Origin: an uncultured Gemmatimonadales bacterium
GTDB taxonomy: Bacteria; Gemmatimonadota; Gemmatimonadetes; Gemmatimonadales; GWC2-71-9
Assembly (NCBI GenBank): GCA_963821385.1
Contig: CAWGDK010000005.1
Coordinates: forward strand, 31,538 to 95,537
DNA length: 64,000 bases
Direction of reading: 5' to 3'
Shown: piece after piece, positions 1-64,000 of the stretch
How positions within the stretch are numbered: the first letter of the stretch is position 1
How the letters are laid out: each line of letters opens with the position of its first letter
The notes under the pieces: generated by a model
Told to the model about the DNA's origin: nothing
What the model saw: the letters and a program-made list of their open reading frames with translations, nothing else
Database searches by the model: none
Position numbers and translations under genes: made by a program

Positions 1-1
1 T

Positions 2-1003
2 GGCATGCTGCGGGAACTCCGCTGGCTGGCCGAGCGCGTGGACCACAATCGCCTGCTCGAGGTGGCACGGGAGTTGGTGGGTGAGGAAGCGGCGAGGCTG
101 CTTCCCGCCATGGTGGACGCAAAGCGACCATCGACCGGACAGCTGCGCGCCTTCGGTCGCCGTGCCCGTCCTCGCCTGCACGAGTATCGTCTGTTCGGAA
201 CGGCCGACGCCGTTCGCCAGATGGCGGCGCGGGAGTGGGGCGTGATCTGGTGGAAGGTCCGGAACTGGTATCTGCGTGCTTCCACAAGATCGACGCGCAC
301 GTTGCCGCACGGTGGCTTGAGCGTCGCGATCCTGGGCCCCGATGGGGCGGGTAAATCGACCCTGACCGAGGCCATTGCCGAATGGCTATCGCGGGAGGTG
401 GCCGTCGTCACGACCTACGGTGGCAGTGGCAAGGGCTCCGCAGCCTGGCCCCGGCGCCTGCTCCAAGGAATCGCTGCGGGGAGACGCCGCATAGGCGGGA
501 GCCACGGGGCGGGCCAGTCACAGCGATCCGCGCACGAAGAGACGTCGTCGCTCCGAACGTTGGGACGCCTCATCTGGGTGTGGTCCCTGGTGCGGGAACG
601 ACGACGGCGTGCGCGGGAGAGCCGTCGAGCCAGGGGCCTCGGCATGGTGGTTCTCTCCGATCGGTACCCACAGAGCCAGTTTCCCGGCATGAACGATGGG
701 CCGCGACTGAGCCGCTGGCTCGATGATCGTTCGTGGCTGCGCCGGTGGGCCGCACGACACGAGCAAGCCGGATTTCAGATGGTCGCGCTTCTCCCACCGG
801 ACCTCGTGCTCAAGCTGCAGGTGTCAGCGGAGGTGGCCTTACGGCGGAAGCCAGAGACCCCCGAGGCCCAGGTTCGCTCGGGCATCGACATGGTGAACAG
901 GCTCACCTTTCCGGCTACCACGACCGTGGTCGCACTGAGCGCTGAACAGCCCCTCGCATCGGTCCTGTTGCAAGCAAAACGCGCGGTTTGGGATCGACTC
1001 TAA
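2..1003 (+). CDS. P-loop (thymidylate-kinase-fold) domain protein, 5'-truncated by window edge; paralog of 4879..6441
   Basis: Frame is open from the window edge. Walker A GPDGAGKST and DRY-type motif SDRYPQSQF. Colinear with the C-terminal ~330 aa of ORF 4879..6441 (LRELRWLAERV/LREMRWLAARV, NDGPRLSRWLDD/NDGPRLGHWVDA). Confidence 0.6.
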   Translation, partial: GMLRELRWLAERVDHNRLLEVARELVGEEAARLLPAMVDAKRPSTGQLRAFGRRARPRLHEYRLFGTADAVRQMAAREWGVIWWKVRNWYLRASTRSTRTLPHGGLSVAILGPDGAGKSTLTEAIAEWLSREVAVVTTYGGSGKGSAAWPRRLLQGIAAGRRRIGGSHGAGQSQRSAHEETSSLRTLGRLIWVWSLVRERRRRARESRRARGLGMVVLSDRYPQSQFPGMNDGPRLSRWLDDRSWLRRWAARHEQAGFQMVALLPPDLVLKLQVSAEVALRRKPETPEAQVRSGIDMVNRLTFPATTTVVALSAEQPLASVLLQAKRAVWDRL

Positions 1004-1156
1004 CCAAATGGCAGATAAGCGGTTCCCCCTCATGACGGCGGGCAGGATGCTGGGCGAGAATCGTGTGGCGGCCCGGCACGAACTCTGCTTTGAATTCTCC
1101 TGGATCAGTCCAAGGTCAGTGCCGGCTGGAACGAGGGGAGAGGCAGTGACTCGGTA

Positions 1157-3130
1157 ATGTGCGGCATCACGGGATGCCTTCAGCCCGACGGGATGCGCGC
1201 CGATGAGGCGCGCTGCGCCGTCATGGCCATGGCGGAGACGCTGCGGCACCGCGGCCCCGACGACAGTGGGGTATGGGTGGACCCTGACGCCGGGCTGGCG
1301 CTGGGGTTCCGTCGTCTATCGATCATCGATCTCACACCGACCGGACGGCAGCCGATGGAGTCAGCCTCCGGCCGGTTCGTGATCGTCTTCAACGGGGAGA
1401 TCTACAACTTTCACGAACTGCGCCGCGAGTTGGTGCGCCGGGGTATCCGTTTTCGCGGCCGTTCGGACACCGAGGTGCTGTTGGCCGTGCTCGAAACCTG
1501 GGGAGTGCCCGACGCGCTCCCACGGCTCAATGGTATGTTCGCCTTCGCGTTGTGGGATCGCGCGCAGCGCACGCTCCACCTCGCGCGCGATCGCGCCGGC
1601 GAAAAGCCACTGTATTACGGCTGGATGGGACGCACGCTCCTGTTCGGGTCCGAGCTGAAGGCACTCCGGGCGCACCCGTCGTTTCGGGCGGACATCGATC
1701 GCCACGCGTTGACGCAATACTTCCAGCGTGGCTACATCCCCGACCCCGCCAGCATCTATCTCGGCATCCAGAAACTGCCGGCCGGAACGGTCCTGAGCAT
1801 CCGGGGAGACGGGACCGGGCCGAGCGCGGTGCCGACCGCCTATTGGTCGATGCGCGAGGCGGCGGAAGCCGGTGTAGCCGATCCATTTCGCGGCGATGCA
1901 AGCGAAGCGGTCGAATCGTTGAACGGGTTGCTGCAGGACGCGGTGCAAATGCGCATGGAGTCGGACGTCCCACTCGGCGCGTTTCTTTCAGGTGGGATTG
2001 ATTCGTCGACCATCGTCGCCCTCATGCAGGCACAGAGCGTCACGCCGGTTCGCACATTCAGCATTGGTTTTGACGACAAGCTCCGCAACGAGGCAGAGTA
2101 TGCGGCGGCGGTCGCCCGACACCTGAGGACTGACCACACCGAGCTCTATGTCACTCCGGCCGAAGCGCTCGCGGTCATCCCTCACCTGCCCACCCTGTAC
2201 GACGAGCCGTTTGCGGATACCTCGCAGATACCGACGTATCTGGTCTCGAAGCTCGCCCGCCAACATGTCACGGTCAGTCTGTCGGGTGACGCCGGCGACG
2301 AGTTGTTCGGCGGCTACCGCCGGCATCGGCTGGGGCCCGCGATCTGGCGCGGCATCCGGTGGATTCCCCTGTGGCTCCGGCTGGCCGCTGCGGCCGCCAT
2401 GACGCCCGGGGCGGTGATGCCTGGGACGGTCCGTTCGGTCGTCAACCGGGCGACGCGCCGGTGGACCGGGAAGCGCACGTTGGGCGAGCGACTCGAGCAA
2501 ACCGCCGCGATGCTTCCCGCTCCCTCACCAGAAGCTTTGTACTCGTACATGATGTCCCACTGGAAGCATCCGGCGGCGCTGGTGCGTGACGGGCGCGAAG
2601 CATCTTCGGTCTCCAACGGATTGCCCCATCCCCGGCTGAACGGCAGTGCCGAACACATCATGATGCTGCTGGATGGGTTGGCCTACTTGCCGGGCGATAT
2701 CCTGGTGAAGGTGGATCGTGCCGCCATGGGGGTGAGCCTCGAGACCCGGATCCCGCTCCTGGATCATCGCCTCATCGAGTTCGCCTGGCGTCTGCCGTTG
2801 GAGTACAAGTTCCGCGACGGCGCCAGCAAGTGGCTGTTGCGGCAGGTGTTGTATCGCTATGTGCCGCGTTCGCTCGTGGATCGGCCCAAGACGGGATTCC
2901 ATCTCCCGATCGCGAACTGGCTCCGCGGTCCGTTACGGGAATGGGCGGAGGCACTGCTCGACGAGCACCGGTTACGGCGCGAGGGAATGCTCGATCCGGC
3001 TCTGGTCCGCCGCGTTTGGGGCGAACACCTGGCGGGATCCCGTCGGGACTCGCAGCTGTGGACCGTCCTCATGTTCCAGTCCTGGCACGAATCCGCGTCT
3101 CAGGTCGAACCAGCCGTCGCAGTCGCGTAG
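1157..3130 (+). CDS. asnB: asparagine synthetase (glutamine-hydrolysing), polysaccharide-locus type
   Basis: N-terminal MCGI (catalytic Cys2 of class-II amidotransferases), FNGEIYN, PP-loop SGGIDSS; 657 aa. Confidence 0.9.
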   Translation: MCGITGCLQPDGMRADEARCAVMAMAETLRHRGPDDSGVWVDPDAGLALGFRRLSIIDLTPTGRQPMESASGRFVIVFNGEIYNFHELRRELVRRGIRFRGRSDTEVLLAVLETWGVPDALPRLNGMFAFALWDRAQRTLHLARDRAGEKPLYYGWMGRTLLFGSELKALRAHPSFRADIDRHALTQYFQRGYIPDPASIYLGIQKLPAGTVLSIRGDGTGPSAVPTAYWSMREAAEAGVADPFRGDASEAVESLNGLLQDAVQMRMESDVPLGAFLSGGIDSSTIVALMQAQSVTPVRTFSIGFDDKLRNEAEYAAAVARHLRTDHTELYVTPAEALAVIPHLPTLYDEPFADTSQIPTYLVSKLARQHVTVSLSGDAGDELFGGYRRHRLGPAIWRGIRWIPLWLRLAAAAAMTPGAVMPGTVRSVVNRATRRWTGKRTLGERLEQTAAMLPAPSPEALYSYMMSHWKHPAALVRDGREASSVSNGLPHPRLNGSAEHIMMLLDGLAYLPGDILVKVDRAAMGVSLETRIPLLDHRLIEFAWRLPLEYKFRDGASKWLLRQVLYRYVPRSLVDRPKTGFHLPIANWLRGPLREWAEALLDEHRLRREGMLDPALVRRVWGEHLAGSRRDSQLWTVLMFQSWHESASQVEPAVAVA

Positions 3131-3355
3131 GCACGGCTGTTGCAGAGTTGCCTCACATGCCCCAGGATTGCGGCACTGCATTCCAGTAAGCCAATGGTCA
3201 GCAGCCCCTTATGAGACCGGTGGCGACTCCCTAACCGGACCGGCGCCGCGCCAAGTCACGTCTCATGATGTAGCGGAAGCGTATATTTCGTTGCCCTTTG
3301 CGATCATGTTGCGGCATCGCAACAATCGCCGCCACAACGCGTTCTCGGGACGGGA

Positions 3356-4882
3356 ATGAAGCGTAGCCTGACGCATCAGACGGTCGCCGGGATGCTGTGG
3401 ATGATCTACGGCAAAATGGCCTTCGCGATCCTGCAGTTGCTGATCCTGGGCGTACTCGCCCGGCTGTTGACCCCGGCCGACTTCGGCGTCGTTAGCGCCG
3501 CGGCTGTGGTGATCGGGTTTTCCGCCATCGTCTCGCAGCTCGGGCTTGGACCGGCATTGGTCCAGCGTTCGGACCTCGAGCCGCGGCACATCGAGACGGC
3601 GTTCAGCGCTTCGGTTGTGCTGGGCCTGTTCCTGGGAGCTGTGATCTATTTCGGCGCTCCGTTCGCCGCCGAATTCCTCCGCATGCCGAACGTCACCCCG
3701 GTGTTGCGTGTCCTGGCATGGGTGTTCCCCTTGCAAGGAATGCAGACCGTGGCGTCCTCGCTGATGAGTCGCGAACTCCGGTTCCGGTGGCTCGCCAACC
3801 TCGATGTGATTACCTACGGCATCGGGTACGGCATTGTGGGCATCGCCGGCGCGCTGCTCGGGTGGGGCGTTTGGGCCCTGGTCGCCGCACAGATGTCCCA
3901 GACCTTCCTCAAAACGGCCGTGCTCCTCACGCAACATCCGCCGCGATTTCGTCAGTCCACCGACCTGCGAGCGTTCCGCGAGCTGATGTATTTCGGCGGT
4001 GGGTTCACCGCCGCGCGCATCGCCAACTACGTCGCCCTGAATGGCGACAACATGACGGTCGGACGATTCCTGGGTCCCACTGCGCTGGGGTACTACGGCC
4101 GGGCCTATTCCCTGATGTCGGCACCCGCCTACGGCTTCGGCACCGTACTCGATGCCGTGCTCTTCCCCGCCATGGCGAAGGTCCAAGACGATCCGCAACG
4201 CCTCTCCGCGGCCTTCCGCCGAGGCGTGGCGCTGATCGCCCTCCTGGTGCTGATGCCGAGCCTGGTGATCATCCTGCTCGCGCCGGAAGTGATTCACGTC
4301 GCGCTCGGCGCCCGGTGGACCGCCGTGGTCGCCCCGTTCCAGATTCTCGCCATTGGCATGCTGTTCCGCACCAGTTACAAGATGAGCGATTCGATTACCC
4401 GATCGACTGGCGCGGTGTACCGCCGTGCCTGGCGCCAGGCGCTCTACGCCGTACTCGTGGTGGGTGGCGCGTGGATCGGTCAGCACTGGGGCATCGCTGG
4501 TGTGGCCTGGGGGACGTTGGCGGCGCTGACGATCAACTTCCTCATGATGGCGCAACTCGGGCTGGACGTAGGCCACCTGTCCTGGGGGGCCTTCTGGCGC
4601 GCTCACGAACCGGCCGTCTATCTCACGCTCGGCTGCGCCCCGGTGATCTGGGGCTCGACGACGCTGATGCGTCATTGGGGTCTGCCGCCGGTGGCGATTG
4701 TGATCGCCGTTTCGCTGCTCGCGGCGGGCACCGGCCTGCTGCTCGTGCTTCGCTCGCCCGGGGTCTTCCTCGGACCGGACGGGCAGTGGGTGCTCGAGAC
4801 GATGCGGAGTTTCATCCGTAAGCTCCGTCCCGCTCGGGTGCCCGTCGCGGCCGCGCAAGGACCGGCGCCGGTCGTCGAATGA
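3356..4882 (+). CDS. polysaccharide flippase, MOP/Wzx family
   Basis: 508 aa, hydrophobic throughout with about 12-14 helix-length segments. Sits in a glycan locus. ATGA overlap with the next gene. Confidence 0.75.
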   Translation: MKRSLTHQTVAGMLWMIYGKMAFAILQLLILGVLARLLTPADFGVVSAAAVVIGFSAIVSQLGLGPALVQRSDLEPRHIETAFSASVVLGLFLGAVIYFGAPFAAEFLRMPNVTPVLRVLAWVFPLQGMQTVASSLMSRELRFRWLANLDVITYGIGYGIVGIAGALLGWGVWALVAAQMSQTFLKTAVLLTQHPPRFRQSTDLRAFRELMYFGGGFTAARIANYVALNGDNMTVGRFLGPTALGYYGRAYSLMSAPAYGFGTVLDAVLFPAMAKVQDDPQRLSAAFRRGVALIALLVLMPSLVIILLAPEVIHVALGARWTAVVAPFQILAIGMLFRTSYKMSDSITRSTGAVYRRAWRQALYAVLVVGGAWIGQHWGIAGVAWGTLAALTINFLMMAQLGLDVGHLSWGAFWRAHEPAVYLTLGCAPVIWGSTTLMRHWGLPPVAIVIAVSLLAAGTGLLLVLRSPGVFLGPDGQWVLETMRSFIRKLRPARVPVAAAQGPAPVVE

Positions 4883-6441
4883 CCGCACGACCCGCCGACG
4901 AGTCGACCGCCGCGCTGCCCCAGTCGCGCCCGGCGGGGGCGCCCGGCGGCCTGCCGCGGCTGCGGATCCTGGACGAGCTGTTTGCCCGCCTCGATACCGA
5001 AGCGATCCGATATTGCCATTGGAAGAGCAATGAGCATCTGGGGCCGGCCCTAACGGGTGTGACCGATGTCGACGCGCTGTTCGATCGGCGCGGCGCGCAA
5101 CGTCTCGCCCATCTCCTGACCAGCGACACCCACTTCAAACGGTTCGTGGTGAAGGCCGGGCGCGGCTATCCAGGCATCGAAGATTATGTGGGGTTTGATC
5201 CTGGGACCGGAAGGCTCACCCATCTGCACGTCCACTACCAGCTGACGCTGGGCGAGAAGTTCCTGAAGGGCCATCGCCTGCCATGGGAAGAGGTGATGCT
5301 GGCCACGCGAGTTCGCGATCCCGACTACAACGTCTGGGTGACCGATCCGCACCTCGAGCTCCTGATCCTGATTGCCCGGGCGGCGATCAAGTTGCGCTGG
5401 CGCGATCACGCACTCGCCCTGATGGGACACGAGTACGTCCGGGGAGGGATGCTGCGGGAAATGCGGTGGCTGGCGGCTCGCGTGCGCTCTGACCGCCTGA
5501 TCGAAGTCGCGACTCCGCTTGTCGGGTCGGCGGCGGCGCACGCCGCGGCCGCGATGATTTCCACGCGTGCCCCATCGATCCGGCAGCTGCGGTCATTTCA
5601 CCGCCTCGCCGATCCGCCGCTGAGCGCCTACCGCATGTACAGCGCGACCGGCGCCGCTCGTCGCATGCTGTTCCGGGAATGGACGTGGATTTGGTGGCGC
5701 GTTTCCCACTGGATCACGCGGGCCCCCACGCGGTCGACACGGACTCCGCCGCACGGCGGCGTGGCGATCGCCTTCGTCGGCCCCGACGGAGCCGGAAAAT
5801 CGACGCTCACCGAGGCGATCGCCAAGTGGCTCGCAAGCGACATGGCGGTCGTTTCCACTTATGGTGGCAGCGGCAAGGGGACGGCGTCGCAGCCGCGGCG
5901 CTGGTTGCAGCGATTCAGCGCCCTGACCCGGCCGGCCGCCACGATCCCGTCTCCAGCGGGGCCCCCGGCGCGACGTGAACCAACCGGCCTGCGGTTGCTG
6001 GGCCGGTTGCTGTGGGTGCTTTCCCTCGCCCGCGAGCGCCGGCGGTGGGCGCAGGGCGTCCGGCAGGCCCGGAGCCTCGGCATGATCGTGCTCTCCGACC
6101 GTCTGCCGCAAACCCAGTTCGCCGGTCTCAACGACGGACCCCGGCTCGGGCACTGGGTCGACGCGCCCTCCTGGTTGCGCCGAACCATTGCACGGCGGGA
6201 GCAACGGGCATTCCGGCTGGCTGAGCTTGTCCCGCCCGACCTCGTGATCCGGCTGCATGTCCCGGTGGACATCGCCGCGCGCCGCAAGCCCGACACCCCG
6301 CTCGACCAGCTCCAACGCAAAGTCGAGATCGTCGCCAACCTGAGGTTTCCCCCCACGACCCGTGTGGCCGAGATCAACGCCGCCCAACCGATCGAGCGCG
6401 TCCTAGCCGAGGTGAAGCAGGCGGTTTGGGAGTGCCTCTGA
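4879..6441 (+). CDS. two-domain protein: N-terminal nucleotidyltransferase-like region plus C-terminal thymidylate-kinase-fold P-loop domain
   Basis: N-terminal half has TGVTDVDALF (DxD-like) and a helical region. C-terminal half has GPDGAGKST and SDRLPQTQF. Full-length paralog of the truncated ORF at 2..1003. Confidence 0.6.
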   Translation: MTARPADESTAALPQSRPAGAPGGLPRLRILDELFARLDTEAIRYCHWKSNEHLGPALTGVTDVDALFDRRGAQRLAHLLTSDTHFKRFVVKAGRGYPGIEDYVGFDPGTGRLTHLHVHYQLTLGEKFLKGHRLPWEEVMLATRVRDPDYNVWVTDPHLELLILIARAAIKLRWRDHALALMGHEYVRGGMLREMRWLAARVRSDRLIEVATPLVGSAAAHAAAAMISTRAPSIRQLRSFHRLADPPLSAYRMYSATGAARRMLFREWTWIWWRVSHWITRAPTRSTRTPPHGGVAIAFVGPDGAGKSTLTEAIAKWLASDMAVVSTYGGSGKGTASQPRRWLQRFSALTRPAATIPSPAGPPARREPTGLRLLGRLLWVLSLARERRRWAQGVRQARSLGMIVLSDRLPQTQFAGLNDGPRLGHWVDAPSWLRRTIARREQRAFRLAELVPPDLVIRLHVPVDIAARRKPDTPLDQLQRKVEIVANLRFPPTTRVAEINAAQPIERVLAEVKQAVWECL

Positions 6442-7184
6442 TCGATGCACCACCGCGCCGAAGCCGGGAGTCGTTGCCGGGCCAGGGAGCTCCGATCCGT
6501 ACGCTGATCGCGGAGCTTGTCGGCCCGGCTGGTGTTGGAAAGACGGCGATGCTGCGCGCGTTGGGCCAGCATCACTCCGGCATCCGCGCGGGCGTGTCTA
6601 TCGATCGGGTTCGGTATCTGCCCACACTCACCCGCCATGTGATCGCCCTGGTTCCGACGGGGTTCGAAGTCCTGCGTGATGATGGGCGATCGTTGTGGCC
6701 CGTGATGCTCCACCTGCTTCGCCTGCGCACGCTGCCGAGGGTTCTGGCGCACGAGGCCGCGGTCGGTTCCGCCGCCGTCGTATTGGACGAAGGTCCCTTG
6801 TTCAGTCTCGGTCGTCTGAGCGTATTCCAACGCGCGCATGAAAGCCGCACTCGCCTGGGACGGGCCTGGCAGGAGCAGCTGGAGCGCTGGACCAGTCTGT
6901 TGGATGTGGTGGTCTGGCTCGACGCGCCCGACCCGATTCTGGCCCAGCGGATCCGGACGCGCTTCAAGCGGCATCGCGTCAAGGATGATCCAGACGCGGC
7001 GGTGTATGAGTTCCTCGGTCGCTACCGTCAGGCGTACGACGAAATCCGGGCCCGCGTCGAGTCTGCCGGACGGGCCCGCATGGTCGACGTGGATACCGCG
7101 GCGCTCTCCGTCGAGCAGGCGGTTCCCGTCGTCCTCGCGGCCCTGACCGCGAGCCCGGCCACGGGCTCCACTCCCGTCTCGTGA
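6426..7184 (+). CDS. P-loop NTPase / small-molecule-kinase-like protein
   Basis: Walker A GPAGVGKTAML, Walker-B-like VVLDEGP, kinase-lid-like WLDAPDPILAQRIRTR. The start is uncertain (TTG 6426 or GTG 6432) and overlaps the upstream stop. Confidence 0.5.
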   Translation: MGVPLIDAPPRRSRESLPGQGAPIRTLIAELVGPAGVGKTAMLRALGQHHSGIRAGVSIDRVRYLPTLTRHVIALVPTGFEVLRDDGRSLWPVMLHLLRLRTLPRVLAHEAAVGSAAVVLDEGPLFSLGRLSVFQRAHESRTRLGRAWQEQLERWTSLLDVVVWLDAPDPILAQRIRTRFKRHRVKDDPDAAVYEFLGRYRQAYDEIRARVESAGRARMVDVDTAALSVEQAVPVVLAALTASPATGSTPVS

Positions 7185-7197
7185 GGAAGGCGGATCC

Positions 7198-8493
7198 GTG
7201 CGACGCCGCATAAGACCTTCCGGATCAGCCGGGGCGATACCGATGGCCGCGGGGACCACGCCATACCCGCCGCAGCCGCAGACGGGCGGCCCCAGCCGTT
7301 TGCTACGTTGGGCCCTGTATGGATTCATCTTCTCGCTCCCGTTCGACGCGCCGGGACGACTCCCGCTCGAACTGACGACCCTCACCGGCGCGGGGTTCCT
7401 CGCCGTCACGTTGCTGCAGCCGCGCCTCTGCTACGGCCGGCGACCGGCGCCGCTGTGGTGGCTCCTGGGTTACTTGTATGCCTACTGGCTCGCTTACGTC
7501 CTGGGTGGCGCGCGGTTTACGACGGACGCCGTGCGCTCCTCGCTATTCTATGTCCAGGGTCTGATGATTTTCTGCGCCTGCTTCAACCTCATGCGGGACG
7601 AGCGGGTGGCGCGGCGAGTATTGATCACCCTGGCGTTGGGCGCGGGGATCCTGGCACTCATGACCGTATTCGGAATCGGCAAGATCGTGGATTCCGATAC
7701 TCAGCGCGCGACAGTCTTCGGACAGAACGCAAACCGGGCGGCGCGGGTGCTGTGCGCGGGCTTGCTGGCCGCGATCGGCCTCGTGTTCGGACGCCCGAGG
7801 GTGGCATTCCGACCAAGCTGGATGGTCTGGCCCGCCGCTGCGCTGATGGGGCTGGCCATGATCATGGGCGGCTCGCGCGGTGGTCTGGTCGCCCTGGCCG
7901 CCGGGCTCTTCATGTTCGCGTTTACGGGAAAGACATTCGGGATCCGGCTGCGCAACATCATCGTGGCGATGCTCACCATCGCGCTTGCCGCCTGGGGCGC
8001 GTTGCAATCCCCCTTGATGCAGCGACGAATCCAGCTGGCCGCCCAGGGGAACCTAGCCGGACGTCAGGAAATCTTTCCCGCGGCGCTGCAGCTGTTCAAG
8101 AACCGCCCGCTCATGGGCTGGGGCCCGTCCAATCAATACATGCTCGCCGTGCGTCTTGGCCTGCCGCCGCAGCTGCATCTCACACGCGATACGCACAACT
8201 TGTTTCTCGAAGTCCTCACCTCCACGGGGCTCGCCGGCTCGATCCCGTTCCTGACCGGACTCGGTCTCTGCTGCCTGGCCGCCTGGAGAGCGCGACGTGG
8301 TATCGAGGGCATCCTCCCCACGGCCCAAATGATGGCGCTCTTGGCCGGGAATCTCAGCGGCAACTACATCATGTTGAAGCTGCAGTGGGTGCTCCTCGCC
8401 TATGTGGTCGCGAGCTGGACCTATCTCACACCGCACAAACCCAGAGTGACGACCTCACCGCGTATCTGGGCGCGCAGGCAACGGTGGGGATAG
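7198..8493 (+). CDS. O-antigen ligase / Wzy-type polymerase-like membrane protein
   Basis: Multi-pass membrane protein with the Wzy_C-like central block GGSRGGLVALAAGLFMFAF and a periplasmic loop (HNLFLEVL). Alternative ATG start at 7243. Confidence 0.75.
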   Translation: MRRRIRPSGSAGAIPMAAGTTPYPPQPQTGGPSRLLRWALYGFIFSLPFDAPGRLPLELTTLTGAGFLAVTLLQPRLCYGRRPAPLWWLLGYLYAYWLAYVLGGARFTTDAVRSSLFYVQGLMIFCACFNLMRDERVARRVLITLALGAGILALMTVFGIGKIVDSDTQRATVFGQNANRAARVLCAGLLAAIGLVFGRPRVAFRPSWMVWPAAALMGLAMIMGGSRGGLVALAAGLFMFAFTGKTFGIRLRNIIVAMLTIALAAWGALQSPLMQRRIQLAAQGNLAGRQEIFPAALQLFKNRPLMGWGPSNQYMLAVRLGLPPQLHLTRDTHNLFLEVLTSTGLAGSIPFLTGLGLCCLAAWRARRGIEGILPTAQMMALLAGNLSGNYIMLKLQWVLLAYVVASWTYLTPHKPRVTTSPRIWARRQRWG

Positions 8494-8702
8494 CGTCGGC
8501 ATTGCTGTCGCTCCGTTGCCACACTGGATCGCCGCGACCGACCGCAATTCAATTCGTGATATACAACCGCTTGCCACATAATGACTTGTGCAACGTTGCC
8601 AAACGTGCGGCTAGCACAAGTGCTGCATAGGCCGTCGGTGACCATGCACGTTTCATTAGCCGCACCAACGCCAGGGCCGCGGCGCAAGGGAGATGCTACG
8701 CA

Positions 8703-9380
8703 GTGCTGATCACGTTTTCCGGGTTGGACGGCGCCGGCAAGTCGACGCTCATAGACTTCCTCCAGGGCGCGCTCGAACAGCAGCGACGCCGGGTCGTCGT
8801 GTTGCACCTGAACGACCAGGTGGGTGTCTACGCGTTGCTCCGGTCGTTGCGCGACCGCGTCCGCGGTCAGCACTCGGATCAGCTGGCCCCTGGTGCTCCC
8901 GATCCCAAGTCCCAAAAGCTGCAGCGCCCGCCGCCGCGGGGACTGCGCGGCGCTCTGGGACGGGCCCGCACCGCTCTGCTCTGGAACAAACCGCTGCGGC
9001 GCGGCCTGTACCTAATCGATCTGGCGATCTTCATCTGCTACCGCACCTATCTGGAGAGAGTCCGCGGTCGCGTCCTGATCATGGATCGCTATTTCTACGA
9101 CACCCTGGTCGACGTCGCCAATGGTCGCGATCGGCTCTGGACGCGGGTGCTCGAACGCCTGACGCCACGGCCGACGGTCCCGGTGTTTCTCGACATCACC
9201 CCCGAAGAGTCGTTTCGCCGCAAGCGCGAGTTTTCGATCGAGTATCTGCGGCTGCGGTCCGATGCCTATCGCCACGTGTTCGCACGGGTTCCCGGCGCCG
9301 TCTGCATCGTCAACGAAGATCTCGGGCGCACGCAGGCGATGTTGCTCGGCGCCGTCCGCGCTCGCGGGGGACTCTCGTGA
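8703..9380 (+). CDS. thymidylate-kinase-like P-loop kinase
   Basis: MLITFSGLDGAGKSTLI at the N-terminus and DRYFYD motif. SD-like AAGGGAGA lies upstream of GTG 8703. Confidence 0.65.
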   Translation: MLITFSGLDGAGKSTLIDFLQGALEQQRRRVVVLHLNDQVGVYALLRSLRDRVRGQHSDQLAPGAPDPKSQKLQRPPPRGLRGALGRARTALLWNKPLRRGLYLIDLAIFICYRTYLERVRGRVLIMDRYFYDTLVDVANGRDRLWTRVLERLTPRPTVPVFLDITPEESFRRKREFSIEYLRLRSDAYRHVFARVPGAVCIVNEDLGRTQAMLLGAVRARGGLS

Positions 9381-10657
9381 GCCCGGAGCGGGAGTCCGTC
9401 CTCGTATTGGACGGGCAGACCAACCAGGCGCTCGCGTGCGTGCGCTCGCTCGGCCGCGCCGGGTGTGATGCCCTCGTGGCCGCCACCCGCCACCGGCCCC
9501 TCGCCGCCTGGTCACGCTTCTGCGTGGCCCGCTTCAAGTTGGGTGGCGAAACGCCGGCCGCCTTTCAGGCGCTGCGCGCCTGGGCCGTCGCGCGCCACGT
9601 CACCATGGTCCTACCCCTGACTGAGCGCTCCTGCATTTTGTGCAATCTGGAGCGGGAGGCGTGGGAAGCCGCCGGCATCGTCGTCGGGTGCGCGCCGGAG
9701 CCCGTCCTGCGTCGCGCGTTCGACAAGGCGCACACAATCGACGCCGCCCGGGCGTGCGGTGTCGGTGTCCCGCCGACGCGCCTGCCGACGTCGTTGACGG
9801 AGGTCCACGCGGCAGCGCAGGAGCTCGGGTTCCCCTGCGTGATCAAGTCCCGTTTCAGCAACACCTGGAACGGTAGGCAATTCCTGGCCGATCCCGGCAC
9901 CAGCTATGTGCGCGACGCCAGTGAGCTGGAGCGGGCCATTGCCATCCACCGGCAGGCGGACCATTGGCCCGTCATGCAGGCATTCGTTCCCGGTCAGGGC
10001 AAAGGTGTGTTTGCCCTGTTCGATCACGGGCGCCCCATTGCCTGGTTCGCCCATGAACGGCTGCGCGACGTGCGCCCATCCGGCTCGGGGAGCTCGCTGC
10101 GATCTTCGGCGGCCCTCGACCCGCGCCTCCTGGGCCCGGCGGAACGGTTGCTCACCGACATGGAGTGGCACGGTCCGGCGATGGTGGAGTTCCGGGATGA
10201 CGGCGTGCACGCCCCGAACCTGATGGAAGTCAACGGACGCTTCTGGGGGTCCCTGCAACTCGCGGTCTCCGCCGGGGCGGATTTTCCGCAGTGGTGGCTC
10301 GCGATTGTGCGTGGGCGTCCAGTGGAGCGACGGGCCGGGTACGCGACCGGCGTGACCGTGCGATGGGTGTGGGGTGACGTGAAGCGGTTTCTGTACATTC
10401 TCCACGGCGCGCCCAGCGGGTATCCGGGTCGCTATCCCAGCATCGGCCAGGGGCTGCGTGAGTTGTTCGGCCGGCAACCGCCCGGGACGCGCTCCGAAGC
10501 CTGGGACCCCGACGATCGCTGGCCCGCGGTGGGAGAATGGGTCCAAGGCCTGGGGGAGCTCCTGGGCGGCAAGCGCCGGCGAGCGCCGACCCACGCGCAG
10601 CCGCAGGTAGACCCCGACCCCGTGGCGGCCGAGGCTATGTCGGACGCGAGCCGATGA
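9377..10657 (+). CDS. ATP-grasp domain carboxylate-amine ligase
   Basis: GTG 9377 overlaps the upstream stop (GTGA). PreATP-grasp/ATP-grasp pattern (ESVLVLDG..LACVRSLGRAG, FPCVIKSRF, GPAMVEFR, LMEVNGRFWGS). The longer ORF 8693..10657 is an out-of-frame extension over the kinase gene. Confidence 0.75.
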   Translation: MSPERESVLVLDGQTNQALACVRSLGRAGCDALVAATRHRPLAAWSRFCVARFKLGGETPAAFQALRAWAVARHVTMVLPLTERSCILCNLEREAWEAAGIVVGCAPEPVLRRAFDKAHTIDAARACGVGVPPTRLPTSLTEVHAAAQELGFPCVIKSRFSNTWNGRQFLADPGTSYVRDASELERAIAIHRQADHWPVMQAFVPGQGKGVFALFDHGRPIAWFAHERLRDVRPSGSGSSLRSSAALDPRLLGPAERLLTDMEWHGPAMVEFRDDGVHAPNLMEVNGRFWGSLQLAVSAGADFPQWWLAIVRGRPVERRAGYATGVTVRWVWGDVKRFLYILHGAPSGYPGRYPSIGQGLRELFGRQPPGTRSEAWDPDDRWPAVGEWVQGLGELLGGKRRRAPTHAQPQVDPDPVAAEAMSDASR

Positions 10658-11670
10658 CGGACGCTCCCATTCGCGTGCTGATGATCACGGCCGGTTGGCC
10701 GCAGCCGGGGCAACCGCAGACGACGCATTTCGTCAAACGCCAGGCGGAATTCCTGCGCAAGGCCGGTGTGCTGGTGGACGTGTTTCATTTCCGCGGCGCC
10801 AAGCGGCCCTGGAACTACGCCCGCGCGTGGCTCGACGTGCGACCGAAGATTCGCTCCGGCCAGCACGATGTGGTGCACGCCCAATTCGGCCAAAGCGGAA
10901 TCCTCGCGCTGCCCAAGCGCCTGCCGCTCGTCGTCACCCTGCGGGGCAGCGATATCCTCGGCATCGTCGGCTCGAATGGTCGCTACACGGCAGCGGGCAA
11001 GGTCTCACAATGGGTGACGCGACTGGCCGTTCGGCGCGCCGATGCCGTCGTGGTCGTCTCCGAGCACATGAAGGCCTACTTCGAGACCCGGGCTCCGGTC
11101 AGCGTGTTGCCGTCGGGCCTCGATTTCGATCTGTTCGGGACCATGCCGCGGGATGAAGCGCGCGCGCGGCTCGGGTGGCCTCTCGACAAGCGTCTGGTCC
11201 TCTTCGCCGGGAACCCCGACCAGCCGCGCAAACGATACGGGCTCGCGAAGGCCGCCGTCGACCTGGTCAACCGGACCCTCCCGGCCGAGCTCGTCGTCGC
11301 CTGGGGCGTGCCCCACACCGACGTGCCGCTCTACATGAATGCGTGCGACGCCTTCGTGTTCACCTCGATGCAGGAAGGCTCTCCCAACGTGGTGAAAGAA
11401 GCCCTGGCCTGTGACCTCCCCGTCGTGTCGGTCCCGATTGGCGACACGGCCGAACGGTTGCGTGGCATCGAAGGATGCGAGCTGGTGACCGACGAACGCC
11501 CGGAGGCGATCGCAGCCGCCCTCGAGCGCGTGCTGCGGCGCGGTCGGCGCGTGGCCGGGCGCGTCGCCGTGGCGCATCTGGCCGAGCAGGCCATCACGGC
11601 GCGACTGATCGATGTCTACCGCACCGTCATCGGTCGTCGAGGCTCCGTGGACGCGCTGGTGACGGCCTGA
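10654..11670 (+). CDS. glycosyltransferase family 4 (GT-B, group 1)
   Basis: ATGA overlap with the ATP-grasp stop. C-terminal E-x7-E-like block FVFTSMQEGSPNVVKEALACDLPVV. Confidence 0.8.
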   Translation: MTDAPIRVLMITAGWPQPGQPQTTHFVKRQAEFLRKAGVLVDVFHFRGAKRPWNYARAWLDVRPKIRSGQHDVVHAQFGQSGILALPKRLPLVVTLRGSDILGIVGSNGRYTAAGKVSQWVTRLAVRRADAVVVVSEHMKAYFETRAPVSVLPSGLDFDLFGTMPRDEARARLGWPLDKRLVLFAGNPDQPRKRYGLAKAAVDLVNRTLPAELVVAWGVPHTDVPLYMNACDAFVFTSMQEGSPNVVKEALACDLPVVSVPIGDTAERLRGIEGCELVTDERPEAIAAALERVLRRGRRVAGRVAVAHLAEQAITARLIDVYRTVIGRRGSVDALVTA

Positions 11671-12725
11671 TGCCCTCCCCTGCGACGCCCGCCCCTTTCG
11701 TTTCGATCGTCGTGCCGTGCCGCAACGAGGAGCATTACATCGCCGAATGTCTCGATTCGGTGCTCGCCTGCGATTACCCGCAGGACCGGCTCGAAGTCCT
11801 GGTGGTCGACGGTATGAGCGACGATGGCACGCGCCAGGTGCTCGCGGAGTACGCCACCAGGCACCCGCTGATCCGGATGGTCGACAATCCGCGCCGTATC
11901 ACTCCCGTCGCCCTGAACCTGGCGATTCAGGCCGCGCGGGGTGATGTGATCGTGCGCATGGACGCCCATGTCGTCTATCCCAAGAACTACGTGTCGCGCC
12001 TCGTCGCCGCCCTGGACGAATTCCAGGCCGACAACGTCGGCGCCGTGCTGCGTACCCTGCCGGCGAACCAACGGCCCATGGGACGCGCCATCGCGATCGG
12101 CATGTCGCACCCCTTCGGGGTGGGCACGTCCTACTTCCGGATCGGCACCGATCAGCCGCGGTGGGTGGACACGATCGCGTTCTTCTGCGTACGGCGGAAG
12201 ACGTTCGAGCGCGTCGGGCTGTTTGACGAAGAGCTGATCCGGCATCAGGACGGCGAGTTCAATGCGCGATTGATCGGCGCCGGCGGCCGCATCCTTTTGA
12301 TCCCGGATGTCGTCTCGTACTACTACGCTCGTTCCACGCTGCGACAGGTGGGCCGGATGTTCTATCAATACGGATACTTCAAGCCGCTGGTGGCCAAGAA
12401 GCTGGGCCGGTTCATGACGTTCCGGCAGCTCATTCCACCCGGGTTTGTCCTGGCTCTGGCCACAACCGCGATCGGAGCCCTGCTGTGGAAGCCCGCCCTG
12501 ATCCTGTTCGGTCTGGTCGCGGGGAGTTACGCGTTGGTGGTCGGCGGCTGCGCCATCCAGACGGCCTTCAAGGAAGGGCCCCGGACCGGCCTCGCGCTCG
12601 CCGCAGTCCTACCCGTGATTCACGTGAGTTACGGATCGGGATTCTGGCTGCGGGTGGTCGAGCTGCTGCTCCCCACGCGGCGCGGCGCGGCGGAGCGCGC
12701 CGCTGAGCTGCCGTTGTCACGCTAG
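11670..12725 (+). CDS. glycosyltransferase family 2 with C-terminal membrane helices
   Basis: FVSIVVPCRNEE, VVDGMSDDGT and VRMDAH (DxD-type) motifs. 1-nt overlap (TGATG) with the upstream stop. Confidence 0.85.
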   Translation: MPSPATPAPFVSIVVPCRNEEHYIAECLDSVLACDYPQDRLEVLVVDGMSDDGTRQVLAEYATRHPLIRMVDNPRRITPVALNLAIQAARGDVIVRMDAHVVYPKNYVSRLVAALDEFQADNVGAVLRTLPANQRPMGRAIAIGMSHPFGVGTSYFRIGTDQPRWVDTIAFFCVRRKTFERVGLFDEELIRHQDGEFNARLIGAGGRILLIPDVVSYYYARSTLRQVGRMFYQYGYFKPLVAKKLGRFMTFRQLIPPGFVLALATTAIGALLWKPALILFGLVAGSYALVVGGCAIQTAFKEGPRTGLALAAVLPVIHVSYGSGFWLRVVELLLPTRRGAAERAAELPLSR

Positions 12726-12731
12726 ACCGCC

Positions 12732-13526
12732 ATGCCCGCACCGCAGATCGCCGGGTTGATGTATCACGAAGTCACCGACGCGCCAGCCACCACGGGTTTT
12801 CAGCGACCCGGCGCGGTCGCGTATAAGCACTCCGTCGCGGCATTCGCGGAGCACCTGGCCCGCATCGCCGACGCACCGCACCGTCCCAGCCTCATTACCG
12901 ACGTGGATCTCCACGGCCCCGGGCGGCACGTCGTGTTGACCTTCGATGACGGGGGCAAGAGCGCGCTGGTGGCCGCGGAGCTGCTCGCCCGGCGGGGCTG
13001 GAAGGGCCATTTCTTCATCGTGACGAGCCTGATCGGCACCCCGACGTTCCTGGATGCGGCTGGCATTCGCGCCGTGCATGACGCAGGCCACCTGATCGGC
13101 AGCCATTCTCATACGCACCCGAACATCTTTCGCGACCAGTCGACGGCTCGCATGGTGGAGGAATGGCGCGTCAGTGCCGATATCCTGAGCCAGATCACCG
13201 GCGATCTGTGTGCGTCGGCATCCGTTCCCGGCGGAGACATATCGGCACGGGTGCTGGAGTCGGCGGACGCGGTGGGAATCCGCTATCTGTTCACATCAGA
13301 GCCGTGGCTGAGGCCACGCAGGATCGGCGACTGCGCGGTGCTGGGGCGTTACAGCGTCAAAGTGACTACGTCGGCGGCCCAAGTGAGCGCACTGGTGCGT
13401 TTCCGCGGCTGGGGGCGCGCCCTGGTGCGGCGACGCCTGAAGGTCTGGGCCACGCGGGCCCTGCCTCCTTTGTATCGACTCTATATCCGCGCCCGCACCA
13501 CTCCGGGGACCGAGCCGTCCGGCTGA
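12732..13526 (+). CDS. polysaccharide deacetylase (NodB homology domain)
   Basis: VLTFDDGGKS and GSHSHTHP metal-binding motifs. Confidence 0.8.
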   Translation: MPAPQIAGLMYHEVTDAPATTGFQRPGAVAYKHSVAAFAEHLARIADAPHRPSLITDVDLHGPGRHVVLTFDDGGKSALVAAELLARRGWKGHFFIVTSLIGTPTFLDAAGIRAVHDAGHLIGSHSHTHPNIFRDQSTARMVEEWRVSADILSQITGDLCASASVPGGDISARVLESADAVGIRYLFTSEPWLRPRRIGDCAVLGRYSVKVTTSAAQVSALVRFRGWGRALVRRRLKVWATRALPPLYRLYIRARTTPGTEPSG

Positions 13527-13554
13527 GCCTTGCTGCGCCGGGGACCGCTCGCGA

Positions 13555-16500
13555 TCAGTGGCAGTTCCCCGACCCGGAATTCGTGTACGAGGACCCCGCG
13601 ACCGGGACGAACTGCCAGGTATAGCTGGTGGCAGACAGGGTGAGCTTCAATACTCCATACGTGTGGCCCTCACGCACCTCGCTCAACGGGAAGATGTTGG
13701 TGAGGTCGCCACCGCTCTCCCCACCCATCCCCGCGATGATCGTGCGGATTCCGTTCGAAGGATCCGCGGTCCCGTCCGGCTTCATGGGGGCGATCACCTC
13801 ATACACGTGCCGGTGACCGTTGAGCACCAAGTCGGCCCCGGCAGCGTACAGGTCATCCCAGAACCGCCGCGCGCTCGTGGTCACCGCCCCGCCACTGCCC
13901 GTGCCGCCAATGGAGGAGTACAACGGGTGATGCCAGTAGGCGAGCGTGCACACGTTTTGGTGTGCGGCCAGGTCGGCGAGCAGCCAATTATCCTGCGCAG
14001 AGCCAGCGTCACTATTGATGTTGCTGTTCAGTACGATGATATGCCAGGAACCCAGATCGAAGCTGTAGTAGCCTTGTCCCGGGGTGCCCGCCGCCGCCCC
14101 GAAGTAGCCGAAGTACCCAGCGGCGTTGGCGGTGTTGTAGTCATGGTTCCCCGCTGACGGATGGGTGCGGGATTTGAAGGCACCCCACGTCGGGTTGTAG
14201 CAGTTGGTGTATTCGCTCGCCTTCCCGTTGGGATAGACGTTGTCGCCAAGGACGAAGACCGGCGGGGAGCCCGGCATCGCATTGATGACGGCCGCGGTGG
14301 CCGCGTCGTTGTTGCTGCCGCAGTCGGCGATATCGCCGGCCCCGACGAAGGTCACCGAGCTGCCGGCTGACGTTACAGTGACGGCCGCGGTCTGCGTCAG
14401 AGCGAGACCGCCGGCCGTGGCGGAGACCGTCTTGGTTCCGGTCGCGGTCGACGCCAGGGCGCCCGTCGCCACGCCGTTGCTGCCGGTAGGTCCCGACGGC
14501 TGCGTCAGTGTATTGCCGCTGCCCGTCGCCGCCAGCACCACGTTTGATCCGCTCACCGGATTCCCGAACGCATCCGTTACCGTCACCGTGATAGTGGAGG
14601 TCCCGCTGCCGGCGACAATCGAGGCCGGAGACGCGCTCACGGTGGAGACGCTGGCCGACACTGGACCGGCGGTCACGGCCACCACGGGTTTCTGGGTAAT
14701 CGTGATCCCGTTGGCGGTCGCCGTCACCGTTTTGTTCCCGGCGACAGTCGAGCTCAGACTCCCCGTGGCGACACCGCTGCCGTTCGCCGGAGCGGAGGGC
14801 TGCGTGACGGTATTGCCCGTCCCCGACACGGAGAGCGTGACCGTCGCTCCGACAACCGCGAAGCCACCCGCGTCCCGAGCGGTAACCGTGATGGTGGACG
14901 AGCCACTGCCGGCGGTGATCGACGCCGGTGCGGCCACGACCGTCGACTGCGCTGCGGACACGACTCCGGAGGTGACATTGAAGGCCGTCGATACCACGTC
15001 CGGCAGCCCACCCACCGAGGCCTTGAGCGTGTAGCCCGATCCCGTCTGGTTGATACTGAGGCTGGAGAATGTCGCCACGCCGTTCGAGGCCGATCCCGCA
15101 CCCCCGGTCAACGTTCCCCCACCGGCGTTGGTCCCGAACGTCAGCACGACTCCATTGCTGGCGCTGGTGACCCGGTTCCCGAACTGATCCCGGATCTCCA
15201 CCTGGACGGGCGGCGCCATGATCGTGCCGACCGTCATGCTGGTTGGCTGCACCAGGAAGCCCGTGCTGGTGGGATTTCCCGGGGTCACGGTCACCGTATC
15301 GGTCTGGGTGACTCCGGTCCCATCGATCGTGGCGGACAGGATCCGCACCCCGGTCAGAGTCGACGTGAGGGTTCCCGTCGCGGTGCCGTTGGACCCCGTG
15401 GGGCCGGCGGGCTGGGTGAGCGTGTTGGACGTTCCCGTCGCGTTCAGCACGACGTTGACGTTCGGAATCGGATTCCCTTGCTCGTCGCGCGCGGTCACCG
15501 TGATGGTCACCGGATTCGACCCCGCGCTCGCGACGACGCTGGTCGGGATGGCGACCACGGTCGACTGACTGACTGAGACCTCGCCGGGCTCCACCGTAAC
15601 GCCCGCGGTCTGCGTCACCGGGGTCCCACCCACGGCAGCCGATACGACCTTGGCCCCAGCCGCAGTCGAAGACATGGTTCCGGACGCCACGCCATTGGCG
15701 TCGGTCATAGCGACCGGCTGATTCAGCGTGTTGCCGCTGCCCGTCGCGGCGAGGACCACCGCCAAACCCGGGATCGCATTGTCGAACGTGTCCTTCGCCG
15801 TAACCGTGATCGCCGTCGTGACCCCACCGAAACTCGCGGCGATCGAACCGGGTGACGCGCTGACCAGTGACTTTGAGGCAGCAACGCCGGCTGGGGCCAC
15901 CGTCACCGTGGGTTGCTGAGCAACCAGCACACTGTTGATGGTGGCGCTCACCGTTTTGGCACCGCTGGCCGTCGAGCTAAGGCTCCCGGTCGCCACACCC
16001 CCCGCCCCGGTCAAGCCGGCCGGCTGGGTCAGAGTGTTTCCGGTGCCGCTCGCCGCGAGGGCCACGGTGGCCCCCGCCACCGGATTGTCGAACGCATCGC
16101 GGGCGGTCACCGTGATCGTGGCCGCGCTCGTCCCGCTGCTGGCCGTGATGCCCGCAGGGGCCACCACTGCGCTCGAGTGAGTCGCGGAGACCACCCCCGG
16201 AGTGATGGTGAACGGGTTCGACGTCCCACCGGTGATCCCGCCGGCCGTCGCGGTGAGCGTATAGCCGGCCGCGGCCTTGATCAGCACGAGGTCCGTGAAT
16301 GTGGCCTCACCGGCGACTGCGGCCTTGGTCATGGTGCCGGTCAAGGCGTCACTGCCCGGATTGGCGCCCAGCGCCACCGTCACATTGCCCGTGAAGGTGG
16401 TGAAGGTGTTGCCGAACGCGTCGCGCACGGCCGCTTTCACGGCCGGCGTGATCGTGGCACCCGCGACCGCCGTGGCGGGTTGGGACGTGAAGACCAGGAC

Positions 16501-17778
16501 ACCGTTCACGGCCGGCGTGACCGTGACGGCGGCCCCTTGCGTGAGACTGACGCCGCCGACCGATGCCCCGACGGTCTTGGATTCCGCAGCGGTCGAGCTT
16601 AGCGATCCCGTGGCCACCCCGACCGCGTTCGTCGGACCGACCGGTTGCGTCAGCGTGTTGCTGGAGCCGGTCGCCGTAAGGACCACACTGGCCCCCACCA
16701 CCGGATTGTCGAACGCGTCCCGCGCCGTCACGGTGATCGCCGTCGAGCTGGCACCAGTGCTGGCCATGATCGAAGTCGGCGCGGCTACGACGGTGGAGTG
16801 TCCTGGTGCCACCGGCCCCGCCAGGATCGTGATAGCGCTGGAGGTATCCGCCCCCAGGCCCGATCCGGAAGTGGTCAGGGTATAGGCCGTGCTCGCCTTG
16901 TCGAGACTCAAATCGGCAAAGTTGGCGGTGCCGCCGATCGCTGTGACCGTGGTGGTACCCGACAGGGTCCCGCCAGCCGGATTCGCGGCCAGCCCGATGG
17001 AAAGAGGACCGCTATACGTCGTCGCGAGGTTCCCCAAGACATCCCGCGTATTCACCACAATCGCCGGCGCGATCGCGACGCCGGCCCGCGCGGTGCCGGG
17101 GAGGGCCGTGAAGGCCACGCGGGCGGCAGGACCGGCGACAACATCGAACGACGCGCTCGCCGTTGAGGTGAGCGAGCCCGATGTCACGTACAACGTGTAG
17201 CCTGCCCCGCTCTTGTCGATGTGGAGATCAGCGAATGCCGCGACGCCATTCACGGCGGTCATGACGGTGGTCCCGCCGAGGGTCGTGCTCCCGGGATTCG
17301 TGGCGATCGCCGCGGTGATGACGCCCGAGAACGAGGTCGCGGTATAGCCGTGCGCGTCGCGCGCCGTCACCTCGACCCCGGGCGCGATGGACGATCCCGC
17401 GGTCACACTGCTCGGCTGCATGGTGAACACGAGGGCGGCCGCGGGACCCGCGATCACCGTGACGCCAACCGAACCAGTCTTGCCCTCGCTCGTCGCCGTG
17501 ATGGTCGCGGACCCGAGCGTCACCCCGCCCACCAGTCCCGCGGCACTCACGGTCACGACCGCGGAGTCCGTGGAGCTCCACGTAACGGTACGACCAGTCA
17601 GCACGGCGCCATTGGCGTCGCGCAACGTCACCTGCAGCTGGATCGCGGTCCCCACGGCGAACGGTGCCGGCACGGGGACTTCGACTGTCTCGACTGGCGT
17701 CGGCGGTCCCGACGAGTCGGTCGCACAGGCAGCCAGTACGGCGGCGAGAACCAACGTGCGACGCACGGATGCGGCCAA
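13555..17778 (-). CDS. giant surface lipoprotein: Big_2 module plus about 10 Ig-like repeats plus C-terminal metallophosphoesterase
   Basis: Signal/lipobox LVLAAVLAAC. Big_2-like TVTWSSTDSAVVTVSAAGLV..ITATSEGK. Two alternating ~95-aa repeat types. C-terminal motifs GAGDIADC, LGDNVYPNG, GNHDY, VLNSN, GHRHVYE. SD GAGG lies 5 nt upstream of TTG 17778. Confidence 0.85.
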   Translation of the reverse strand: MAASVRRTLVLAAVLAACATDSSGPPTPVETVEVPVPAPFAVGTAIQLQVTLRDANGAVLTGRTVTWSSTDSAVVTVSAAGLVGGVTLGSATITATSEGKTGSVGVTVIAGPAAALVFTMQPSSVTAGSSIAPGVEVTARDAHGYTATSFSGVITAAIATNPGSTTLGGTTVMTAVNGVAAFADLHIDKSGAGYTLYVTSGSLTSTASASFDVVAGPAARVAFTALPGTARAGVAIAPAIVVNTRDVLGNLATTYSGPLSIGLAANPAGGTLSGTTTVTAIGGTANFADLSLDKASTAYTLTTSGSGLGADTSSAITILAGPVAPGHSTVVAAPTSIMASTGASSTAITVTARDAFDNPVVGASVVLTATGSSNTLTQPVGPTNAVGVATGSLSSTAAESKTVGASVGGVSLTQGAAVTVTPAVNGVLVFTSQPATAVAGATITPAVKAAVRDAFGNTFTTFTGNVTVALGANPGSDALTGTMTKAAVAGEATFTDLVLIKAAAGYTLTATAGGITGGTSNPFTITPGVVSATHSSAVVAPAGITASSGTSAATITVTARDAFDNPVAGATVALAASGTGNTLTQPAGLTGAGGVATGSLSSTASGAKTVSATINSVLVAQQPTVTVAPAGVAASKSLVSASPGSIAASFGGVTTAITVTAKDTFDNAIPGLAVVLAATGSGNTLNQPVAMTDANGVASGTMSSTAAGAKVVSAAVGGTPVTQTAGVTVEPGEVSVSQSTVVAIPTSVVASAGSNPVTITVTARDEQGNPIPNVNVVLNATGTSNTLTQPAGPTGSNGTATGTLTSTLTGVRILSATIDGTGVTQTDTVTVTPGNPTSTGFLVQPTSMTVGTIMAPPVQVEIRDQFGNRVTSASNGVVLTFGTNAGGGTLTGGAGSASNGVATFSSLSINQTGSGYTLKASVGGLPDVVSTAFNVTSGVVSAAQSTVVAAPASITAGSGSSTITVTARDAGGFAVVGATVTLSVSGTGNTVTQPSAPANGSGVATGSLSSTVAGNKTVTATANGITITQKPVVAVTAGPVSASVSTVSASPASIVAGSGTSTITVTVTDAFGNPVSGSNVVLAATGSGNTLTQPSGPTGSNGVATGALASTATGTKTVSATAGGLALTQTAAVTVTSAGSSVTFVGAGDIADCGSNNDAATAAVINAMPGSPPVFVLGDNVYPNGKASEYTNCYNPTWGAFKSRTHPSAGNHDYNTANAAGYFGYFGAAAGTPGQGYYSFDLGSWHIIVLNSNINSDAGSAQDNWLLADLAAHQNVCTLAYWHHPLYSSIGGTGSGGAVTTSARRFWDDLYAAGADLVLNGHRHVYEVIAPMKPDGTADPSNGIRTIIAGMGGESGGDLTNIFPLSEVREGHTYGVLKLTLSATSYTWQFVPVAGSSYTNSGSGNCH

Positions 17779-17820
17779 TCAGACCTCAGGTCGCGATGTG
17801 TGGCGTGAATGCAACACAGC

Positions 17821-17835
17821 ACCCCAAAATGGGGT
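17821..17835 (-). terminator. possible weak hairpin terminator between the two giant genes
   Basis: Minus strand ACCCCA-UUU-UGGGGU followed by GCUGUGUUGCAUU. It lies 60 nt after the stop at 17895. Confidence 0.3.
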
Positions 17836-17894
17836 CGGCCCGAATTCTAGTGGCAAGATTCAGACCTGACAGGGGTTCGTCTGTGAAGGGCCCT

Positions 17895-20800
17895 TCAATG
17901 ACAGGAGCTGGTGCCGGAATCCGCGTACGTCCCCTGCCCCTGCGCGTGCAGGAACTCCCAGCGATAGGAGTTTGCGTACAGGGTCAGCCGGATTACACCC
18001 CGCGAGAAATTGCCGTTGTCGCTGGCCTCGACGTTGGGCGGGGAGTTGACGTAGTTGGCGTGGGTCTCCCCCCCACCGGTCCCCACGATGAACTCCCGGA
18101 TGCCGGAGGCGCTCGCATTGCCCAGGGAGTCTTGCTGGGCAAATCGCTCATACAAGTGATCGTGCCCGTTGATGACGACCTCGGCCCCACCGTTCTGCAA
18201 CGCCTGCCACAGGCGTCTGATTCGCGACGATCCGCCATTCGACGGCCCGGATGTGAACAAGGCGCGGTGCCAGATGGCCAGGACACACTGGTTGGCCCGT
18301 CCCACGAGATCGCTCTGCAACCACGTCAGCTGGCCGGATGCGGGGTTGGTGACCCCGGAATCGCTGTTGAGGACGACGACGTGCCACGTGCCCAGGTCAA
18401 AACTGTAATACCCGAATCCGTTGCCCAGTGGATCGGCGACCGCCGGGCCGAAGTAGGCCATGTAGGGTGCGGCTGTGCTGCTGCTGTCGTATTCGTGATT
18501 CCCGCTCACCGGACGGGTCCGCGCCTTGTGCCGCCCCCAGGTGGGATCATAGCAATTCGTGAAATTCGTGGCCGTCCCATTCGGATACGCGTTGTCGCCG
18601 GCGGCGAACACGACGCCCGGAAGGCTGTCGACCTGATTGGCGGTAGCGTCGTCTCGAATCGAGTTGCAGTCGGCGATATCGCCGGCACCGACCAGGGTCG
18701 GTACGACTACCGCGGCTCCCGTCTGGATGATGGCGGTCCCTCCCGCCGTCGCCGAAATCGTCTTGGCCTCGACCACGGAGGAATTGAACGCCGCGGCAAA
18801 CACCCCGCTCGCATTCGTGTTGCCCGACGCGGATGGGCTGAATCCATTCCCTGTCCCGCTCGCCGACAGCACGACGGGCGACCCGCTGACGAGATTGCCG
18901 AACTGGTCCTTGACGGTGACCGTCACGGTGGACGCGTGGATGGCGGGAACGCAGGAGAACGCGCACTGGCCGATGGTGTCGGTGGCGGCGACCAGGCTCG
19001 AGAGCGAGGCATCGACCCCATCGGCGGCGATGGCAAAAGCCGCGCTGGTGACGGGCGTCAATCCACTGGAGGTCGCGTGCAGGGTGTAGCCCGCAGCGGC
19101 TTTGTCGATACTGAGGTTCGAGAAGGTCGCCACCCCGCTCGCCGCGGAAACCGAGGTGGTCCCGGACAGATTGCCGCTTCCCGGGTTCGCCGCCAGGGCC
19201 ACGGTGACGGTGTTCGAGGCGGTCGTGACGCGGTTGCCACCGAGGTCGCGAATCTCCACTCGCACCGGCGGTGCGATCGCGCCCCCCGCAGTCGCGTCGG
19301 AAGGCGGCGTCAGGAATCCCAGCTGGGCGGTCGCACCGACGCTGATATTGAACGTGCTCGAGGTGGCATCGTCGAGTCCCGAGGCCGTCGCCGTCAGCCG
19401 ATACCCCGTGCCCGCGCTGTCGATCTGCAGGGAGCTGAACGTCGCCACGCCACCGGTGGCGGCGAGAGTAGTGGTGCCAGAGAGCGTTCCATTGTTCGGG
19501 TTCGTGCCGATCGCAACCGTCACACTATTGGTGGCTCCGCTCACGCGGTTTCCGCCGGCGTCCTGGATCTCGATCTTCACGGCCGGTGTCAGTATCGCGC
19601 CACCGGCAGCGTTCGGCGGTTGAACCAGGAAGCCAAGCTTCGCGGCCGCCCCGACGGTGATGCTGAACGTGGTCGACGCTGCGCCCGCCAGCCCGCTGGC
19701 GGTGACGTTCAACGTATAACCCACGCCCGCGCTGTCGATGCTCAGGGTACTGAACGCCGCCACGCCGCCGACGGCGGCCACCGTCTTGGTCCCGGAGAGC
19801 ACCCCGCTGTTCGGATTGTTCCCGAGCGAGACCGTCACACTGTTGGTCGCGCCCGGCACCAGATTCCCCCCCGCGTCCTGAATCTCCACGTGAACGGACG
19901 GGCTGATCGGGGCGCCGCCGGGCGTCGTGGACGGCTGGACGACAAACGAGAGTTTGACCGCAGTCCCGATGATGATGTCGAAGCCGCTCGACGTCGACCC
20001 CGTAAGCCCTGTGGCGGTCGCGCTCAGGGTGTAGGCGGCCCCGGCGTTGTCGATGCTCAAATCCGAGAATGTCGCCAATCCGCCTGCGGACGAGACGGGA
20101 GTCGTCCCGGACAACGTCCCGCTCCCCGGGTTGTTCGCAATCGCCAACGCGATACTGTGCGAACCGGTGGTGACGCGGTTCCCACCGGCATCCCGGACCT
20201 CCACCTGTACCGCCGGCGCGATCGTCGCCCCGCCCCCGGTGTTGGACGGTTGCGTGCGGAATCCAAGTCGTGCCGCCGGCCCGACGGCCACGCTGAATAC
20301 GGTTGATGTGTCTCCGGTCAGCCCTGTCGCTGCGGCGGTCAGCGTGTAGCCCGTCGCCGCGCTGTCGACCGACACGTCATTGAAGGTGGCCACACCGGAG
20401 GATGCGGCTCGGGAGGTCGTGCCGCTGAGGGTTCCGTTGTTCGGGTTGGCGCCGAACGCCAGCGTAATGTTGTTGGAGGCCGCCGTCACTCTGTTGCCGC
20501 CACCGTCTTGGACCTCGACTTGGACCGCCGGGGAGATCGTGGCGCCACCGTTGGCGCTCGAAGGCTGAACCAGGAATGCCAAGTGTGCCGCCGCGCCGAC
20601 GGCGATGGTGAAGGCCCCCGATGTCGCACTGCTCAATCCTGTGGCGGAGGCCGTCAGGGTGTAGCCCGTGCCGCTCTTGTCGATGCTCAGACCGGCGAAT
20701 GTCGCAATCCCGGACACCGCCGAATGGAGCGTCGTGCCCGACAGGGTGCCGCTCGCCGGGTTGGTTCCGATCGCCACCGTGACGGTCCCCGTGAAGCTCG

Positions 20801-22490
20801 TGTCCGTATTACCGAGACTGTCCCGCGCGGTGACTTGCACGGCCGGGGTGATCGGCGACGCGGCAGCGGTGTTGGACGGTGAGGTGGTGAACACCAGTTG
20901 CGTGGCCGCTCCCGGCGTCACGGCGAAGCTGATGCTCGTATCCGGGACGAGCCCGCTGCTTGTCGCGCGAAGTCGATAGCTGCCGCCGGACTGGTTGACG
21001 CTCAGGTCGTTGAACGTCGCGACCCCGGCCGAGGCGGCCCTGCTCTTGGTCCCCGACAACGTTGCGCCACCGGCGTTCAAGAGCGCGATGGTCACACTGT
21101 TGTTCGCGGTGGCGACGCGATTGCTGAAGGCGTCCAGCACCTCGACCTGGACGGCGGGGGCGATGGTGATTCCCGCGGTCGTGCCCGTGGGGTCCGTGAG
21201 GAATGACAACCGGCTCGCGACTCCCGGCGTGATGCTGAAGTCGTTCGAGACCGCCGTGGTGAGCCCGGTGGCCGCGGCCGCGAGCGAATAGCCCGTGCCG
21301 GCCTTGTCGATACTCAGGGACGAAAAGGCCGCCACGCCGGCCACCGCCGGCAGGGTCGTGGTACCGGAGAGCACCCCGCCGCTCGGGTTGTCGAGGATCG
21401 CAATGGTTACACTATTCGTCGCCGTCGTCTCCCGATTGCCGAAGGCGTCTTGGATCTCTATCTGCACGCCTGGCGTCACCATCGCGCCCGCGACGGTCGT
21501 CGACGGTTGGGCGGCAAACGCCAGCACCGCCGCCGCCCCGGGGGTGACGGTGATGGTGTCGGTTTGGGTGACCACGACGCCGGCGATGGTGGCGGATGCC
21601 ACTTTCGTCTCCGCCACGGTCGAGCTGACCGCACCCGTCGCTACGCCCGCGACGTTGGTGGTGCCCACCGGCTGTGTGATGGCATTGCCCGATCCCGTTA
21701 CCGAGAGAACAACGGACGCGCCGGCGACGGGATTCCCCTGGGAGTCCCGCGCGGTGACGGTAATCGTCGCCGCACTCGCCCCCGAGCTGGCGGTGATCGC
21801 CGTTGGCGCCGCCGTGAGGCTCGACTGCGTGGCGGAAATCCCCCCCGCGATGACGTTGAAGGCGCTCGACGTGGTGCCCGTGAGCCCGGTGGCGCCCGCC
21901 GTCAGCGTGTACCCTGTGCCGGCCTTGTCGAGACTGAGGTTGCCGAATGTGGCCACTCCAGCCACGGCGGCCTTGGTCGTCGTCCCTGAGAGCGTGCCGC
22001 CCGCCGGATTGGCGCCGATGGCGATCGTGATGGTGGCGGTAAACGAGGTCGCGGTGTTGCCGAACGCATCTTGGGCGTTCACCTGCACCGCTGGGGCGAT
22101 CGGCAACCCCGCGCCCGTGGTCGTCGGCTGAACCACGACCACGAGTCGCGTGGCCGTGCCGGCGTTCACCGTGATGATCGCCGTCCCGGTCTTCCCTTCG
22201 CTGGTGGCGGTGATCGTGACGACACCGGGACGCTTCCCGCTCACCAGGCCCGTCGCATCCACCGTGGCACTGGTTGTGTCGCTGCTGGACCAGGCAATGG
22301 CGCGTCCGGTGAGACTGGTGCCGTTCGCATCCTTCAGAACGGCCGTCAGCTGCAGGGTGGCGCCAGCCGCTAGCGGCGCGGTGAGCGGGCTCAGGGTGAC
22401 GGACGCCACCGGCGCCGCCGGCCCGATATCCGAGCCGCACGCGACGGCGAGTATCGCCACCCAGCACCGAAATCGGGTCGCCCGATTCAT
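17895..22490 (-). CDS. giant surface lipoprotein: Big_2 module plus about 11 Ig-like repeats plus C-terminal metallophosphoesterase (paralog of 13555..17778)
   Basis: Start taken at ATG 22490 (MNRATRFRCWVAILAVACGS lipobox, GGGAGG upstream); the longest ORF extends to 22553. C-terminal motifs GAGDIADC, AGDNAYPNG, GNHEY, VLNSD, GHDHLYE. Confidence 0.85.
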   Translation of the reverse strand: MNRATRFRCWVAILAVACGSDIGPAAPVASVTLSPLTAPLAAGATLQLTAVLKDANGTSLTGRAIAWSSSDTTSATVDATGLVSGKRPGVVTITATSEGKTGTAIITVNAGTATRLVVVVQPTTTGAGLPIAPAVQVNAQDAFGNTATSFTATITIAIGANPAGGTLSGTTTKAAVAGVATFGNLSLDKAGTGYTLTAGATGLTGTTSSAFNVIAGGISATQSSLTAAPTAITASSGASAATITVTARDSQGNPVAGASVVLSVTGSGNAITQPVGTTNVAGVATGAVSSTVAETKVASATIAGVVVTQTDTITVTPGAAAVLAFAAQPSTTVAGAMVTPGVQIEIQDAFGNRETTATNSVTIAILDNPSGGVLSGTTTLPAVAGVAAFSSLSIDKAGTGYSLAAAATGLTTAVSNDFSITPGVASRLSFLTDPTGTTAGITIAPAVQVEVLDAFSNRVATANNSVTIALLNAGGATLSGTKSRAASAGVATFNDLSVNQSGGSYRLRATSSGLVPDTSISFAVTPGAATQLVFTTSPSNTAAASPITPAVQVTARDSLGNTDTSFTGTVTVAIGTNPASGTLSGTTLHSAVSGIATFAGLSIDKSGTGYTLTASATGLSSATSGAFTIAVGAAAHLAFLVQPSSANGGATISPAVQVEVQDGGGNRVTAASNNITLAFGANPNNGTLSGTTSRAASSGVATFNDVSVDSAATGYTLTAAATGLTGDTSTVFSVAVGPAARLGFRTQPSNTGGGATIAPAVQVEVRDAGGNRVTTGSHSIALAIANNPGSGTLSGTTPVSSAGGLATFSDLSIDNAGAAYTLSATATGLTGSTSSGFDIIIGTAVKLSFVVQPSTTPGGAPISPSVHVEIQDAGGNLVPGATNSVTVSLGNNPNSGVLSGTKTVAAVGGVAAFSTLSIDSAGVGYTLNVTASGLAGAASTTFSITVGAAAKLGFLVQPPNAAGGAILTPAVKIEIQDAGGNRVSGATNSVTVAIGTNPNNGTLSGTTTLAATGGVATFSSLQIDSAGTGYRLTATASGLDDATSSTFNISVGATAQLGFLTPPSDATAGGAIAPPVRVEIRDLGGNRVTTASNTVTVALAANPGSGNLSGTTSVSAASGVATFSNLSIDKAAAGYTLHATSSGLTPVTSAAFAIAADGVDASLSSLVAATDTIGQCAFSCVPAIHASTVTVTVKDQFGNLVSGSPVVLSASGTGNGFSPSASGNTNASGVFAAAFNSSVVEAKTISATAGGTAIIQTGAAVVVPTLVGAGDIADCNSIRDDATANQVDSLPGVVFAAGDNAYPNGTATNFTNCYDPTWGRHKARTRPVSGNHEYDSSSTAAPYMAYFGPAVADPLGNGFGYYSFDLGTWHVVVLNSDSGVTNPASGQLTWLQSDLVGRANQCVLAIWHRALFTSGPSNGGSSRIRRLWQALQNGGAEVVINGHDHLYERFAQQDSLGNASASGIREFIVGTGGGETHANYVNSPPNVEASDNGNFSRGVIRLTLYANSYRWEFLHAQGQGTYADSGTSSCH

Positions 22491-22525
22491 GCTCCTCCCG
22501 TCTCTACCGTAGATTGATCGGCGCC

Positions 22526-23749
22526 ATGCCGACCCGTCCGCCGCTGCTGCCACGCTCGATCGCCCGGCTCGCCCTCGGGGCCGCGCTCGGATTCATTCTC
22601 CTGACCACGCTGGCACCCTTCCCCGGCGCACGCGCGCCGGACTTCGTCGGGTGTCTGATTTGCGGCACCCGAGGCTCGGCGGACGCGCTCGTCAATCTCC
22701 TCCTGTACATACCCCTTGGCGCCGCCCTGATGATAAACGGACGGGCGGGCGGACGGACGGTCGCCCTGGCCGGAATGTTGTCGGCGGGTATCGAATTCCT
22801 TCAGATCTTCATTCCGGGCCGTGATCCCAGCCTGGGAGACGTATTCTTCAATACCGGCGGCGCCGCGGTGGGCCAGGTCACCGTGCACTTCCTGGCGCGA
22901 TGGGCGACTCCGGACGCGCGCACCGCCGCACGCCTTTCGGTCGCCGCCGCCTTGACGGCGCTCGGTGTGTTCGGTCTGACGGGATGGCTGCTGCGGCCAG
23001 CGCTCCCCGTATCCGCGTTTCGCGCCTGGTACACGGCCGATCGACCAGATCTCGAGTTTTACCACGGCCGTGTGCTGAGCACGACCCTGGGGGCGGTTCC
23101 GTTCAGCACCGCCGACGTTCCGAACCCCGGTGAAGTGCGCCACCTGCTCCTCACCGGGGCCCCCTTGCATATCCTGGCAGTCGCCGGCCCGCGCGTCCGC
23201 GCGCTCGGCCCGTTGTTTGTGATCGAAAACCGATGGGGAGAAGAGATCTTTCTCCTCGGCCCTGATCGCGACGACCTCGTGCTGCGGTATCGCACGCGAG
23301 CCGCCGCGCTGCGACTCGATCAGCCGGACCTGCGGCTGCGTGACGCCTTTGCCGGAGTCGCTGCCGGCGACACCCTGCGAATCGAGGTGAGGCGGGAGCA
23401 CGGTGCGTATTGCCTCGCGGTCAACCGAGCAGGTGCGTGCGGACTCGGGTTCACGCTGGGCAGCGGCTGGGCCGTGCTGTTGTACCCGAGACACTTTCCG
23501 CCGTGGCTGCAGCAGCTGTTGAGCATCGGGTGGGTGGCCGGCATCGCCTTCCCGGTGGGATTCTGGGCGCGGCGGCGTTGGGAAAGCGGGCTCGCCTGGG
23601 TCGTGCTCGGGAGCGGGCTGGCTCTCGTCCCACTGTTCACAGCCCTGGTTCCGACGCCGGCCAACCAGTGGGTGGGCGCGGGCGCCGGGGCGCTGTCCGG
23701 AGTGGCGCTCGGGTTGCTGGTCGGTCGCCGGAATACGCAGACGCGCTAG
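22526..23749 (+). CDS. VanZ-like family membrane protein with extended C-terminal region
   Basis: N-terminal VanZ-like pattern (LLTTLAPFP..NLLLYIPLGAAL..IEFLQIFIPGRDPSLGDV) and terminal TM helices. ATG 22526, or TTG 22514. Confidence 0.6.
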   Translation: MPTRPPLLPRSIARLALGAALGFILLTTLAPFPGARAPDFVGCLICGTRGSADALVNLLLYIPLGAALMINGRAGGRTVALAGMLSAGIEFLQIFIPGRDPSLGDVFFNTGGAAVGQVTVHFLARWATPDARTAARLSVAAALTALGVFGLTGWLLRPALPVSAFRAWYTADRPDLEFYHGRVLSTTLGAVPFSTADVPNPGEVRHLLLTGAPLHILAVAGPRVRALGPLFVIENRWGEEIFLLGPDRDDLVLRYRTRAAALRLDQPDLRLRDAFAGVAAGDTLRIEVRREHGAYCLAVNRAGACGLGFTLGSGWAVLLYPRHFPPWLQQLLSIGWVAGIAFPVGFWARRRWESGLAWVVLGSGLALVPLFTALVPTPANQWVGAGAGALSGVALGLLVGRRNTQTR

Positions 23750-25188
23750 CGCGCCCGACTCGTCAGGAGAAACGTGTCGAACGCGGGGCCCGTTCGCGGC
23801 GGCGTCCGGGTCACCCGTCCCTGCGGGACGGGCGGAGCGATGCCGGTCAGCGGAACACGGATCGGTGTACCCCGGTACACCCCACTCACCACCGGGGGAT
23901 CAAACAACGCCTGCACGTTGCGTATCTCGTAGCGATCGCCGGCCCGCAAGACCGTGCCGACATCCACCGCCACAGCGGCGCGCCCCTCCCAGTTGTACAC
24001 GACGATGTGCGCGCGGCCGGCTTCGTATTTATTGGCGCGCACAAACACCCGTGTGAGCGCCGGTCGCTCCGATTCTACACGATCCCGGCCACCGAGGCCG
24101 CTGGCGTGTTGCCACCCATTCCAGTCGTACGCCCGGTCCTCGAATCGCCACGCTCGCGCAGTGGCATCCCGCCCCCAGTGGTTTCCCGACCACTGGTAGT
24201 GCTGGTCGAGCCTCGCCCCGCCTACCTTTACGACGTCGCGACTTCCGATAAACGTGTTTCCCTCAACGATCGCGTGCATCCAGGGCTCGACCATCTCGAG
24301 CCCGATCTTGCCTCCGGCGGCATAGTTGTCGCGCAACACCAGGTCGCGGTTGTTTTGGGGAGCGTACTTGCCAACCCGCAGATTGATCCCGTCCCGACCG
24401 GAGAAGTAGAGCATGTTGCCGATGCCGGCCATCCCCTCGGTGGGGACCGGCGCGTTGAAGATCAGGTTCTCTCGCGCGGCGGCCACGGTGGAAATCGTTC
24501 CGTTGTTGAAGGCCACGTTTCCTTCGACCCGGATATTGCGAATGGTCGGATTGTTGCGACTGGCGTAGACCTGAATGCCGCGGGCGAGGTTGTTGAAGAA
24601 CACATTGTCCGCGATCACCTTCGTGCCAGTTTCATTGTGCACGTACACGCCGTGATCGAGGTTTTCATGCGTCCCGTTGTTGTAAATGATGCACCCGTAC
24701 AACTCGGCATCGACCGCCGGAGTCCAGAAACTGACTCCCTGCGTCCCTGCGTCGTGAATGATCAGATTGATGAACCGGCCGTGAGCGGTGTTGGCTTGCA
24801 GCCCGTACGTCTCCGGGGTCGATTGCATGATCTCGAATCCCCAGAACGTCAGGTAGGAACCCTCCGCACGCAGGGTCCCGTCGATCGTGGCCCGTTCGCC
24901 CGGCCACTGCCGAAACACGATGGCCCGGCCCGGTAATCCCGCGAGCGCCGTCCGGAACGCGCCGCGATAGGTCCCGCCCCGCAGCCACACCGTATCACCG
25001 GGCTGCAAACGCCCCGCCGCGCCGGACAGGGCGGTCTCCAGCGTCCACGGATGTTCCGCCGAGCCCGTGCCGCCGGCGGACGCCGTCGGCGCGACGTAGT
25101 GGCCGCCATGCGCCGGGATGGCCGGGACGGTGCCCGCCGGTGAAGGCCGCGCAATCACCGCCGTGGCTGCCAGGACGGCAACCACCAT
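23746..25188 (-). CDS. secreted right-handed parallel beta-helix protein (pectate-lyase-fold), paralog 1
   Basis: Colinear with 25205..26722 (PGDTVWLRGGTYRGAF/AGDTVWIRGGTYPGSF, PGERATIDG, repeated NN/HD rungs). Start taken at ATG 25188 (MVVAVLAATAVIA signal), just after the upstream stop; the longest ORF reaches 25305. Confidence 0.7.
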   Translation of the reverse strand: MVVAVLAATAVIARPSPAGTVPAIPAHGGHYVAPTASAGGTGSAEHPWTLETALSGAAGRLQPGDTVWLRGGTYRGAFRTALAGLPGRAIVFRQWPGERATIDGTLRAEGSYLTFWGFEIMQSTPETYGLQANTAHGRFINLIIHDAGTQGVSFWTPAVDAELYGCIIYNNGTHENLDHGVYVHNETGTKVIADNVFFNNLARGIQVYASRNNPTIRNIRVEGNVAFNNGTISTVAAARENLIFNAPVPTEGMAGIGNMLYFSGRDGINLRVGKYAPQNNRDLVLRDNYAAGGKIGLEMVEPWMHAIVEGNTFIGSRDVVKVGGARLDQHYQWSGNHWGRDATARAWRFEDRAYDWNGWQHASGLGGRDRVESERPALTRVFVRANKYEAGRAHIVVYNWEGRAAVAVDVGTVLRAGDRYEIRNVQALFDPPVVSGVYRGTPIRVPLTGIAPPVPQGRVTRTPPRTGPAFDTFLLTSRAR

Positions 25189-25204
25189 CGGCCACGCCGG
25201 CGTG

Positions 25205-26722
25205 CTACGGAGCCGCACTCGTGAGCAGAAAGACATCGAAATCCGGACCGGTCGTGGGCGGCAGCCGCTGCATTGAGCGCCCGATCGTCGGCGGCGGGGC
25301 CACACCGTTCATGGGGATCGCGATGGTGCCACCCGCATAGGTCCCCGACACGACGGGGGCATCGTACACTCGCTGGACGTTGCGGACTTCGTAGTGATGC
25401 CCCGGGGTCACGATGCTCGAGACATCGACGTTCACCGGGTTGTCATGGCCGAAATTGTAGACCACGATGAAGGCTCGTCCCGCCTCGTACTGGTTGGGCC
25501 GCAGGAACACCCGCGTCGCCGTCGGTGCCCCGCTGACCACAGAGTCGGTCGCCCCCAGACCGGTGGCCGCTTTCCAGGCGGCGAACGAATAGCCGAGGCC
25601 ATCCTGCTCCCATGCGTTCGCGGATGAATCGCGGTGATAGGTGTTCCCCGACCAGGTATAGGTGTTGACCAGAGGCCCACCCGTATGCACCACGTCGGTC
25701 GAACCGATAAAGACGTTGTTCATCACCGTGGCCTGCGCCCACTGATACTGCATTTCGAGCCCGACCGTCCCGCCCACGGCGAAATTGTTCTCGATGTCGA
25801 TACCCTTGTTGAGCAGCGCACTGTCGGACACGTCGTAGTTGCCAAGCCGGAAATGGATACCGTCTTCGCCGGGCGAGAAGTACAGCAGGTTGTCTCTTGC
25901 CACCATGCCGGTAATCACGGTCTGCGCGCTCATCAAGAGATTCACCTCGCTGGAGCCCGTGGAGATGGTGCCATTGTTGAACGAGATGTTGCCTGCGACC
26001 TCGAAGTTTTGGATGGGACTTGTACCGCCTTCATACACCTGGATGCCGCGAGCGAAATTGTTGAAGAAAACGTTGTCCGTGATGTATTTGGTGCCGGCAG
26101 TCGAATTGTGTGCGTAGACACCGTGATCGAGGTTGTCGTGGAAGCCGTTGTTGTAGACGATGCTGCCGTACAGCTCGACGCCATTGCCGGAACCGGTCGC
26201 CATGCTCACACCCGAGGTCCCGGCGTCGTGCAGCACCAGATTGATAAACTTGCCGTTCAACGTGTTCGCCTCGAGCGTCCGGTCCACCACCTGGATCGGA
26301 TGGGACTGCATGATCTCGAACCCCACGAACCACAGGTTCGAGCCGGTCGCGGCCAGGGAGCCGTCGATGGTCGCTCGCTCTCCCGGATACTGACGGAACT
26401 GAATCGGCAGACCGGCTTGACCGTTGAGCGACGTGCGGAAACTCCCCGGGTACGTGCCGCCCCGAATCCAGACGGTATCGCCCGCCTGCAACTGGTGGAC
26501 GTGTCCACCCGCCAGGGCCGTGGCCAGGTCCCAGGGCGCGTCGGTGGCCCCCGAGCCGGACGTCAGCCCGTACGGCGGGGGATACACGTAGTAGCCCGCA
26601 TGCGTCCCAGGGGGAGGCGGAGGAGGCGGGGGCGGGGGCGGCGTCCCGCCGTCGGTCTTGCAGCCAGCCACCAACAGGGCGCCAACGCACAGCAAGAGCC
26701 CCATTGGGGCCCGATAGGGCAT
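25205..26722 (-). CDS. beta-helix lipoprotein with poly-proline linker, paralog 2
   Basis: MPYRAPMGLLLCVGALLVAGC lipobox, P12 linker, then a beta-helix core with repeated rungs (IVYNNGFHDNLDHGVY, FFNNFARGIQVY, ISFNNGT). The ORF track start GTG 26731 is also possible. Confidence 0.75.
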   Translation of the reverse strand: MPYRAPMGLLLCVGALLVAGCKTDGGTPPPPPPPPPPPGTHAGYYVYPPPYGLTSGSGATDAPWDLATALAGGHVHQLQAGDTVWIRGGTYPGSFRTSLNGQAGLPIQFRQYPGERATIDGSLAATGSNLWFVGFEIMQSHPIQVVDRTLEANTLNGKFINLVLHDAGTSGVSMATGSGNGVELYGSIVYNNGFHDNLDHGVYAHNSTAGTKYITDNVFFNNFARGIQVYEGGTSPIQNFEVAGNISFNNGTISTGSSEVNLLMSAQTVITGMVARDNLLYFSPGEDGIHFRLGNYDVSDSALLNKGIDIENNFAVGGTVGLEMQYQWAQATVMNNVFIGSTDVVHTGGPLVNTYTWSGNTYHRDSSANAWEQDGLGYSFAAWKAATGLGATDSVVSGAPTATRVFLRPNQYEAGRAFIVVYNFGHDNPVNVDVSSIVTPGHHYEVRNVQRVYDAPVVSGTYAGGTIAIPMNGVAPPPTIGRSMQRLPPTTGPDFDVFLLTSAAP

Positions 26723-26935
26723 CACGATCACAACCCCCGATTCGAAGGACTACAGGACTGGAAGTCGGGTCACCGGCTCGCGGGGGCGAGCGCCCCGGCC
26801 CAGGAGGCCGGGACAACCCATCCGTCGCGTGAAGCAAGAACTTAGCCGGGCCGCCCCCACCGGCCCCAGGTCCTGAGGCCTTCCCCAATCGGACCAAACT
26901 GTAGACCCGATGCAACAGGGAGTGAGCGCCCTCAG

Positions 26936-28454
26936 CTATCGCTCGTAGGCGCCCAGGTCGGCTCCCTGCCCCCGCGCGCGGCAGAGGCCGTCGATATCGA
27001 ACGGCGCCGCGTACGTCGCATCGGCCTGATCGATAGCGGGGCTTCCGGCCTTCAGATGCAGGTCGTTGGCGTAGGCCTGATGCGTGGTCGACGGGGTGGA
27101 GGCTGTCGGGTTGACCAGGAACGGATCGGCCACGACGTTGCCGACGATGGTGGCATTGGTGTTCCAGTGACTGGTCCCGTCGTTGCCGTTGTTCCAGAAC
27201 ATGTTGTGGATCTCGACATTGCTGCTGCCGCCACTGGATCCGCCGGTATTGATCCCCACCCCGTCGTTCACGTTGCCATTATTGACGACGATGTTGTTCG
27301 CGAACACCCAATCGTGCGTGCTTTCGGCGATGTCCATGCCGGACCGGCCGTTGCCGACGACCGTATTGTTGACGACGAGGATGTGATTCGCACTGAACCG
27401 CGCCGAGAGACCTTTGGCGCGATTGTGCTCCAGCACGTTGTTCGCCACGACCCCTCGGGTCCCGTCGTGATAGTAGATCCCGTGCGATGTGTTTTCCTGA
27501 CTGGGGTCGTTGAACCCGCCGTTGTCGTGGATGTAGTTGCCCAGAATCCAGATGTCGTCCCCCCCGGCCGCGATCCCGGCATGCCAGCCGCCGTGAAACA
27601 CTTCCGAGTTCGATACTTCGATATGGTGGCTGGCCCCCGGATCCATCTGGACCAGGTTTTCTCCCTGCCGGGAGGACGCCCCCCATGGACCACAGCTCGG
27701 GCCCTCGACCACGACACTCGATAGCCGGAAATACGATCCGGACAGTCGAATCTGCCCGTGCAACACGGCGCGTTCCCCGGCATACCCCTGTACCGTGATC
27801 GGCGCCGCGGGCGCTCCCGCCCGTTTGAATGTCGACGCCGTACAAAAGGCGCCGTACGTCCCAGCCCGCAGATACGCGATCTGCCCCGGTTGGAGCGCAT
27901 CGAAGGCCTTCTGCAGTGTCTTCCATGGCGCCTGAAGCGTACCCGGATTGGCATCCGACCCCGCGGTGGCGGAGACGTAAAACGCCGTCCCCGTGGACAA
28001 CGGCATCCGTGGGTAGATCGCACTCGGCCACGGATTGGGGCACCCGGTGGCGGGCGGCGGCGGCGGCGGCGGGGGGGGGCGGCGGGGGCGGCGGTGTCGA
28101 CCCCGTCACCTGCACCGCCGCGGACGCGGATTGATTCTCACAGGTCGCGGTGATTGTGACCGTGCCTCCGGCCATGCCATAGACCAGACCACTGGCATCG
28201 ACGGTGGCCACATTGGGATCGCTGCTGGCCCACGTCACGACGCGGTTCTCCAGCGGCGCGCCGCTCGAGTCCTGGGGGGTGGCGTGCAGCTGCACGCTTT
28301 CGCCCGCCGTCACGGTCGCATCGGCCGGTGTCACGGCGACCGTCGCGACCGGCGGACCCGCAGGCCCCGCCGTGCGATCGAGCACACAGGCAGGCATCAA
28401 CAGACACAAGGCAAGCAGGGTCACAACAACGGTGTGTTGGCGATGCTGAAGCAT
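26936..28454 (-). pseudogene. Big_2 - polyPro - beta-helix lipoprotein (paralog 3), reading frame broken by +1 nt in a C9 run
   Basis: ORF from 28454 gives signal LALCLLMPAC plus a Big_2 domain plus STPPPPPPPP, then nonsense. The beta-helix frame (ORF 26936..28006) is open upstream through PPPPPPPPPATGCPNPW to the same run (28071-28079). The span is 1519 nt = 3n+1. SD GGGAGG lies 7 nt upstream of ATG 28454. Confidence 0.7.
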
Positions 28455-28564
28455 AAACGACCTCCCGCGTCGGCGTGAGCGGCGGTGTGGTGGATGGCCG
28501 ACTTACGGCGGAAGGAAGGCGGACCACGCGGAGCGACCGGCCGCCTCGTCCGACCGAAGTCGAA

Positions 28565-28654
28565 TCGCTGGCGGCCCGGCTGGCCTGGCGGAGACATCCG
28601 CGGTAGCCCCGTGACTCTGCGTCACCGCCTTTCGACGGCTTTGCTCTGAGCAGC
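28565..28654 (-). promoter_or_regulatory. GEMM-I class cyclic-dinucleotide riboswitch aptamer (copy A)
   Basis: Minus strand reads CGCUG-CUCAGA-GCAAA-GCCGUC-GAAA-GGCGGU-GACGCAGAG-...hairpin...-AGCCGGGCCGCC-AGCG. It matches the GCAAA / GNRA hairpin / GACGCAAAGC / AGCCGGGCUGCC blocks of c-di-GMP-I. Covariation is seen against copies B and C. Confidence 0.75.
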
Positions 28655-28673
28655 GTCCTGCTGTGGCAGCTGC

Positions 28674-28712
28674 TCCCACGGCGCGATGCCGCTGCGGCAT
28701 CGCGCCCGTGGG
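28674..28712 (-). terminator. strong GC hairpin immediately after the Big_2-metallophosphoesterase stop
   Basis: CCCACGGGCGCGAUGCC-GCAGC-GGCAUCGCGCCGUGGG on the minus strand (about 16 bp with one bulge). It starts 16 nt after the stop at 28728. No U-tract. Confidence 0.45.
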
Positions 28713-28727
28713 GCAGATTCGTCGTGC

Positions 28728-30146
28728 CTAGTGGCACGTTCCGCTGCCGGTGTCCGTGAACGACTGGCCGGCAACGGGGACAAACTCCCAGGCATAGGTG
28801 CCCGGCCCGAGCGTGAACTTCAGGACCCCAAACGTGGTCCCGTTGAACACCTCACTGTTGGCCAAGGGCGTTCCCTGCCCGTAGTGGCTCTCCCCGCCCG
28901 TTCCGGCAATGAATTCGCGGATCCCGTTGACCGGGTCCGCGTCGCCGCTCGGCGTCTGGAGAGCGAACCGCTCGTAGTTATGCTCGTGACCAGCGAGAAC
29001 GATTTCGGCGTGGAAGTCGTACAGCGCCTGCCACAACGGTTGGGCCGAGCTCAGGCTGCCGTGGTGGCTGCCGCTCGAGAAGCGGGGTTTGTGCCAGTAC
29101 GCCAGCGTGCAGGTTTTGGACGACGCGGCGAGGTCTGCGCGCAGCCACGTCTCCTGCGCCGATCCAGCGCTCATCGACGTTTCGCTATTCAGCGAAACGA
29201 TGTGCCAGTCCCCTAGGTCGTAGCTGTAGTAGCCGCGCCCTGATGGTCCAGCGAGATCGCCGAAGTATCCGTAGTAGCCGGCCGCGCCACTGGTGTTGTA
29301 GTCGTGATTTCCCGGGGCCGGCCGCGTGCGCGTCTTGTGTCGTCCCCAGGTGGGATCGTAGCACTGGGAGAACTGCGAAGCGGTACCGCTGGAGTACACG
29401 TTGTCGCCCAGCGTGTAGACTGTTCCCGGAATGCCGTCGAGCAGCGCCGCGGTGGCCTCATCGTTGTCGTTGCCACAGTCGGAAATGTCTCCGGCGCCCG
29501 CGAAGACGATGCCGCCCGCCGTGCTCATCACAGTCACGCTCGCCGTGTCGGCCAGGGTGCCGCCGGCCTCGAGCGCGATGACGCGGTACGTTCCGGCAGC
29601 GGATCCGGCGGTGTAGAGACCCGTGGCCGTGATCGACCCGCCCGTCGCGTCATAGCTCACCACCGCTGCCACGGAATCACCGTTACTCATCCGGCCGTAC
29701 ACGGCGAACTGTTGCGTGCCGGCGATTGAGACTGTCACGGCTGCCGGCACGAGCACCACCTGCGCGAGAACGGCGGGTCCACTCACCGTGACCGTGACGT
29801 CCGCGGTATCGGCCAGCGTCCCACCCACCTGCGTAGCGATCACTTGATAGGTGCCGGCGACTCCGCCCGCGATGTAGCGGCCATCGGCGTCGATGGTCCC
29901 ACCAGTGGCGCTCCACGCGACGGTCACGGGCTGGGTATCGCCTTGCGCCGTGCGCGCGGCGGCCTCGAACTGCAACGATTGGCCGGCGGGGACATTCGTG
30001 GTTTCGGGTGTGATGACGATTTCCTCGACATCGGTAGGACCGCTGGGTGGTCTGGAGCGCTCGCAGGCGGTCGAGATGGCGATCAGGACGACGAGCGGGT
30101 GCGCGAGCCATGTGCGCCCTCGCGTCCCAGTGCGTAGATGGTGCAT
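28728..30146 (-). CDS. lipoprotein: three Big_2-like modules plus C-terminal metallophosphoesterase (short paralog of the giants)
   Basis: Lipobox LIAISTAC. C-terminal motifs GAGDISDC, LGDNVYSSG, GNHDY, SLNSE, GHEHNYE and a C-terminal SGTCH as in the giants. SD AAGGAGG lies 6 nt upstream of ATG 30146. Confidence 0.85.
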   Translation of the reverse strand: MHHLRTGTRGRTWLAHPLVVLIAISTACERSRPPSGPTDVEEIVITPETTNVPAGQSLQFEAAARTAQGDTQPVTVAWSATGGTIDADGRYIAGGVAGTYQVIATQVGGTLADTADVTVTVSGPAVLAQVVLVPAAVTVSIAGTQQFAVYGRMSNGDSVAAVVSYDATGGSITATGLYTAGSAAGTYRVIALEAGGTLADTASVTVMSTAGGIVFAGAGDISDCGNDNDEATAALLDGIPGTVYTLGDNVYSSGTASQFSQCYDPTWGRHKTRTRPAPGNHDYNTSGAAGYYGYFGDLAGPSGRGYYSYDLGDWHIVSLNSETSMSAGSAQETWLRADLAASSKTCTLAYWHKPRFSSGSHHGSLSSAQPLWQALYDFHAEIVLAGHEHNYERFALQTPSGDADPVNGIREFIAGTGGESHYGQGTPLANSEVFNGTTFGVLKFTLGPGTYAWEFVPVAGQSFTDTGSGTCH

Positions 30147-30165
30147 TGGGCACCTCCTTCACGGG

Positions 30166-30217
30166 ACAACAACGCACGGGCCGCCAACGTCGACCCGTGT
30201 CGAAGCGCTGGCGGCCC
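30166..30217 (-). terminator. putative riboswitch-B expression platform (terminator stem using the aptamer 3' strand)
   Basis: Minus strand GGGCCGCC..UCGAC-ACGG-GUCGA..GGCGGCCC followed by GUGCGUUGUUGU. Confidence 0.45.
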
Positions 30218-30297
30218 GGCCGACCTGGCAGGATGGCTCCCGCGGTAGTCCCGTGGCTCTGCGTCACCGCCTTTCGGCGGCTTTGCTCTGAGCAGCG
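30206..30297 (-). promoter_or_regulatory. GEMM-I class cyclic-dinucleotide riboswitch aptamer (copy B, proximal of tandem pair)
   Basis: Same block structure as copy A. The P2 hairpin is GCCGCC-GAAA-GGCGGU. The P3 helices differ from copy A by compensatory changes. Confidence 0.75.
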
Positions 30298-30339
30298 ATC
30301 GAAGCGATGCGAGGCTGAGTTTCGACTGGACGAGGGCTT

Positions 30340-30388
30340 ACAACGAAAGGGCCGCCCCCTTCGACCAAGGTCGAATCGCTGGCGGCCC
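30340..30388 (-). terminator. putative riboswitch-C expression platform (intrinsic terminator using the aptamer 3' strand)
   Basis: Minus strand GGGCCGCC-AGCGAUUCGACCUUGGUCGAAGGG-GGCGGCCC followed by UUUCGUUGU. Confidence 0.5.
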
Positions 30389-30469
30389 GGCGGGCATGGC
30401 GGAGGAGGATTCCGCGGTAGCCCCGTGACTCTGCGTCACCGTCTTTCGACGGCTATGCTCTGAGCAGCG
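30377..30469 (-). promoter_or_regulatory. GEMM-I class cyclic-dinucleotide riboswitch aptamer (copy C, distal of tandem pair)
   Basis: Same block structure. The P2 hairpin is GCCGUC-GAAA-GACGGU (U-A where copy A has U.G and copy B has C-G). Confidence 0.75.
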
Positions 30470-30595
30470 ACATCAGCATCGTGTGGCCCGCGTACACTCG
30501 GCGGCGAACGGAGGTTCCGCGAAATACAGAAGTCGTCGTGGTGCCGCAGAATGGGTGACATGAGTCACGCCAAGCCCGGTAGCATGCCGGACGCG

Positions 30596-31771
30596 CTATG
30601 GCTGAGACACGATCCGATAGAGGTCGCCGCCCAGCGTCGTGATGTACAACGCGCCACGCGCGTCCTCGCCGAAGGAGCTAAGTCCTCCGCTCACCGCTAA
30701 GGCCGGCCAATCAAGTGGATCGGTGGCCTGTCCGCCGCTGAAACGGAATGAGCGCACCCAGCCGCTGCAATAGTCCCCATACAGGTAACGTCCCAGCAGA
30801 TCCGGCACCGTGCTGTCGCGCGACACATATCCGCCCGTCACCGAGCACCCTTCTCCGTGGCTGTATTCCAGGACCGGGAGGGCGAGACCCGGCACGGGGC
30901 AGGACGAAGCCGCGTAGCAGTGCAATCCCTCCATCTCATTCCAACCGTAGTTCCCACCACTGGGCGCGCCGGCCGGCAGCACATCCACTTCCTCCCAGGC
31001 GTTCTGGCCCACATCACCCAGGTAGAAATCCCCCGTCTGTCGGTCGAACGAGAAGCGCCATGGGTTCCGCACGCCGTAGACCCAGATCTCCCCGCGCGCA
31101 CTCGTATCGCCGACAAACGGATTGTTGGACGGAATGGCGTATGGTACCCCGGCATCCACATCCAATCGCAGGATCTTGCCGAGTAGAGCCTTCCGATTCT
31201 GCCCGTTCCCATCCGGGTCCCCGCCTCCGCCACCATCGCCCAAGCCGGCGTACAGCTTGTCATCCGGTCCGAACAACAACAGCCCGCCGTTGTGATTGGA
31301 TTGGGATCGGTGGCCCACGGTGAGCACGGTGTCCCCGGAAGTGGAGTCGGCGATATCCGGGTTCGACGACACGAGATATCGTACGATCCGAAGGTCACCC
31401 GATGGAGTGGTGAAATAGACGTAGAACTGGCCGTTCCCGGCGTAGTCGGGATGAAACGCCAGGCTCAACAACCCGCGTTCGCCCCCCGCGGAAATGTGAC
31501 CGGAAATGTTCAAGAACGGCGTGACCAGCAGCGTATCGTGGTGCAAGACACGGATCCGACCACCCTGCTCCACCACAAACAGGCGCGCTGTGTCCCCCGG
31601 CGGCGTCGTGACGAAAATGGGCGAGCTGAGGCTGCCGGTGACCAAGTGGAGCGCCGGCGTTCCCGGTCCCGGGCCAGGGCCAGGCCCAGGGCCCGGACCA
31701 GGACCCGGGCCCGCGGCCGTCCGCTCGCACGCCAACAAGGCCAGCGCCCACGCCACCCACCGTGCCGTCAT
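30596..31771 (-). CDS. PQQ-dependent soluble sugar (glucose/sorbosone) dehydrogenase, lipoprotein with (PG)8 linker
   Basis: HNGGLLLFGPDDKLY, GDGGGGGDP, LGKILRLD and GVRNPWRFSFD beta-propeller motifs. Confidence 0.85.
   Translation of the reverse strand: MTARWVAWALALLACERTAAGPGPGPGPGPGPGPGPGTPALHLVTGSLSSPIFVTTPPGDTARLFVVEQGGRIRVLHHDTLLVTPFLNISGHISAGGERGLLSLAFHPDYAGNGQFYVYFTTPSGDLRIVRYLVSSNPDIADSTSGDTVLTVGHRSQSNHNGGLLLFGPDDKLYAGLGDGGGGGDPDGNGQNRKALLGKILRLDVDAGVPYAIPSNNPFVGDTSARGEIWVYGVRNPWRFSFDRQTGDFYLGDVGQNAWEEVDVLPAGAPSGGNYGWNEMEGLHCYAASSCPVPGLALPVLEYSHGEGCSVTGGYVSRDSTVPDLLGRYLYGDYCSGWVRSFRFSGGQATDPLDWPALAVSGGLSSFGEDARGALYITTLGGDLYRIVSQP
31662..31712 (-). repeat. imperfect GGNCCN hexanucleotide repeat encoding (Pro-Gly)8
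   Basis: Translates as GPGPGPGPGPGPGPGPG directly after the signal peptide of the dehydrogenase. Confidence 0.8.
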
Positions 31772-31780
31772 CGTGCCTCC

Positions 31781-33127
31781 CTAGCCCGACCCCAATACCA
31801 CATCGATTCCGTCCCGACGCAGCTTACCTATCATCCGAGCTTCGACCCGGGCGGTGACCTCCACCACACCGTCGCTGTGCGTCTCCCGCAGTACTTCCGC
31901 CTCACGGTGCAATTCGGCCAACAAGCGCCCGTCCGCGAGTGGGACGCGCACGCGGACAATCGGCCGCAGGGCCTGCGCCGAGGTCCGCAGGGCCGCCTGC
32001 AGGGCGACGACGCCCGGCGGGCGATCATCGTGCGCGGCACTGGTCAAGACGGCGTGGGGGAATCGCTCGCGCTCGCGAGCCAGGAACACCTCGGGCTCCG
32101 GCAAGAGGTCCGCCTTATTGAAAACATGAATCACGCGCTTCCGCCCGATCTCCTCCAACACCCGCTCCACCACGTCGACCTGCTCTTCCCAGGTCGGGTG
32201 CGCCGCATCGATCACGTGCAGCAGCAGATCGGCGTCCCGGACCTCTTCCAGCGTGGCACGAAACGAGGCCACGAGGTGATGGGGCAGTTTGCGGATGAAC
32301 CCGACCGTATCACTGAGGCGGAACCGGTATCCTTCGCCGACATCGATTTCCCGTGTCACCGTGTCGAGGGTGGCGAACAGCCGATCTTCGATCAACACGT
32401 CGGCGCCGGAGAGTGCCTGCAACAGGCTCGATTTGCCGGCGTTGGTGTACCCGACGAGCACCGCCTGGGGAAGATCGCGACGGCCCTGACGCTGGTTGGC
32501 CCGGTGCTCCGCCACACCCTCGAGCCGGCGTCGCAACACCGAGATCTTGCGGCGGATGACGCGGCGATCGGTCTCGAGCTGGGTTTCCCCGGGGCCGCGC
32601 AATCCGATCCCGCCGCGGATGCGCGACAGGTGGGTCCACATCCGGGTGAGTCGCGGGAGCAGGTACTCGAGCTGGGCCAGTTCCACCTGCATTTTCGCCT
32701 CGGCGCTGCGGGCTCGCGTGGCGAAAATGTCGAGGATGATCTCAGCGCGGTCCATGACGCGGACGCCGGTGGTCTTCTCGAGGTTGACGCCCTGCACCGG
32801 AGAGAGCGGCTCGTCGAACAGGATCAACGTCGCCGCCGCTTCCTGCAGCCGCTCCTGCAATTCGCCGGCCTTCCCCTGCCCGAGATAGAGATTGGGGGTG
32901 GGCGCGTCGATGCGCTGCACCAACCGGCCCACCACATCCGCCCCGGCGGTATCGGCGAGCCGGCCGAGCTCGTTCAGGTGCTCATCGACGCGGGTAGCAT
33001 CGTCGGACCCCTTGCGGGGAGCGCCGACCAGGAATGCCCGCTCCACCGGAAGCTGGATTTCGATCAGCCGGCGAATGGCTGAGCCTCCCGCCGGGTCGTC
33101 AGGGTCGCAAGGCTCGGAGCGGGACAT
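31781..33127 (-). CDS. hflX: GTPase HflX
   Basis: GETQLETDRR, G1 motif VGYTNAGKSSLL, DTVGF, NKAD. Confidence 0.9.
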   Translation of the reverse strand: MSRSEPCDPDDPAGGSAIRRLIEIQLPVERAFLVGAPRKGSDDATRVDEHLNELGRLADTAGADVVGRLVQRIDAPTPNLYLGQGKAGELQERLQEAAATLILFDEPLSPVQGVNLEKTTGVRVMDRAEIILDIFATRARSAEAKMQVELAQLEYLLPRLTRMWTHLSRIRGGIGLRGPGETQLETDRRVIRRKISVLRRRLEGVAEHRANQRQGRRDLPQAVLVGYTNAGKSSLLQALSGADVLIEDRLFATLDTVTREIDVGEGYRFRLSDTVGFIRKLPHHLVASFRATLEEVRDADLLLHVIDAAHPTWEEQVDVVERVLEEIGRKRVIHVFNKADLLPEPEVFLARERERFPHAVLTSAAHDDRPPGVVALQAALRTSAQALRPIVRVRVPLADGRLLAELHREAEVLRETHSDGVVEVTARVEARMIGKLRRDGIDVVLGSG

Positions 33128-33569
33128 CCCCGCTCGTGTGCACGTTCACCCGGCGATCACCGATCGGCGTGCCCAACGTGGCGACCCCCGTCAGGCCGTA
33201 GCCAATCGCCTGGCGGGTCAGGAGACTGCGCGCGCCGGCCCCGAGTCCGGCCCATTCGAATCGGACCGGCACAATCACCAGACTGTGCTGTTGCGCCGGG
33301 AGCTCCACAACGTTCTCCAGCAGCGCATCACCGAAGTGCACTTGCTCGAGATCGAGACCCAATTCCAATCGGATGGTCTGCAGCCGAAAGTCATTGGGGT
33401 TCAGGACATCGAGGGCGAGATCCAGCGTGCCGCCGGTCAGGTCGAGCCCGGTGATCCGGACCTCCTGCAATTGCAGCGTCGGCGCCTCAAAGCGCAGCAC
33501 GTTCTGCAGGGTCGCACACCCGCAGATCAACAGGGCGTAGCCGACGGGACGCGGGAGCCGGCGGCTCAC
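33099..33569 (-). CDS. LEA type-2 / WHy-domain lipoprotein
   Basis: Lipobox LLICGCA. LEA14-like beta-sandwich pattern (LDLALDVLNPNDFRL..). GTGA overlap with the rarA stop. Confidence 0.55.
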   Translation of the reverse strand: MSRRLPRPVGYALLICGCATLQNVLRFEAPTLQLQEVRITGLDLTGGTLDLALDVLNPNDFRLQTIRLELGLDLEQVHFGDALLENVVELPAQQHSLVIVPVRFEWAGLGAGARSLLTRQAIGYGLTGVATLGTPIGDRRVNVHTSGDVPLRALRP

Positions 33570-34894
33570 GCGGGCTCCACGCGGTCGGTCGCTTCACGCT
33601 TGAGACGCTGCCACCAGTCCATACGTTCTTTCACCGTCTTTTCGTACCCGAAGTCGGTGGGCATGTACCATTGCGCGCCGCGCAACGCCTCCGGCAAATA
33701 CTCCTGCGGCGTGTAGGCCTCCGTGTGGTCGTGCGCATATTGATACTCCGCGCCGTATCCCAGCTCCTTCATCAGTTTGGTGGGCGCATTGCGGATATGC
33801 AGCGGCACCCCCTCCGCCGGGTGCGTCGCGGCAGCGGCCATCGCCTCCCCAAACGCTCGATACAGCCGGTTCGATTTCGGCGCCGTGGCGAGATAGACGG
33901 TCGCCTCGGCCAGCGCGAGCTCCCCTTCGGGAGAACCCAGAAAGTGATACGCGTCCTTGGCCGCGAGCGTGACATTCAGCGCGCGAGGGTCGGCCAACCC
34001 GACATCCTCGCTCGCGATCCGGACTAACCGCCGCGCCAGGTACAGCGGGTCCTCACCGCCGGCCAGCATCCGCGCCAACCAGTACAGCGCCCCTTCGACG
34101 TCGCTGCCGCGGACGGCCTTATGCAGCGCCGAAATGAGGTTGTAGTGCTCTTCACCGCCCTTATCGTACTTGGCAAATCGCTTCTGCAGGGCGTCCGCGA
34201 TCACTGCGCTTGTGAGTCGGCCCTGCCCCTTCAGAAACTCGGCACCCGCCTCGAGGGCCTGCAGGGCACGGCGGGCATCCCCATCCGCTTCGCGCGCCAG
34301 CAATGCCAGTGCCTCGTCGTCGATGGTGAGCGACAACCGAGCCAGGCCCCGGTCGGCATCGGACAGGGCCCGGCGGACCAACGTCGCCACGTGCTCTACT
34401 GTGAGCGGTTCCAGCACGAAGACGCGGCAGCGCGACAGTAACGCGCCCGTGAGCTCGAAGCTCGGATTCTCCGTTGTCGCACCGATCAACGTGACGATGC
34501 CGTTCTCGACCCACGGCAGAAAGGCATCCTGCTGCGCGCGATTGAACCGGTGAATCTCGTCACAAAAGAGGATCGTCCCCTGCCCCTGATACTTGCGGCG
34601 CTCTTCGGCCTCGTGAATGATCTCGCGCACGCGCGCCACGCCCTCGGTGACCGCGGAAAACGGCTCGAAATGACGCTCCGTGTAGTTCGCGATGATGCGG
34701 GCGAGGGTCGTCTTCCCCGACCCGGGTGGGCCCCAGAAAATGCACGAGCCCACATCGCCGCGCCGGATGAGCTCGCCGAGCGCCTTCCCGGGCCCCAGCA
34801 GCTGCTCCTGCCCCAGAAACTGTTCCAGCGTGCGCGGACGCATGCGGGCCGCCAGCGGCTCGGCCGAGCCCTGGAACAACGTGGATTCGGTCAC
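33566..34894 (-). CDS. rarA: replication-associated recombination protein A (AAA+ ATPase)
   Basis: GPPGSGKTTLA, FCDEIHRFN and an MgsA C-terminal region. GTG 34894 overlaps the ZIP stop (GTGA). Confidence 0.9.
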   Translation of the reverse strand: MTESTLFQGSAEPLAARMRPRTLEQFLGQEQLLGPGKALGELIRRGDVGSCIFWGPPGSGKTTLARIIANYTERHFEPFSAVTEGVARVREIIHEAEERRKYQGQGTILFCDEIHRFNRAQQDAFLPWVENGIVTLIGATTENPSFELTGALLSRCRVFVLEPLTVEHVATLVRRALSDADRGLARLSLTIDDEALALLAREADGDARRALQALEAGAEFLKGQGRLTSAVIADALQKRFAKYDKGGEEHYNLISALHKAVRGSDVEGALYWLARMLAGGEDPLYLARRLVRIASEDVGLADPRALNVTLAAKDAYHFLGSPEGELALAEATVYLATAPKSNRLYRAFGEAMAAAATHPAEGVPLHIRNAPTKLMKELGYGAEYQYAHDHTEAYTPQEYLPEALRGAQWYMPTDFGYEKTVKERMDWWQRLKREATDRVEPA

Positions 34895-35610
34895 CAGATC
34901 CGCTCGAGCAGCAGTTTGGTCGCGTAGAACACCGCGGCGCCGGCAAAGAAGGCGGCCGGGAGCCCCCATCCCCGCTTCCCCTGGAATTCAGGTACCAGAT
35001 TGGACGCGGCGACATACAGGGTGACGCCTCCCGACAGCGCGAGGCCATGGGTGACCAGCACCCCGACGTAGTCCGTGAGGAGCACTCCAGCCACGGTCGC
35101 CGCGCCCAGCAGAGCCGCGGCGCGCAGGGCGACGACGGGAGAGCGGCCCCCCGCCAGCATCAGACTGGCGATGGTCACGCCTTCCGGAAGCTTGTGGAGC
35201 AGGATCGCGACGAACACCATCACGCCCAGCTGGGGGCCAATGAGGAACGCGCTCGCGATCGCCACGCCATCGAAGAAAGTGTGCAGCAACAATCCAATAA
35301 GCGCCGACGTGCCCGCGACGGCGCTGACGCTGTGCGTCTCTTCGCCGAAGTGAAAGTGGGGGGTCACGGTGTGCTGGGTGAGATGGACCGCCAGGTAGCC
35401 GGCCAGGATCATCGCGGGGGCCATGGGGCCGCTCCGCACCAGGGCCGCGGGGACGATCTCCGTGAGGCACACCGCCAGCATGAACCCCGCCCCGAACGCG
35501 ACGAAGTACCCGATCGCCCGGAGCCCGGCGGTGGCGTTCCGGGTGACGGCGACCGCGCCGATGACGTTCCCCGCCGCCGCCACGACGGCGTACACCAAGG
35601 CGCCGTTCAT
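34891..35610 (-). CDS. zupT: ZIP family divalent-metal transporter
   Basis: Eight hydrophobic segments and the HKLPEG motif. ATG 35610 overlaps the cca stop (ATGA). Confidence 0.8.
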   Translation of the reverse strand: MNGALVYAVVAAAGNVIGAVAVTRNATAGLRAIGYFVAFGAGFMLAVCLTEIVPAALVRSGPMAPAMILAGYLAVHLTQHTVTPHFHFGEETHSVSAVAGTSALIGLLLHTFFDGVAIASAFLIGPQLGVMVFVAILLHKLPEGVTIASLMLAGGRSPVVALRAAALLGAATVAGVLLTDYVGVLVTHGLALSGGVTLYVAASNLVPEFQGKRGWGLPAAFFAGAAVFYATKLLLERIW

Positions 35611-36797
35611 GCCGCCTTCACCCACTCCCGGACACGGGCGAGCAGGTGGTCGCGGGTGTTGCGACCCGGATCCTCCAGCACGTCGGCGAGGAGGCGCTGC
35701 AGCATCTCGCCCACATCCGGACCGGGTCGCACACCCGCCGCGATGAGGTCCTCGCCACGTACGGCGAGCTCCTTCAGCGACAACGGATCACCCGCGGCCC
35801 GAATCGCGGTCACCACCTTCGGCAGGCTCTGATGCGACTCGGTCGCCCCGAGCACCGCCAGGAGATCATCGGCGGCCGGCCCCGTCTCGGACAGCCAGCG
35901 CCGGACGTCGGCGATCCGCTTCGGATCCGGATAACGGTCGCGCCAATCGCGCAGCGCCCGGCCGCGTTCGATGTCCCGGTTGGCGCATTTGAGACGCGTG
36001 AGCAGCGACGCGGGATCGGAGGCGAGCACCGCGGTGACGAGCACGGGATCCCGCGGCAGCTTGTCGATCGTGCCCGAGTCCCCGTTGCCCGTGCGGAGCT
36101 CCGGCAGCCAGATGCGCGCCGCGCCCACGTCCCGCCACAGGGCCACCAGCTTCGATACGCGCCGCGCCGTCAGAATGCCCTTGAACCACTCATCCCGGAC
36201 GCGTTCCGCCGAGAGCTGCGACAGGCCCTGCACGTTGGCCTGCGCCGCCTCGCGCGTCGGCGGGTGAATACGGAACTCGAACCGGGCCGAGAATCGCAAC
36301 GCCCGGAGAATGCGGAGGTAATCCTCCTGAAAGCGCCAGTTGGGATCGCCCACGGCGCGGATCAGCTTCCGATCCAGATCTTCAATGCCGTGAAACGGGT
36401 CACGCCACTCGTGGCGGATGGGGTGATAGGCAATGGCGTTGATGGTAAAATCGCGGCGCGCCAGGTCATCGGTCAGCGAGACCCCGAATTCCACGCGCGC
36501 GTGACGCCCATCGGTTTGGACGTCCTTGCGAAACGTCGTCACCTCGTGCGGCTGGTTCTCCGCATCCAGCACCGCCACCGTGCCGTGCTCCACGCCGATC
36601 GGCACGGTGCGTCGAAACAGGCGCTGCACCGCTTCGGGTGGCGCCGCCGTCGTCAGATCAAAATCGTGGTGCGGCACTCCCAGCAACGTGTCCCGGATCG
36701 CGCCCCCGACGCACCACGTCTCGAACCCGGCCTCTTCCAGTTTGCGGGCGATGCTCAACACCTGCCGTGGAATCTGCAATCGGTCAGGCACGCTCAT
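35607..36797 (-). CDS. cca: tRNA nucleotidyltransferase / poly(A) polymerase family (CCA-adding enzyme)
   Basis: GGAIRDTLLG..DFDL nucleotidyltransferase motif. ATG 36797 overlaps the SDR stop (ATGA). Confidence 0.8.
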   Translation of the reverse strand: MSVPDRLQIPRQVLSIARKLEEAGFETWCVGGAIRDTLLGVPHHDFDLTTAAPPEAVQRLFRRTVPIGVEHGTVAVLDAENQPHEVTTFRKDVQTDGRHARVEFGVSLTDDLARRDFTINAIAYHPIRHEWRDPFHGIEDLDRKLIRAVGDPNWRFQEDYLRILRALRFSARFEFRIHPPTREAAQANVQGLSQLSAERVRDEWFKGILTARRVSKLVALWRDVGAARIWLPELRTGNGDSGTIDKLPRDPVLVTAVLASDPASLLTRLKCANRDIERGRALRDWRDRYPDPKRIADVRRWLSETGPAADDLLAVLGATESHQSLPKVVTAIRAAGDPLSLKELAVRGEDLIAAGVRPGPDVGEMLQRLLADVLEDPGRNTRDHLLARVREWVKAA

Positions 36798-37555
36798 CCG
36801 CACAACACCGAACCGCCATTCACATTCAGGACTTCTCCCGTGATGTGCCGCGCCAGATCGGAGCACAGGAACACGATGGGACCCGCCACGTCCGCCGCGG
36901 TCGCCACCCGGCCGAGGGGAATGCCGCGCTCGATCATGCGCCGGCCGTCGCCGCCATCGCGCGCGTACGGCTGTTGCGCCATCTCCGTGTCCACCCACCC
37001 CGGGGCGACGCAGTTCACCGTGATGCGCGGCGCCAGCTCCACCGCCAACGATTTGGTCAGGGCCATGATCGCGCCCTTGGTGGCCGCATAGTCGGCGTGA
37101 AATGCTTCGCCGCGTTGCCCGGCTGTGGACCCCACCAGCACCACCCGCCCGCCGTCCGGCAAATGGGGAATCGCGGCGCGGCAGACGAAGAACACGCTGT
37201 CGAGGTTGGCGCGCCGGGTATCTTCCCACTGCCGGTCGCGCATCTCCGCGAGCGCGGTGTCGTCGGGTGGCCAGATGCCGTGGTTCACCACCAGGAGATC
37301 GAGTCCCCCCAGCGCCTCCACGACGTCCAGAATGGCGCGCTTGGCGATCGCCGGATCACCCAGGTCGCCGCCGATGGGGACCGCGCGGCCCGGACCAGCG
37401 GCGATCGCCCGGACGGTGTCCTCCGCGTCCTCGCGGCGATTCCGATAGCCGACCGCGACATCCGCTCCGGCGCTGGCGAGAAGCCGCACCGTCGCCCGGC
37501 CGATGCCGCGGCCCCCACCCGTCACGAATGCCCGCCGGCCGGTCAGGTCGATCAC
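36794..37555 (-). CDS. short-chain dehydrogenase/reductase (FabG-like)
   Basis: TGGGRGIGRA cofactor motif and YAATKGA catalytic motif. GTG 37555 overlaps the gmhA stop (GTGA). Confidence 0.85.
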   Translation of the reverse strand: MIDLTGRRAFVTGGGRGIGRATVRLLASAGADVAVGYRNRREDAEDTVRAIAAGPGRAVPIGGDLGDPAIAKRAILDVVEALGGLDLLVVNHGIWPPDDTALAEMRDRQWEDTRRANLDSVFFVCRAAIPHLPDGGRVVLVGSTAGQRGEAFHADYAATKGAIMALTKSLAVELAPRITVNCVAPGWVDTEMAQQPYARDGGDGRRMIERGIPLGRVATAADVAGPIVFLCSDLARHITGEVLNVNGGSVLCG

Positions 37556-38124
37556 TCCGTGAGTCGCTCCTCGACCCAATCGCAGATCAGATGCTCCACG
37601 GCGAGGTGCAGTTCCTGGATGCGCGCGGTGTCCTCACTCGGCACCACGAGCGCGACGTCCGCCAGATCCTTCAATTGACCACCGGTGCGCCCCAAAAAGG
37701 CCACGACCTCCACCTGCCGGGCCCGCGCCGACTGCGCCGCGCGGATCACATTGGGACTCTCACCGCTGGTCGAGTGCAGCACCAGCACATCCCCCGGTCG
37801 GGCCAGAGCCTCCACCTGCCGGGCGAACACTTCGTCGAACCCCATGTCGTTGGCGGCCGCGGTCAAGAGCGAGGTATCGGTCGTCAGGGCAATCGCCCGC
37901 AATGCGGGACGCTGCGTTTGATAGCGCACCACGTATTCGGTCGCGATGTGCTGGGCGTCGGCGGCGCTGCCGCCGTTGCCGGCGAAGAACAACGTCCCCC
38001 CGCGACGGAGGGCGGCCTCGTAGCGGAGCGCGATCGCCCCGATCGTTTCCGCTTGCTCCGCAGCCACGCGATTGGCCAGCGCGACCAGCCGCCCGAGACC
38101 TTCCCGGACTTGGTCCGGGGTCAC
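37552..38124 (-). CDS. gmhA: SIS-domain phosphoheptose isomerase
   Basis: FAGNGGSAADAQHIATE and STSGESPNV motifs; 190 aa from GTG 38124 (GTGA overlap). Confidence 0.8.
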   Translation of the reverse strand: MTPDQVREGLGRLVALANRVAAEQAETIGAIALRYEAALRRGGTLFFAGNGGSAADAQHIATEYVVRYQTQRPALRAIALTTDTSLLTAAANDMGFDEVFARQVEALARPGDVLVLHSTSGESPNVIRAAQSARARQVEVVAFLGRTGGQLKDLADVALVVPSEDTARIQELHLAVEHLICDWVEERLTE

Positions 38125-38858
38125 GCGCGACCGCCCCGCACCGCGTGAACAAATGCCGCCAGCGTGTGTCCACCCTCCTGCTCGAGCGCCGTCCCGATCA
38201 CCACGAAATCCGCCCCGGCGCTGCGTGCGGCGGCGGCCGTTTCCGGATTCCTGATGCCCCCGCCCACAAACAGGGGCACGCCGGGATCTTCCAGACAGCT
38301 GCGGCATGCGGCGATCACCGCCGCCGGAACGGGACGGTCCGCGCCGCTGCCGGCGTCCAGGTAGATCGCCTGCATCCCGATTAGACGGGCGGCCCGTACG
38401 TGCGCGGCGACCAGCTCCGGCTTGTCAGCCGGGAGCGGCCGTGTCTGACTCACGGCCTCGACGCTCGTGACCCTGCCCCCGTCGATCAGGAGGTAACCCG
38501 TCGACAAGGTCGGGACCGGGTGCCGTTGCAGAAACGGCACCGCCCGCACGTGCTCTTCGATCAGGTATTGCGGGTTGCGTCCCGAAACGAGGGAGAGGAA
38601 GAGAATGAGGTCGACCTGATCCGTGAGCTGCATCGCCGACCCGGGAAACAACACGACGGGGAGTCCCGGAGCGCTGGCGCGGACGGCGGCGGCCACCAGA
38701 TGGGTCTCGCGGGTGCCGTCGAACGATCCGCCGATGAGCAGGCCGGCCGCTCCAGCGTCGCGGGCCTCGACGGCCAGTCGCGCGGCCGCCGCGGGCTCGC
38801 TGCGGCCCGGATCGACCAATACGAGCACTCCGGGCCGGGGCCCCAGCAGGTCCGTCAT
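38121..38858 (-). CDS. pcrB: (gerany)geranylglyceryl / heptaprenylglyceryl phosphate synthase family protein (PcrB/GGGPS)
   Basis: LIGGS, VLFPGS, SLVSGRNPQYLI, YLDAGSGA and GGGIR blocks in the family order. ATG 38858 overlaps the upstream stop (ATGA). Confidence 0.65.
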   Translation of the reverse strand: MTDLLGPRPGVLVLVDPGRSEPAAAARLAVEARDAGAAGLLIGGSFDGTRETHLVAAAVRASAPGLPVVLFPGSAMQLTDQVDLILFLSLVSGRNPQYLIEEHVRAVPFLQRHPVPTLSTGYLLIDGGRVTSVEAVSQTRPLPADKPELVAAHVRAARLIGMQAIYLDAGSGADRPVPAAVIAACRSCLEDPGVPLFVGGGIRNPETAAAARSAGADFVVIGTALEQEGGHTLAAFVHAVRGGRA

Positions 38859-39154
38859 GGAGTCTCTCCCGCCACGCGGCGGGCCAGGGCCGTCACACCC
38901 CGGGTGTCCGCTTCCGCCTGCGCCTCGAAGGCATACGTGACCAGCGCGTCCGCGGCCAGCAGGTCCAGCGCCAGCTCGCGGCCGCCTTCGGGCCGGCTCA
39001 ACACCCGGTCCAGGAGGGCCACCCCCGCATCGGCCAGGTGATCCGGCAGACTCCCCGGTGCGTCCTGGACCACGCCCAGCAAATGGCGGCGCAACGTCGG
39101 CGGCGGGGCCGGACGCCGCGCGTCCACCCAGGCCATGAGCTCGTCGCGCCTCAC
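38855..39154 (-). CDS. hypothetical 99-aa protein translationally coupled to alaS
   Basis: ORF bounded by ATGA overlaps on both sides. Composition looks coding, but I recognise no motif. Confidence 0.45.
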   Translation of the reverse strand: MRRDELMAWVDARRPAPPPTLRRHLLGVVQDAPGSLPDHLADAGVALLDRVLSRPEGGRELALDLLAADALVTYAFEAQAEADTRGVTALARRVAGETP

Positions 39155-41763
39155 CGCTGCAACAGTCCCCGGACGATTTCGCCGGCGCGTTCCCGAGCCA
39201 AGGAGAGTTTTTCCGGGTCGCCGGCACCGGCCGACGCGAAGTGCGACTTCCCGCCGCCCTTCCCGCCGGTCACCGCCGCAATGGCCCCGGCGATTTCACC
39301 GGCCTTGACGCCCGTCCCGACCAGATCCTCCGTCACCGCGACGTGAATGCCGGGACGCGCGCCGGTGGTGAACAAGACGCGGATGGCATGGCGATGGCGC
39401 TCGCGAAACGCGTCCATGGTGAGCGCGATCTGGTGGCGGTCTTCCAGGTCAGACACGTCGAGGTGGAGCTCGACCTCGCCGATCCGCTCCATGGTGCCCT
39501 GCGCACTCGAGCCCGGGGCGTTTCCACCCGCCCGCAGCAGCTCGGAGACGCGTTTCTCCAGTTTGCGATTCTCGTCCAGCAGCGACTCCAACCGATGCAC
39601 CAGATGCTCGGGCCTCGTCTTCAAGACGGCGGAGGCCTCGTCCAGCCGACGCTCCAGGTCACGCGCGAGCCGGTACGCGGTGGGCCCCGTGATCGCCTCG
39701 ATGCGGCGGACGCCTGCCTGCGAGCCCGTCTCATGGGTGAAGCGGAACAGCGCGATCTCGCCCGTCGTCCCCACGTGCGTGCCGCCACACAGCTCCAGCG
39801 AGACCCCCGCGACGTCCACCATGCGCACGACGTCGCCGTACTTCTCGGTAAAAAATGCCATCGCCCCGGCGGCGAGCGCTTCCTTGTACGGCAGCTCGCG
39901 CGTCGTCACCGACAGGTTGGCCCACACGTGCTCGTTCACCTCTTCTTCGATGGCGCGCAGTGTGGGCTCGTCCACCGGGCCATGGTGGGTGAAATCGAAG
40001 CGCAGGCGGTCCGGCGCCACCACCGATCCGCTTTGACGCACGTGCGGTCCCAGGATCTTGCGGAGCGCGGCGTGCACCAGGTGGGTCGCCGTATGGTTGC
40101 GCGCGATGTTGTGGCGGCGCGACTCGTTGACGCGCGCTTCAATCGGCGTGGGGTCGAACGGCTCCGGGAAATGGCCCACCACCGCGTTCTGGCCATCCGC
40201 TTTTGCGACGTCTTCCACGGTGAGCTCCCAACCGTCTCCCGTCACCACGCCGGTATCACTGACCTGCCCCCCGGATTCGGCGTAGAACGGATTCTCCTCG
40301 AGTACCAACTCGAGCACGTCCCCCGATTGTCGAAACGCCAACACGTCAGTCTCGGCCCGAGTGCGCTCGTAGCCGATCCATCGCTGCCGGCTTCCGGGCT
40401 TCACCGCCACCCAATCCCCGGCCCCGGCCGCCCGCCGGATGACGGGGCCGGAGGGTCGGGCCTTGCGCGAGCGCTCGCGCTGGGCGCCCAGCGCTTTTTC
40501 GAACCCTGCGGCGTCCACGGTTTGCCCGCGCTCGATCGCGATCAACTGGGTCAAGTCGAGCGGGAAGCCGTACGTGTCGTACAGCTTGAACGCTTCGTCT
40601 CCCGCGATCGCACGCGCGCCCTTCAGCTCTTCGAGCCGGCGCAACCCGCCCTCGATCGTCTCGAGGAACCGCTCCTCTTCGGCGCGCGTGACCTTGAGAA
40701 TGTGCGCGCGCTTGGCGTCGAGCTCAGGGTACGTGACGTGCATCAGGTCGATCACGCCTTCGGTGAGCGCCACGACGGTCGGCTCGCGGCGCCCCAGCAA
40801 CCAGGCGTGCCGGACGGCACGGCGCAGAATGCGGCGCAGCACGTAGCCGCGCCCATCGCTCGAGGGGTAGACGCCGTCGGCGAGCAGGAACGCGACGGCC
40901 CGTGCATGATCGGCGAGCACGCGATAGGGCGCCCCCGAGGGCCCCCGATCGTACGGGATGCCGATGACCTCCACCGCGCGCTCGAACAGTGGAACGAAGA
41001 GATCGATATCAAAATTGGATGGCACCCGCTGCATCACCGAGGCGATGCGCTCCAGCCCCGCTCCGGTATCCACCGAGGGCGCGGGCAGCGGCGTCCGGGA
41101 TCCATCGGGCTGCTGATCGAACTGCATGAACACGAGATTCCAGACTTCCAGCAGCGCACCGGCTTCGTTCAAGGCGACGAATTCCTCGAGCGTCGGCGGC
41201 CGGGTTCCCGCTCCACGCTCGCGGATGTCCACCGCGATTTCAGAGCACGGGCCGCAGGGCCCCGTCTCGCCCATTTGCCAGAAGTTGTCCGCGTCCCCCA
41301 GACCGTAGATACGGTCGTCCGGGATCCCGGTGACCTGGCGCCACAACACCCGCGCCTCGTCATCGGAGTGATGCACCGTGACGTAGACCCGATTGGGGTC
41401 GATCCCGAGCCACCGTTCGCCCGTGATCCACTCCCAGGCGTATTCGATCGCTTGCTGTTTGAAGTAGTCGCCGAAGCTGAAGTTGCCGAGCATCTCGAAA
41501 AACGTGTGGTGCCGCGCGGTATGGCCGACTTGTTCCAGATCGTTGTGCTTGCCGCCGGCCCGTACGCACTTCTGGCAGGTCACGGCGCGGGCGTAGTCGC
41601 GGCGTTCCAGACCCTGGAACACGCGCTTGAACTGCACCATGCCGGCATTCGTGAACAGCAGGGTGGGATCGTCCGCGGGCACCAGACTTGCGCTCGGCAC
41701 CTCCCGATGTTGCCGGGCCGTGAAGTACTCGAGGAACTTGCTGCGGATTGCGGCGGCCTTCAT
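39151..41763 (-). CDS. alaS: alanine--tRNA ligase
   Basis: 870 aa. FTNAGMVQFK, class-II core, editing-domain HxxxH (NHTATHL), C-terminal DHHA1-like region. Confidence 0.95.
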   Translation of the reverse strand: MKAAAIRSKFLEYFTARQHREVPSASLVPADDPTLLFTNAGMVQFKRVFQGLERRDYARAVTCQKCVRAGGKHNDLEQVGHTARHHTFFEMLGNFSFGDYFKQQAIEYAWEWITGERWLGIDPNRVYVTVHHSDDEARVLWRQVTGIPDDRIYGLGDADNFWQMGETGPCGPCSEIAVDIRERGAGTRPPTLEEFVALNEAGALLEVWNLVFMQFDQQPDGSRTPLPAPSVDTGAGLERIASVMQRVPSNFDIDLFVPLFERAVEVIGIPYDRGPSGAPYRVLADHARAVAFLLADGVYPSSDGRGYVLRRILRRAVRHAWLLGRREPTVVALTEGVIDLMHVTYPELDAKRAHILKVTRAEEERFLETIEGGLRRLEELKGARAIAGDEAFKLYDTYGFPLDLTQLIAIERGQTVDAAGFEKALGAQRERSRKARPSGPVIRRAAGAGDWVAVKPGSRQRWIGYERTRAETDVLAFRQSGDVLELVLEENPFYAESGGQVSDTGVVTGDGWELTVEDVAKADGQNAVVGHFPEPFDPTPIEARVNESRRHNIARNHTATHLVHAALRKILGPHVRQSGSVVAPDRLRFDFTHHGPVDEPTLRAIEEEVNEHVWANLSVTTRELPYKEALAAGAMAFFTEKYGDVVRMVDVAGVSLELCGGTHVGTTGEIALFRFTHETGSQAGVRRIEAITGPTAYRLARDLERRLDEASAVLKTRPEHLVHRLESLLDENRKLEKRVSELLRAGGNAPGSSAQGTMERIGEVELHLDVSDLEDRHQIALTMDAFRERHRHAIRVLFTTGARPGIHVAVTEDLVGTGVKAGEIAGAIAAVTGGKGGGKSHFASAGAGDPEKLSLARERAGEIVRGLLQR

Positions 41764-41806
41764 CTGGGCAATATAGCCCGCGTCAGGGGCAAGCCCAAGG
41801 AATGGG

Positions 41807-42451
41807 CTAAGTTACCTCGCCTGTGCGAACCACATCCTCAACCACGGTGCGCACCGCCGCCCCGTAATAGCCGCGTCGCGACAGGTAGGCTGTGAGCCGG
41901 CGCCGCTGGGTCGGCACCGGCAGGTCCCGCAGCTGCGCCGCCCGGCGTTGGGCAACGAGCCGCAGACTCGCCTCCGGGTCGATGCCTTCGTCCGCCAGTG
42001 TGGTGCGCACGGCGGCTTCCGCGGACCGTCGATCCAGACCATACCGCAACAGGTCCTGCACGAGACGGGCGGGGCCACGGCCGCGCGCCGCCCGCGTGGC
42101 CACATAGTGCTCAGCGAACCGGCCATCATCGATCAACCCTCGCGTCGCCAGGCGTTCCAGCGCCACGTCCACCGCCGCGGGCGGGTGCTGCTTCAGAATC
42201 AGGCGACGACGGAGATCGCGACAGGCATGCGGGCGGCGCGTCTGCGCCCGCAGCGCGGCCCGGTGCGCCGCTTCGACATCCGCCAGGTGTTGCAAGCGAT
42301 CGAGCGCCGCCACGTCGAGGGTCACGCCGGGCGCGAGATCCAGACCGTCCAGCGCCGCGGCCGGCAAGGACGCAAATCGCCCCCGGTCCACCTCCAGAAC
42401 CCGGTATCCCGGGCGGCGGGGATCGAGGGCGATGTCCGTGAGAACGGGCAC
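41807..42451 (-). CDS. recX: recombination regulator RecX
   Basis: Three-repeat helical RecX pattern directly downstream of recA. GTG 42451 follows the recA stop; the ATG 42481 alternative overlaps recA. Confidence 0.7.
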   Translation of the reverse strand: MPVLTDIALDPRRPGYRVLEVDRGRFASLPAAALDGLDLAPGVTLDVAALDRLQHLADVEAAHRAALRAQTRRPHACRDLRRRLILKQHPPAAVDVALERLATRGLIDDGRFAEHYVATRAARGRGPARLVQDLLRYGLDRRSAEAAVRTTLADEGIDPEASLRLVAQRRAAQLRDLPVPTQRRRLTAYLSRRGYYGAAVRTVVEDVVRTGEVT

Positions 42452-42452
42452 G

Positions 42453-43517
<1,065 letters not shown>

Positions 43518-43567
43518 GAGAATCCTCGACATGAGTTGCGGGCCTCGTCGCTTGAAGGAGACCCGAA

Positions 43568-43595
43568 TATATACCGAAGTTGTACTTAGCGCCAA
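43568..43595 (-). promoter_or_regulatory. candidate sigma-70-type promoter of recA
   Basis: Minus strand TTGGCG-16 nt-TATATA in a local low-GC island, about 50 nt upstream of the recA start. Confidence 0.3.
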
Positions 43596-43978
43596 CCAGG
43601 CCGAAACGCGTCTTCAAGATGCTGTAACTTATTGTTAAGTAATGCGATACAATCGAACCGATAGATGTCCGGGGGCCGGCCATGCCGGTCGATCCAGACC
43701 CGTGCCGCCTTCACGATCTCACGCCGCTTGGCGCCCGTGATGGCTTCCAGCGGGCTGCCGAAGCCCTCGCCGCGACGCGCCTTCACCTCCACGAAGCTCA
43801 CCAGGGCCCCGCGGCGGGCGACGATGTCGATCTCCGCCCGCCCCACTCGCCACCGATGGGCCAACACCGTCCAGCCGCGACTTATGAGGTAGCGCATCGC
43901 CTGTTGCTCGGCCGCGAGGCCCTGTCGCTGGCGCTCGTCCTTCCAATCGGCGGGATCGCTACGCAGGCCGCTGTGCAC
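43586..43978 (-). CDS. yraN: YraN family (UPF0102) endonuclease-like protein
   Basis: [29 protein letters not shown] pattern. Confidence 0.7.
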
Positions 43979-44061
43979 GAGGAGAACCTAACGGCTGCGC
44001 AGCACCGACCGTCACCAGAACCGCGCACTCCGTGTCGGAATAATGCGCGATCCGCGAACCG

Positions 44062-46296
44062 CTAGCCGCAGATCTCGTCCAGCTCCTCGAGCCCCACCAG
44101 CACATCGCGTGGCTTGCTGCCGTTGGCCGGCCCGAGAATCCCCGCCAGCTCGAGCTGGTCGATGATGCGCGCGGCGCGGCCGTACCCGATGCTCATGCGC
44201 CGCTGCAGCAGGGAGGTGGACCCGAGCTGATTCTGAATGCACACCTCCGCGGCCTGGCGGAACAGCGCATCACGCTCCCCGGGGTCTCCGCCGCCTTCTC
44301 CCCCACCTTCGCTGGTCTCCGCCGCCTGGATGGCCGCGACTTGACCCTCGATCGCGGTCTGCGTCTGTGCGGCCAGGGCCGCGGAGGCATGGGCCCGGTA
44401 CCACTCCATCAACCGCTCCGTTTCTTCGGTCGAGATGTAGGCCCCTTGTACGCGCATCGGCTCGCTCTTCCCCGGTGGGAGGAACAGCATGTCGCCGTTT
44501 CCCAACAAGGTCTCGGCGCCGTTCTGGTCGAGAATCGTGCGGCTATCCACCTTGGCCGATACGCGAAACGCGATGCGGCACGGAAAATTCGCCTTGATGA
44601 GCCCGGTAATCACATTCACGGATGGGCGCTGCGTTGCCAGGATGAGGTGAATGCCGATGGCCCTGGCTTTCTGCGCCAGGGACGCGAGCGGCGTCTCGAT
44701 CTCCCCCTGCACCGTCAGCATCAGGTCGGCCAGCTCGTCCACCACGACGACGATGTACGGCAGGATCCCGTCCTTGTACGCGCCCTCCTCGAACGGCTGC
44801 TCCTTGGTCACCCCGGCAAGGGTCGCCAGAGTCTCGCGCGGACCCTTGAGTGGTTTGCCGTCGGCCACCTTGCGATTGAAGTCGCTGATGTTCCGCGCCC
44901 CATTCGCATGCAGCAGCTTGTAGCGCCGATCCATTTCCCACACCGCCCACTTGAGGACCGTCGCCGCCTTGTGGTGGTTCGTGACCACCGGCAGGCCGAG
45001 GTGCGGCAAGTCCTTGTACATCGACAATTCGACCATCTTCGGGTCGACCATCAGCAATTTGAGCGTCTCCGGCGGATAGGCATAGATGAGACTGGTCACG
45101 ATGGCGTTGATGCAGACCGACTTCCCCGATCCGGTTGCTCCCGCGATCAAGAGATGCGGCATCTTGGCCAGGTCGTCGTACACCTCCTGCCCTTCGAGAT
45201 CGCGCCCCAGAACCACCGGCAGGATCCGCCCGTGGGCGCGGAAGCGCGCATTGTCGACCAATTCCCGGATGGTGACCATGCGCGCTCGAGGGTTCGGCAC
45301 TTCGATACCGACGCGGGCCTTGCCGGGAATCGGCGCGACGATGCGCAGACTGCGGGCTTTCATGGCCAGCGCCAGGTCATCGGCGAGCGACGCGATCCGT
45401 CCCACTTTTACGCCGGGCCCGGGCTCCAGCTCGTAGCGGGTGACGACGGGTCCAACGGTCCGATCAGCGATCGTTCCGCCAACTCGGAATGTTTCCAGCG
45501 TCGCGACGAGGCGGTGCCCCATCGCGTCGATCTCTTCGGTGCCCGGATCGAGCTCCTCCGAGCTGGGCGCGGACAGGAGCTCCGGCGGGGGAATGAGCAC
45601 GCCCTCCGGCACGGGCATCGCCGCCGGCGGGCGGGAGACGGGCTTGACCTTCCGGCCTCGGGCCGCCTTTTCTCGGGCTTCGTCGTCGCGCGGGGAAATG
45701 ACGGTGATCGGGGTCGCGGGAAGCGAATCCTCGTCGAACGGGACCGCTCGCTTCACCTCACGCGCCGGCTTGCGAGAGTGCCGCCCGTCCTCAGAAACCG
45801 GACCTTCCTCCCCCGCCCGCAGCATCGCCAACGGATGCCACCCGATCGTGAGGATCCCGAGCGCCGAGACGGCAAACACGCCAATCAGGATCCCGCCGGC
45901 GGTGCCGATCGCTCCGGTCACGGCGCTGGCAATCCAACCCGGCACGATACCCACCAAGCGCTGCGCGGTGCTCCAGCGCACGTAGTCGGCCGGGAACGCC
46001 AGATCCACTCGTCCGGCGACTCCGACCGCGTAGGGAACGAGCAAGATGAGTCCGGCGACGAGGACGGCCACGCGGGGCGTCGACAGGGATCCGAGCCGAC
46101 CGAACGCGGCCAGGGCCCAGCCGATTCCCATCACCGGGAGCAGCACGGCGCCCAGACCGAGGCCGTGCCAACACAGGGCGCCGAGCCGGTTGCCGACGCC
46201 CCCGGTCACATGCCACGGCAGCAAGGTGAGTCCGAGGAACAGCCCGACGACGAGGGCGCCGACGCCGATCAGCTCGGCCCGCACCCTCGGGTTCAT
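44062..46296 (-). CDS. ftsK: DNA translocase FtsK
   Basis: N-terminal TM helices, GATGSGKSV, VVVVDELADLM, C-terminal gamma winged-helix (LLQRRMSIGYGRAARIID). Confidence 0.9.
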   Translation of the reverse strand: MNPRVRAELIGVGALVVGLFLGLTLLPWHVTGGVGNRLGALCWHGLGLGAVLLPVMGIGWALAAFGRLGSLSTPRVAVLVAGLILLVPYAVGVAGRVDLAFPADYVRWSTAQRLVGIVPGWIASAVTGAIGTAGGILIGVFAVSALGILTIGWHPLAMLRAGEEGPVSEDGRHSRKPAREVKRAVPFDEDSLPATPITVISPRDDEAREKAARGRKVKPVSRPPAAMPVPEGVLIPPPELLSAPSSEELDPGTEEIDAMGHRLVATLETFRVGGTIADRTVGPVVTRYELEPGPGVKVGRIASLADDLALAMKARSLRIVAPIPGKARVGIEVPNPRARMVTIRELVDNARFRAHGRILPVVLGRDLEGQEVYDDLAKMPHLLIAGATGSGKSVCINAIVTSLIYAYPPETLKLLMVDPKMVELSMYKDLPHLGLPVVTNHHKAATVLKWAVWEMDRRYKLLHANGARNISDFNRKVADGKPLKGPRETLATLAGVTKEQPFEEGAYKDGILPYIVVVVDELADLMLTVQGEIETPLASLAQKARAIGIHLILATQRPSVNVITGLIKANFPCRIAFRVSAKVDSRTILDQNGAETLLGNGDMLFLPPGKSEPMRVQGAYISTEETERLMEWYRAHASAALAAQTQTAIEGQVAAIQAAETSEGGGEGGGDPGERDALFRQAAEVCIQNQLGSTSLLQRRMSIGYGRAARIIDQLELAGILGPANGSKPRDVLVGLEELDEICG

Positions 46297-47012
46297 GTGA
46301 TGCGACGCTCGCTGTACGTCGGCACGTTGGCGAACCGGTCGACCTGGGCGCTGAATCGGACGTCATCTCCCAGCCCCAGCGCCTGCAGGGTGCGTCCCGC
46401 TTCGCAGGTCGTCAGCGCGTCCAGCCAATCCTTGTAGCGCTGTGTGAGCGACACGGCTACGCCGGCGCCGTCGTTCAGCGTGACGCGCCGCAAGCGCTTC
46501 TTCACGTCCTTCACGAGGCGACCGGCGACATACGCGTCCTCGAGCGCGAACTGCTTCTCGTGCCCGGCGCAGATGATGGCCAGATCGCTGCGCTCGACCA
46601 ACACCCCGCGCGCGCGCTCGGCCAGGGCGCCAAAATTGATCGCGGCGCCGACCAGCACGACATCGGCGCCCTGGGCGGCCACCAGGGCCGGTGTGCCGTT
46701 GGTGGTCGACAGGTACACCGTCTTGCCCCCGACCTGGTCCGGCGTCATGTCGAGCGGTGAGTTCCCCAAGGTGAAGCCCGGAATGGGCAGGTATTTCCGC
46801 TCGCCGGCCAGGACGAATCCGTCTTTTTCCAGGTTGGCGGTCATCTTGACCGCTTCGTCAGATGAAGCGGCCGGCACCACCGAGCGTGCCCCGCTCGCCA
46901 GGGCCGCCACGATCGACGTCGTGGCCCGCAGCACGTCGATAACGACGACCCCCCGGCCGGCGAGATCTCCCGCGGTGAGGCCGAGTGGAGTGAAGTAGAC
47001 GTCGAGCTTCAT
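46293..47012 (-). CDS. comB: 2-phosphosulfolactate phosphatase family protein
   Basis: [22 protein letters not shown]-terminal signature; 239 aa. Confidence 0.65.
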
Positions 47013-48367
47013 GGTGAATCTTTGAGGAGCTGCGGCTCTCGCTCGAGGAACTTGGTGTCGACTTTGCCGGCGACGAAGTCGGGGTGGCGCATGACCCGAC
47101 TCAGGAAGGGGATCGTCGTCGTCACGCCTTCAATGATAAACGAGTCGAGGGCCTGGCGCATGCGGGCGATCGCTTCCTCACGGTCGTTGCCTTGTACGAT
47201 CACTTTCGCGAGCAGCGAGTCGTAGTAGGGGGGAACGGTATAGCCGTCGTAGATGTGGGTGTCGACCCGCACCCCGGGACCACCGGGCGGGTGGTAGGCC
47301 GTGATCAAGCCCGGCGAGGGCTGAAAATTGCGCGCCGGGTCCTCGGCGTTCACCCGGCATTCTATGGCGTGCCCCCGCAGCCGATTCCCGTGCAACGTCA
47401 TTGACAACGGCTCGCCGGCGGCGACCCGGATCTGCTCTTTCACCAAGTCGAAATTGGTGCACATCTCGGTGACCGGATGCTCCACCTGGATGCGGGTATT
47501 CATCTCCATGAAATAGAACGAGCCGTCCTCGTCGAGCAGGAACTCGATGGTGCCGGCGCCGACGTAGTCGATCGCCGTGGCCAGGCGCACCGCGGACGCG
47601 CCGATCCGCTCGCGCAGCTCCTGATCCAGCGCCGGACTGGGTGCTTCCTCGATCAGTTTCTGGTGGCGTCGCTGAATCGAGCAGTCGCGCTCGCACAGAT
47701 GCATCACCTGCTTGTGCTGGTCGCCCATGACCTGGATTTCGATGTGCCGCGGGCGGGCGAGGTACTTCTCGATATAGACCTGGTCGGACCCGAAGGCGGC
47801 CAGCGCCTCCTGGCGGGCGAGGCTGTACGCCTGGGCGAACGCGTCGGCGTCCACCGCGACCCGCATCCCTTTTCCCCCGCCGCCGGCGGCGGCCTTGATG
47901 ATCACCGGAAAACCGATGTCGCCGGCGGTGGCGATCCCCTCTTCAAGACTTTCGACCGGTCCGGGCGAGCCCGGCACAGTCGGCACCTTCAGCTCCTGGG
48001 CCAGCTTGCGGGCCGCGGCCTTGTCCCCCATCTGTCGGATTTGCTGCGCGGTTGGTCCGATGAACGCAATCCCGGAGGTGCTCACGATCTCCGCGAACTC
48101 CGCGTTCTCGGCGAGGAACCCGTAGCCGGGGTGGATGGCGTCGGCGCCGGTGATTTCCGCGGCCGCGATGATGCGGGGAATGTTGAGGTAACTGTCGCGA
48201 CTCGGGGGCCGGCCGATGCAGACGTCGTCGTCGGCGAAGCGGACGTGCAGGCATTCGCGGTCCGCTTCCGAATAGACCGCGACGGTGGCGATGCCCAGCT
48301 CCTTACAGGCGCGAATCACCCGCAGGGCGATCTCCCCGCGGTTGGCGATCAGCACCTTCCGGAACAT
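47009..48367 (-). CDS. accC: acetyl-CoA carboxylase, biotin carboxylase subunit
   Basis: [24 protein letters not shown]-grasp core, [13 protein letters not shown] 48367 shares 1 nt with the pilT stop. Confidence 0.95.
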
Positions 48368-49533
48368 CAGCTCGTGAGGCTGATCGACTCGACGCCGGCC
48401 GACGCGCCGGGATTGCCGAGCTTGCTCCCCGACGCGTCCACGCCCGAGACCTTGAGGGCGAATTCGCTGGGGTTGGTCGCGTAGAAGATCGCACTCTCGT
48501 AGCTGATCATGCCCTGCTGGTACCAATGGAACAGGGACTGGTCGAAGCTCTGCATGCCGTACTGGATCGAGCCCTCGGCGATCAGATCCGGAATGTCGAG
48601 CTGCCGGGAGAGGTCGCGAATATTGTCCGCCACGGCCGCGGTGTTGATCAGGACCTCCGCGGCCGGCACGCGACCCTTGGCGTCCTTGCGTGGGACGAGC
48701 CGCAGCGACACCACCGCCTGGAGCGCGGTCGACAGCAGGTGACGCACCTCGTCGTGCTGGTGCGGCGGGAAGAACGAGATGACGCGGTTGATGGTCTGCG
48801 TCGCATCCGTCGTATGCAGCGTCGAAAACACGAGGTGTCCGGTGTCCGCGGCCTTGAGCGACGTATCGAGCGTCTCCATGTCGCGGATTTCGCCGATCAG
48901 AATCACGTCGGGATCCTGACGCAACACGTGCCGCAGGGCGGACCCGAAGGACAACGTGTCGTTGCCCACTTCCCGCTGCGAAATATTGGCCAGGTTGTCG
49001 CGATGCAGGAACTCGATCGGATCTTCGATCGTGATGATGTTGACCCGCCGGCTCGCGTTGACGTGGTTGATCATCGCCGCGAGACAGGTGGACTTGCCCG
49101 ACCCCGTGACGCCGGTCACCAGGACGAGCCCGCGCGGGCGCAGGGCGATTTCCTCGAGCACGGGCGGCAGGTTCAACTCCCGAATCGTCTTCACTTCGTA
49201 CGGAATGGCCCGGAACGCGAACGCGACCGTGCCGCGCTGCTGATACACGTTGGTCCGGAACCGGCCGACGCCGGGAACACCGATGGCGAAATCCGCCTCC
49301 TTGTGCTCCGCGAACTCCTTCACCTGACGCGGCGTCATGATTTGCTCGGCGAGCGATTTCAGCTCTTCCGGCTTCAGCGGCTGGGTTTCGAGCGCGACCA
49401 GATCGCCGTTGACGCGAATCGTGGCGGGGCGACCGACTTTGAGCAGCAAGTCGGACCCGTTGCGCTGAACCATCTGGGTAATGGCCGCCTTGAAGTTGAA
49501 CGGCGGCGGGTTGCCCTGCGGTGCGTCAGGCAT
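48367..49533 (-). CDS. pilT: type IV pilus retraction ATPase PilT
   Basis: [34 protein letters not shown] and [10 protein letters not shown] motifs. ATG 49533 overlaps the accB end by 8 nt. Confidence 0.85.
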
Positions 49534-49999
49534 GAGGATCCACCCGGAAAAGGACCTGGCCGAACTCCACGGGCTGGGCGTTCTCCACACACACTTCGCG
49601 AATGACGCCCTGCACCTCGGACTCGATTTCGTTCATGATCTTCATTGCTTCGATGATGCAGACGACCTGCCCCGACGCGATCCGGTTGCCGACCTTGGCA
49701 TACGCCTCGGCGCCCGGTTCGGGGGACTTATAGAACGTTCCCACCATGGGCGACTTGATGTCGACCAGGGGGGAGGGTGGCGCCGCCAATGGCGCCGAGG
49801 CTCCAGCCGCCGGGGCATGCGCGGCTGGCGCTGCTCCGGCCGCGATCACCACGGATTGCCCCGCCGGGGTGGCGTGACCCGTTTTGGACACCCGAACCGA
49901 GGACCACATCCCGAACGGCCCGCGGCGGACTTCGATGGCCCCGAGCTCCGGTGCTTCCTGCAGGATTTTGACCAGCTGCCCGATAATGTCCAGGTTCAT
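49526..49999 (-). CDS. accB: acetyl-CoA carboxylase biotin carboxyl carrier protein
   Basis: Ala/Pro linker and biotinyl-lysine motif EAMKIMNEIE. Confidence 0.9.
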   Translation of the reverse strand: MNLDIIGQLVKILQEAPELGAIEVRRGPFGMWSSVRVSKTGHATPAGQSVVIAAGAAPAAHAPAAGASAPLAAPPSPLVDIKSPMVGTFYKSPEPGAEAYAKVGNRIASGQVVCIIEAMKIMNEIESEVQGVIREVCVENAQPVEFGQVLFRVDPHA

Positions 50000-50039
50000 G
50001 TCGTCTGGGTTCGTGACACGGAGTCCAAATAGACCACCG

Positions 50040-51134
50040 TCAGGTCAATTCCACCAGATCGGTGGCGCCGTCGGACAGCAACACCGGCCCGTCGGCGGCC
50101 AGGTGCACGTCGTCCTCGATGCGGACCCCACCCTGTCCAGCGAGATAAATGCCGGGCTCGACCGTGACAACCGAATCGACGGGCAGGGGCTCGGTGTTGA
50201 CGCGGGCGAGGCGCGGCGCTTCGTGCACCTCCAACCCCAACCCATGCCCGAGCGAATGGCCAAACGCGTCGCCGAACCCCCGGGCGGCGATCACATCCCG
50301 AGCCAGCGCATCCGCCTCCCGCCCGCTCATCCCGGCACGGATCCGTTCGCGCGCCAAGCGCTGCGCCGCCTGCACGATCTCATACAGCACGCGTTGACGC
50401 TCCGTGGCCCGCGCGCCGACCACGACCGTACGGGTAATATCGGCACAGTACCCGTCCACCTGAGCGCCAAAGTCTAGCAGCAGCCATTCCCCGCGCGCCA
50501 CCGGCCTCGGACTCGTCCGCGCGTGAGGCCAGGCGGTCCGTTCTCCCGACGCCACGATCGTCGGGAACGGATGCGCTTCGCTGCCGAGCCGCCGGAGCTG
50601 CCCTTCGAGCTGCCCCGCGATCTCGCGCTCGGTCTGTCCCACGCGGACGGCACACAGCGTGGCGCGCAGGGCCTCCGTCGCGAGCGTCGCGGCCGCGCGA
50701 ATAGCGGCGACCTCGCCCGACGACTTGCGCAGCCGCAGACGCTCCACGAGCTCCGGGGCCGGCAGCCATTGCCAGGACGTGGCGGTCGCGGTGAGGCGCT
50801 GCGCATCCTTGGCCCACATGGCGTGGGCTTCGTACGCGATCGACTCCAGCGGGCCGAACGACCCCAACTCCTTGAACAGCCGCTCCCAGGCGCTGGTCTG
50901 TTCGACGACGACGCGCGCCGCCCCATCTACCTCGGCGTGCGCCTGCTCCTCGTAGCGGAAATCCGTGACCAGGAGCATGCCGCGTTGCGTCGCGATGCCC
51001 AGCGCCGCCGACCCGGAAAACCCGGTGAGGTACCGGATATTCGGCAGCGACGTGATGAGCAGCGCATCAAAACCTTCGGCCGCCAGCAGTTCGGCGAGCG
51101 CCGCCTGGCGCTCCGACCGGGGATCAGAAGCCAC
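50040..51134 (-). CDS. pepP: Xaa-Pro aminopeptidase (M24B)
   Basis: Creatinase-like N-domain, HSLGHGLGLEVHE, VVTVEPGIY. Confidence 0.85.
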   Translation of the reverse strand: MASDPRSERQAALAELLAAEGFDALLITSLPNIRYLTGFSGSAALGIATQRGMLLVTDFRYEEQAHAEVDGAARVVVEQTSAWERLFKELGSFGPLESIAYEAHAMWAKDAQRLTATATSWQWLPAPELVERLRLRKSSGEVAAIRAAATLATEALRATLCAVRVGQTEREIAGQLEGQLRRLGSEAHPFPTIVASGERTAWPHARTSPRPVARGEWLLLDFGAQVDGYCADITRTVVVGARATERQRVLYEIVQAAQRLARERIRAGMSGREADALARDVIAARGFGDAFGHSLGHGLGLEVHEAPRLARVNTEPLPVDSVVTVEPGIYLAGQGGVRIEDDVHLAADGPVLLSDGATDLVELT

Positions 51135-51570
51135 GGCGCGCGAGGAGCCGGCGAACCAGGCCGTCCAGACCCAGGCGATAACTGTCGGCGCCGAATCCGG
51201 CTACGATTCCGATCGCCAGATCCGCGAGGAGCGAACGGCGACGCTCCGGCTCCCGGGCGAAGATATTGGACAAGTGGACTTCGACGAACGGAACCCCGAC
51301 CGCGAGGACCGCATCCCGCACCGCCAAGCTGGTGTGGGTAAACGCGGCCGCGTTGATGAGGGCGCCGTCGACGCTGCCCCGCAGCCCCTGGATCGCCTCG
51401 ACCAGGTCTCCCTCGTGGTTGGTCTGCGTCCACAGACACTCGACCCCGAGCGCGACCGCTTGAGCACGGACCGCCGCCTCGATCTCTTCGAGCGTCTCGC
51501 GACCGTAGACTTCTGGCTCCCGCGCGCCCAGTAAGTTGAGATTGGGGCCGTTCAAAACGGCGATGCGCAC
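51124..51570 (-). CDS. aroQ: type II 3-dehydroquinate dehydratase
   Basis: VLNGPNLNLLGAREPEVYG, QTNHEG and NAAAFTHTS motifs. GTG 51570 shares 1 nt with the upstream stop; the longest ORF reaches 51594. Confidence 0.9.
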   Translation of the reverse strand: MRIAVLNGPNLNLLGAREPEVYGRETLEEIEAAVRAQAVALGVECLWTQTNHEGDLVEAIQGLRGSVDGALINAAAFTHTSLAVRDAVLAVGVPFVEVHLSNIFAREPERRRSLLADLAIGIVAGFGADSYRLGLDGLVRRLLARRGF

Positions 51571-53258
51571 TAGGCCTTGAGGCTTTTGAGCCAAGCCTGG
51601 AACTGATCCAGGTCCTCTTCCTGCTCAGGAGAGCGGGAGCGCCCCGAGGGCCGGGGAGGCCGTGAATTGGCGGCGGGCCCTTTGCCGGTTCCCGGTGCCG
51701 GGGTCGCGGACGTACCGAAAAAATCATCGAACGAAAACCCGCCGCTGGCAGGCGGCAACTTGCTCGGTTTTTCAGGAATCGGCTCGGACAAAGCCGGAAT
51801 CGACCCGCGCCCCCCCTCGTCGCCGAATACCGAATCGAGTGAGATGGCATCGTTCGCCGGTCTCGTCGGCGTCCCGGGAGCGGGGGGATCCAGCTGCCCG
51901 TCACCGGATGGCGGCGTGACCAGCTCAGCCACCGGCGGCTGGGGCGCCGGGGACGGCGGCGGAGGCTCCGCCATCCTGAGGGGCGGGGGCGCTGGCGCGC
52001 CGGGGCGCGCGCGCAAGATGCCCTTGAGGAAGGCGGCCGCGGACTGCCCGCTGCCCGAATGCCTGGGCGTTCTGGTTCCCAGCTCCGCGACCTTCTCCTG
52101 CAGTCGCTCATCCCCGGGGCGTTGTGCCGCGAGGGCCTCATACACTCGCAGCGCATCTTCGCGATGGCCCTGATGCAGGTACAGCTCCGCCATCGTTTCG
52201 GTCAGCACCGGCTCCGCTTGCGAGAGGGCCGCGGCATCGGCCGCCCCGTCGTCATCCGGCAGGTGCAGGGGTGGCGTTGGCTGCGTGCTGGCGACCACCG
52301 GCGACTCGTACGCGGGAGGTGCCTCAACGTCTTCCGGCATGATGAGCGGCAGATCCTGCGCGGGTTCCAGCGGAGTCTGCTCGGAAGGCAATTCGGTGTC
52401 CACCTTGAACAGTCCGCTGCCCTCGTACTGCGTGCGCGCCAGCCCCTCGACCTGCACTTCAGCCTCCGGCTCTACCACGACCGGCTCGTCGAACACAATC
52501 CCCTCGGGCGTGGCCGCCTCAGCCGCGACGGCCTTGAAATCCACACTCCCATCGTAGCTCTGAAGCTCCTCCGTCGTATCGGCGGCGGTCGCCGGGGGTT
52601 CGGACGTTCGCTCCAGCTCGAAATCGGGTTTCTCGAGGGCGGCCGTCGGTGCATCGGCGATTCCGGCGTTGAACGGGCCTTCCATGTATTCGATCGAGAG
52701 CCGCGGTGGCCGGGCTCCCGGCGCGGCGGCGTCCGCAGCCCCGAGCTCCAACTCTTCGTGCTCGACCTGCAGCGGTGCTTCCGCCGCCGCAGGCTCCAAC
52801 ACGATGGTATCCGGTGGCTGCACCGCGGGGGTGGGTTTGGTCGGCGTGGCGGCCGCCTTGGCGCGCATGCGCGACAATCCTTCGGCCGCCTCACCGTTCA
52901 TCGGATCGGCCAGCAGCAGGCGATTGAGCCACTCCACCCCGTGGTCGAAGCGTTCGTTGCGCTCGGCGATTTCCGCGAGGACCTTCAGCGCGAGAATATT
53001 CTCGGGATCGAGATCGAGCACGCGGCGAAATACTTCTTCGGCGGCGACGTCGTCCTTCTTGTCGACCAGGCAGCGCCCGTGTACGATGTGACCGCTGACG
53101 TAGTCAGGGTGGAGCTGCAAACCGGCCTGACACAGTTCGATCGCGTTATCTATAAGCCCTGCTTTGCGATACGCGTCCGCCAAGGGGGCGAAGTTCCGTC
53201 CCTTGGGGTTTTCGCGGTAGCGCGCTTCGAGCTTCTCGATTTCGCTGGTGTAGGCCAC
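51570..53258 (-). CDS. TPR-repeat protein with long Pro/Ala-rich middle region
   Basis: N- and C-terminal TPR-like helices (YRKAGLIDNAIELCQAGLQLHPDY; ELYLHQGHREDALRVYEALAAQRP). Confidence 0.7.
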   Translation of the reverse strand: MAYTSEIEKLEARYRENPKGRNFAPLADAYRKAGLIDNAIELCQAGLQLHPDYVSGHIVHGRCLVDKKDDVAAEEVFRRVLDLDPENILALKVLAEIAERNERFDHGVEWLNRLLLADPMNGEAAEGLSRMRAKAAATPTKPTPAVQPPDTIVLEPAAAEAPLQVEHEELELGAADAAAPGARPPRLSIEYMEGPFNAGIADAPTAALEKPDFELERTSEPPATAADTTEELQSYDGSVDFKAVAAEAATPEGIVFDEPVVVEPEAEVQVEGLARTQYEGSGLFKVDTELPSEQTPLEPAQDLPLIMPEDVEAPPAYESPVVASTQPTPPLHLPDDDGAADAAALSQAEPVLTETMAELYLHQGHREDALRVYEALAAQRPGDERLQEKVAELGTRTPRHSGSGQSAAAFLKGILRARPGAPAPPPLRMAEPPPPSPAPQPPVAELVTPPSGDGQLDPPAPGTPTRPANDAISLDSVFGDEGGRGSIPALSEPIPEKPSKLPPASGGFSFDDFFGTSATPAPGTGKGPAANSRPPRPSGRSRSPEQEEDLDQFQAWLKSLKA

Positions 53259-53405
53259 AGCCTAAGTCTTTGTGGGAATTGGTCTAACTTAGTAATCAGC
53301 CGGGCAAGCGTCAATCTGACCGCGCCCCGTGAACTTGAGTTTGTTCGTTGTCGGGCTTAGACTTATCCCCCCTCGCCCATCTTTAAGCACGGAGTTTCCT
53401 GAGCA

Positions 53406-55241
53406 ATGATGCGCACGATGCGGGAGAACACCAAGTGGGTGTTCTACATCCTCGCTTTCAGCTTCATTGGTTGGCTCGTCTTCGACGTCGCCATGGGAGT
53501 GACCGGTAGCGGCTCGGGACAGAGCGACGTCGTATTACGAATCGACGGTGAGAAGATCCACCTGCAGCAGTATCAGGCGGCGTTGCAAGGGGCGGTGGAG
53601 CAGGCGCGGCAACGATCCGGTGGAACGTTGAGCCGCGAGGACGAAAAGCAGGTCGAAGACCAGTTGGTGGAGCAGCTCACCCGCGAAGTGCTGATGCAGC
53701 ACGAGACGCGCCGCCTCGGCATCACGGTGACCGACCAGGAAATCCGCGAGGCGGCACAGTCTTCGCCTCCTTCCGAGGTCTATTCGGTCCCCGAATTCCA
53801 GACCAACGGTCAGTTCGATCCCAACAAATGGCGGCGCTTCCTCCAGAGCGGGTCCAGCAAGGACTTCCTCGTCCAGCTCGAATCCCGATATCGCCAGCAG
53901 ATCCCGCAGGTGAAGCTGCTGCAATACATCACCGCTGACCTGTACGTGTCCGACGCCAAGTTGTGGCGGTCCTATCGAGATCAGCACGACTCCGCCTCGA
54001 TTGCCCTGGTGGCGATTGGACCGGAGCAGATCCCGGATTCCGCCGCCCAGCCGACCGATGAGGAAGTCGCCCGCTACTACCGGGCCCACCAGCAGGATTT
54101 CAAGCGACCGGCAGCCGCGTGGCTCAGCTTCGTCGCCGTTCCGCGCCGACCCAATGCATCGGATTCGGCCGCCGCGCTGGCGCGGGCGACCGCGCTGCGC
54201 GTCGAAGCGGCCGCCACGCAGGCCAAGTTCGAGGACGTGGCGCGGCGGGAGTCCGGCGATACCGGGTCGGGGCGGCAGGGTGGAGACCTCGGGTGGATCA
54301 AACGCAATCAACCCGGCTTCGACACCTTGTTTCTGGCCGGGATGCGGCGCCTCGGCGTCGGCCAGGTTTCGCCGCCGGTGCGATCGAGCTTTGGGTATCA
54401 CATCATCCGCGTCGACGCGGCGAGCGGCGATTCGGTGCACGCGCGGCACATCCTCGTGCCCATCGAGTTGGCCGGGGCGCACCGCGATTCCGTCGAAGCG
54501 CGAGCCGACAGTCTCGACCGCTTTGCCGCTGAACGGGATAGCGGGTGGCTGCTCGACAGTGCGGCGCAGCGGCTCGGCTTGCCGCTGGGTCACGCTCCGA
54601 AGCTGGTTGATGGCGACCGCATGGTGCTCGGTGAATACGTGATCCCCGACGTCAGCGTGTGGGCGTTCGAGCGGGCGCCGGGCCAGACGAGCCCGGTCAT
54701 CGAAGGCGAGGTCGCCTACTACGTCTTCCGAGTCGATTCGGCCACCCCGGAAGGGGTTGCCCCACTCGCCGTGGTGCGCGACCAAGTCGTGTATCAAGCC
54801 CGGCTGGAGAAGAAGGGTGCCCAGTGGCACGCCCGGGCTGAACAACTCGCCGAGCAGATCAAGTCGGCGCCGACGCTCGAAGCGGGAGCCGCCGCACAGG
54901 GATTCCGGGTCGATCGGCTCGCCCCGTTCAGCCGGCTGCGCCCCCCTCCAATGTTGCAGCTGGAGCCGAAAGTGATCGGCGCGGCTTTCGGATTGCGATC
55001 AGGTCAGCGCAGTGGGGTCATCACCGGGGAGCACCGGGCCTACATCATCGAGTCGCTGGGACGGACCTCCGCCGATTCCGCCGCCTGGGTCGCCCAACGG
55101 GATGCCCAGCGGGAGAGCCTGTTGCAGGCGGCCCGTCAGGCACGGGTCGACCAGTACATCACGGCCCTTCGCAAACAGGCCAACGTCGTCGATCGGCGCA
55201 AAGAGATCTTCCGGAGCCAAAGCCCAGCCGCCGGCAGCTAG
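53406..55241 (+). CDS. ppiD: periplasmic chaperone / peptidyl-prolyl isomerase PpiD-like
   Basis: N-terminal TM anchor, SurA-N-like region, parvulin block GGDLGWI..FGYHIIRV. Confidence 0.75.
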   Translation: MMRTMRENTKWVFYILAFSFIGWLVFDVAMGVTGSGSGQSDVVLRIDGEKIHLQQYQAALQGAVEQARQRSGGTLSREDEKQVEDQLVEQLTREVLMQHETRRLGITVTDQEIREAAQSSPPSEVYSVPEFQTNGQFDPNKWRRFLQSGSSKDFLVQLESRYRQQIPQVKLLQYITADLYVSDAKLWRSYRDQHDSASIALVAIGPEQIPDSAAQPTDEEVARYYRAHQQDFKRPAAAWLSFVAVPRRPNASDSAAALARATALRVEAAATQAKFEDVARRESGDTGSGRQGGDLGWIKRNQPGFDTLFLAGMRRLGVGQVSPPVRSSFGYHIIRVDAASGDSVHARHILVPIELAGAHRDSVEARADSLDRFAAERDSGWLLDSAAQRLGLPLGHAPKLVDGDRMVLGEYVIPDVSVWAFERAPGQTSPVIEGEVAYYVFRVDSATPEGVAPLAVVRDQVVYQARLEKKGAQWHARAEQLAEQIKSAPTLEAGAAAQGFRVDRLAPFSRLRPPPMLQLEPKVIGAAFGLRSGQRSGVITGEHRAYIIESLGRTSADSAAWVAQRDAQRESLLQAARQARVDQYITALRKQANVVDRRKEIFRSQSPAAGS

Positions 55242-55261
55242 CCGGCGGGGGAGGCGGGGGG

Positions 55262-55483
55262 CTACTCGAGCAGGCGCTTCGGCGCGGGCGGGGATTCCGA
55301 GGAGCGCGGCGGGGCCGGGTCATCGGGACGCCCCATGGCGTCCTGCGCTTCGTTCAGGGAACGACGGAAATCCCGTAACCCTCGCCCAATGCTGCGCCCG
55401 GCCTCCGGCAACCCCTTCCCACCGAACACGAGCAGGGCGATCACCAGAAGAATCACGATTTCGCCTGCGCTCAGGTTACCCAC
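55262..55483 (-). CDS. tatA: twin-arginine translocase subunit TatA/E (copy 2)
   Basis: GNLSAGEIVILLVIALLVFGGKGLPEAGRSIGRGLRDFRRS. GTG 55483 follows the upstream tatA stop. Confidence 0.8.
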   Translation of the reverse strand: MGNLSAGEIVILLVIALLVFGGKGLPEAGRSIGRGLRDFRRSLNEAQDAMGRPDDPAPPRSSESPPAPKRLLE

Positions 55484-55496
55484 ACCCCCACCCTGC

Positions 55497-55730
55497 CTAC
55501 TGGTTGAGGCGTTTGGGTTCTCCGCCACTCGGGGGCACCGTCGAAGACGTGCCGGTAGGGGGCGGGGTGAGTGGCGGTTGCGGTTGCTCGCCGCTCACCT
55601 CTTTCAAGCTGTTCTTGAACTCCCGAATGCCCTTCCCCAGCGATGAGCCGATCTCGGGAATCCGTTTCGCACCGAATACCAGCAGCGCGATGACGAGCAG
55701 AATCAGGATGTGCGGCAGTGACAATTCCAT
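55497..55730 (-). CDS. tatA: twin-arginine translocase subunit TatA/E (copy 1)
   Basis: MELSLPHILILLVIALLVFGAKRIPEIGSSLGKGIREFKNS. Confidence 0.85.
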   Translation of the reverse strand: MELSLPHILILLVIALLVFGAKRIPEIGSSLGKGIREFKNSLKEVSGEQPQPPLTPPPTGTSSTVPPSGGEPKRLNQ

Positions 55731-55741
55731 ATGATGCTCCT

Positions 55742-56014
55742 CTAGAAGAGCGACCGGGCCACGAAATAGGCGATCGCCACACCCAGTACCGAGAGCAGCG
55801 AGACCTCGAGGCCGATCGGCCCCAATGTGATCGACACGACGAGCAGGTCCAGATGCAGCGGGCCGATCGTCGGCGTGACCGCCGTGGTAAAGAACTCCTT
55901 GGCGGCGCCGGGGGGCAAGAACCGTCGCAGCAGCGCGTGCAGGAAACCACCCAGCACGAACCCTGCTGCGAGCACTCCCAGGTAAAATAACGGACGCCGC
56001 GGACCGCGCGCCAC
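55742..56014 (-). CDS. small two-helix membrane protein (DUF4321-like)
   Basis: 90-aa ORF with two hydrophobic helices, coupled between ispB and tatA. Confidence 0.45.
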   Translation of the reverse strand: MARGPRRPLFYLGVLAAGFVLGGFLHALLRRFLPPGAAKEFFTTAVTPTIGPLHLDLLVVSITLGPIGLEVSLLSVLGVAIAYFVARSLF

Positions 56015-56017
56015 GCG

Positions 56018-57011
56018 TCAGCTCCGGCGCTCGATCGCGTAGGCGATACAGTCCCGCAGGGCTTCCCGCGCCGGCGTGGGCGGCAGCACCGCAAGCTCCG
56101 CCTCGGCCTGTTGGGCCAAATCCAAGGCCCGGCGCCGGGCATACTCCAGCCCCCCGGCGGTCTCCGTCAGGTGGATCACCTCCGCCACCTGGGCGTCGGT
56201 CGGGTCCGCCGTGTCCATCAACTGTTTCACGACCTGTCGTTCCCCGTTCGAAAGCCGGGGTATGGCCGCGATCAGCGGGAGGGTGACTTTGTGCTCCTTC
56301 AGATCGAGGCCTGACGGTTTCCCCGTCACGGCCTCGGATTGTGTGTAGTCGAGCAGATCGTCGGTGATCTGAAACGCCATCCCGAGCAGCATCCCGAAGC
56401 GGCTGAGCGCTTCGCGCTCCGGCGTCGGCGCCTGGAGCGCGGCGACTTCGCACGCTCCCGAGAGGAGGGAAGCGGTCTTGGCCCGGATAAGCAGGTCGTA
56501 CTGCACTTCGCCGTACGCGAGCTTGTCGTGGGCTTCGAGCTGGCGCATCTCCCCGATCGACATCTCGTTCGTGACTCGCGCGAACACCCGGAGCGGCTCC
56601 AGGTCACCCCCGCGCACCAGCTCGATGATCGCGCGGGAATAGAGATAGTCCCCCATGATCACGGCGACCTGATGGGAGAACAGCGCGTTGAGCGTCGGCA
56701 TGCCGCGGCGCAGCGCGGAGTGATCCACCGAATCGTCGTGCACCAGGGTCGCGAGGTGAATCAACTCCACGACCGCCGCCAGCGTCACGATCGGCGTGTC
56801 CCCCGCCCCCCCCTGCTGCGCGGTGGCTGAGCAACAGCAGCGTGGGCCGGAACAGCTTGCCCTTCATGCGGAGCAGGTGGTCGTTGGCGTCGGCGATGAT
56901 GGGAAAGTCGGCGGCGATGATGCGGCGCAGCTCGAGTGCCACCCGCTCGAGGTCGTCCGCGACCAGGCGCTGCAGGTCGGGCAAGGTCACGCGGAGCACC
57001 TGTTCGCTCAC
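56018..57011 (-). pseudogene. ispB: polyprenyl (octaprenyl-type) diphosphate synthase, frame broken by +1 nt in a G8/G5 run
   Basis: From GTG 57011 the N-terminal 70 aa (..HLLRMKGKLFRPTLLLLS) read in one frame. TLAAVVELIHLATLVHDDSVD (first DDxxD) and FQITDDLLD (second DDxxD) read in the next frame. The junction is at 56800-56813. The span is 994 nt = 3n+1. Confidence 0.8.
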
Positions 57012-57012
57012 G

Positions 57013-59335
57013 TCAGCGCGCCTTGGCCAGCGCCTTGACCCGCGCGCCCACGTCCATGAAGCGGATGTCCACGGCGAATACGCGACCGTACAGATCGCGG
57101 GCGTCGGCAGCCTTGCCTTGCTCCTCCAATGAACGCCCCAACCAGTACAGGATGCCCAACCGTTCCTGATCGCCCGTGGACGGCAGATCCAGCGCCCGCC
57201 GGAGAATCGACTCGGCGACGCCGAACGCTCCCTTGTCGTGGAAGCACACACCCAGGGCCTCCGAGGTCCGGAGCTTCCCGTCCGGCGCCCGCAGGGCCTT
57301 CTGGAATTCGGCGATCGCTTCGTCGAGCAATCCCATTTCCTTGAACGCCACGCCCAGATCATAGTGCGATTGGAAATCGGTTTCTTCGATGTTCTCGTCG
57401 ATTCCCTGGCGGAAACGCGCGAGCATCTCGCGGAAATCCTGTTCCTCGTCCCCGGTGGGCTCCTCGTCCTCCACCTTCATCCGGGTGTCCCGCGGCTCGT
57501 CCTCCTCCATGATCATCGCGCCGAGATCGACAAAGTCCCCGACATCCACGGTCTCGTCGCGGACGCGCATCTTGGCGTCCTTGGCGGCTGTCTTGCCTTC
57601 CTTCTTCGGCGGCGCGGGCGGCGGCGCCAGCATAGCCAGGGCCGCGCGGGCGCGATCGTTCTTCGGGTCGTGCTCGACCACGCGCTCGTACACGGCGCGC
57701 GCCTTGTCCCCCAAGTCTCGCGCGCAGCAGCGTGTCGGCCAGCTCGAGGTACGCGTCGATCAGACTGCCTTTGTCCCCGGACTTGAAGGCGAACTCGACC
57801 TGTTTTTGCCGGTGCCGTACGCTATTCGGGTCGAGGCGCAGGATCTCATCCACCAGCCCCTGCGCGTGCTGGAGATTGTCCGCGCCTTCGAACCCGGCGG
57901 TGGCGATATCCAGCTCCTCGATGCCGCGCTCCCGCTCACCGGCCTCGATCAACGCTTCACCCAGCGCCTGGTGCGCTTCGGCATCGTCGGGGTCGTCCGC
58001 GACGCGTGATTCCAGCTCCTCGATCGTCGGGGCGGCCGGCGTTTCCTCCGCGAGTCCTTCGAAGACCAGCGCGGGTATTTCCTCTTCCTTCACGACGTCG
58101 AGACCCAGATCGATCCCCGCGGTCGCGCCTTCGTCGATCGTGAGGGGCTCGTCGTCCACGTCATGGTGACGCGCCGTGGTGGAGGTCTCGACGACGTCCG
58201 TATCGAAATCCGGTTCCAGCTCCAGTGGTGGGATTTCGACGACGGTTTTCCGCTTGGCGGGCGGGGTCACCGGAGGCGCGGGAGGCGGCGGCGGTGCCGC
58301 GGCGACTTCTTCCTCGACGACGTCCTCGACGACGTCCTCGACGACGTCCTCGACGACGTCGTCCATCAGGTTCACGTCCGCGATCGGCTCGACTTCGTCC
58401 GGTTCATCCAGCTCCGGGATCATCGTCGGCTCGAGCCCGGCGAGCGGCGAGGCATCCGGGGGAATCTCTTCGTCGCGGATGGAACGGATGTTGGATACGG
58501 TCTTGCGAACCTGCTGAAAGTCTTCGCCCGTCACCTCGAGACCGTCCAGCGCCTCGGCGCCCTGCGTGAGATGCAGGTCCTCGGCGAGGCTCGTGGGTTC
58601 GATTGCTCCGGCGGCGGGCGGCGGGGGTTCGACCTTCGCCGCCGGTGGCATCACGGGCGGGGCCTTGGCGACCGGCGGCGCCACCGGACGGCCGGGCACC
58701 GGCTTCGCTTTGGCCGGCTCGTCCAGATCGAGAAACACGAGACTCGACGTCTTCCGCTTCGTTTTCGGTGGCACGGCGGGGGTCGCCACCGTCGTGCGCG
58801 CCCCCGGCGTGGACAGGCGCGCCTGCAGCTCCGGTCCACCGTACGCGCGCAGATGCTCTTCGAGCATCTGGCGCAACTGCTCTCCTTCCGAGGAGATGTC
58901 GGCGAATTCCTTCAGGGCGTTGAACGCCTGTTGGATGGCTCCCGCCTTCTGCATCCGCTCGGCATATTCGATGAAGTTCTGCTTCGCTTCGCCGGCGAAC
59001 CCCTTCGCGGCGTACAGCTTGGCGAGTTTCAGGTAGGTGGTGGGACGCCCGGGTGCGTTGCGCAGCACCTTGTTGCACATCGCGATCGCATTGTTGTGGA
59101 ACCCCAACTCGGCGTAGCGGTCGACCGCGCGGTCGTAGTAGTCCGCGGCCTGCCCCGGGTCCTTCACCTTGAGAAAGAGATCTCCGATGCGGTTGAAGAT
59201 TCCCAAATCGGGATTGGGATCGCTTTCATCTTCCTGCGCCCGCAGGACCTCGAGCCAGGCGTCAATGGCGACTCGGGAATCGCCCTTGGCTTCCAGGGTG
59301 CGCGCCCGCTCTTTGAGCTTCTCAAGCTTCGACAT
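57013..59335 (-). pseudogene. large TPR-repeat protein with acidic/Pro-rich centre, frame broken by +1 nt in a G5 run
   Basis: ORF 57359..59335 is coherent up to ..IDAYLELADTLLRA, then Arg-rich nonsense. ORF 57013..57714 continues GDKARAVYERVVEHDPKNDRA... The junction is at 57708-57712. The span is 2323 nt = 3n+1. Confidence 0.7.
58311..58358 (-). repeat. perfect 12-nt tandem repeat x4 (tcctcgacgacg) encoding (DVVE)n
   Basis: Direct reading of the sequence. It translates as DDVVEDVVEDVVEDVVEEE inside the TPR protein. Confidence 0.95.
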
Positions 59336-60581
59336 GGAGACCTAAAGATACCGGACCCGCCGGACGCGGACAAGCGAAACCCCCTGTCCAGACGTCGGTT
59401 ACGAGATTCGCGCCCACCCAATACGCCGCTTCCCGCCAGTCGGCGACCGCACAGGCGACCAGATCGGCGGCAAACCCTGGTGCAATTTGTCCATGGTCAT
59501 GGGCCATCCCGAGCGCGGCCGCGGCGTTCACCGTCACCGCAAGCACCGCTTCGCTATGGCGCAAACCCAGCTGACTGACCGCGAGACTCATGACCAGCGG
59601 CAGTCCCACGGTAGGCGAGCTGCCGGGGTTGAAGTCGCTCGCGAGCGCGACCGCGGCGCCCGCCTCGATGAGCTGGCGGGCCGGGGCCTGTCGTCGGGTA
59701 CCCAAAAAGCTCATCGTCGCGGGAAGCAACACGGCCACCGTGGGACTCGCAGCGAGGGCACGGATACCGGCGTCGGATACCCCGGCCAGGTGGTCGGCGG
59801 AAAGCGCGCCCAGCTCAGCGGCGAGCTGGGCGCCGCCGGATCCTTCGAGCTCGTCGGCGTGCAACTTGAGCGCGAGCCCATGCGCGCGGGCCGCGGCCAG
59901 CACCGCGCGCGATTCCGCCACCGAGAACACCCCAGGTTCGCAAAACACATCGCAGGCCTTTGCCAGGCCTTCCCGGGCGATCACCGGGAGCATCTCCTCG
60001 ATGACCAGGCGCAGGTACGCCTCGCGCCGCGAACGGTATTCGGGCGGCACTTCGTGCGCGCCCAGGAACGAGGGAACGAGGGACAGTCGTTCGGTGTGGG
60101 CCAGTCGTTGCATCACCCGGAGCTGCTTCACCTCGGTTTCGAGATCGAGCCCGTAACCGGATTTGACTTCGATCGTGGTGCTGCCATGCGCCCGCAGTGT
60201 GATCAGTCGGGTCCGAGCCAGCTGCTCCAGCTCGGACTCCGAGCGCGCGCGGACGTCTCGCACCGACTGGAGAATCCCGCCCCCCGCAGCCGCGATGGTC
60301 TGATAGGTCTCCCCCAACGCGCGGCGTTGGTGATCATCGATCCGCGGCGCACCGAAGATCGCATGCGTGTGACAGTCGATGAAACCGGGAAACAGCACGC
60401 CCGGCACCTCGACGGCTGGAAGGGCGGCATAACTCCGGGGCGCCTCGACGCGGGCACCCACCCAGGCGATGCGGTCGCCCTCGATGGCAACCGCGGCGTC
60501 GGTCAGCACCTCCAACTCCGCCAGCTCTCTGCCGCGACGCGCCCGCGCTGGTCCGCGGCACGTCACCAGTTGTCGCGCCAA
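59322..60581 (-). CDS. hutI: imidazolonepropionase
   Basis: Amidohydrolase fold, GFIDCHTH, KLHADE. Confidence 0.9.
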   Translation of the reverse strand: MARQLVTCRGPARARRGRELAELEVLTDAAVAIEGDRIAWVGARVEAPRSYAALPAVEVPGVLFPGFIDCHTHAIFGAPRIDDHQRRALGETYQTIAAAGGGILQSVRDVRARSESELEQLARTRLITLRAHGSTTIEVKSGYGLDLETEVKQLRVMQRLAHTERLSLVPSFLGAHEVPPEYRSRREAYLRLVIEEMLPVIAREGLAKACDVFCEPGVFSVAESRAVLAAARAHGLALKLHADELEGSGGAQLAAELGALSADHLAGVSDAGIRALAASPTVAVLLPATMSFLGTRRQAPARQLIEAGAAVALASDFNPGSSPTVGLPLVMSLAVSQLGLRHSEAVLAVTVNAAAALGMAHDHGQIAPGFAADLVACAVADWREAAYWVGANLVTDVWTGGFACPRPAGPVSLGLHVEA

Positions 60582-60595
60582 CAGGATCTGCGCGG

Positions 60596-62260
60596 TCAGT
60601 CGTTTGCCTCGAGCATCGGCAGGCGGAGCCCCTCGCGCCGCGCCGTCGCGATCGCCTCGGGATAGCCGGCGTCTGCATGACGGGCAACACCGATCCCCGG
60701 ATCATTGGTCAGCACCCGGGCGAGACGACGGCCGGCCTCCGGTGTGCCGTCGGCGACGATGACTTGTCCGGCGTGCAGGGAGTTTCCGATCCCAACCCCG
60801 CCGCCGTGGTGGAAGGACACCCAGGACGCCCCCGACGCCGTGTTGAGCAGCGCGTTGAGAATCGCCCAATCGGCGATGGCGTCGGATCCATCGCGCATGC
60901 CCTCCGTTTCCCGGAAGGGCGATGCGACGCTGCCGGTATCGAGATGATCGCGGCCGATCACGATCGGCGCCGTGAGCTCCCCGCGCGCGACCAGGTCGTT
61001 CAAGGCGACCCCGAAGCGCGCCCGTTCGCCCTGCCCCAGCCAGCAGATGCGGGCTGGCAGACCCTGAAACACCACGCGCTCCCGTGCCAACCGAATCCAG
61101 CGGGACAGATGCTCATCTTCGGGAAATAGGTCCAGCACGAGACGATCAGTCCGCTCCAGATCCTTGGGGTCACCCGAGAGCGCGACCCAGCGGAACGGGC
61201 CTTTCCCCTCGCAGAAGAGCGGTCGGATGTATTCCGGCACGAACCCCGGGATTTCGAACGCCTCTTTCACGCCCGCATCGGCGGCGACGGTGCGGATGTT
61301 GTTCCCGTAGTCGAACGTGATCGCACCCGCCCGTTGCAGCGCCAGCATAGCGCGCACATGCGTGGCGATGCTCTCCTCAGCGCGCCGGGTATAGGCGCCT
61401 GGGTCGGTGCCGCGCAGGGCCGTCGCGTCCGCGAGGGACAATCCGGAGGGGACGTAGCCATTCAACGTATCGTGGGCCGAGGTCTGATCGGTGACGACAT
61501 CCGGGACGACACCGCGGCGCACTAATTCCGGCAGGACCTCGGCACAATTCCCGATGACGCCCACCGAGAGCGCGGTGCCCGTCCGGCGGGCGGCATCGCA
61601 CCAGCGCAGCGCTTCACCCAGGTCGGCGGTCGCCTGATCCAAATAGCGAGTCGCCACCCGGCGTTCCACCCGCTCGCGGTCGACGTCCACGACCAGGCAG
61701 ACGCCATCCTGCATGGTTGCCGCCAGTGGCTGGGCACCGCCCATTCCACCCAACCCGCCCGTCACGACCAGCCGCCCACGCAGCGATCCACCAAAATGAC
61801 GCCGCGCCACGGCGCCAAACGTTTCGTAGGTGCCCTGGAGGATGCCTTGCGTCCCGATATAGATCCACGAACCCGCCGTCATCTGCCCGTACATGATCAA
61901 GCCGCGCCGTTCCAGGTCCCGGAACACGTCCCACGTCGCCCAGCGTCCGACCAGATTCGCGTTGGCAATCAGCACACGGGGCGCATCGGCATGCGTCGTG
62001 AACACACCCACCGGCTTGCCGGACTGCACCAGCAGCGTCTCGTCGTTCCCCAAGTTGCGCAGCGCGCGCACGATGGCGTCGTACGCATCCCAGTTTCGCG
62101 CGGCGCGTCCCGTGCCACCGTAGACCACGAGATCCTGGGGACGTTCCGCCACCTCCGGATCGAGGTTGTTCATCAGCATCCGCAGGGCGGCTTCCTGGAT
62201 CCAGCCACGACACGAGCGCTCCGTACCGCGAGGAGCCCGGACGACGCGGGGACCGCTCAC
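60596..62260 (-). CDS. hutU: urocanate hydratase
   Basis: 554 aa. [16 protein letters not shown] site and typical urocanase blocks ([23 protein letters not shown]). Confidence 0.95.
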
Positions 62261-63744
62261 GGCTTGACCTCAGGCGCGAACTCCCCGGCCTGGATCCCCA
62301 GGGCGACCCGCTCGATCTCCTCCCCCATCGGCCGGTCGGCGACGAGCGGTGCCGCGAATCGCCGCACCGCCTCATAGATGCGCGCCACGCCACGACCCGG
62401 CCGCAGTGGTTTGAGAAACTCCAGGCCCTGCGCCCCTGCCAGTAACTCGATCGCCACGACCCGCGCGGCGTCGTCGTGGATGCGCCGGGCCTTCCATGCC
62501 GCCGTCATCCCCATGGGAACAACATCTTCCTGATTCCCCTCGGTGGGGATGGACTGCACGCTGGCTGGATTGGCCAAGACGCGCGCGTCGGCGACCAGCG
62601 CCGCCGCCGCGATTTGGGCGGTCATGAATCCCGAGTCGAGGCCGGGATCGCGCGCCAGGAACGCCGGCAACCCTGACGACAGGTCCGGATTCACGACCCG
62701 CTCCAGGCGACGCTCTGCGAGCCCCGCCAACGTGACGAGCGCGATCCCCAGGACATCGAGGGCGAACGCGATCGGTTGACCGTGGAAGTTGCCCCCGGAG
62801 AGCACCTCGGCCCCAAACACGAGCGGGTTGTCCGTCGCCGCATTCAGCTCGGTAACCACGAGTCGCTCCGCAAACGCGATCCCCTCCCCCACCGCCCCCA
62901 GGATCTGGGGCGTACAGCGCAAGGAATAGGCGTCCTGCACGCGCGGGTCATCGTGCCGGTGCGATTCGCGGATTTCCGAATCGTCCAGCAAGTCCCGCAA
63001 CAACGCTGCGGATCGCTGTTGAAACGGGTGCGGGCGGGCCGCGTGAATCCGCGCGTCGAAGGGGACCGGTGTGCCACGCACCGCTTCCAGGCTCATCGCC
63101 GCGGCCGCATGCGCGGTTCGCCAGAGCGTCCACGCATCATGGACCAGGAGCGCCGCCAGCCCGGTCTGTGCCTGCGTGCCATTGACGAACGCGATGCCTT
63201 CCTTCGCTTCCAATGTCACGGGCGTCAGCCCGGCGGCGCGCAATCGGGCGCCATCGGCGCCCTCCCCGATCAGCGCCAACGCCAGATGCGACAGGGGCGC
63301 CAGATCGCCCGAGGCCCCGACGCTCCCCTGGGACGGGACGACGGGATGGAGATTCGCATTCAGCATCGCGACCAGCGTCTCGGCGAGGACCGGCCGGACC
63401 CCACTGGTCTCCATGAGCAGCACGTTGGCGCGCAGCAGCATCATCGCCCGGACGGCCTCGACCGGCAGCGGCTCGCCGACGCCGGACGCATGGCTACGGA
63501 TGAGGTTCAGCTGCAGGTCCCGCAGGCGATCCGGAGGGATGCGGACGTGCGCCAGTTTTCCAAACCCGGTGTTCACGCCATAAATGGTCTCCCCCCGCGC
63601 CAACGCCGCTTCGATGGCGGCGCGCGACTGCGCAACGCGCGCCCGTGCCGCCGGCGCGATGGCGATGGGGGCGTTCTGTCGGGAAGCCGTGACCACGTCC
63701 GCGACCGTGAGGGACCGGCCGTCCAGGGTGATGGTGGAGGGCAT
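62257..63744 (-). CDS. hutH: histidine ammonia-lyase
   Basis: MIO-forming [16 protein letters not shown] motif; 495 aa. Confidence 0.95.
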
Positions 63745-63767
63745 GCTGAGGCAGGAAGCTACGCGAC

Positions 63768-63797
63768 GAGCCCGGCGCGTGCCAACGCGCCGGGCTC
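63768..63797 (-). terminator. perfect 12-bp GC hairpin downstream of the truncated gene at the window end
   Basis: GAGCCCGGCGCG-UUGGCA-CGCGCCGGGCUC on the minus strand, 24 nt after the stop at 63821. No U-tract. Confidence 0.4.
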
Positions 63798-63820
63798 GCG
63801 GGACCTACAGGAGGCGTCGA

Positions 63821-64000
63821 CTACCGGGCGCCGGCGACCTCGATGCCGGTCTCGACCGATGTTGGAAGATTGCCGCGCACCACCAGCTCTGGATTCCCCT
63901 GGTCGGTTTGCAGGCTCCAATCGAAGATCAAGTAGTTCCGACCCACGTGCGTGACACGCAATGCCGCATACCGCAACGTGCTTCCTTCGACGATCTGGAA
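63821..64000 (-). CDS. 3' end (59 codons) of an unidentified gene continuing beyond the window
   Basis: Open minus-strand frame from the window edge to TAG at 63823..63821 (..FQIVEGSTLRYAALRVTHVGRNYLIFDWSLQTDQGNPELVVRGNL..). Confidence 0.4.
   Translation of the reverse strand, partial: FQIVEGSTLRYAALRVTHVGRNYLIFDWSLQTDQGNPELVVRGNLPTSVETGIEVAGAR

Follow-up and report, generated by a model that had tools for sequence, protein, structure and literature searches.

Predicted giant lipoproteins with purple acid phosphatase-type heads on arrays of immunoglobulin-like repeats at a Gemmatimonadales exopolysaccharide locus

Kidney-bean PAP, wheat PAPhy, mammalian TRAP/ACP5, the proteins named 'acid phosphatase type 7', Rv2577/MmpE of M. 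tuberculosis and the soil-metagenome enzyme Pho18 are purple acid phosphatases (PAPs), which are extracytoplasmic and share a metallophosphoesterase fold with a β-sandwich directly N-terminal to the catalytic domain (PMC7642983, PMC6355987). A motif I that lacks His, together with GDxxY, is the defining PAP pattern (PMC7642983), and His296 of the kidney-bean enzyme is invariant in characterised PAPs (PMC2267794). Among bacteria, PAP-like enzymes with phosphatase, phosphodiesterase or phytase activity are known, one of them associated with the cell wall (PMC7642983, PMC6355987).

Rods of serial Big_1 or Invasin_D3 domains that present a C-terminal functional head are known from intimin/invasin-type proteins, and Gram-positive multi-Ig surface enzymes, such as BgaA of S. 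pneumoniae and BbgIII of B. bifidum, join an enzyme to immunoglobulin (Ig)-like spacers and a covalent envelope anchor. The same combination is found in wall-anchored metallophosphoesterase nucleotidases, for example, AdsA of S. aureus. All of these proteins carry the catalytic domain at the N terminus or in the middle and are anchored through an LPXTG at the C terminus.

Here we describe two adjacent genes in a 64,000-nucleotide stretch of DNA from an uncultured Gemmatimonadales bacterium (the window), the products of which, P1 and P2, resemble each of these systems in part. They have the metallophosphoesterase fold and the preceding β-sandwich of PAPs and, by prediction, an extracytoplasmic location, but differ from PAPs in their lipobox anchor, in the 10 to 18 extra Ig domains of the giant family and in four family-specific cysteines and a terminal Cys-His. 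Like intimin and invasin, they present a C-terminal head on serial Ig-like domains; unlike them, they are anchored through a lipobox and carry an enzyme as the head, and Pfam searches of P1 and P2 found no inverse-autotransporter β-barrel, LysM anchor or C-type-lectin tip. With the Gram-positive multi-Ig enzymes they share the union of an enzyme, Ig-like spacers and a predicted envelope anchor, but this predicted anchor is an N-terminal lipid, the enzyme is distal and the host is a diderm. Literature searches for this combination of stalk and phosphatase found no description of it. The stalked phosphatase design is real and conserved, and it is assembled from known parts.

Two giant proteins with PAP-type heads

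P1 is encoded on the minus strand at 13555..17778 (1,407 amino acids from a TTG start, stop codon included), as called from the open reading frame and its translation. Its signal peptide and lipobox, VLAA-C18, are followed by C-ATDSSGPP (17725..17778, residues 1 to 18, pattern match) and then by a membrane-proximal Big_2-type domain (17449..17697, residues 28 to 110), which was delimited with our own HMM built from the Big_2 domains of P1 and P2. Repeat HMMs, also our own, resolved the stalk into 10 Ig-like repeats (14389..17448, residues 111 to 1130), six of a Big_1-like type A and four of a type B, in the order B,B,A,B,A,A,A,B,A,A. The head occupies residues 1137 to 1407 (13558..14370) and was assigned by profile, fold and motif alignment. 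P2, also on the minus strand at 17895..22490, has 1,531 amino acids from an ATG at 22490, with an open frame that reaches 22553; its parts are a signal peptide and lipobox, LAVA-C18, followed by C-GSDIGP (22437..22490, pattern match), a Big_2 domain (22161..22412, residues 27 to 110; Pfam Big_2, E 4.6e-13), a stalk of 11 repeats in the order B, A, nine B, A (18723..22160, residues 111 to 1256) and a head (17898..18707, residues 1262 to 1531). In Pfam searches, P1 matched Big_1 (E 1e-70, seven stretches), Invasin_D3 and Metallophos (E 6e-8, residues 1148 to 1326), and P2 matched, in addition to Big_2, Big_1 and Metallophos (E 4e-4; 21.3 bits against a cut-off of 21.5 bits). An earlier note, made from the letters alone, had read both proteins as a lipobox, one Big_2 module, 10 or 11 Ig-like repeats and a C-terminal metallophosphoesterase, and this domain order is confirmed.

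Several checks bear on these gene calls. At the DNA level, Tandem Repeats Finder detected no repeat unit near 315 bp in the stalk genes; therefore, the repeat array is not an artefact or collapse of the assembly, nor is it a recent repeat expansion. Long plus-strand open reading frames within P1 and P2, for instance, 17664..20306, were dismissed as antisense artefacts of an Ala/Gly/Thr/Ser-rich coding sequence because it is the minus strand that the profile matches and the homologues support. A promoter and terminator scan of 13300..22800 gave no excess over shuffled controls, and P1, P2 and the shorter paralogue P3 described below had no match in an NCBIfam search. Compared with their orthologues at a related locus, L001, P1 and P2 are under purifying selection, with dN/dS values of 0.15 to 0.24 for the stalk (0.15 in P1) and 0.06 to 0.11 for the head. 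The two heads fall into separate clades of the head tree.

By their ligands and modelled fold, the heads are PAP-type metallophosphoesterases. Typical PAPs have an Fe(III)-M(II) centre, coloured by charge transfer from Tyr to Fe. P1 has the full set of seven PAP metal ligands (D1149, D1179, Y1182, N1211, H1283, H1322 and H1324), as do P2 (D1271, D1299, Y1302, N1331, H1408, H1443 and H1445) and P3, and the ligands are conserved at 87 to 98% in an alignment of 376 related domains. The only significant sequence matches among solved structures are PAPs (E about 1e-7, 16 to 21% identity), and five of five PAP motifs align; we know of no solved structure from the head subfamily itself. An AlphaFold2 model of the P1 head (pLDDT 90.4) retrieved plant and mammalian PAPs or phytases as its best 30 Foldseek matches (E 4e-17 to 1e-12), followed by PhoD at rank 31 and GAP50 at rank 32, with GpdQ also found. 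The alignments to plant PAPs cover both the head and the β-sandwich N-terminal to it, and here the accessory position of high-molecular-weight PAPs is filled by a Big_1 or Big_2 β-sandwich. Neither Pur_ac_phosph_N nor Metallophos_C was found by Pfam in P1, P2 or P3 at E ≤ 0.01, and there was no PhoD, PhoD_N or 5'-nucleotidase C-terminal domain in the three proteins. Membership of the metallophosphoesterase superfamily (PF00149) is thus supported by profile and fold, and the profile search and structure prediction that the earlier note had proposed both recovered the enzyme that it described, with the metal ligands intact.

Two of the motifs named in that note require correction. The VLNS that it listed in fourth place is not motif IV, the true one being WH(H/R/K), which reads AYWHH in P1, AIWHR in P2 and AYWHK in P3, with the ligand His at 1283, 1408 and 352, respectively. 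The GDIADC of motif I, considered odd against GDxHG, is the normal His-less motif I of PAPs (PMC7642983). The active site of P1 and P2 differs from that of PAPs at another place. Of the two second-shell His residues that bind substrate in kidney-bean PAP, His202 has its equivalent in P1, P2 and P3, but P1 and P2 lack the equivalent of His296, 10 residues after the His of motif IV, and have no His anywhere in that loop. This residue is present in 5 of 76 giants and in 109 of 132 short relatives. We would expect the heads to be catalytically active, given their conserved ligands; the loss of His296 means that the activity or substrate of P1 and P2 may differ from that of classical PAPs.

The head also has four cysteines (1153, 1193, 1277 and 1406 in P1, followed by the C-terminal His1407), conserved at 97 to 99% across the 376 domains and therefore consistent with an extracytoplasmic, disulfide-bonded enzyme. 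The conserved end that had been written as SG.(S/N)CH does close on Cys-His but is better described as G-[ST]-x-x-C-H, with the Cys in 367 of 376 domains and the His in 320 of the 322 that reach the end.

The missing His, the rank of GAP50, a PAP-fold protein, among the fold matches and the 'adhesin/invasin' annotation that relatives carry in public databases would all suit adhesins with a non-catalytic, ligand-binding tip of the kind that GAP50 represents. Such a tip would hardly account for seven metal ligands and a His202 equivalent that are intact in P1, P2 and P3 or for the strong purifying selection on the heads, and in the Pfam searches neither an inverse-autotransporter barrel nor a lectin tip accompanied the rod; we consider it very unlikely.

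Stalks, anchors and a series of stalk lengths

The stalk repeats have a period of about 105 amino acids. In an AlphaFold2 model of two B repeats (P2 residues 630 to 836; pLDDT 96.7, pTM 0.81), both are all-β sandwiches, and the Foldseek matches to this model are Ig-like domains from GH2 enzymes, SbsC and InvD, with resemblance to those of BgaA and BbgIII. If the domains are arranged end to end as a rod, P1 and P2 would extend an estimated 40 to 45 nm, if each Ig domain adds about 3.6 nm.

The lipobox was assessed with a PROSITE-style regular expression only. By this pattern, it is present in P1, P2 and P3, in each case after a basic N-terminal region, and in 61 of 117 giants longer than 1,200 amino acids. 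In the giants, it is followed by the motif C-x-x-D-x-x-G-P, with an Asp at +4 in 59 of the 61, and the short forms have C-T-[ED]-R after the Cys. A type IX secretion C-terminal domain and a PEP-CTERM signal were rejected on reading the sequence, in which the metallophosphoesterase domain ends at the last residue, the Cys-His. The lipoprotein export signal of Bacteroidetes calls for a polar or Lys residue and then two or more acidic residues between +3 and +6 after the Cys (PMC5080379). This signal is lacking in P1 (C-ATDSS) and P2 (C-GSDIG) because the post-lipobox motif holds a single acidic residue, the Asp at +4; it is, however, a Bacteroidetes-type signal and may not be that of Gemmatimonadota. 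From the lipobox pattern, P1 and P2 are predicted to be lipidated.

P1 and P2 belong to a large Gemmatimonadales family of stalked heads with 10 to 18 repeats. Full-length homologues are 57 to 91% identical to P1, and over this same range the 22 complete homologues that have 10 repeats all measure about 1,396 to 1,419 amino acids; the remaining complete giants have 11 to 18 repeats. Each locus holds one to three giants. Related genomes also encode the head after a lipobox and a poly-Pro segment, with zero Ig domains, or on one to three Big_2 modules (the count for a 560-amino-acid form being inferred from its length), such that at one type of locus, in various genomes, heads occur on 0, 1, 2 and 10 to 18 Ig domains.

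Within the window, the short end of this series is represented by P3 (28728..30146, minus strand, 472 amino acids), with a lipobox, ISTA-C28, and a PAP-type head (Pfam Metallophos, E 4e-9) that retains His361 and His362 at the positions of kidney-bean His295 and His296. The earlier note had counted three Big_2 modules in P3; with our own HMM, there are two (approximately residues 40 to 121 and 127 to 208). The exact protein is also present in a public run. P3 belongs with the short Big_2 and metallophosphoesterase lipoproteins of Gemmatimonadota (about 390 amino acids), which share with the giants the head family (55 to 65% identity), the lipobox, the membrane-proximal Big_2 domain and the C-terminal Cys-His but have one or two Ig modules, compared with 11 to 19 in the giants, and, as noted above, mostly keep the His296 equivalent. 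In public databases, these short proteins are annotated as 'acid phosphatase type 7' or 'Ig-like domain-containing protein'. The neighbourhood of one of them (P0104) contains nothing phosphate-related. The idea that one type of head is placed at very different predicted distances from the membrane is thus borne out by P1 and P2 versus P3, and the related genomes widen the range.

Diderm lipoproteins face the periplasm by default, and it could be argued that P1 and P2 remain there or are anchored in the inner membrane, with an Ig array that binds carbohydrate or peptidoglycan or packs laterally and does not act as a spacer. The lack of the Bacteroidetes surface-export signal (PMC5080379) and the likeness of the B-type domains to accessory domains of glycoside hydrolases would agree with this. 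The series of lengths would not: the repeat number falls into discrete classes between 10 and 18 and is held at 10 down to 57% identity, a pattern that fits selection on length, and the same head is found on 0 to 18 domains. Moreover, the usual periplasm is narrower than a rod of 11 or 12 domains, which by our estimate would be about 40 nm long. A periplasmic location therefore seems unlikely to us, and surface exposure is the reading that we carry forward.

The surface locus and a proposed function

Divergent from P2 lies a gene for a VanZ-like membrane protein (22514..23749, plus strand; Pfam VanZ, E 1e-10), and VanZ-1 genes have a statistical link to exopolysaccharide genes (PMC12419801). 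A minus-strand open reading frame that overlaps it (22487..23494, 335 amino acids) is spurious, being Arg/Gly/Gln-rich and without a Pfam match. Beyond VanZ, three right-handed β-helix (pectate-lyase-like) proteins are encoded on the minus strand at 23746..28454, with orthologues annotated Pel9A-like_beta_helix; two of the three have a lipobox, and the one that bears a Big_2 domain is interrupted by a frameshift between 28045 and 28089. On the other side, a Wzx/Wzy-type exopolysaccharide cluster (1157..13526, plus strand) converges on P1 and encodes an AsnB-like amidotransferase, Wzx, Wzy, an ATP-grasp protein, GT4 and GT2 glycosyltransferases, a polysaccharide deacetylase and P-loop kinase-like proteins. 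The rest of the window is housekeeping (AlaRS, RecA, FtsK, AccC and a PilT-like ATPase).

This arrangement is conserved in nine related genomes. In the window and at four related loci (L083 to L086), whose giants are 37 to 60% identical to P1, the giants lie between VanZ, in the same position throughout, and the deacetylase end of the exopolysaccharide cluster; in L083, L084 and L086, this cluster directly adjoins the giants, and the range of L085 covers the deacetylase end only. The tandem pair of giants is conserved in L001 to L005, and in L001 and L005, open reading frames match the cluster genes in size and strand, as compared by layout. Pel9A-like β-helix lipoproteins and shorter or stalk-less heads are close by in every related locus with enough flank. 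These loci are from one bacterial order, and their gene order could in part reflect inheritance rather than function.

The gene context, namely, VanZ, the Wzx/Wzy cluster and the Pel9A-like lipoproteins, fits the previous suggestion that the enzyme acts on an extracellular polymer layer, for which both the localisation and the substrate are predicted. We propose that P1 and P2 are lipid-anchored N-terminally in the envelope, with Big_2 near the membrane, a stiff Big_1-type Ig rod and a PAP-type binuclear metallophosphatase at the C terminus, and that together with P3 and the stalk-less poly-Pro versions they would form a set of phosphatase heads at fixed, differing distances from the membrane, from about 0 to more than 60 nm, either within the polysaccharide coat or outside it. 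The genes are a fixed part of a Gemmatimonadales cell-surface locus for a Wzx/Wzy exopolysaccharide. Their likeliest job would be to hydrolyse phosphate esters within the coat or at the outer edge of the polysaccharide, and the chief effect would be to free phosphate from organic phosphorus that is out of reach of a membrane-level enzyme. We give this reading, tethered phosphatases at set heights that act on phosphate esters in or at the coat mainly for phosphate release, a probability of about 0.5; lipidation, surface exposure, rod geometry, catalysis, the substrate and a functional link to the polysaccharide are its conjectural parts. No phosphate-regulon genes (pst, phoU or phoBR) were found in the window, which therefore offers no regulatory support for phosphate scavenging.

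It is also conceivable that the substrate is the cell's own polymer, a thought close to that of the earlier reader. The heads would then be phosphodiesterases or phosphatases that trim or remodel phosphate-bearing side groups or linkages in the product of the neighbouring exopolysaccharide cluster, together with the Pel9A-like enzymes, and the differing heights would serve differing depths of the layer. The strict placement of the giants among the cluster, VanZ and the β-helix lipoproteins in all loci with enough flank is in keeping with this, as are the P-loop kinase-like proteins of the cluster, the loss of the His296 equivalent, which suggests a non-classical substrate, and the diesterase activity known for one bacterial PAP-like enzyme (PMC7642983). 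However, phosphorylation of the polysaccharide lacks support, as no Stealth-, LicD- or TagF-type phosphotransferase was recognisable in the cluster or the window, and in other phyla (Micromonospora, Chloroflexota and cyanobacteria) the same head family is very common in the form of small lipoproteins or secreted proteins. On balance, we regard action on the own polymer as possible but rather improbable and retain phosphate release as the main reading.

A more far-reaching version of the proposal, which we put forward tentatively, is that the number of Ig domains acts as a molecular ruler. One head would be set at graded heights (0, 1 to 3, and 10 to 18 or more Ig domains, or roughly 3 to over 60 nm) through the coat made by the neighbouring locus, with copies and lengths retuned between lineages, to give a tiered enzyme layer matched to the thickness of the coat, and the long-stalked heads, with their modified active site, might serve a different and possibly polymeric substrate.

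In summary, PAP-type heads on rods of defined length form a large conserved family and are a fixed element of an exopolysaccharide locus. Gemmatimonadota are one of the most abundant phyla in soil, and to our knowledge, their acquisition of phosphorus is poorly understood. If the proposed function is true, these proteins would show how a diderm bacterium sets the position of an enzyme with respect to the coat that it makes, and the natural series of stalk lengths would allow the importance of height above the membrane for the function of an extracellular enzyme to be tested.

Head type and stalk composition

The head of P1, its C-terminal metallophosphoesterase, matched only purple acid phosphatases (PAPs) in a sequence search of solved structures, including the wheat phytase 6git (E value, 1e-7) and kidney-bean PAP (E value, 2e-5). 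Its motifs GAGD, GDNVY, GNHD, YWHHPLY, and GHRHVYE align with GDLG, GDLSY, GNHE, LMHSPLY, and GHVHAYE of PAP, respectively, and the ligands are D1149, D1179, Y1182, N1211, H1283, H1322, and H1324 in P1; D1271, D1299, Y1302, N1331, H1408, H1443, and H1445 in P2; and D220, D248, Y251, N280, H352, H387, and H389 in P3. An AlphaFold2 model covering the last Ig domain and head of P1 (pLDDT, 90.4) was searched against the PDB with Foldseek; its best 30 matches were plant and mammalian PAPs or phytases, followed by PhoD, GAP50, Lmo2642, and GpdQ. The Ig domain of this model separately matched intimin and invasin; set beside the PAP-type ligands of all three proteins, a role for the head as a noncatalytic adhesin tip is very improbable.

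The overall observation of the earlier note on P1, P2, and P3 is confirmed, with three corrections. VLNS had been taken for a catalytic motif, but the actual motif IV is WH(H/R/K), just downstream of it. The form of the C-terminal motif is revised to G-[ST]-x-x-C-H, and the chain ends with Cys-His in nearly all members. Third, P3 carries two Big_2-like modules and not three. The absence of His from motif I, which had seemed odd, is the ordinary condition of PAPs, since the motif II Tyr serves as a ligand instead. Four Cys residues (P1 positions 1153, 1193, 1277, and 1406) are conserved in 97 to 99% of heads.

The genes of P1 (13555..17778, minus strand; 1,407 aa) and P2 (open frame 17895..22553, minus strand; 1,531 aa from the ATG at 22490, the start chosen previously) are adjacent long ORFs, and P3 is a 472-aa ORF at 28728..30146 on the minus strand. 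Pfam recognized Big_1 (E value, 1e-70, in seven stretches), Invasin_D3, and Metallophos (residues 1148 to 1326) in P1; Big_2, Big_1, and Metallophos in P2, the last just under the cutoff (21.3 versus 21.5 bits); and Metallophos with a weak Big_2 match in P3. The stalks were resolved with HMMs built from the window's own repeats, which have a period of ~105 aa. By this measure, P1 has a Big_2 module and 10 repeats, six of type A (Big_1-like) and four of type B, and P2 has a Big_2 module and 11 repeats in the order B, A, nine B, A. B-type repeats are scarcely detected by Pfam; two consecutive ones were modeled as all-beta sandwiches (AlphaFold2 pLDDT, 96.7; pTM, 0.81), with Foldseek matches to Ig-like domains of GH2 enzymes, the S-layer protein SbsC, and InvD. 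The last A-type repeat of P2 (18723..19020), which adjoins the head, carries an insertion (GQCAFSCVP) that adds two Cys residues and is found in no other repeat.

Against the orthologues in one of the closest genomes (L001), dN/dS was 0.15 to 0.24 for the stalks and 0.06 to 0.11 for the heads, and these low values indicate that the P1 and P2 genes are real. Tandem Repeats Finder detected no DNA-level repeat of ~315 bp in the stalk genes; the Ig arrays are therefore old and diverged, and an assembly artifact as their source is ruled out.

Family distribution and the long-stalk subtype

The heads belong to a very large family. More than 7,900 clusters at 90% identity passed an E value of 1e-5 in a search limited to 8,000 candidates, and an exhaustive search returned 14,313 clusters at 50% identity with E values of ≤1e-3, 3,724 of them at ≤1e-30. 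Most close relatives of the head are Gemmatimonadota proteins of ~390 aa with a Big_2 and a phosphoesterase domain, publicly named "acid phosphatase type 7," "Ig-like domain-containing protein," or "alkaline phosphatase." Other members come from Chloroflexota, Micromonospora, Dactylosporangium, Acidobacteriota, and cyanobacteria. The head lies either at the N terminus, ahead of a long C-terminal tail, or at the C terminus, and many members (P0121 to P0151) have two to four phosphoesterase domains per protein. In about 10% of domains a ligand is replaced: D by N in motif I, N by D in motif III, or H by R or K. These domains may be degenerate copies.

Full-length searches with P1 showed the giant architecture to be common in Gemmatimonadales metagenome-assembled genomes. 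An N-terminal extension of >600 aa with a C-terminal head was present in 65 of 118 new cluster representatives, nearly all ending with Cys-His (a few with Cys-Asn) and most with a recognizable lipobox. Among 55 clusters of complete giants, defined by a lipobox and a C-terminal head, 10 repeats were found in 22, 11 in 1, 12 in 8, 13 in 4, 14 in 4, 15 in 9, 16 in 1, 17 in 2, and 18 in 4. The 22 ten-repeat giants are nearly equal in length (~1,396 to 1,419 aa) at 57 to 91% identity to P1, which argues for selection on length. The earlier observation that one head type sits at different predicted heights is real and more general, with spacers of 0 to at least 18 Ig domains. About 50 top full-length matches (P0282 to P0385; 1,700 to 2,460 aa) consist only of 14 to 24 B-type repeats without an enzyme head, and many of them stop 7 to 8 residues past the final repeat (...AFNI[NLF]). 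These proteins represent either an Ig-only family of their own or fragmentary genes.

The tandem pair also occurs in the five closest genomes (Gemmatimonadaceae or Gemmatimonadales). In a neighbor-joining tree of heads, the P1-type heads of the six genomes group together, and those of the P2 type make up a second, more divergent clade; P1 is 48% identical to P2 and 56% identical to P3. The separate clades and the 48% identity indicate an old duplication of which both copies were kept. P1-type orthologues carry 10 to 12 repeats, and P2-type orthologues carry from 11 to at least 18.

In kidney-bean PAP, His295, His296, and His202 hydrogen-bond a substrate analogue, and His296 is invariant among characterized PAPs (PMC2267794). 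By sequence alignment, His295 and His296 occupy positions +9 and +10 relative to the His of motif IV, exactly where P3 has His361 and His362. No His occurs anywhere in this loop of P1 or P2; judged from aligned sequences, these two proteins do differ from canonical PAPs at the His296 equivalent. His is found at +10 in 109 of 132 proteins shorter than 500 aa and in 5 of 76 heads on an N-terminal extension of >900 aa, 57 of which have Gly. Long-stalk heads therefore constitute a distinct subtype.

Conserved surroundings of the giants

A Wzx/Wzy-type exopolysaccharide cluster (1157..13526, plus strand) ends convergently on P1. It encodes an AsnB-like amidotransferase resembling the enzyme of the XrtA/PEP-CTERM system, a Wzx flippase, a Wzy-like polymerase, an ATP-grasp protein, GT4 and GT2 glycosyltransferases, and a polysaccharide deacetylase. 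Upstream of P2 lies a divergent gene for a VanZ-like membrane protein (22514..23749, plus strand), so that P2 and P1 form a two-gene unit; VanZ-1 genes are statistically linked to exopolysaccharide genes (PMC12419801). The overlapping minus-strand ORF at 22487..23494 (335 aa) is spurious. As annotated, the VanZ start leaves ~23 bp to the P2 start codon, versus 178 to 385 bp in related loci, and hence one of the two start codons probably lies further in.

Beyond VanZ, the minus strand encodes three beta-helix proteins, of which two have a lipobox and one has Big_2, as well as P3, a PQQ-type glucose/sorbosone dehydrogenase (GSDH), HflX, and MgsA. The Big_2 plus Pel9A-like beta-helix lipoprotein (26936..28454, minus strand) is split over two frames, with the shift between 28045 and 28089 in a GC-rich poly-Pro/Ala linker; along the intact 603-aa orthologue of L084, the alignment starts in frame -3 (28352..28089) and continues in frame -1 (28045..26939). 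A sequencing error, a pseudogene, or slippage could account for the break.

Gene order is kept in four more distant genomes (L083 to L086), whose giants are 37 to 60% identical to P1: HflX, GSDH, the Big_2 plus Pel9A-like beta-helix gene, two beta-helix genes, the short head, VanZ (opposite strand), one to three giants, deacetylase, GT2, GT4, ATP-grasp, P-loop protein, Wzy, and Wzx. Some of the loci are too short to include all of these genes, and the position of the short head varies. Some also encode a 302- to 305-aa lipoprotein with a lipobox, 8 to 10 prolines, and a head but no Ig domain. This conserved order makes the giants a fixed, numerically variable part of a conserved cell surface locus.

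Predicted lipid anchor and proposed function

At the N termini of P1, P2, and P3, a basic region and a hydrophobic stretch lead into a lipobox-like pattern that closes with Cys (by pattern match, VLAA-C18, LAVA-C18, and ISTA-C28, respectively), and Cys18 of P1 and P2 would be lipidated. The predicted lipidated Cys of the giants begins a common C-[ATS]-[STA]-D-x-x-G-P (17725..17778 and 22437..22490 in the window; homologues P0269 to P0386), with Asp at +4 in 59, Gly at +7 in 49, and Pro at +8 in 46 of 61 and neighboring positions variable; the short forms have C-T-[ED]-R, acidic at +3 in 81 of 91. The Gemmatimonadota are members of the FCB group, and the acidic position resembles the Bacteroidetes lipoprotein export signal. 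However, C-x-x-D-x-x-G-P falls short of that signal, which needs at least two acidic residues (PMC5080379). The motif may nonetheless direct the sorting of Gemmatimonadota lipoproteins, in whichever direction.

At an assumed ~3.6 nm per Ig domain, as for invasin, the stalks of P1 and P2 would be extended rods of ~40 to 45 nm. Such a rod exceeds a typical periplasm, and P1 and P2 are thus probably displayed on the cell surface. Set against this length, a periplasmic, nonspacer role of the giants is distinctly unlikely.

P1 and P2 combine a lipobox, an Ig rod, and a terminal PAP-type dimetal site, with rod and head under purifying selection. The earlier interpretation is supported in part: for action on an extracellular polymer, the support comes from gene context only, the fixed position in an exopolysaccharide locus. 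The heads would hydrolyze phosphate esters inside the polysaccharide coat or at its edge. The most likely purpose of lipid-anchored, rod-borne heads is phosphate scavenging from organic phosphorus, a statement to which we assign, as a whole, a probability of about 0.5. Its main rival, that the heads act on the cell's own polymer, is unlikely. Three proteins of the exopolysaccharide cluster (332, 520, and 252 aa; 4879..7184 and 5..1003, plus strand) that give only faint P-loop or kinase-like matches bear on it: should one of these be a kinase for sugars or polymers, the coat could carry phosphate.

Literature searches for a PAP-type head on a lipoprotein Ig rod found no description, and the giants carry only automatic database names ("adhesin/invasin," "invasin domain 3-containing protein"). 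The PAP-type phosphatase and the lipoprotein Ig rod are known as parts; what appears new is their joining, a combination that, as predicted from sequence, is widespread in one order and already present in databases under automatic names.

Follow-up and report, generated by a model that had tools for sequence, protein, structure and literature searches.

The window analysed here, the whole 64-kb stretch of DNA from a soil-type Gemmatimonadota genome, holds four minus-strand genes (A to D) led by riboswitch aptamers, together with two giant paralogues of gene A, a polysaccharide locus and conserved single-gene neighbours. The genes encode purple acid phosphatase (PAP)-like and beta-helix proteins and are arranged as follows:

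1094..13526, plus strand: Wzx/Wzy-type polysaccharide locus (AsnB, Wzx, unknown, Wzy, ATP-grasp, GT4, GT2, deacetylase), convergent with gene F
13555..17778, minus strand: gene F, giant lipoprotein with seven Big_1/Invasin_D3 repeats and a C-terminal PAP-like head
17895..22553, minus strand: gene E, giant lipoprotein whose Big_2/Big_1-type repeats precede a C-terminal PAP-like head
22514..23749, plus strand: VanZ-like membrane protein, a conserved opposite-strand neighbour by synteny
23746..25236, minus strand: gene D, apparently secreted paralogue of C, no lipobox; ORF open to 25305
25205..26731, minus strand: gene C, lipoprotein (LVAGC) with poly-Pro linker, right-handed beta-helix and C-terminal beta domain; Pfam Beta_helix
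26936..28454, minus strand: gene B, lipoprotein signal, Big_2, poly-Pro linker and beta-helix (AlgE/PL9-like); 1-nt frameshift
28071..28079, minus strand: C9 homopolymer (G9 on the plus strand) in the poly-Pro linker of gene B, site of the frame break
28728..30146, minus strand: gene A, lipoprotein signal (Cys28), two Big_2-like Ig domains and PAP-like metallophosphoesterase head
30596..31771, minus strand: GSDH-family lipoprotein, a conserved neighbour upstream of the aptamers and not controlled by them

The head of gene A matched Pfam Metallophos (4e-9) and PAPs among PDB sequences, and a Foldseek search returned plant and mammalian PAPs (E 1e-13 to 1e-9), with a TM-score of ~0.65 normalised to the target over ~300 aa for mammalian PAP, as expected of the PAP fold. 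It shares with the plant and mammalian enzymes, including the wheat PAP phytase 6GJA, the five motifs GD, GDxxY, GNHD, xH and GHxH that carry the seven metal ligands (D, D, Y, N, H, H, H), here D220, D248, Y251, N280, H352, H387 and H389, all invariant in 39 homologues; the concern raised in an earlier sequence-only reading, that the phosphoesterase domain might lack metal ligands, is answered by the presence of all seven. Gene A nevertheless differs from these PAPs in being a bacterial lipoprotein with a Big_2 stalk in place of the plant fn3-like N-domain, in its conserved C-terminal GSGxCH and in a sequence identity of only 14-20%. The AF2 model (pLDDT 78.8) places Ig-like domains at residues 40-120 and 127-207, so that the stalk has two such domains rather than the three Big_2 units first counted.

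The phosphatase domains of E and F are 43-46% identical to that of A and end in the same GSGxCH, confirming the two giant phosphoesterase paralogues noted earlier. They are the closest paralogues of A, yet they are not riboswitch-led: the RF01051 search of the 64-kb window found no riboswitch before either gene. The adjoining polysaccharide locus brings together flippase, polymerase and glycosyltransferases (Polysacc_synt_3, Wzy_C, GT4, GT2, deacetylase, AsnB), as expected of a Wzx/Wzy system; it abuts F and lies ~10 kb from the riboswitch-led genes, the distance originally given.

For gene C, the AF2 model (pLDDT 89.9) is a right-handed parallel beta-helix with a Pel9A-like N-terminal cap, and the top Foldseek matches were the PL9 lyases BT4170 (5OLQ) and Pel9A (1RU4), followed by PL6 lyases and tailspikes, with weak sequence matches as well. 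This agrees with the suggestion that the fold is one typical of polysaccharide enzymes; for gene B the nearest comparison is the mannuronan epimerase AlgE4. Sequence identity to PL9, PL6 and AlgE4 is 13-19% and TM 0.4-0.6, and C and D also differ from these enzymes by an additional C-terminal beta domain. PL9 and PL6 lyases have a Ca2+-binding acidic (Asp) cluster and a catalytic Lys, with an additional Arg in PL6; no counterparts of these residues could be assigned in the proteins studied here, since a profile search of PDB sequences with the beta-helices matched the N-terminal cap alone and gave no residue-level alignment to a lyase. Charged residues on successive turns of the helix are invariant (H168, D169, E186, D202, H203, K215 and R228), among them the acidic D169, E186 and D202 and the basic K215 and R228. 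PF22842 was found on homologues, and the family is essentially confined to Gemmatimonadales (947 hits). All of B, C and D are beta-helix proteins, as first described, with 52% identity marking C and D as close paralogues; B is more distant (30-33% over ~200 aa), lacks their C-terminal domain and is frameshifted. Likewise, the description of all riboswitch-led products as exported lipoproteins holds for A, B and C but not for D. Lipobox cysteines closing the signal h-region were read by eye in A (ISTAC), B (MPAC), C (VAGC), E (AVAC) and F (LAAC) and are conserved in alignments, whereas D, which likely starts at M24 (25236), shows an Arg-rich n-region and then an h-region, lacks the Cys by the same reading and therefore looks secreted.

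Upstream of genes A and B, the following RNA features were identified:

30375..30471, minus strand: aptamer R1, class 1 GEMM-I variant, first of a tandem pair (RF01051 51.9 bits, match 30378-30469)
30341..30388, minus strand: R1 expression platform, terminator hairpin GGGCCGCC...GGCGGCCC, then UUUCGUUG (sequence reading and terminator scan)
30204..30299, minus strand: aptamer R2, class 1, second of the tandem pair (55.0 bits, match 30207-30297)
30166..30217, minus strand: R2 terminator hairpin and U-rich tail (sequence, terminator scan and MFE fold)
~30153-30160, minus strand: gene A SD GAAGGAGG, preceding the ATG at 30146
28675..28712, minus strand: GC hairpin just 3' of the gene A stop (-45 kcal/mol, no U tail), which may mark the 3' end of the A transcript or stabilise it
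28564..28657, minus strand: aptamer R3, class 1, single, in the B-C-D leader (56.9 bits, match 28567-28655)
28539..28577, minus strand: R3 competing hairpin GGGCCGCC...GGCGGCC (sequence and MFE fold)

All three aptamers score well above the RF01051 gathering score of 35 bits (E 2e-8 to 3e-7 for the 64-kb window) and reach 105.4, 103.3 and 106.5 bits (R1, R2 and R3) with a model built from relatives. They share the helices and GAAA tetraloop of the canonical c-di-GMP-I riboswitch (Vc2, RF01051), and compensatory changes in 13 of 27 pairs, in an alignment of 49 related aptamers, back these helices by covariation. Scores and covariation together bear out the earlier proposal that the genes are led by riboswitches of a cyclic-dinucleotide class. 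Known members of the family control adhesins, chitin-binding and other secreted proteins. The sequence class is, however, distinct. We define class 1 as the aptamer subclass with A20, A47, G48, C90 and C92 (Vc2 numbering), exemplified by the R1 core, CAG-A-GCAUAG...GACGC-AGAG. Within the GEMM-I ligand-contact trio G20/A47/C92, A47 and C92 are retained in R1-R3 while position 20 is A (context CAG-A-GCAAAG ... GCC-AGC), and A20 with retained C92 is the combination that marks GEMM-Ib cGAMP aptamers.

The A at position 20 occurs in 153 of 166 related aptamers, in all nine found without sequence bias (window and protein-fetched loci) and in all 131 matches to a pattern in which R was allowed. Every class-1 copy also has G48 and C90, and the bases at 20 and 48 vary strictly together (153 A/G aptamers versus 8-10 G/A), a linkage that could stem in part from common descent of a recently expanded aptamer family. 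Canonical G20/A48 aptamers, which score higher with RF01051 (67-75 versus 50-65 bits), occur in the same phylum and even in the same genomes, and often share a leader with class 1, in eight leaders directly downstream of a class-1 aptamer. The second aptamer of some related tandem leaders is canonical, or RF03167-like. Heterotypic tandem riboswitches are familiar as two-input gates, as with SAM and AdoCbl at metE or guanine and PRPP; the related loci resemble these in pairing two aptamer types in one leader, and the window differs from them in holding a homotypic class-1 tandem only. Contigs of Nitrospiria with 45% GC also carry the class-1 core; there it precedes fn3 proteins, and one of these has a PAP N-domain.

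The leaders contain a competing terminator design. In R1, the 5' arm of the terminator is formed by C92 together with the 3' strand of aptamer P2, and the hairpin appears in the ligand-free MFE fold to the exclusion of the aptamer pairing; the same arm with a T-rich tail is present in 119 of 148 class-1 leaders. Without ligand, the P2 strand and C92 (GGGCCGCC) would pair with the downstream GGCGGCCC to form the terminator, whereas ligand binding would hold them in the aptamer and allow read-through. Because ligand would sequester the terminator arm and let transcription continue, we propose R1-R3 as ON switches, a logic that we infer for the living cell. The R3 hairpin has no U tract in its leader, and its read-out could therefore be termination or translation. 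Gene A would sit behind two switches in series, giving a steeper response or a higher threshold, and B-C-D behind one switch only.

The closest described systems are the Geobacter GEMM-Ib riboswitches, ON switches that often occur in tandem before extracellular proteins (PMC6456294) and include the 3',3'-cGAMP riboswitches Gs1761 and Gm0970 (Kellenberger 2015, Nelson 2015 and Ren 2015, via PMC6140456 and PMC6456294). Class 1 is alike in its GEMM-I fold, in the replacement of G20 by A with A47 and C92 kept, in its predicted transcriptional ON logic, in its frequent tandems, in the extracellular or outer-surface proteins and lipoproteins downstream, and in the presence of c-di-GMP-type GEMM-I aptamers in the same genome. 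At the junction it is unlike them: Gs1761 keeps A48 and U90, and class 1 has G48 and C90, so that the analogy with GEMM-Ib is imperfect. In Vc2, A48 and U90 form a Hoogsteen pair (PMC11705072). Class 1 further differs in its hosts, which are Gemmatimonadota and a few Nitrospiria, and in its regulon of Ig/fn3-stalked lyases and phosphoesterases in place of the cytochromes and pili of Geobacter.

Across the phylum, class-1 aptamers individually lead Ig/fn3-stalked exported proteins, with Big_2 in 47 of 67. The heads are varied: Beta_helix (9), Metallophos (9), PL14 (6), PF14099 lyase (4), PF04185 phosphoesterase (3) and alginate lyase (1), with PilZ proteins behind two leaders. Since the heads are interchangeable behind the same aptamer class, the locus is one instance of a broad riboswitch regulon, and the pairing of phosphoesterase and beta-helix that the sequence-only reading had singled out as a special system loses its particular standing. 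Our main reading, to which we give a probability of roughly 55%, is that the locus belongs to a Gemmatimonadota riboswitch regulon for stalk-mounted surface exoenzymes, controlled by class-1 ON switches that probably respond to a ligand other than c-di-GMP alone. The products of A, B and C would be lipid-anchored through the N-terminal Cys and held off the membrane by Ig domains or poly-Pro linkers, and that of D released from the cell. Their heads, a binuclear PAP-type phosphoesterase (A) and three PL9/PL6-like beta-helix enzymes (B, C and D), would most likely work together on acidic and phosphorylated polymers outside the cell, trimming, recycling or scavenging them; these polymers could be EPS that the cell itself makes from the adjoining locus or material from the environment. 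Degradative heads dominate the regulon, a composition that suits such trimming or scavenging no less than it suits matrix building.

As to the ligand, G20A is the defining change of cGAMP riboswitches, but A20 alone does not exclude c-di-GMP, because it is bound at 53 nM by the Vc2 G20A mutant and bispecific A20 aptamers occur in nature (PMC6140456). Judged from the aptamer sequences, c-di-GMP is probably not the sole ligand. The likeliest one is 3',3'-cGAMP or some other cyclic dinucleotide distinct from c-di-GMP, with some possible cross-reactivity towards c-di-GMP. A bolder proposal, which we put at slightly less than an even chance, is that A20/G48/C90 defines a new GEMM-I specificity class for such a dinucleotide, serving a second signalling pathway in Gemmatimonadota and some Nitrospirota, governing the stalked lyases and phosphoesterases phylum-wide and forming a two-messenger gate with the canonical aptamer in some leaders.

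Ordinary c-di-GMP control, with A20/G48/C90 as lineage drift and a high-c-di-GMP sessile state promoting matrix building or remodelling with the neighbouring EPS locus, is a competing explanation that we consider unlikely. It could draw on the following points: (i) RF01051 is the best Rfam family for R1-R3, and A20 aptamers can bind c-di-GMP, as above; (ii) only two GGDEF genes lie in the ~1 Mb of fetched loci, each with the canonical Asp, and no cGAMP synthase, a class that covers Hypr GGDEF enzymes and CD-NTases, was found there; and (iii) PilZ proteins follow two class-1 leaders, and adjacency to the EPS locus is conserved. However, canonical G20/A48 aptamers kept in the same genomes and leaders are hard to explain if both types share one ligand, the A20/G48 core is kept across two phyla of very different GC content, and the regulon is one of degradation, not of biosynthesis. 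The connection made earlier with c-di-GMP and a sessile state is therefore doubtful; if the ligand were plain c-di-GMP, the finding would reduce to a lineage-specific regulon of a known riboswitch.

A separate question is whether the genes act together. Several Gemmatimonadales MAGs show the same syntenic arrangement of EPS locus, giant Ig-phosphatases, VanZ, three beta-helix genes, phosphatase and GSDH, complete with riboswitches, so that the neighbourhood conservation proposed as a check was indeed found; the order of the EPS locus beside the giant genes is identical in L128 and L129, and the gene F orthologue in L128 has 1407 aa. All syntenic relatives are fairly close (65-80% aa identity), and the synteny may be inherited rather than selected, each riboswitch-led gene acting alone and the EPS locus and giant paralogues being bystanders. 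Gene-by-gene attachment of the riboswitch to variable heads phylum-wide, the lack of riboswitches at E and F and a paralogue at another site in L008, beside a phytase, favour this view, but at least six MAG lineages preserve the order, and in L004/L005 the phosphoesterase and Big_2-beta-helix genes were duplicated together as a pair, with a separate riboswitch for each copy, and we regard the absence of any functional coupling as rather doubtful. That the proteins are non-enzymatic adhesins or surface-layer components, with stalks and beta-helices that attach and phosphatase-like heads that bind without hydrolysing, is very improbable: Foldseek relates the Ig tandem of A to Leptospira LigA and S-layer proteins, the giant paralogues are invasin/Big_1 repeat proteins and no beta-helix catalytic residues could be assigned, but the PAP ligands and the charged beta-helix residues are invariant and other heads under the same riboswitch belong to recognised lyase and phosphoesterase families.

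Under the preferred reading, a regulon of surface exoenzymes under a non-c-di-GMP signal, class 1 could extend such dinucleotide signalling to a major, poorly studied soil phylum; cGAMP signalling through riboswitches has until now been regarded as narrow in distribution, in Geobacter and relatives (PMC8835794; bioRxiv 10.1101/600031). The class-1 aptamer is sequence-defined, easily synthesised and present in well over a hundred Gemmatimonadota leaders, which makes its ligand directly testable, and the heterotypic tandems would be natural two-input RNA gates. The regulon points to the extracellular activities placed under the signal, polysaccharide lyases and phosphoesterases on Ig stalks, and so bears on soil carbon and phosphorus turnover and on matrix handling by Gemmatimonadota.

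In gene B, the Big_2 segment reads in the frame of 28454 and the beta-helix segment in that of 28006, and the two join only after one base is removed from the C9 run, the longest homopolymer of the window; the orthologue in L001 is a single 498-aa ORF, and the gene is also intact in L015, L049, L115 and L127. The other flank of the locus (31.7-47 kb) consists of housekeeping genes (HflX, RarA, ZIP, CCA-adding enzyme, AlaRS, RecX, RecA and FtsK).

The locus had been read from sequence alone as a second-messenger-gated surface module, a stalked phosphoesterase and three beta-helix lipoproteins beside an exopolysaccharide (EPS) locus. The locus itself was observed soundly, apart from protein-level details corrected below (Ig count in A, the frameshift and divergence of B, and the lipobox of D), and the system-level idea was partly right, but it is better recast, with this locus taken as a single member of a variant-GEMM regulon. 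An Rfam scan of the 64 kb returned three matches only, all c-di-GMP-I (GEMM-I, RF01051), and at E<=1 nothing beyond these three aptamers was found in the B-C gap or the rest of 22.4-30.7 kb. The features are as follows.

Features of the locus (window coordinates, strand)
30596-31771, minus: GSDH-family lipoprotein (PQQ-type sugar dehydrogenase), (Gly-Pro)n linker after the lipobox
30378-30469, minus: aptamer R1
30207-30297, minus: aptamer R2
28728-30146, minus: gene A, Ig-stalked purple-acid-phosphatase (PAP)-like lipoprotein
28567-28655, minus: aptamer R3
26936-28454, minus: gene B, beta-helix protein
25205-26731, minus: gene C, beta-helix protein
23746-~25236, minus: gene D, beta-helix protein
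Beyond D, plus: VanZ gene
17895-22553, minus: gene E, giant Ig-repeat protein with PAP-like head
13555-17778, minus: gene F, giant Ig-repeat protein with PAP-like head
1094-13526, plus: Wzx/Wzy polysaccharide (EPS) locus, adjoining F

The window has a GC content of ~67%, and the nearest relatives of its proteins are from Gemmatimonadales MAGs. The GSDH gene is a conserved neighbour that lies upstream of the aptamers and is not under their control; the flank beyond it was considered as an EPS locus and rejected, its genes being housekeeping genes. The starts of E and VanZ overlap or lie a few tens of bases apart (22490-22553), so that their divergent intergenic region is almost absent here, while it measures ~290 nt in the related locus L001.

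In the Rfam alignments of R1, R2, and R3, the G that the model has immediately 5' to the GC-AAA of P1b is replaced by A; this is position 20 in Vc2 numbering (C17 A18 G19 G20 G21 C22 A23-25; the Vc2 pairs G21-C46 and C22-G45 are confirmed [PMC11705072]). G20 reads one guanine of c-di-GMP, and its change to A defines the cGAMP-sensing GEMM-Ib class; both ligands are bound by G20A Vc2 and by some natural A20 aptamers (PMC6140456). A20 was present in six of six aptamers of the protein-fetched loci, and the aptamers that we call class 1 also carry G48 and C90, at positions where A48 and U90 of Vc2 form a Hoogsteen pair beside the pocket (PMC11705072). A pattern scan of the genome collection that permitted A or G at position 20 yielded at least 119 loci, almost all in Gemmatimonadota (Gemmatimonadales and Longimicrobiales), with A in 131/131 matches. 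RNAalifold of 49 aptamers supported the GEMM-I fold, with compensatory changes in 13 of 27 pairs. A covariance model built from these aptamers recovered 166 in the fetched DNA, comprising 153 A20/G48, 8-10 canonical G20/A48 (...AAAGGCAAACC...GACGCAAAGC...GCCGAA), and one A20/A48, a predominance of class 1 that is partly by construction, since the loci were fetched with the class-1 core. Three observations are informative here: the strict linkage of positions 20 and 48, the placement of the canonical aptamers, which came in only as by-catch, and their scores.

The two classes also occur side by side. In eight leaders, a class-1 aptamer is followed directly by a canonical one, never in the opposite order and once as a 1-1-canonical triple (L036), and these leaders precede multi-Big_2/fn3 proteins. 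The canonical aptamers score 67-75 bits against RF01051, compared with 50-65 for class 1; two of them, the second aptamers of L025 and L078, also clear the gathering score of RF03167 (c-di-GMP-I-GGC), an orphan variant. Furthermore, two 45% GC Nitrospiria contigs share the core CUCAGAGCAAAG...UGACGCAGAG...GCCGAGCCGCC with differing P1 and P2 sequences. In these aptamers P2 is extended by a long insertion and the terminator is clean; the genes downstream encode signal-peptide fn3 proteins, the product in L056 continuing into a purple-acid-phosphatase N-domain.

Leaders with heterotypic tandems and Nitrospiria aptamers (locus, coordinates)
L025, 5346-5619: heterotypic tandem
L065, 7704-7973: heterotypic tandem
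L075, 1952-2224: heterotypic tandem
L078, 4479-4753: heterotypic tandem
L083, 6736-7035: heterotypic tandem
L087, 1292-1565: heterotypic tandem
L074, 3580-3934: heterotypic tandem
L036, 6984-7416: heterotypic triple
L056, 772-942: Nitrospiria, A20/G48/C90
L080, 520-660: Nitrospiria, A20/G48/C90

That two pocket-variant classes are kept side by side, and that the variant core recurs in a second phylum, suggests a separate ligand specificity for class 1. A six-frame regular-expression search for Hypr GGDEF proteins in the limited DNA at hand (~1 Mb of window and loci) yielded two GGDEF genes, each carrying an Asp at the selectivity position, and no cGAMP synthase, an outcome that is uninformative. 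In the literature searched, nothing linked Gemmatimonadota or Gemmatimonas to GEMM, cGAMP riboswitches, or Hypr GGDEF. That the metallophosphoesterase A might be a feedback phosphodiesterase for the riboswitch ligand was rejected as the main reading, A being an exported lipoprotein.

Cyclic-dinucleotide riboswitch control of secreted proteins is established. Among known systems the Geobacter GEMM-Ib cGAMP regulon comes closest; it has in common with class 1 the A20, ON terminators, tandems, extracellular targets, and coexistence with c-di-GMP aptamers; in contrast, the aptamers described here carry G48/C90, belong to another phylum, and precede other target genes. The aptamer subclass, its phylogenetic range, the regulon, and the heterotypic tandems appear to be undescribed so far.

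In each window leader, a downstream GGCGGCC(C) can pair with the 3' strand of the aptamer, GGGCCGCC (P2 3' strand plus C92), which thus doubles as the 5' arm of a hairpin; in ligand-free minimum-free-energy folds this hairpin wins, with P1/P2 broken. The same arm is found 10-35 nt downstream in 119/148 class-1 leaders, most with at least five T in the next 12 nt. Such an overlap of aptamer strand and terminator is the usual architecture of transcriptional ON switches, as has been shown experimentally for Geobacter GEMM-Ib (PMC6456294), and the class-1 leaders are predicted to work in this way. A U-rich tail follows the hairpins of R1 and R2. A lies behind two complete switches in series; B-C-D lie behind one (R3), whose hairpin has no U tract, making its read-out less certain. 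A further hairpin (-45 kcal/mol; 28675-28712, minus strand) without a U tail stands directly past the A stop codon, ~20 nt before R3, which suggests that A and B-C-D are separate units. A sigma-70 promoter scan of 23-31 kb gave 0 sites. Directly past the B stop codon (~26900-26917, minus strand) lies a conserved block, TGTTGC(A/G)T...TC(T/C)ACA, which is kept in five orthologous ~250-nt B-C intergenic regions and has no Rfam match; its spacing, judged by eye, does not fit a sigma-70, sigma-54, or ECF promoter, and it may be an operator or internal promoter element.

To describe the regulon, 67 proteins, each encoded by the first complete ORF that follows a class-1 aptamer, were subjected to a Pfam scan, which was used after grouping by the C-terminal 300 aa had merged everything through shared Ig repeats. 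Stalk domains were abundant (Big_2 47, Big_1 24, fn3 11, and Invasin_D3 10), and a rough regular expression found lipobox-like N-termini in 40/67. The heads were Beta_helix (9), Metallophos (9), PL14 (6), PF14099 polysaccharide lyase (4), PF04185 phosphoesterase (3), PilZ (2), alginate lyase (1), and CEMIP beta-helix (1). Because the class-1 switch precedes such varied stalked heads, each with its own copy, the pairing of phosphoesterase and beta-helix proteins is not a closed system but a local sample of a larger stalked lyase/phosphoesterase set. The heads are degradative in character, which agrees no less well with the trimming, recycling, or scavenging of acidic and phosphorylated polymers than with the building of a matrix. 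Given the conserved EPS neighbour, remodelling of the cell's own matrix is still a candidate role.

Synteny was examined in contigs carrying homologues of A. The order GSDH, aptamer, Ig-metallophosphoesterase, Big_2-beta-helix, beta-helix, beta-helix, VanZ (opposite strand), and giant Ig protein is found in L001, L003, L004/L005, and L006/L007, with an RF01051 match before the phosphoesterase gene in each. L001 has a further match before the B orthologue, and L004/L005 carry the pair of phosphoesterase and Big_2-beta-helix genes twice, with a separate aptamer for each copy. The EPS gene order beside the giant genes and VanZ is kept in L128 and L129, found via EPS deacetylase homologues. Since order and aptamers are kept in related loci, the co-occurrence on which the sequence-only reading depended is conserved, in relatives that are only moderately distant (65-80% identity).

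The AF2 model of A shows two Ig-like domains, rather than the three originally assigned, followed by the phosphatase head. The protein matches wheat PAP phytase 6GJA in a sequence search of the PDB (E 2e-9), its fold resembles that of PAPs from plants and mammals (Foldseek E 1e-13 to 1e-9), and the paired Ig domains are similar to Leptospira LigA. All seven metal ligands of PAPs (D220, D248, Y251, N280, H352, H387, and H389) are conserved without exception across 39 homologues. This family is very large in the phylum (at least 7922 homologues at E<=1e-10 among the 8000 candidates scored), and its stalks are of the Big_2, Big_1, PKD, and invasin types. A shares 43-46% identity with the C-terminal heads of E and F, and all three share a ...GSGxCH terminus. 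The window's F ends in the phosphatase domain itself, whereas in L128 (10797-11696) and L129 (10767-11648) the F orthologue is set apart from the EPS deacetylase by a separate 293-299-aa Metallophos ORF.

C and D are paralogues (52% identity), as had been proposed for all three beta-helix proteins, but B shares only 30-33% with them over about its first 200 residues; likewise, not all riboswitch-led genes encode lipoproteins, as D has a signal peptide without a lipobox Cys. B is split over two frames (signal peptide, Big_2, and poly-Pro part versus beta-helix part), the only frameshift in the cluster, and removing one C from a C9 run inside the poly-Pro linker (28071-28079, minus strand; the longest homopolymer in the window) restores a single ORF. 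B orthologues are intact (498 aa in L001), one with an in-frame C8 run. Possible explanations for the frameshift are an error of sequencing, decay to a pseudogene, and slipped-strand phase variation.

The AF2 model of C is confident (pLDDT 89.9), and its top Foldseek matches are PL9 rhamnogalacturonan lyase 5OLQ, Pel9A 1RU4, PL6 alginate lyases, and chondroitinase B, followed by depolymerases of phage tailspikes; B has weak sequence matches to AlgE4/AlgE6 epimerases and PL9 lyase. The C/D family (947 matches) is essentially restricted to Gemmatimonadales and has invariant charged residues on successive beta-helix turns. A sequence search of the PDB with C gave poly-Pro noise only, and the match of the family profile to a PL6 lyase did not extend beyond the N-terminal cap, so no catalytic residues could be carried over. 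As the invariant residues could not be aligned to a lyase active site, we go no further than to infer that C and D are probably enzymes rather than adhesins.

Several relatives of these elements occur in other contexts. In L008 (10001-12905), a paralogue of A (P0010) without an aptamer has a beta-propeller phytase as its neighbour, in a region of APH-kinase and efflux genes, which hints that part of the stalked-phosphatase family serves phosphate scavenging. The second aptamers of L101 (3190-3287) and L050 (1982-2077), in which position 20 is A or C, position 48 is A, and GGCGC replaces GACGC, precede Big_2 plus CEMIP-like beta-helix proteins and may be a further variant. In L037 (558-1599, minus) and L059 (6206-7242), a canonical c-di-GMP-I aptamer stands alone in the leader of orthologous receiver-domain proteins with a degenerate GGDEF (HVGDSRL for RxGGEEF).

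Follow-up and report, generated by a model that had tools for sequence, protein, structure and literature searches.

The 64-kb stretch of DNA analysed in this study (the window) carries three copies of a putative cyclic-dinucleotide riboswitch in front of two lipoprotein genes. All genes relevant to this arrangement lie on the minus strand. In 5'-to-3' order, they encode MgsA/RarA (33566-34969), a LEA_2 protein, HflX (31781-33127), and a glucose/sorbosone dehydrogenase (30596-31771). Then follow two tandem aptamers (copies 3 and 2), a 472-aa lipoprotein gene, a strong hairpin (28712-28675, minus strand), the single aptamer (copy 1), a Big_2/beta-helix lipoprotein gene, two more beta-helix genes, and the genes of two giant Big_1/invasin/Metallophos proteins (17895-22553 and 13555-17778). 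A VanZ-like gene is located on the plus strand (22514-23749), and an exopolysaccharide cluster occupies 1-13.5 kb. The best named relatives of HflX were found in Gemmatimonadales bacteria (83% identity), and the assignment of the host as Gemmatimonadales-like is based on them and on the taxa in which this aptamer occurs.

The gene behind the tandem aptamers (28728-30160, including its Shine-Dalgarno sequence) encodes a lipoprotein with Big_2 and calcineurin-like metallophosphoesterase domains (Pfam Big_2; Metallophos, 4.2e-09). Its Shine-Dalgarno sequence GAAGGAGG lies at 30160-30153 and its start codon at ATG 30146 (ORF 28728-30146). The gene behind copy 1 (26936-28454, minus strand) would encode a lipoprotein of ~505 aa if intact, with a Big_2 domain and a right-handed beta-helix (translation; Pfam Big_2 and Beta_helix). 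Its Shine-Dalgarno sequence is GGGAGG (28466-28461). Its start codon (ATG, 28454-28452) had been placed about 110 nt downstream of the aptamer in the preliminary description, and the actual spacing is 111 nt. The assignment as a Big_2/beta-helix lipoprotein made there was likewise retained, except that the ORF is not intact in the window. The coding sequence is split into two frames, from 28454 to ~28065 and from 28006 to 26936, and the switch between them falls inside a C-rich poly-proline tract (28091-28050). From ATG 28454, the ORF is protein-like for only ~130 residues, comprising a signal peptide, a Big_2 domain, and the poly-proline stretch. This N-terminal part is 69% identical to P0013, a 496-aa protein with a Big_2 domain and a Pel9A-like beta-helix, and the true C-terminus is encoded by the 356-aa ORF at 28006-26936, which shares 87% identity with P0013 over its residues 141-496. 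Because of the frame break, a homologue search with the 391-aa ORF matched the Big_2 domain only. The break stems either from a genuine frameshift or from a fault in the assembly.

The whole window was scanned on both strands with Rfam 15 at the gathering threshold. The only matches obtained were three to RF01051 (c-di-GMP-I; gathering score 35), all on the minus strand, all covering model positions 1-87 of 87 and none of them truncated, with E-values from 1.8e-08 to 3e-07. Copy 1 (28566-28655) was matched at 28655-28567 with 56.9 bits (E 1.8e-08). The promoter-distal tandem member, copy 2 (30206-30297), was matched at 30297-30207 with 55.0 bits, and the promoter-proximal member, copy 3 (30377-30469), at 30469-30378 with 51.9 bits, so that all three exceed the gathering score that the preliminary description had proposed as a check. 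The two tandem copies lie exactly where they had been reported; for copy 1, the aptamer itself was correctly recognized, while its interval, given as 28565-28654, was one base off. The minus-strand segment 28655-28566 is the 90-mer CGCUG...CAGCG with the sequence CGCUGCUCAGAGCAAAGCCGUCGAAAGGCGGUGACGCAGAGUCACGGGGCUACCGCGGAUGUCUCCGCCAGGCCAGCCGGGCCGCCAGCG, and its P1 helix is formed by 28655-28651 and 28570-28566. A permissive scan (E<=1) found no other Rfam family near the three copies and gained a single extra match, an unrelated chance hit at 63.6 kb.

The block layout of GEMM-I, as described before, was recovered in the window copies: P1 (CGCUG/CAGCG), GCA(A/U)A, a helix of 6 bp with a GAAA cap, GACGCAGAG, the hairpin of P3, and GCCGGGCCGCC. 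In all three copies, P2 is closed by the GAAA tetraloop, and the CUA and A-G residues flanking P3 match the Rfam consensus. For the analysis of covariation, one genome per GTDB species was scanned with the pattern CAGAGCANA-N6-GAAA-N6-GACGCARAG, which returned at least 120 loci. The matches listed came mostly from Gemmatimonadota (Gemmatimonadales, Longimicrobiaceae), furthermore from Nitrospirota, and in a few cases from Deltaproteobacteria, Chloroflexi, and Firmicutes. An alignment of 87 distinct aptamers, including the three window copies, was then evaluated against the Rfam consensus structure supplemented with P1; the tested structure was thus taken from Rfam and is independent of the 87 sequences.

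Standard pairs are formed in 93.8% of the pair cells of this alignment. Changes on both sides were seen in 18 of 27 pairs, including all six pairs of P2, all four of inner P3, and five of the ten of outer P3. None of 500 column shuffles matched these pairing and covariation values, and pairing dropped to 23-50% when the 3' partners were slid by 1-3 columns. The P1 covariation arises partly by construction, because the P1 3' ends were located by complementarity. Compensatory changes among the window copies, on which the preliminary description had based its call of a conserved RNA structure, reappeared in the alignment. The P2 pair in columns 21/28 reads U.G, C-G, and U-A across the three copies, and inner P3 reads GCGGA/UCCGC or GCGGGA/UCCUGC. 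In outer P3 (columns 49/84), the swap itself was verified, copies 1 and 3 having G-C where copy 2 has A-U; the partner strings given for it were slightly imprecise. Absence of structure-preserving covariation in orthologous loci had been named as an observation that would speak against the assignment. Two contigs with an orthologous Big_2/beta-helix gene, L241 and L242, both carry the aptamer and a near-identical switching hairpin upstream, the gene order of L241 is that of the window, and the 87-sequence alignment covaries as described. The three-helix architecture P1/P2/P3 is backed by this covariation, strongly so in P2 and P3. Together with the full-length RF01051 matches, it supports the earlier designation as a GEMM-I-type cyclic-dinucleotide riboswitch, and the three RNAs can be classed by sequence as genuine members of the class-I GEMM fold family, ordinary ones apart from a one-base change at position 20, the change by which the sensor is shifted from c-di-GMP towards cGAMP in Geobacter.

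This change concerns the ligand pocket. In the canonical GEMM-I aptamer of Vibrio cholerae (Vc2), G20 recognizes one guanine of the ligand at its Hoogsteen face, C92 forms a base pair with the second guanine, and A47 intercalates between the two. According to the mapping in PMC6140456 and PMC9262584, Vc2 G20 corresponds to the base that directly precedes GCAAA; in Clostridioides difficile Cd1, this base is G11, precisely the base altered in the published G11A and G11C constructs. All three window copies read CAG-A-GCA(A/U)A, with A at RF01051 model position 11, where the consensus is G. The triad G20/A47/C92 is therefore incomplete: A47 (GACGC-A) and the C92 equivalent (GCC) are kept, and position 20 is A in each of the three copies. 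Position 48 is G in all of them (GACGCA-G-AG), where the consensus is A. In copy 1, these positions correspond to 28645 (A20), 28618 (A47), 28617 (G48), and 28571 (C92 equivalent); A20 and G48 are found at 30287 and 30259 in copy 2, and at 30459 and 30431 in copy 3. An adenine at position 20 is the feature of the cGAMP-responsive GEMM-Ib riboswitches, being A14 in Gs1761, and is described as isosteric for adenine recognition (PMC6140456). This GEMM-Ib signature, present in all three copies, was not mentioned in the preliminary description, whose wording "cyclic-dinucleotide riboswitch" and whose naming of both c-di-GMP and 3',3'-cGAMP as candidate ligands were apt.

The 3' strand GGGCCGCC of each aptamer is complementary to a GGCGGCC(C) segment ~20 nt further on. 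This strand includes the C that pairs with the ligand guanine and the P1 3' strand. In copy 3, GGGCCGCC (30388-30381) pairs with GGCGGCCC (30356-30349) around the hairpin UUCGAC-CUUG-GUCGAA, and the tail UUUCGUUGU (30348-30340) follows. The resulting predicted terminator (30340-30388, minus strand) folds with -27.1 kcal/mol, was matched by a terminator scan, and combines an 8-nt complement with 6 T. In copy 2, GGGCCGCCAGCG (30217-30206) pairs with CGUUGGCGGCCC (30189-30178) around UCGAC-ACGG-GUCGA, followed by the tail GUGCGUUGUUGU (30177-30166); this terminator (30166-30217, minus strand) folds with -35.3 kcal/mol, was matched by the same scan, and has a 9-nt complement and 5 T. Neither U tract is continuous (5-6 U of 9), which counts against the reading as ON switches. 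A consensus scan gave no sigma-70-like promoter.

The same coupling was found in related genomes. In nearly every Gemmatimonadota copy, the aptamer is followed by a hairpin AUCGAC-N4-GUCGA, a segment (C/U)UGGCGGCC(C), and a U-rich tail, and the segment is complementary to the aptamer 3' GGGCCGCCAG. Among the A20 aptamers of the fetched loci with enough downstream sequence, 93 of 127 are followed within 90 nt by a stretch of 7 nt or more that is perfectly complementary to their 3' core (median spacer 20 nt), compared to a rate of 5% in shuffled downstream sequence. At least 5 T within the 9 nt after the complement were present in 78 of these 93.

In copies 2 and 3, the terminator thus competes for the aptamer 3' strand, as in an ON-type platform. 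Both the C that pairs with the ligand and the 3' strand of P1 lie in the 5' arm of the terminator, so that the RNA should be able either to bind ligand or to form the terminator, but not both at once. Without ligand, the long alternative hairpin would form and transcription would end at the U-rich tail; with ligand bound, P1 and the pocket would hold the 3' strand, the terminator would be blocked, and RNA polymerase would read through. We infer from these folds that copies 2 and 3 are terminator-based ON switches like pilM of Geobacter. They would constitute two complete switches in series before the 472-aa Big_2/metallophosphoesterase gene, both of which must be occupied, and this should steepen the response.

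For copy 1, which lies between the 472-aa gene and the Big_2/beta-helix gene, the same switching helix can be drawn (28537-28579, minus strand). CCGG-GCCGCC (28579-28570), a segment comprising the top of P1 as well as the C92 equivalent, pairs with GGCGGCCGG (28545-28537) around UCGAC-UUCG-GUCGG (28563-28550). The hairpin folds with about -31 kcal/mol and has a 7-nt exact complement, and its tail contains only 2 T and hence no U tract. Copy 1 is one of four such U-poor cases among 99 aptamers with a complement of at least 6 nt. The hairpin is near-identical in the two orthologous loci, L242 differing by one base (GGUCGGU for GGUCGGA). In L242, a normal CCCUUUUCG tail is directly followed by the Shine-Dalgarno sequence and AUG. 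The leaders of L241 and of the window have an extra 80-130 nt, which hold a CCGCC(U/C)UCC(U/C)UUCC box.

In the window, this box, CCGCCUUCCUUCC (28510-28522, minus strand), may be an anti-Shine-Dalgarno element and a partner of the switching strand, an assignment from constrained folds that we hold with low confidence; L241 has the similar box CCGCCCUCCCUUCC. When the aptamer 3' strand was left free in these folds, the Shine-Dalgarno sequence GGGAGG was fully paired with the box (CCUUCC). When the aptamer was enforced, the sequence was partly released, with two nucleotides unpaired at 0.67 and 0.94. Constrained folds of L241 did not reproduce this release. Since the opening is partial and was absent from the L241 model, a translational relay for copy 1 is kept as a low-confidence option only. 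Copy 1 could act through termination that is weak, leaky, or dependent on a factor, or by blocking access to the ribosome-binding site.

The peculiarities of copy 1 are also the features that could be read as signs of decay. In favour of the three copies being non-working repeated GC-rich intergenic elements, or decayed look-alikes of GEMM-I, one can cite the missing U tract of copy 1, the broken frame of its downstream gene, and a global minimum free energy of its leader no better than that of shuffled sequences (z = -0.51). The z-score is to be read with care, as whole-leader folds are uninformative in sequence of 67% GC, and local and constrained folds were used instead. We consider this explanation very improbable, given the full-length Rfam matches, the covariation across 87 relatives, the conserved terminator coupling, and the conserved position of the aptamers in orthologous loci and ahead of the same gene families.

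The window copies were compared to the known systems of this clan. With c-di-GMP-I riboswitches (GEMM-I, RF01051; Vc2 and Cd1), they share the full-length model match, the P1/P2/P3 junction, GAAA on P2, the GACGC junction, the A47 and C92 equivalents, the association with surface and matrix genes, and the frequent occurrence in tandem. They differ from them by A20 instead of G20, G48 instead of A48, and the 5' junction CUCAG-A instead of (A)AA-G. Furthermore, Cd1 is an OFF switch, whereas the window copies look like ON switches. With the c-AMP-GMP riboswitches of GEMM-Ib (Geobacter Gs1761 and Gm0970/pilM), they have in common the A at the position-20 equivalent, tandem copies before genes of extracellular or surface proteins, and, in copies 2 and 3, a transcriptional ON design whose terminator takes up both the C that pairs with the ligand and the 3' strand of P1. 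For the cGAMP ON switch pilM, sequestration of the ligand-pairing C75 by the terminator was shown experimentally (PMC9262584), and deletion of the Geobacter cGAMP synthase lowers the expression of GEMM-Ib-controlled genes, which agrees with ON logic. GEMM-Ib is hosted by Desulfuromonadales and controls cytochromes and pili, whereas the window belongs to a Gemmatimonadota host, and its regulated genes encode Big_2 lipoproteins with phosphoesterase or beta-helix domains. The window type also differs from the tested Geobacter type in sequence, since pilM of G. metallireducens (A-CU-AAA...GAC-GG-AAAG) combines A20 with A48 and a CU/GG junction pair, in contrast to G48 and a GC/GC pair in the window.

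The variant c-di-GMP-I-GGC (RF03167) belongs to the same clan and is similarly GC-rich. The base at position 47 is G in its consensus (GACGCGAAg), and with scores of 60-68 bits it also matches G20 aptamers of the canonical type in related loci. In the alignment shown, that of locus L059, the matched aptamer reads GACGCA; as A47 is kept, these matches are regarded as cross-matches. The window copies were ruled out as RF03167 variants, given that they keep A47 (GACGCAGAG) and score best with RF01051.

Taken as a whole, the three copies are probably A20-subtype (GEMM-Ib-like) GEMM-I ON switches of a Gemmatimonadales-type genome, serving genes of secreted Big_2 lipoproteins, with cGAMP as the most likely ligand; we assign a probability of roughly 0.6 to this reading. 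The ligand would most likely be 3',3'-cGAMP, possibly in addition to c-di-GMP, and this choice follows from A20 being the cGAMP signature. Such a signature does not amount to proof. The Vc2 variant G20A binds c-di-GMP with a Kd of 53 nM and cGAMP with 120 nM, and Cbe 1-2, an A20 aptamer found in nature, binds c-di-GMP (30 nM) more tightly than cGAMP (463 nM). As both are bispecific, A20 alone does not confer cGAMP selectivity.

These affinities lead to an alternative with the same RNAs and the same ON mechanism, in which the physiological ligand is c-di-GMP. A20 would then represent a variant restricted to the lineage, in which a protonated adenine preserves the binding of c-di-GMP, and the tandem would sharpen the response to c-di-GMP. 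Such a reading, which we regard as rather unlikely on balance, draws on the tight binding of c-di-GMP by Vc2 G20A and natural A20 aptamers, including the preference of Cbe 1-2. It is also consistent with the known pseudo-cooperative tandems of c-di-GMP-I riboswitches, among which 347 same-class doublets, read as "more digital" switches, and 12 triplets were described (PMC9481103). Like these, the window tandem consists of two aptamer and terminator units in series before one gene (30469-30340 and 30297-30166), but both units are of the A20 variant. In addition, domain scans and GGDEF/EAL/HD-GYP motif scans of the 64-kb window revealed no gene for a synthase or a phosphodiesterase of cyclic dinucleotides, and hence none for a cGAMP synthase. 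The Hypr GGDEF enzymes are described as deltaproteobacterial, and a Hypr-type GGDEF motif scan of the fetched related loci yielded nothing usable.

Against c-di-GMP as the sole ligand stands the distribution of the variant in related genomes. A20/G48 aptamers and canonical G20/A48 aptamers share one leader in 12 of 20 tandems, and both types were confirmed as Rfam matches. Such mixed leaders make little sense with a single ligand and are the main support for a non-c-di-GMP ligand of the A20/G48 type. Mixed tandems of this kind in Gemmatimonadota are not listed in the logic-gate table of PMC9481103. Moreover, metagenomes were scanned with N at both positions 20 and 48, giving an unbiased sample of 111 G20/A48, 15 A20/G48, 4 A20/A48, and no G20/G48 aptamers. 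G48 occurred only together with A20 in this sample (Fisher's exact p = 2e-16), which suggests a co-adapted pocket. An A variant of the D. acetoxidans aptamer was also reported to gain affinity for cGAMP (PMC9481103).

The strict linkage of positions 20 and 48 would also agree with a reading in which the A20/G48 type senses a different nucleotide signal, namely another cyclic dinucleotide or an oligonucleotide, for example c-di-AMP or the product of a CD-NTase, and is neither a c-di-GMP switch nor a classical cGAMP switch. Position 48 and the junction pairs are unlike those of the pilM cGAMP aptamer, and searches of the literature that was covered, by sequence string among others, found no published experimental data on A20/G48 aptamers. 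We nonetheless deem a signal of this kind improbable. As C92 and A47 are present, one of the guanines and the geometry of intercalation have probably been preserved, and A20 is isosteric for adenine recognition; the simplest reading of a G-beta and an A-alpha is cGAMP.

With cGAMP thus preferred for the window copies, a broader proposition can be put forward tentatively, at slightly less than even odds. The A20/G48 aptamers might form a distinct specificity subclass that prefers cGAMP or some dinucleotide other than c-di-GMP, is widespread among both Gemmatimonadota and Nitrospirota, and is often placed in series with G20/A48 c-di-GMP aptamers as natural two-signal gates. If the variant truly prefers cGAMP, riboswitch-mediated cGAMP signalling would not be confined to Geobacter, and the mixed A20 and G20 tandems of related genomes would be natural two-messenger logic gates. 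A distinct subclass would imply an undescribed second cyclic-dinucleotide pathway in Gemmatimonadota and Nitrospirota, and a large family of Big_2 lipoproteins at the cell surface, among them secreted phosphoesterases and beta-helix enzymes, would be under its control.

Gemmatimonadota are a poorly studied, mostly uncultured soil phylum. A literature search found no publications on riboswitches or cGAMP in Gemmatimonadota. Annotation of the single locus is routine at the level of Rfam, and its added value lies in providing an entry point to a phylum-wide pattern. The A20 (GEMM-Ib-type) version is the common form before Big_2 lipoprotein genes in Gemmatimonadota. There, the first gene after these aptamers nearly always encodes a lipoprotein starting with MPFTFKLSxRLA...C and continuing with Big_2 repeats, fused to PF04185 phosphoesterase-family, Metallophos, fn3, or beta-helix domains; in Nitrospirota, the genes downstream of the aptamers code for surface proteins of the fn3 type. 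Both window genes conform to the Gemmatimonadota pattern. Ig-like lipoproteins with metallophosphoesterase, PF04185, or pectate-lyase-like beta-helix domains, adjoining an exopolysaccharide cluster, point to a control of cell-surface or matrix remodelling.

In the three minus-strand RF01051 (c-di-GMP-I, GEMM-I) aptamers of the window (aptamers 1, 2 and 3; 28566-28655, 30206-30297 and 30377-30469), the adenine at the position equivalent to Vc2 G20 (A20, the GEMM-Ib/cGAMP signature; 28645, 30287 and 30459) is accompanied by a G at position 48, within GACGCA-N-AG (28617, 30259 and 30431). The identities of these two positions were found to be tightly coupled in the unbiased metagenome sample (loci L121-L240; Fisher p = 2e-16): 111 aptamers were of the canonical G20/A48 type, 15 were A20/G48, four were A20/A48 and none was G20/G48. 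The experimentally tested Geobacter pilM aptamer is A20/A48 and differs in this respect from the A20/G48 aptamers of the window.

Among the matches listed from Gemmatimonadota genomes and metagenome contigs, 12 of the 20 tandems combined an A20/G48 and a canonical G20/A48 aptamer in one leader, spaced 150-210 nt, and each aptamer of these mixed tandems was confirmed by an Rfam match. The A20 aptamer precedes the G20 aptamer in loci L024 (4669-4914), L059 (5346-5619), L085, L098, L113, L148, L196 and L214; the order is reversed in L041 (6752-7016), L107 and L219, and L093 carries a triple in the order A20, A20, G20 (6984-7416). Such a mixed leader seems to be a logic gate that responds to two ligands. 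The c-di-GMP-I/c-AMP-GMP pair is absent from the gate table of a 2022 tandem-riboswitch survey (PMC9481103).

Several canonical G20 aptamers (L059 5530-5619, L098, L113, L107, L148 and L214) were assigned by Rfam to RF03167 (c-di-GMP-I-GGC) with 60-68 bits, barely exceeding the gathering score of 59. A true GGC-variant identity appears unlikely on the basis of the L059 aptamer, the sole alignment inspected: as its position 47 is an A and not a G, the RF03167 matches appear to be annotation cross-hits.

The Gemmatimonadota locus L093 (1-8000) harbors six RF01051 aptamers within 8 kb (at 313, 1594, 3977, 6984, 7139 and 7325), and wherever the downstream ORF was readable, a lipoprotein gene came next. 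This array is a denser form of the three-in-two-kb layout of the window. Among the matches listed for L001-L120, the first proteins downstream of Gemmatimonadota aptamers share the unusual N-terminus MPFTFKLSxRLA..., followed by a lipobox Cys and then by Big_2 repeats with enzymatic domains that vary between proteins (PF04185 phosphoesterase-family, Metallophos, beta-helix). The same aptamer type in Nitrospirota precedes fn3-type proteins ('ATLSWDAPT...LAGYKVYYG').

The window riboswitches head a minus-strand gene cluster of ~16.6 kb, whose products are secreted Ig-like/beta-helix/phosphoesterase proteins. Two of these are giants (1552 and 1407 aa) that carry Big_1/invasin repeats and end in a Metallophos domain. 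The cluster adjoins an exopolysaccharide cluster (Wzx-like flippase, Wzy/O-antigen ligase, GT2, polysaccharide deacetylase, Asn-synthase-like), and the gene order of this region (1-30146) is common to L241, a locus with an orthologous Big_2/beta-helix gene.

The Big_2/beta-helix lipoprotein gene following aptamer 1 (26936-28454, minus strand) occupies two reading frames, which switch within 28050-28091 inside a C-rich poly-proline tract containing a run of ~9 C. The N-terminal part is 69% and the C-terminal part 87% identical to P0013, an orthologue of 496 aa with an intact frame. Either the frameshift is genuine, marking a pseudogene or a slippery tract, or the assembly is wrong at this point.

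Upstream of aptamer 1, a GC-rich minus-strand hairpin of 17 bp with one bulge (CCCACGGGCGCGAUGCC...GGCAUCGCGCCGUGGG; 28675-28712) is located 16 nt past the stop codon of the 472-aa Big_2/Metallophos lipoprotein gene and 20 nt before the aptamer. No U tract follows this hairpin, which may act as terminator or stabiliser of the upstream gene. Directly downstream of it, GAGCAGC (28674-28668) is complementary to the P1 5' strand GCUGCUC and can pair with it.

Follow-up and report, generated by a model that had tools for sequence, protein, structure and literature searches.

GEMM-I riboswitch aptamers with a conserved adenine at the Vc2-G20 position in Gemmatimonadales: probable ON-switch architecture, regulated genes and predicted ligand

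Which cyclic dinucleotide is read by a GEMM-I riboswitch when the ligand-contacting base that is a guanine (G20) in the Vc2 aptamer is replaced by an adenine? This question is raised by three aptamers lying in a 64,000-nucleotide stretch of DNA, hereafter called the window, from an uncultured Gemmatimonadales bacterium (contig CAWGDK010000005.1, positions 31,538 to 95,537). The Gemmatimonadales are a major soil group for which we know of no described cyclic-dinucleotide biology. To our knowledge, there is hardly a demonstrated case of a 3',3'-cGAMP riboswitch outside Geobacter and its relatives. An initial annotation of the window had pointed out the adenine and proposed that the aptamers might be cGAMP-selective or promiscuous, in which case riboswitch-based cGAMP signalling would extend beyond the Deltaproteobacteria and onto surface and matrix genes.

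The minus strand of the window carries three full-length GEMM-I (c-di-GMP-I) aptamers, as detected with the Rfam covariance model RF01051, whose gathering score is 35. Aptamer 1 (28567-28655) is a single copy and scores 56.9 bits, whereas aptamers 2 (30207-30297; 55.0 bits) and 3 (30378-30469; 51.9 bits) are the gene-proximal and the promoter-distal members, respectively, of a tandem pair. With R1, our own covariance model built from these three sequences, the scores are 110.3, 110.6 and 111 bits for aptamers 1, 2 and 3. The RF01051 alignments cover model positions 1-87 in each case, RF01051 and not the c-di-GMP-I-GGC model (RF03167) is the best model for all three, and each aptamer has a GAAA loop on a 6-bp P2. 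The intercalating adenine A47 (28618, 30260 and 30432 in aptamers 1 to 3) and C92, the Watson-Crick partner of one guanine (28571, 30211 and 30382), are present in all three and invariant in 31 Gemmatimonadales aptamers; C90 lies at 28573, 30213 and 30384. In an alignment of 86 diverse aptamers, pairing is kept in 92.7% of cells and the covariation score reaches 0.656, the values for shuffles being 66.3% and 0.217, respectively. Both sides have changed in 24 of the 26 base pairs. The Gemmatimonadales aptamers alone are 94.7% paired, with few changes. Aptamers 1-3 are genuine riboswitches of the GEMM-I family, of the 'AAC' pocket type (A20, A47, C92).

Two alignments agree that the base equivalent to Vc2 G20 is an adenine in all three copies, as the initial annotation had stated. 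Position 11 of the RF01051 model, which is unpaired and directly 5' of the paired GC of GCAAA, is A in aptamers 1-3, the consensus being G, and when the aptamers are aligned directly to the Vc2 crystal construct, G20 falls over that same A. For this alignment we used what we take to be the sequence of the construct, numbered from 8, and its letters agree with the published contact list. The list comprises G14, C15, A16, C17, A18, G19, G21, C46, A47, A48, A49 and G50 (PMC7288161). Two copies have the motif CAGA-GC-AAA, and the remaining one has CAGA-GC-AUA. The adenine is found at 30287 in aptamer 2 and at 30459 in aptamer 3, as annotated, and at 28645 in aptamer 1, the previously given 28644 being the G of the GC pair.

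A search with R1 yielded 28 further full-length aptamers in 25 Gemmatimonadales genome contigs, as well as 7 further aptamers of the same type in metagenome contigs. The pattern used for the metagenomes had no base-pairing constraint, and most of its 120 matches were not aptamers and were filtered out. Position 20 is A in 38/38 aptamers (3 from the window, 28 from Gemmatimonadales and 7 from metagenomes), so that the canonical G20 of a c-di-GMP-selective pocket is missing from aptamers 1-3 and from their relatives alike. R1 is able to detect G20 aptamers, which it scored at 29-69 bits at other loci. Within the 38, position 19 is occupied by G, A or U; variation is also seen at the second A of GCAAA. 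Since A20 is invariant while the neighbouring base varies, selection rather than chance is indicated. Among GEMM-I aptamers in general, A20 has a frequency of about 23% in published work, and in our small unselected sample of 66 unique sequences the ratio of G to A at this position was 57:7.

The initial annotation had also drawn attention to the G that follows the intercalating A. This G is indeed present in all three aptamers (GACGCAGAG; G48 at 28617, 30259 and 30431), but it does not hold as a pocket signature. Base 48 changes in concert with the 3' base assigned by Rfam as the partner of A49 (A/U 31, G/C 20, A/C 3, G/U 2; the pair count for the same position is AU 47, GC 21 and GU 4), and G48 therefore makes the first P3 pair a G-C pair, a compensatory variant. 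We rejected it for this reason as a second cGAMP-type signature; outside the Gemmatimonadales lineage it is, moreover, as frequent with G20 as with A20. The 'A-C mismatch' of the Rfam model, considered as a feature shared with wild-type Gs1761 (U72, C73), was set aside; restoring the wild-type bases left affinities unchanged. These data also correct a detail of the family model, in that the nucleotide following the intercalating A forms an A-U or G-C pair with the 3' strand and it is the adjacent A that bulges out.

All three aptamers share part of their sequence with a terminator-type hairpin on the minus strand, which makes ligand-induced ON switches likely. The hairpin of aptamer 3 (30335-30388), seen in the fold of 30310-30472 and matched in the terminator scan at 30366-30350, begins with the 3' end of the aptamer as its 5' arm (GGGCCGCC), followed by an inner hairpin (UCGACCUUGGUCGA), the 3' arm GGCGGCCC (30349-30356) and the tail UUUCGUUGU. 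In the terminator of aptamer 2 (30163-30219; scan match 30199-30175), the segment CCGGGCCGCCAGC, which spans the 3' strand of P3, J1/3 and the 3' strand of P1, is the partner of GUUGGCGGCCCG (core 30177-30185); the tail UGCGUUGUUGU comes next, and then the ribosome-binding site GAAGGAGG and an ATG at 30146. The minimum-energy fold of 30140-30300 (-89.7 kcal/mol, z = -4.8) forms this terminator at the expense of P1 and P3. Folding also gives an anti-aptamer hairpin for aptamer 1 (28523-28577), whose 3' arm is GGCGGCCGG (28537-28545). A U-rich tail is missing from this hairpin: the 14 nt beyond its stem contain only 3 T, versus 5-8 in most relatives. Because this tail is absent, the terminator model does not fully cover aptamer 1, and the read-out of that copy is less clear. 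Of 32 related leaders, 28 contain the anti-aptamer core, and 24 of these have a U-rich tail as well.

In the mechanism that these folds suggest, the 3' strand of the aptamer (P3 3' side, J1/3 and P1 3' side) would pair instead with the downstream GGCGGCCC(G) segment, giving a GC-rich hairpin with a U-rich tract behind it, at which transcription is predicted to stop when the ligand is absent. A bound cyclic dinucleotide would cause the aptamer to retain this strand, and read-through would turn the downstream genes on. Two aptamer-terminator units would thus operate in series before a phosphoesterase gene, and one before a Big_2/beta-helix cluster.

The phosphoesterase gene, downstream of aptamers 2 and 3 (28728-30146, minus strand), encodes a protein of 472 aa with a signal/lipoprotein-like N-terminus, Ig-like (Big_2) repeats and a calcineurin-like metallophosphoesterase domain (Pfam Metallophos 4.2e-09, together with a weak Big_2 match); this domain is closest to the purple acid phosphatases (PDB match 1.8e-09). 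The locus has an orthologous arrangement in two related contigs, L006 and L017. Aptamer 1 is followed by the Big_2/beta-helix gene (26936-28454, minus strand; Pfam Big_2 6.7e-15, Beta_helix 2.5e-08). Three-frame translation shows a signal peptide, a Big_2 domain and a poly-Pro linker, and then a right-handed beta-helix domain in another frame, the frame change being located inside a C9 run (G9 on the plus strand, 28071-28079). Two paralogous beta-helix lipoprotein genes (23746-26731, minus strand; Pfam Beta_helix and NosD) lie further downstream on the same strand with short or overlapping gaps, and probably share a transcription unit with aptamer 1.

As to the ligand, position 20 does separate the cGAMP riboswitches of Geobacter (GEMM-Ib) from c-di-GMP riboswitches, a premise of the initial annotation; replacing A20 by G in Gmet_0970 restores selectivity for c-di-GMP (PMC6456294). 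Its caveat that A20 alone does not guarantee selectivity is equally well founded, since the affinities of Vc2 G20A are 53 nM for c-di-GMP and 120 nM for cGAMP, both bound in the same mode, and those of Cbe 1-2, a natural A20 aptamer, are 30 nM and 463 nM, respectively (PMC6140456). Reported A20 aptamers range from about 1200-fold selectivity for cGAMP to 15-fold for c-di-GMP (PMC6140456, PMC6456294). The selectivity of Gs1761 for cGAMP is only about 3-fold in some constructs, and what beyond A20 makes the Geobacter aptamers selective is still unresolved (PMC6140456). Cbe 1-2, from Clostridium beijerinckii, resembles the window aptamers as a natural A20 aptamer outside the Deltaproteobacteria, likened to them on A20 alone, its host being a low-G+C Firmicute. 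The occurrence of A20 outside that group was thus already on record.

The rest of the pocket was compared with that of both reference aptamers. Among the eight pocket positions that separate Vc2 from Gs1761, aptamers 1-3 match Vc2 at 15, 17, 19, 21 and 46 and Gs1761 only at 20 and 91, and position 16 matches neither. The same fold and the pocket bases C15, C17, A18, G19, G21-C46, A47 and C92 are common to Vc2 and the window aptamers. The latter differ by the first P3 pair (G-C instead of A-U), by U instead of A at position 16 and G instead of A at position 91, as well as by their expression platform and host. Vc2 G20A (PDB 3MUM, 4YB1) is a laboratory mutant, whereas A20 in the window is natural and conserved. 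Like the window aptamers, the Geobacter GEMM-Ib aptamers (Gs1761/GSUR3008, Gm0970) have A at the G20-equivalent (A14 of Gs1761) and keep the A47 and C92 equivalents. They are terminator-based ON switches, often in tandem, upstream of genes for extracellular or surface proteins, a layout similar to that of the window. However, J1/2 is ACAAUA-like in Gs1761 (A9, A11, A12, U13, A14) and CUCAGA in the window aptamers, the P2 closing pair is a flipped C15-G40 in Gs1761 and G-C in the window, and the hosts belong to the Thermodesulfobacteriota and the Gemmatimonadota, respectively. In their remaining junction bases, positions that may or may not define the subclass, the window aptamers are unlike the characterised Geobacter members. 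The pocket otherwise resembles that of Vc2 and not that of Gs1761, and what it says about the ligand is argued from resemblance. The c-di-GMP-I-GGC family (RF03167, clan CL00126), a pocket-variant relative of GEMM-I, differs in its consensus in the junction after P2 (GACGCGAAG versus GACGCAAAG in RF01051), which we read as position 47, while position 20 is the same.

As the rest of the pocket is Vc2-like, behaviour similar to that of Vc2 G20A or Cbe 1-2 is to be expected, with c-di-GMP as the ligand in the cell. We are inclined to favour this explanation, in which the aptamers would be functional GEMM-I ON switches of the Vc2 G20A kind, predicted to read c-di-GMP in the cell. The retained C92 would require that one base of the ligand be G. 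A20 would pair with the other base, either A, in cGAMP, or G, and pairing with G would proceed via an N1-protonated adenine; such protonation of A20 has been observed by NMR in the c-di-GMP complexes of other A20 aptamers (PMC6140456). Both ligands would be bound at nanomolar concentrations, and the conserved A20 would set the affinity (nM instead of pM) and leave the signal unchanged. Of the two possibilities raised at the outset, promiscuous binding thus fits A20, but a switch to cGAMP does not follow, given that A20 alone confers dual binding and that the pocket looks Vc2-like. Synthesis of c-di-GMP by the organism is an assumption here, because no active diguanylate cyclase was found in the sequence examined.

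A cGAMP synthase would be a Hypr GGDEF protein, with Ser/Thr replacing D344 of PleD, or a DncV/CD-NTase; the searches covered GGDEF proteins. Motif scans detected no GGDEF in the window and none in 80 related loci, and neither an active diguanylate cyclase nor a Hypr-GGDEF was found in the window and 1.13 Mb of related contigs, a small and biased sample. In 1.1 Mb of Gemmatirosa kalamazoonensis plasmid 1 (1,106,233 bp), neither a motif scan nor a phmmer search with the PleD domain detected a GGDEF, and GEMM-I aptamers were absent as well; comparison of the leader with plasmids by blastn gave no match. At least 12 related loci encode proteins with a receiver and a degenerate GGDEF domain (phmmer), in which the RxxD site is intact and the active site degenerate; the window has no such gene. 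GGDEF/HD-GYP proteins have been reported in Gemmatimonas aurantiaca (PMC2952852). Together with these two sets of proteins, a G20 aptamer in contig L214 (see below) speaks for c-di-GMP signalling in the phylum.

That the window aptamers are instead functional analogues of Geobacter GEMM-Ib, selective for 3',3'-cGAMP, and that a Gemmatimonadales cGAMP pathway controls secreted phosphoesterases and beta-helix proteins, seems unlikely to us, even though A20 is the defining nucleotide of GEMM-Ib and is kept throughout the 38 aptamers while its neighbours vary, and the terminator architecture and tandem layout match those found in Geobacter. Hammond's group also expects more cGAMP riboswitches in other bacteria (PMC8835794), cGAMP synthases and cGAMP-specific HD-GYP enzymes being widespread. 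However, A20 alone gives dual binding, the sole A20 aptamer tested outside Geobacter prefers c-di-GMP 15-fold, and the pocket is otherwise Vc2-like and not Gs1761-like. The lack of a Hypr-GGDEF in the window, the related contigs and the Gemmatirosa plasmid points the same way, within the limits of that sample. Furthermore, position 20 toggles elsewhere between near-identical aptamers, such as those of contigs L213 and L256, one with G and the other with A.

L214, a Gemmatimonadota-like contig, has a tandem of a G20 aptamer and an A20-type aptamer ahead of a homologous gene; an aptamer in tandem with an A20-type one in this contig belongs to RF03167. A20-type and G20-type aptamers in series are what cGAMP selectivity would lead one to expect, each type responding to a different signal. 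It is doubtful, in our estimate, that this leader integrates cGAMP and c-di-GMP as two inputs within an order-wide set of cGAMP-selective A20 ON switches. That A20 is strictly kept across the order, and that it occurs beside a G20 aptamer in the L214 leader, would be compatible with a distinct ligand too, and counts against the c-di-GMP explanation.

We hold it to be rather improbable that the switches are deliberately dual-input, with both c-di-GMP and cGAMP made in the cell and either of them turning the genes on. By default, A20 aptamers bind both ligands in measurements, Hypr GGDEF enzymes (Bd0367, for example) produce the two signals within a single organism, and arrays mixing A20 and G20 aptamers occur in other lineages, but a source of cGAMP would be needed, and the sequence does not separate this arrangement from plain c-di-GMP sensing. 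A different G-containing ligand, either a linear dinucleotide (pGpG, pApG) or another mixed cyclic dinucleotide of the CD-NTase type, appears very improbable: pGpG at high concentration does elicit a response from GEMM-I sensors of high affinity (PMC5041473), and Rfam separates the pocket variants c-di-GMP-I-GGC and -UAU with unsettled ligands, but here A47, C92, the GAAA tetraloop of P2 and the entire junction are all of the canonical form, and the single contact base that differs has a known effect. Neutral drift or decaying relics, with position 20 meaningless, can hardly be envisaged, for although one decayed copy (L017:7008-7086) keeps only P1 and the terminator arm, this idea is already contradicted by the conservation data, with A20 in all 38 aptamers, compensatory changes preserving the helices, a conserved expression platform and window copies far above the Rfam threshold.

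The window and its relatives provide a conserved natural set of A20 aptamers from another phylum, with clean putative ON-switch platforms and clear target genes. Whichever ligand they read, the answer would help to show which features other than position 20 determine the choice of ligand in the GEMM-I fold. If the ligand is simply c-di-GMP, they would represent an ordinary, well-conserved riboswitch family controlling surface and phosphate-scavenging proteins.

Three full-length matches to the c-di-GMP-I riboswitch family (GEMM-I, Rfam RF01051) were found on the minus strand, at 28567-28655 (aptamer 1), 30207-30297 (aptamer 2, gene-proximal) and 30378-30469 (aptamer 3, distal), with scores of 52-57 bits (threshold 35) and with 92% identity among them. 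The unpaired base 5' of the paired GC in GCA(A/U)A is A in all three, the RF01051 consensus being G. We aligned them with what we take to be the sequence of the Vc2 crystal construct, numbered from 8, and Vc2 G20 fell onto this A. The letters used for Vc2 concur with its published contact list (G14, C15, A16, C17, A18, G19, G21, C46, A47, A48, A49 and G50; PMC7288161). The family match and this alignment in Vc2 numbering, which the initial annotation had proposed, thus bear out its claim of an A at the G20 equivalent in each copy; two of its positions also hold (30287 and 30459 on the + strand), and the third is 28645 instead of 28644. The other two bases in contact with the ligand, A47 and C92 (bioRxiv 871194), are canonical in all three aptamers.

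An HflX protein is encoded next to these riboswitches, and its 80 best relatives (best full-length identity 88%, one partial match at 91%) come almost only from Gemmatimonadales or Gemmatimonadota metagenome-assembled genomes, which excludes a deltaproteobacterial host. A covariance model built from the three copies with P1 added was searched against 1.13 Mb of related contigs and yielded 28 further full-length aptamers in 25 contigs, most of them just downstream of HflX, along with a single decayed copy. Position 20 is A in all 31 non-decayed aptamers, the three window copies included; the junction strand CUCAGA is nearly invariant among them, and within GCAAA the second A can be replaced by U or G. 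Seven same-type aptamers from metagenome contigs also carry A20 (7/7), preceded by G, A or U (position 19). The model was not blind to G20, since it recovered G20 aptamers at other loci with 29-69 bits. Among 66 unique sequences in a small, unselected set of GEMM-I cores drawn from viral and prophage contigs, 57 had G and 7 had A at position 20, which makes A20 a minority state of the family that has become fixed in this lineage. The A20 observation is therefore confirmed and extended to an entire order.

The location of the aptamers is more variable. Five relatives with HflX among the closest (L001, L002, L003, L004 and L008; 78-88% identity) show no aptamer match downstream of this gene and more distant ones do, indicating that the riboswitch-controlled cassette is not stably placed. 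In another related locus, L017, the gene-proximal tandem copy (7008-7086) has decayed internally, keeping its P1 strands and terminator arm, and now resembles an ordinary terminator placed after one functional aptamer.

The G following the intercalating A (G48) had been put forward as a second cue. At the base of P3, all three window copies show what Rfam flags as an A-C mismatch. G-containing variants were gathered from metagenomes, and 86 aptamers were aligned (alignment A3, columns 54/152). The nucleotide that follows A47 covaries with the 3' base to which Rfam pairs A49 (A/U 31, G/C 20, A/C 3, G/U 2); taken as a pair, the two gave AU 47, GC 21 and GU 4. In the window this pair joins 28617 to 28573, 30259 to 30213 and 30431 to 30384, and the Gs1761 structure agrees with it ('J2/3: A41; P3: A42-U73'; PMC6274999). 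G48 and the apparent mismatch are hence one event, in which G-C replaces A-U as the first P3 pair and A49 bulges out; the covariation supports this arrangement (A-U or G-C) instead of the A49 pair of the RF01051 consensus structure. Outside the Gemmatimonadales lineage G48 accompanies G20 and A20 at about equal frequency. We thus rejected it as a cGAMP signature, as it is a compensatory P3 pair found with either base.

Nearly every aptamer of the family is followed by a conserved segment, G-N-UUCGAC-NNNN-GUCGA-N(2-4)-(Y)UGGCGGCCCG-UUCGUUU, of which GGCGGCCCG is complementary to the aptamer 3' end CGGGCCGCCAGC, composed of the P3 3' strand, J1/3 and the P1 3' strand. When the proximal leader is folded, the minimum-energy structure (-89.7 kcal/mol, z = -4.8) sacrifices P1 and P3 to this pairing, a hairpin of 12-15 bp with UGCGUUGUUGU after it. 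The distal aptamer folds with the same hairpin arrangement, and a simple terminator scan matches both hairpins. The anti-aptamer core is present in 28 of 32 related leaders, and in 24 of these 28 the 14 nt after it include 5 or more U. Ligand-stabilised P1 and P3 would withhold the 5' arm of the terminator, and the straightforward reading of the leaders is an ON switch. Aptamer 1 keeps the anti-aptamer hairpin (28523-28577) and has lost the U-rich tail of most relatives, and its read-out may go through Rho, through translation or be absent. Complete c-di-GMP riboswitches in tandem have been described before (PMC12452182; PMC6456294).

Leaders mixing both types occur as well. In the Gemmatimonadota-like contig L214 (5887-6142) an A20-type RF01051 aptamer with a terminator precedes a G20 aptamer, best matched by RF03167 (c-di-GMP-I-GGC), that directly adjoins the ribosome-binding site of a gene for a homologous Big_2 phosphoesterase. 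Canonical G20 sensing thus exists alongside the A20 type, and the pair could reflect two different ligands, or a single ligand read at two affinities; the leader may combine transcriptional with translational control, or two inputs. Abutting arrays of two or three aptamers (patterns A,G,G; A,A,G; G,A,G; lineage G+C 0.51-0.57) were seen in L213 (1466-1860), L256 (1587-1980), L204 (3660-4009), L173 (3016-3366) and L262 (2830-3174), where the aptamers, spaced at ~80-90 nt, are too close together for each to have its own expression platform. In L213 and L256, which come from unrelated metagenomes, the middle aptamers are near-identical, differing at position 20 (G versus A) and only two other bases, which suggests that a change at this position is easily tolerated.

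The tandem pair lies upstream of a gene whose 472-aa product is secreted and combines Ig-like repeats with a metallophosphoesterase domain most similar to purple acid phosphatases; relatives have the same regulated gene or one for a ~1000-aa protein in which six Big_2 repeats accompany a PLC/acid-phosphatase-type domain. Aptamer 1 is followed by a Big_2 and beta-helix gene split by a frameshift in a poly-proline linker, where a homopolymer run at 28071-28079 (G9 on the + strand, C9 in coding sense) separates the Big_2 ORF (from 28454) from the beta-helix ORF (to 26936); the split may reflect an error in the assembly, a pseudogene or phase variation in a run prone to slippage. Two beta-helix paralogs follow and, downstream on the same (minus) strand, within 13555-22553, two giant secreted proteins (1407 and 1552 aa) in which numerous Big_1/Invasin_D3 repeats are joined to a metallophosphoesterase domain at the C terminus. 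Four Ig-like metallophosphoesterase paralogs within 17 kb are unusual. An exopolysaccharide cluster (1157-13526; AsnB, Wzx-type flippase, Wzy, GT2 and polysaccharide deacetylase) adjoins the giant phosphoesterases. The label 'surface and matrix genes' is a fair one.

A motif scan found no GG[DE]EF in the 64-kb window or in the related contigs. By phmmer and Pfam, at least 12 of these Gemmatimonadales contigs encode a receiver plus GGDEF protein, whose conserved gene lies 7-9 kb upstream of HflX and is absent from the window (L036 100-1161, L038 1512-2834, L047 1239-2306, L040 1656-3053 and L016 262-1290, among others). The active site is degenerate (RLNHHAF and similar for RYGGEEF) and the RxxD inhibitory site intact, the usual make-up of a c-di-GMP receptor, so the protein is likely a receptor and not a cyclase. 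On plasmid 1 of Gemmatirosa kalamazoonensis (NZ_CP007129.1, L290-L311), neither a recognisable GGDEF domain nor a GEMM-I aptamer was found in positions 1-1,100,000 of 1,106,233 bp. GGDEF and HD-GYP proteins have been reported in Gemmatimonas aurantiaca (PMC2952852), and our literature search returned no paper on GEMM-I or Hypr enzymes in Gemmatimonadota.

As C92 is kept, one ligand base is G. Where Vc2 and the cGAMP-selective Geobacter aptamer Gs1761 differ (eight positions), the window aptamers share the Vc2 letter at 15, 17, 19, 21 and 46 and the Gs1761 letter only at 20 and 91, position 16 matching neither. Judged by these letters, they would in effect be natural Vc2-G20A-like RNAs. The Vc2 G20A mutant binds c-di-GMP at 53 nM and cGAMP at 120 nM, and Cbe 1-2, a natural A20 aptamer of Clostridium beijerinckii, at 30 and 463 nM, A20 being N1-protonated in all c-di-GMP complexes (PMC6140456). 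By this analogy we lean towards a dual-competent pocket resembling Vc2 G20A, c-di-GMP being the likeliest ligand in the cell. The cGAMP-type reading of the initial annotation survives insofar as A20 makes cGAMP binding possible, and in Gmet_0970 A20G alone restores c-di-GMP selectivity (PMC6456294). The selectivity of Gs1761 for cGAMP ranges from ~1200-fold to ~3-fold with construct and buffer, and its determinants beyond A20 are undefined (PMC6140456); with an otherwise Vc2-like pocket, of a kind that binds both ligands, selectivity for cGAMP appears unlikely in the window aptamers. That they serve as a true dual input is slightly less likely again. A20 aptamers outside Deltaproteobacteria were already known, and the Gemmatimonadales set thus adds members to a known type.
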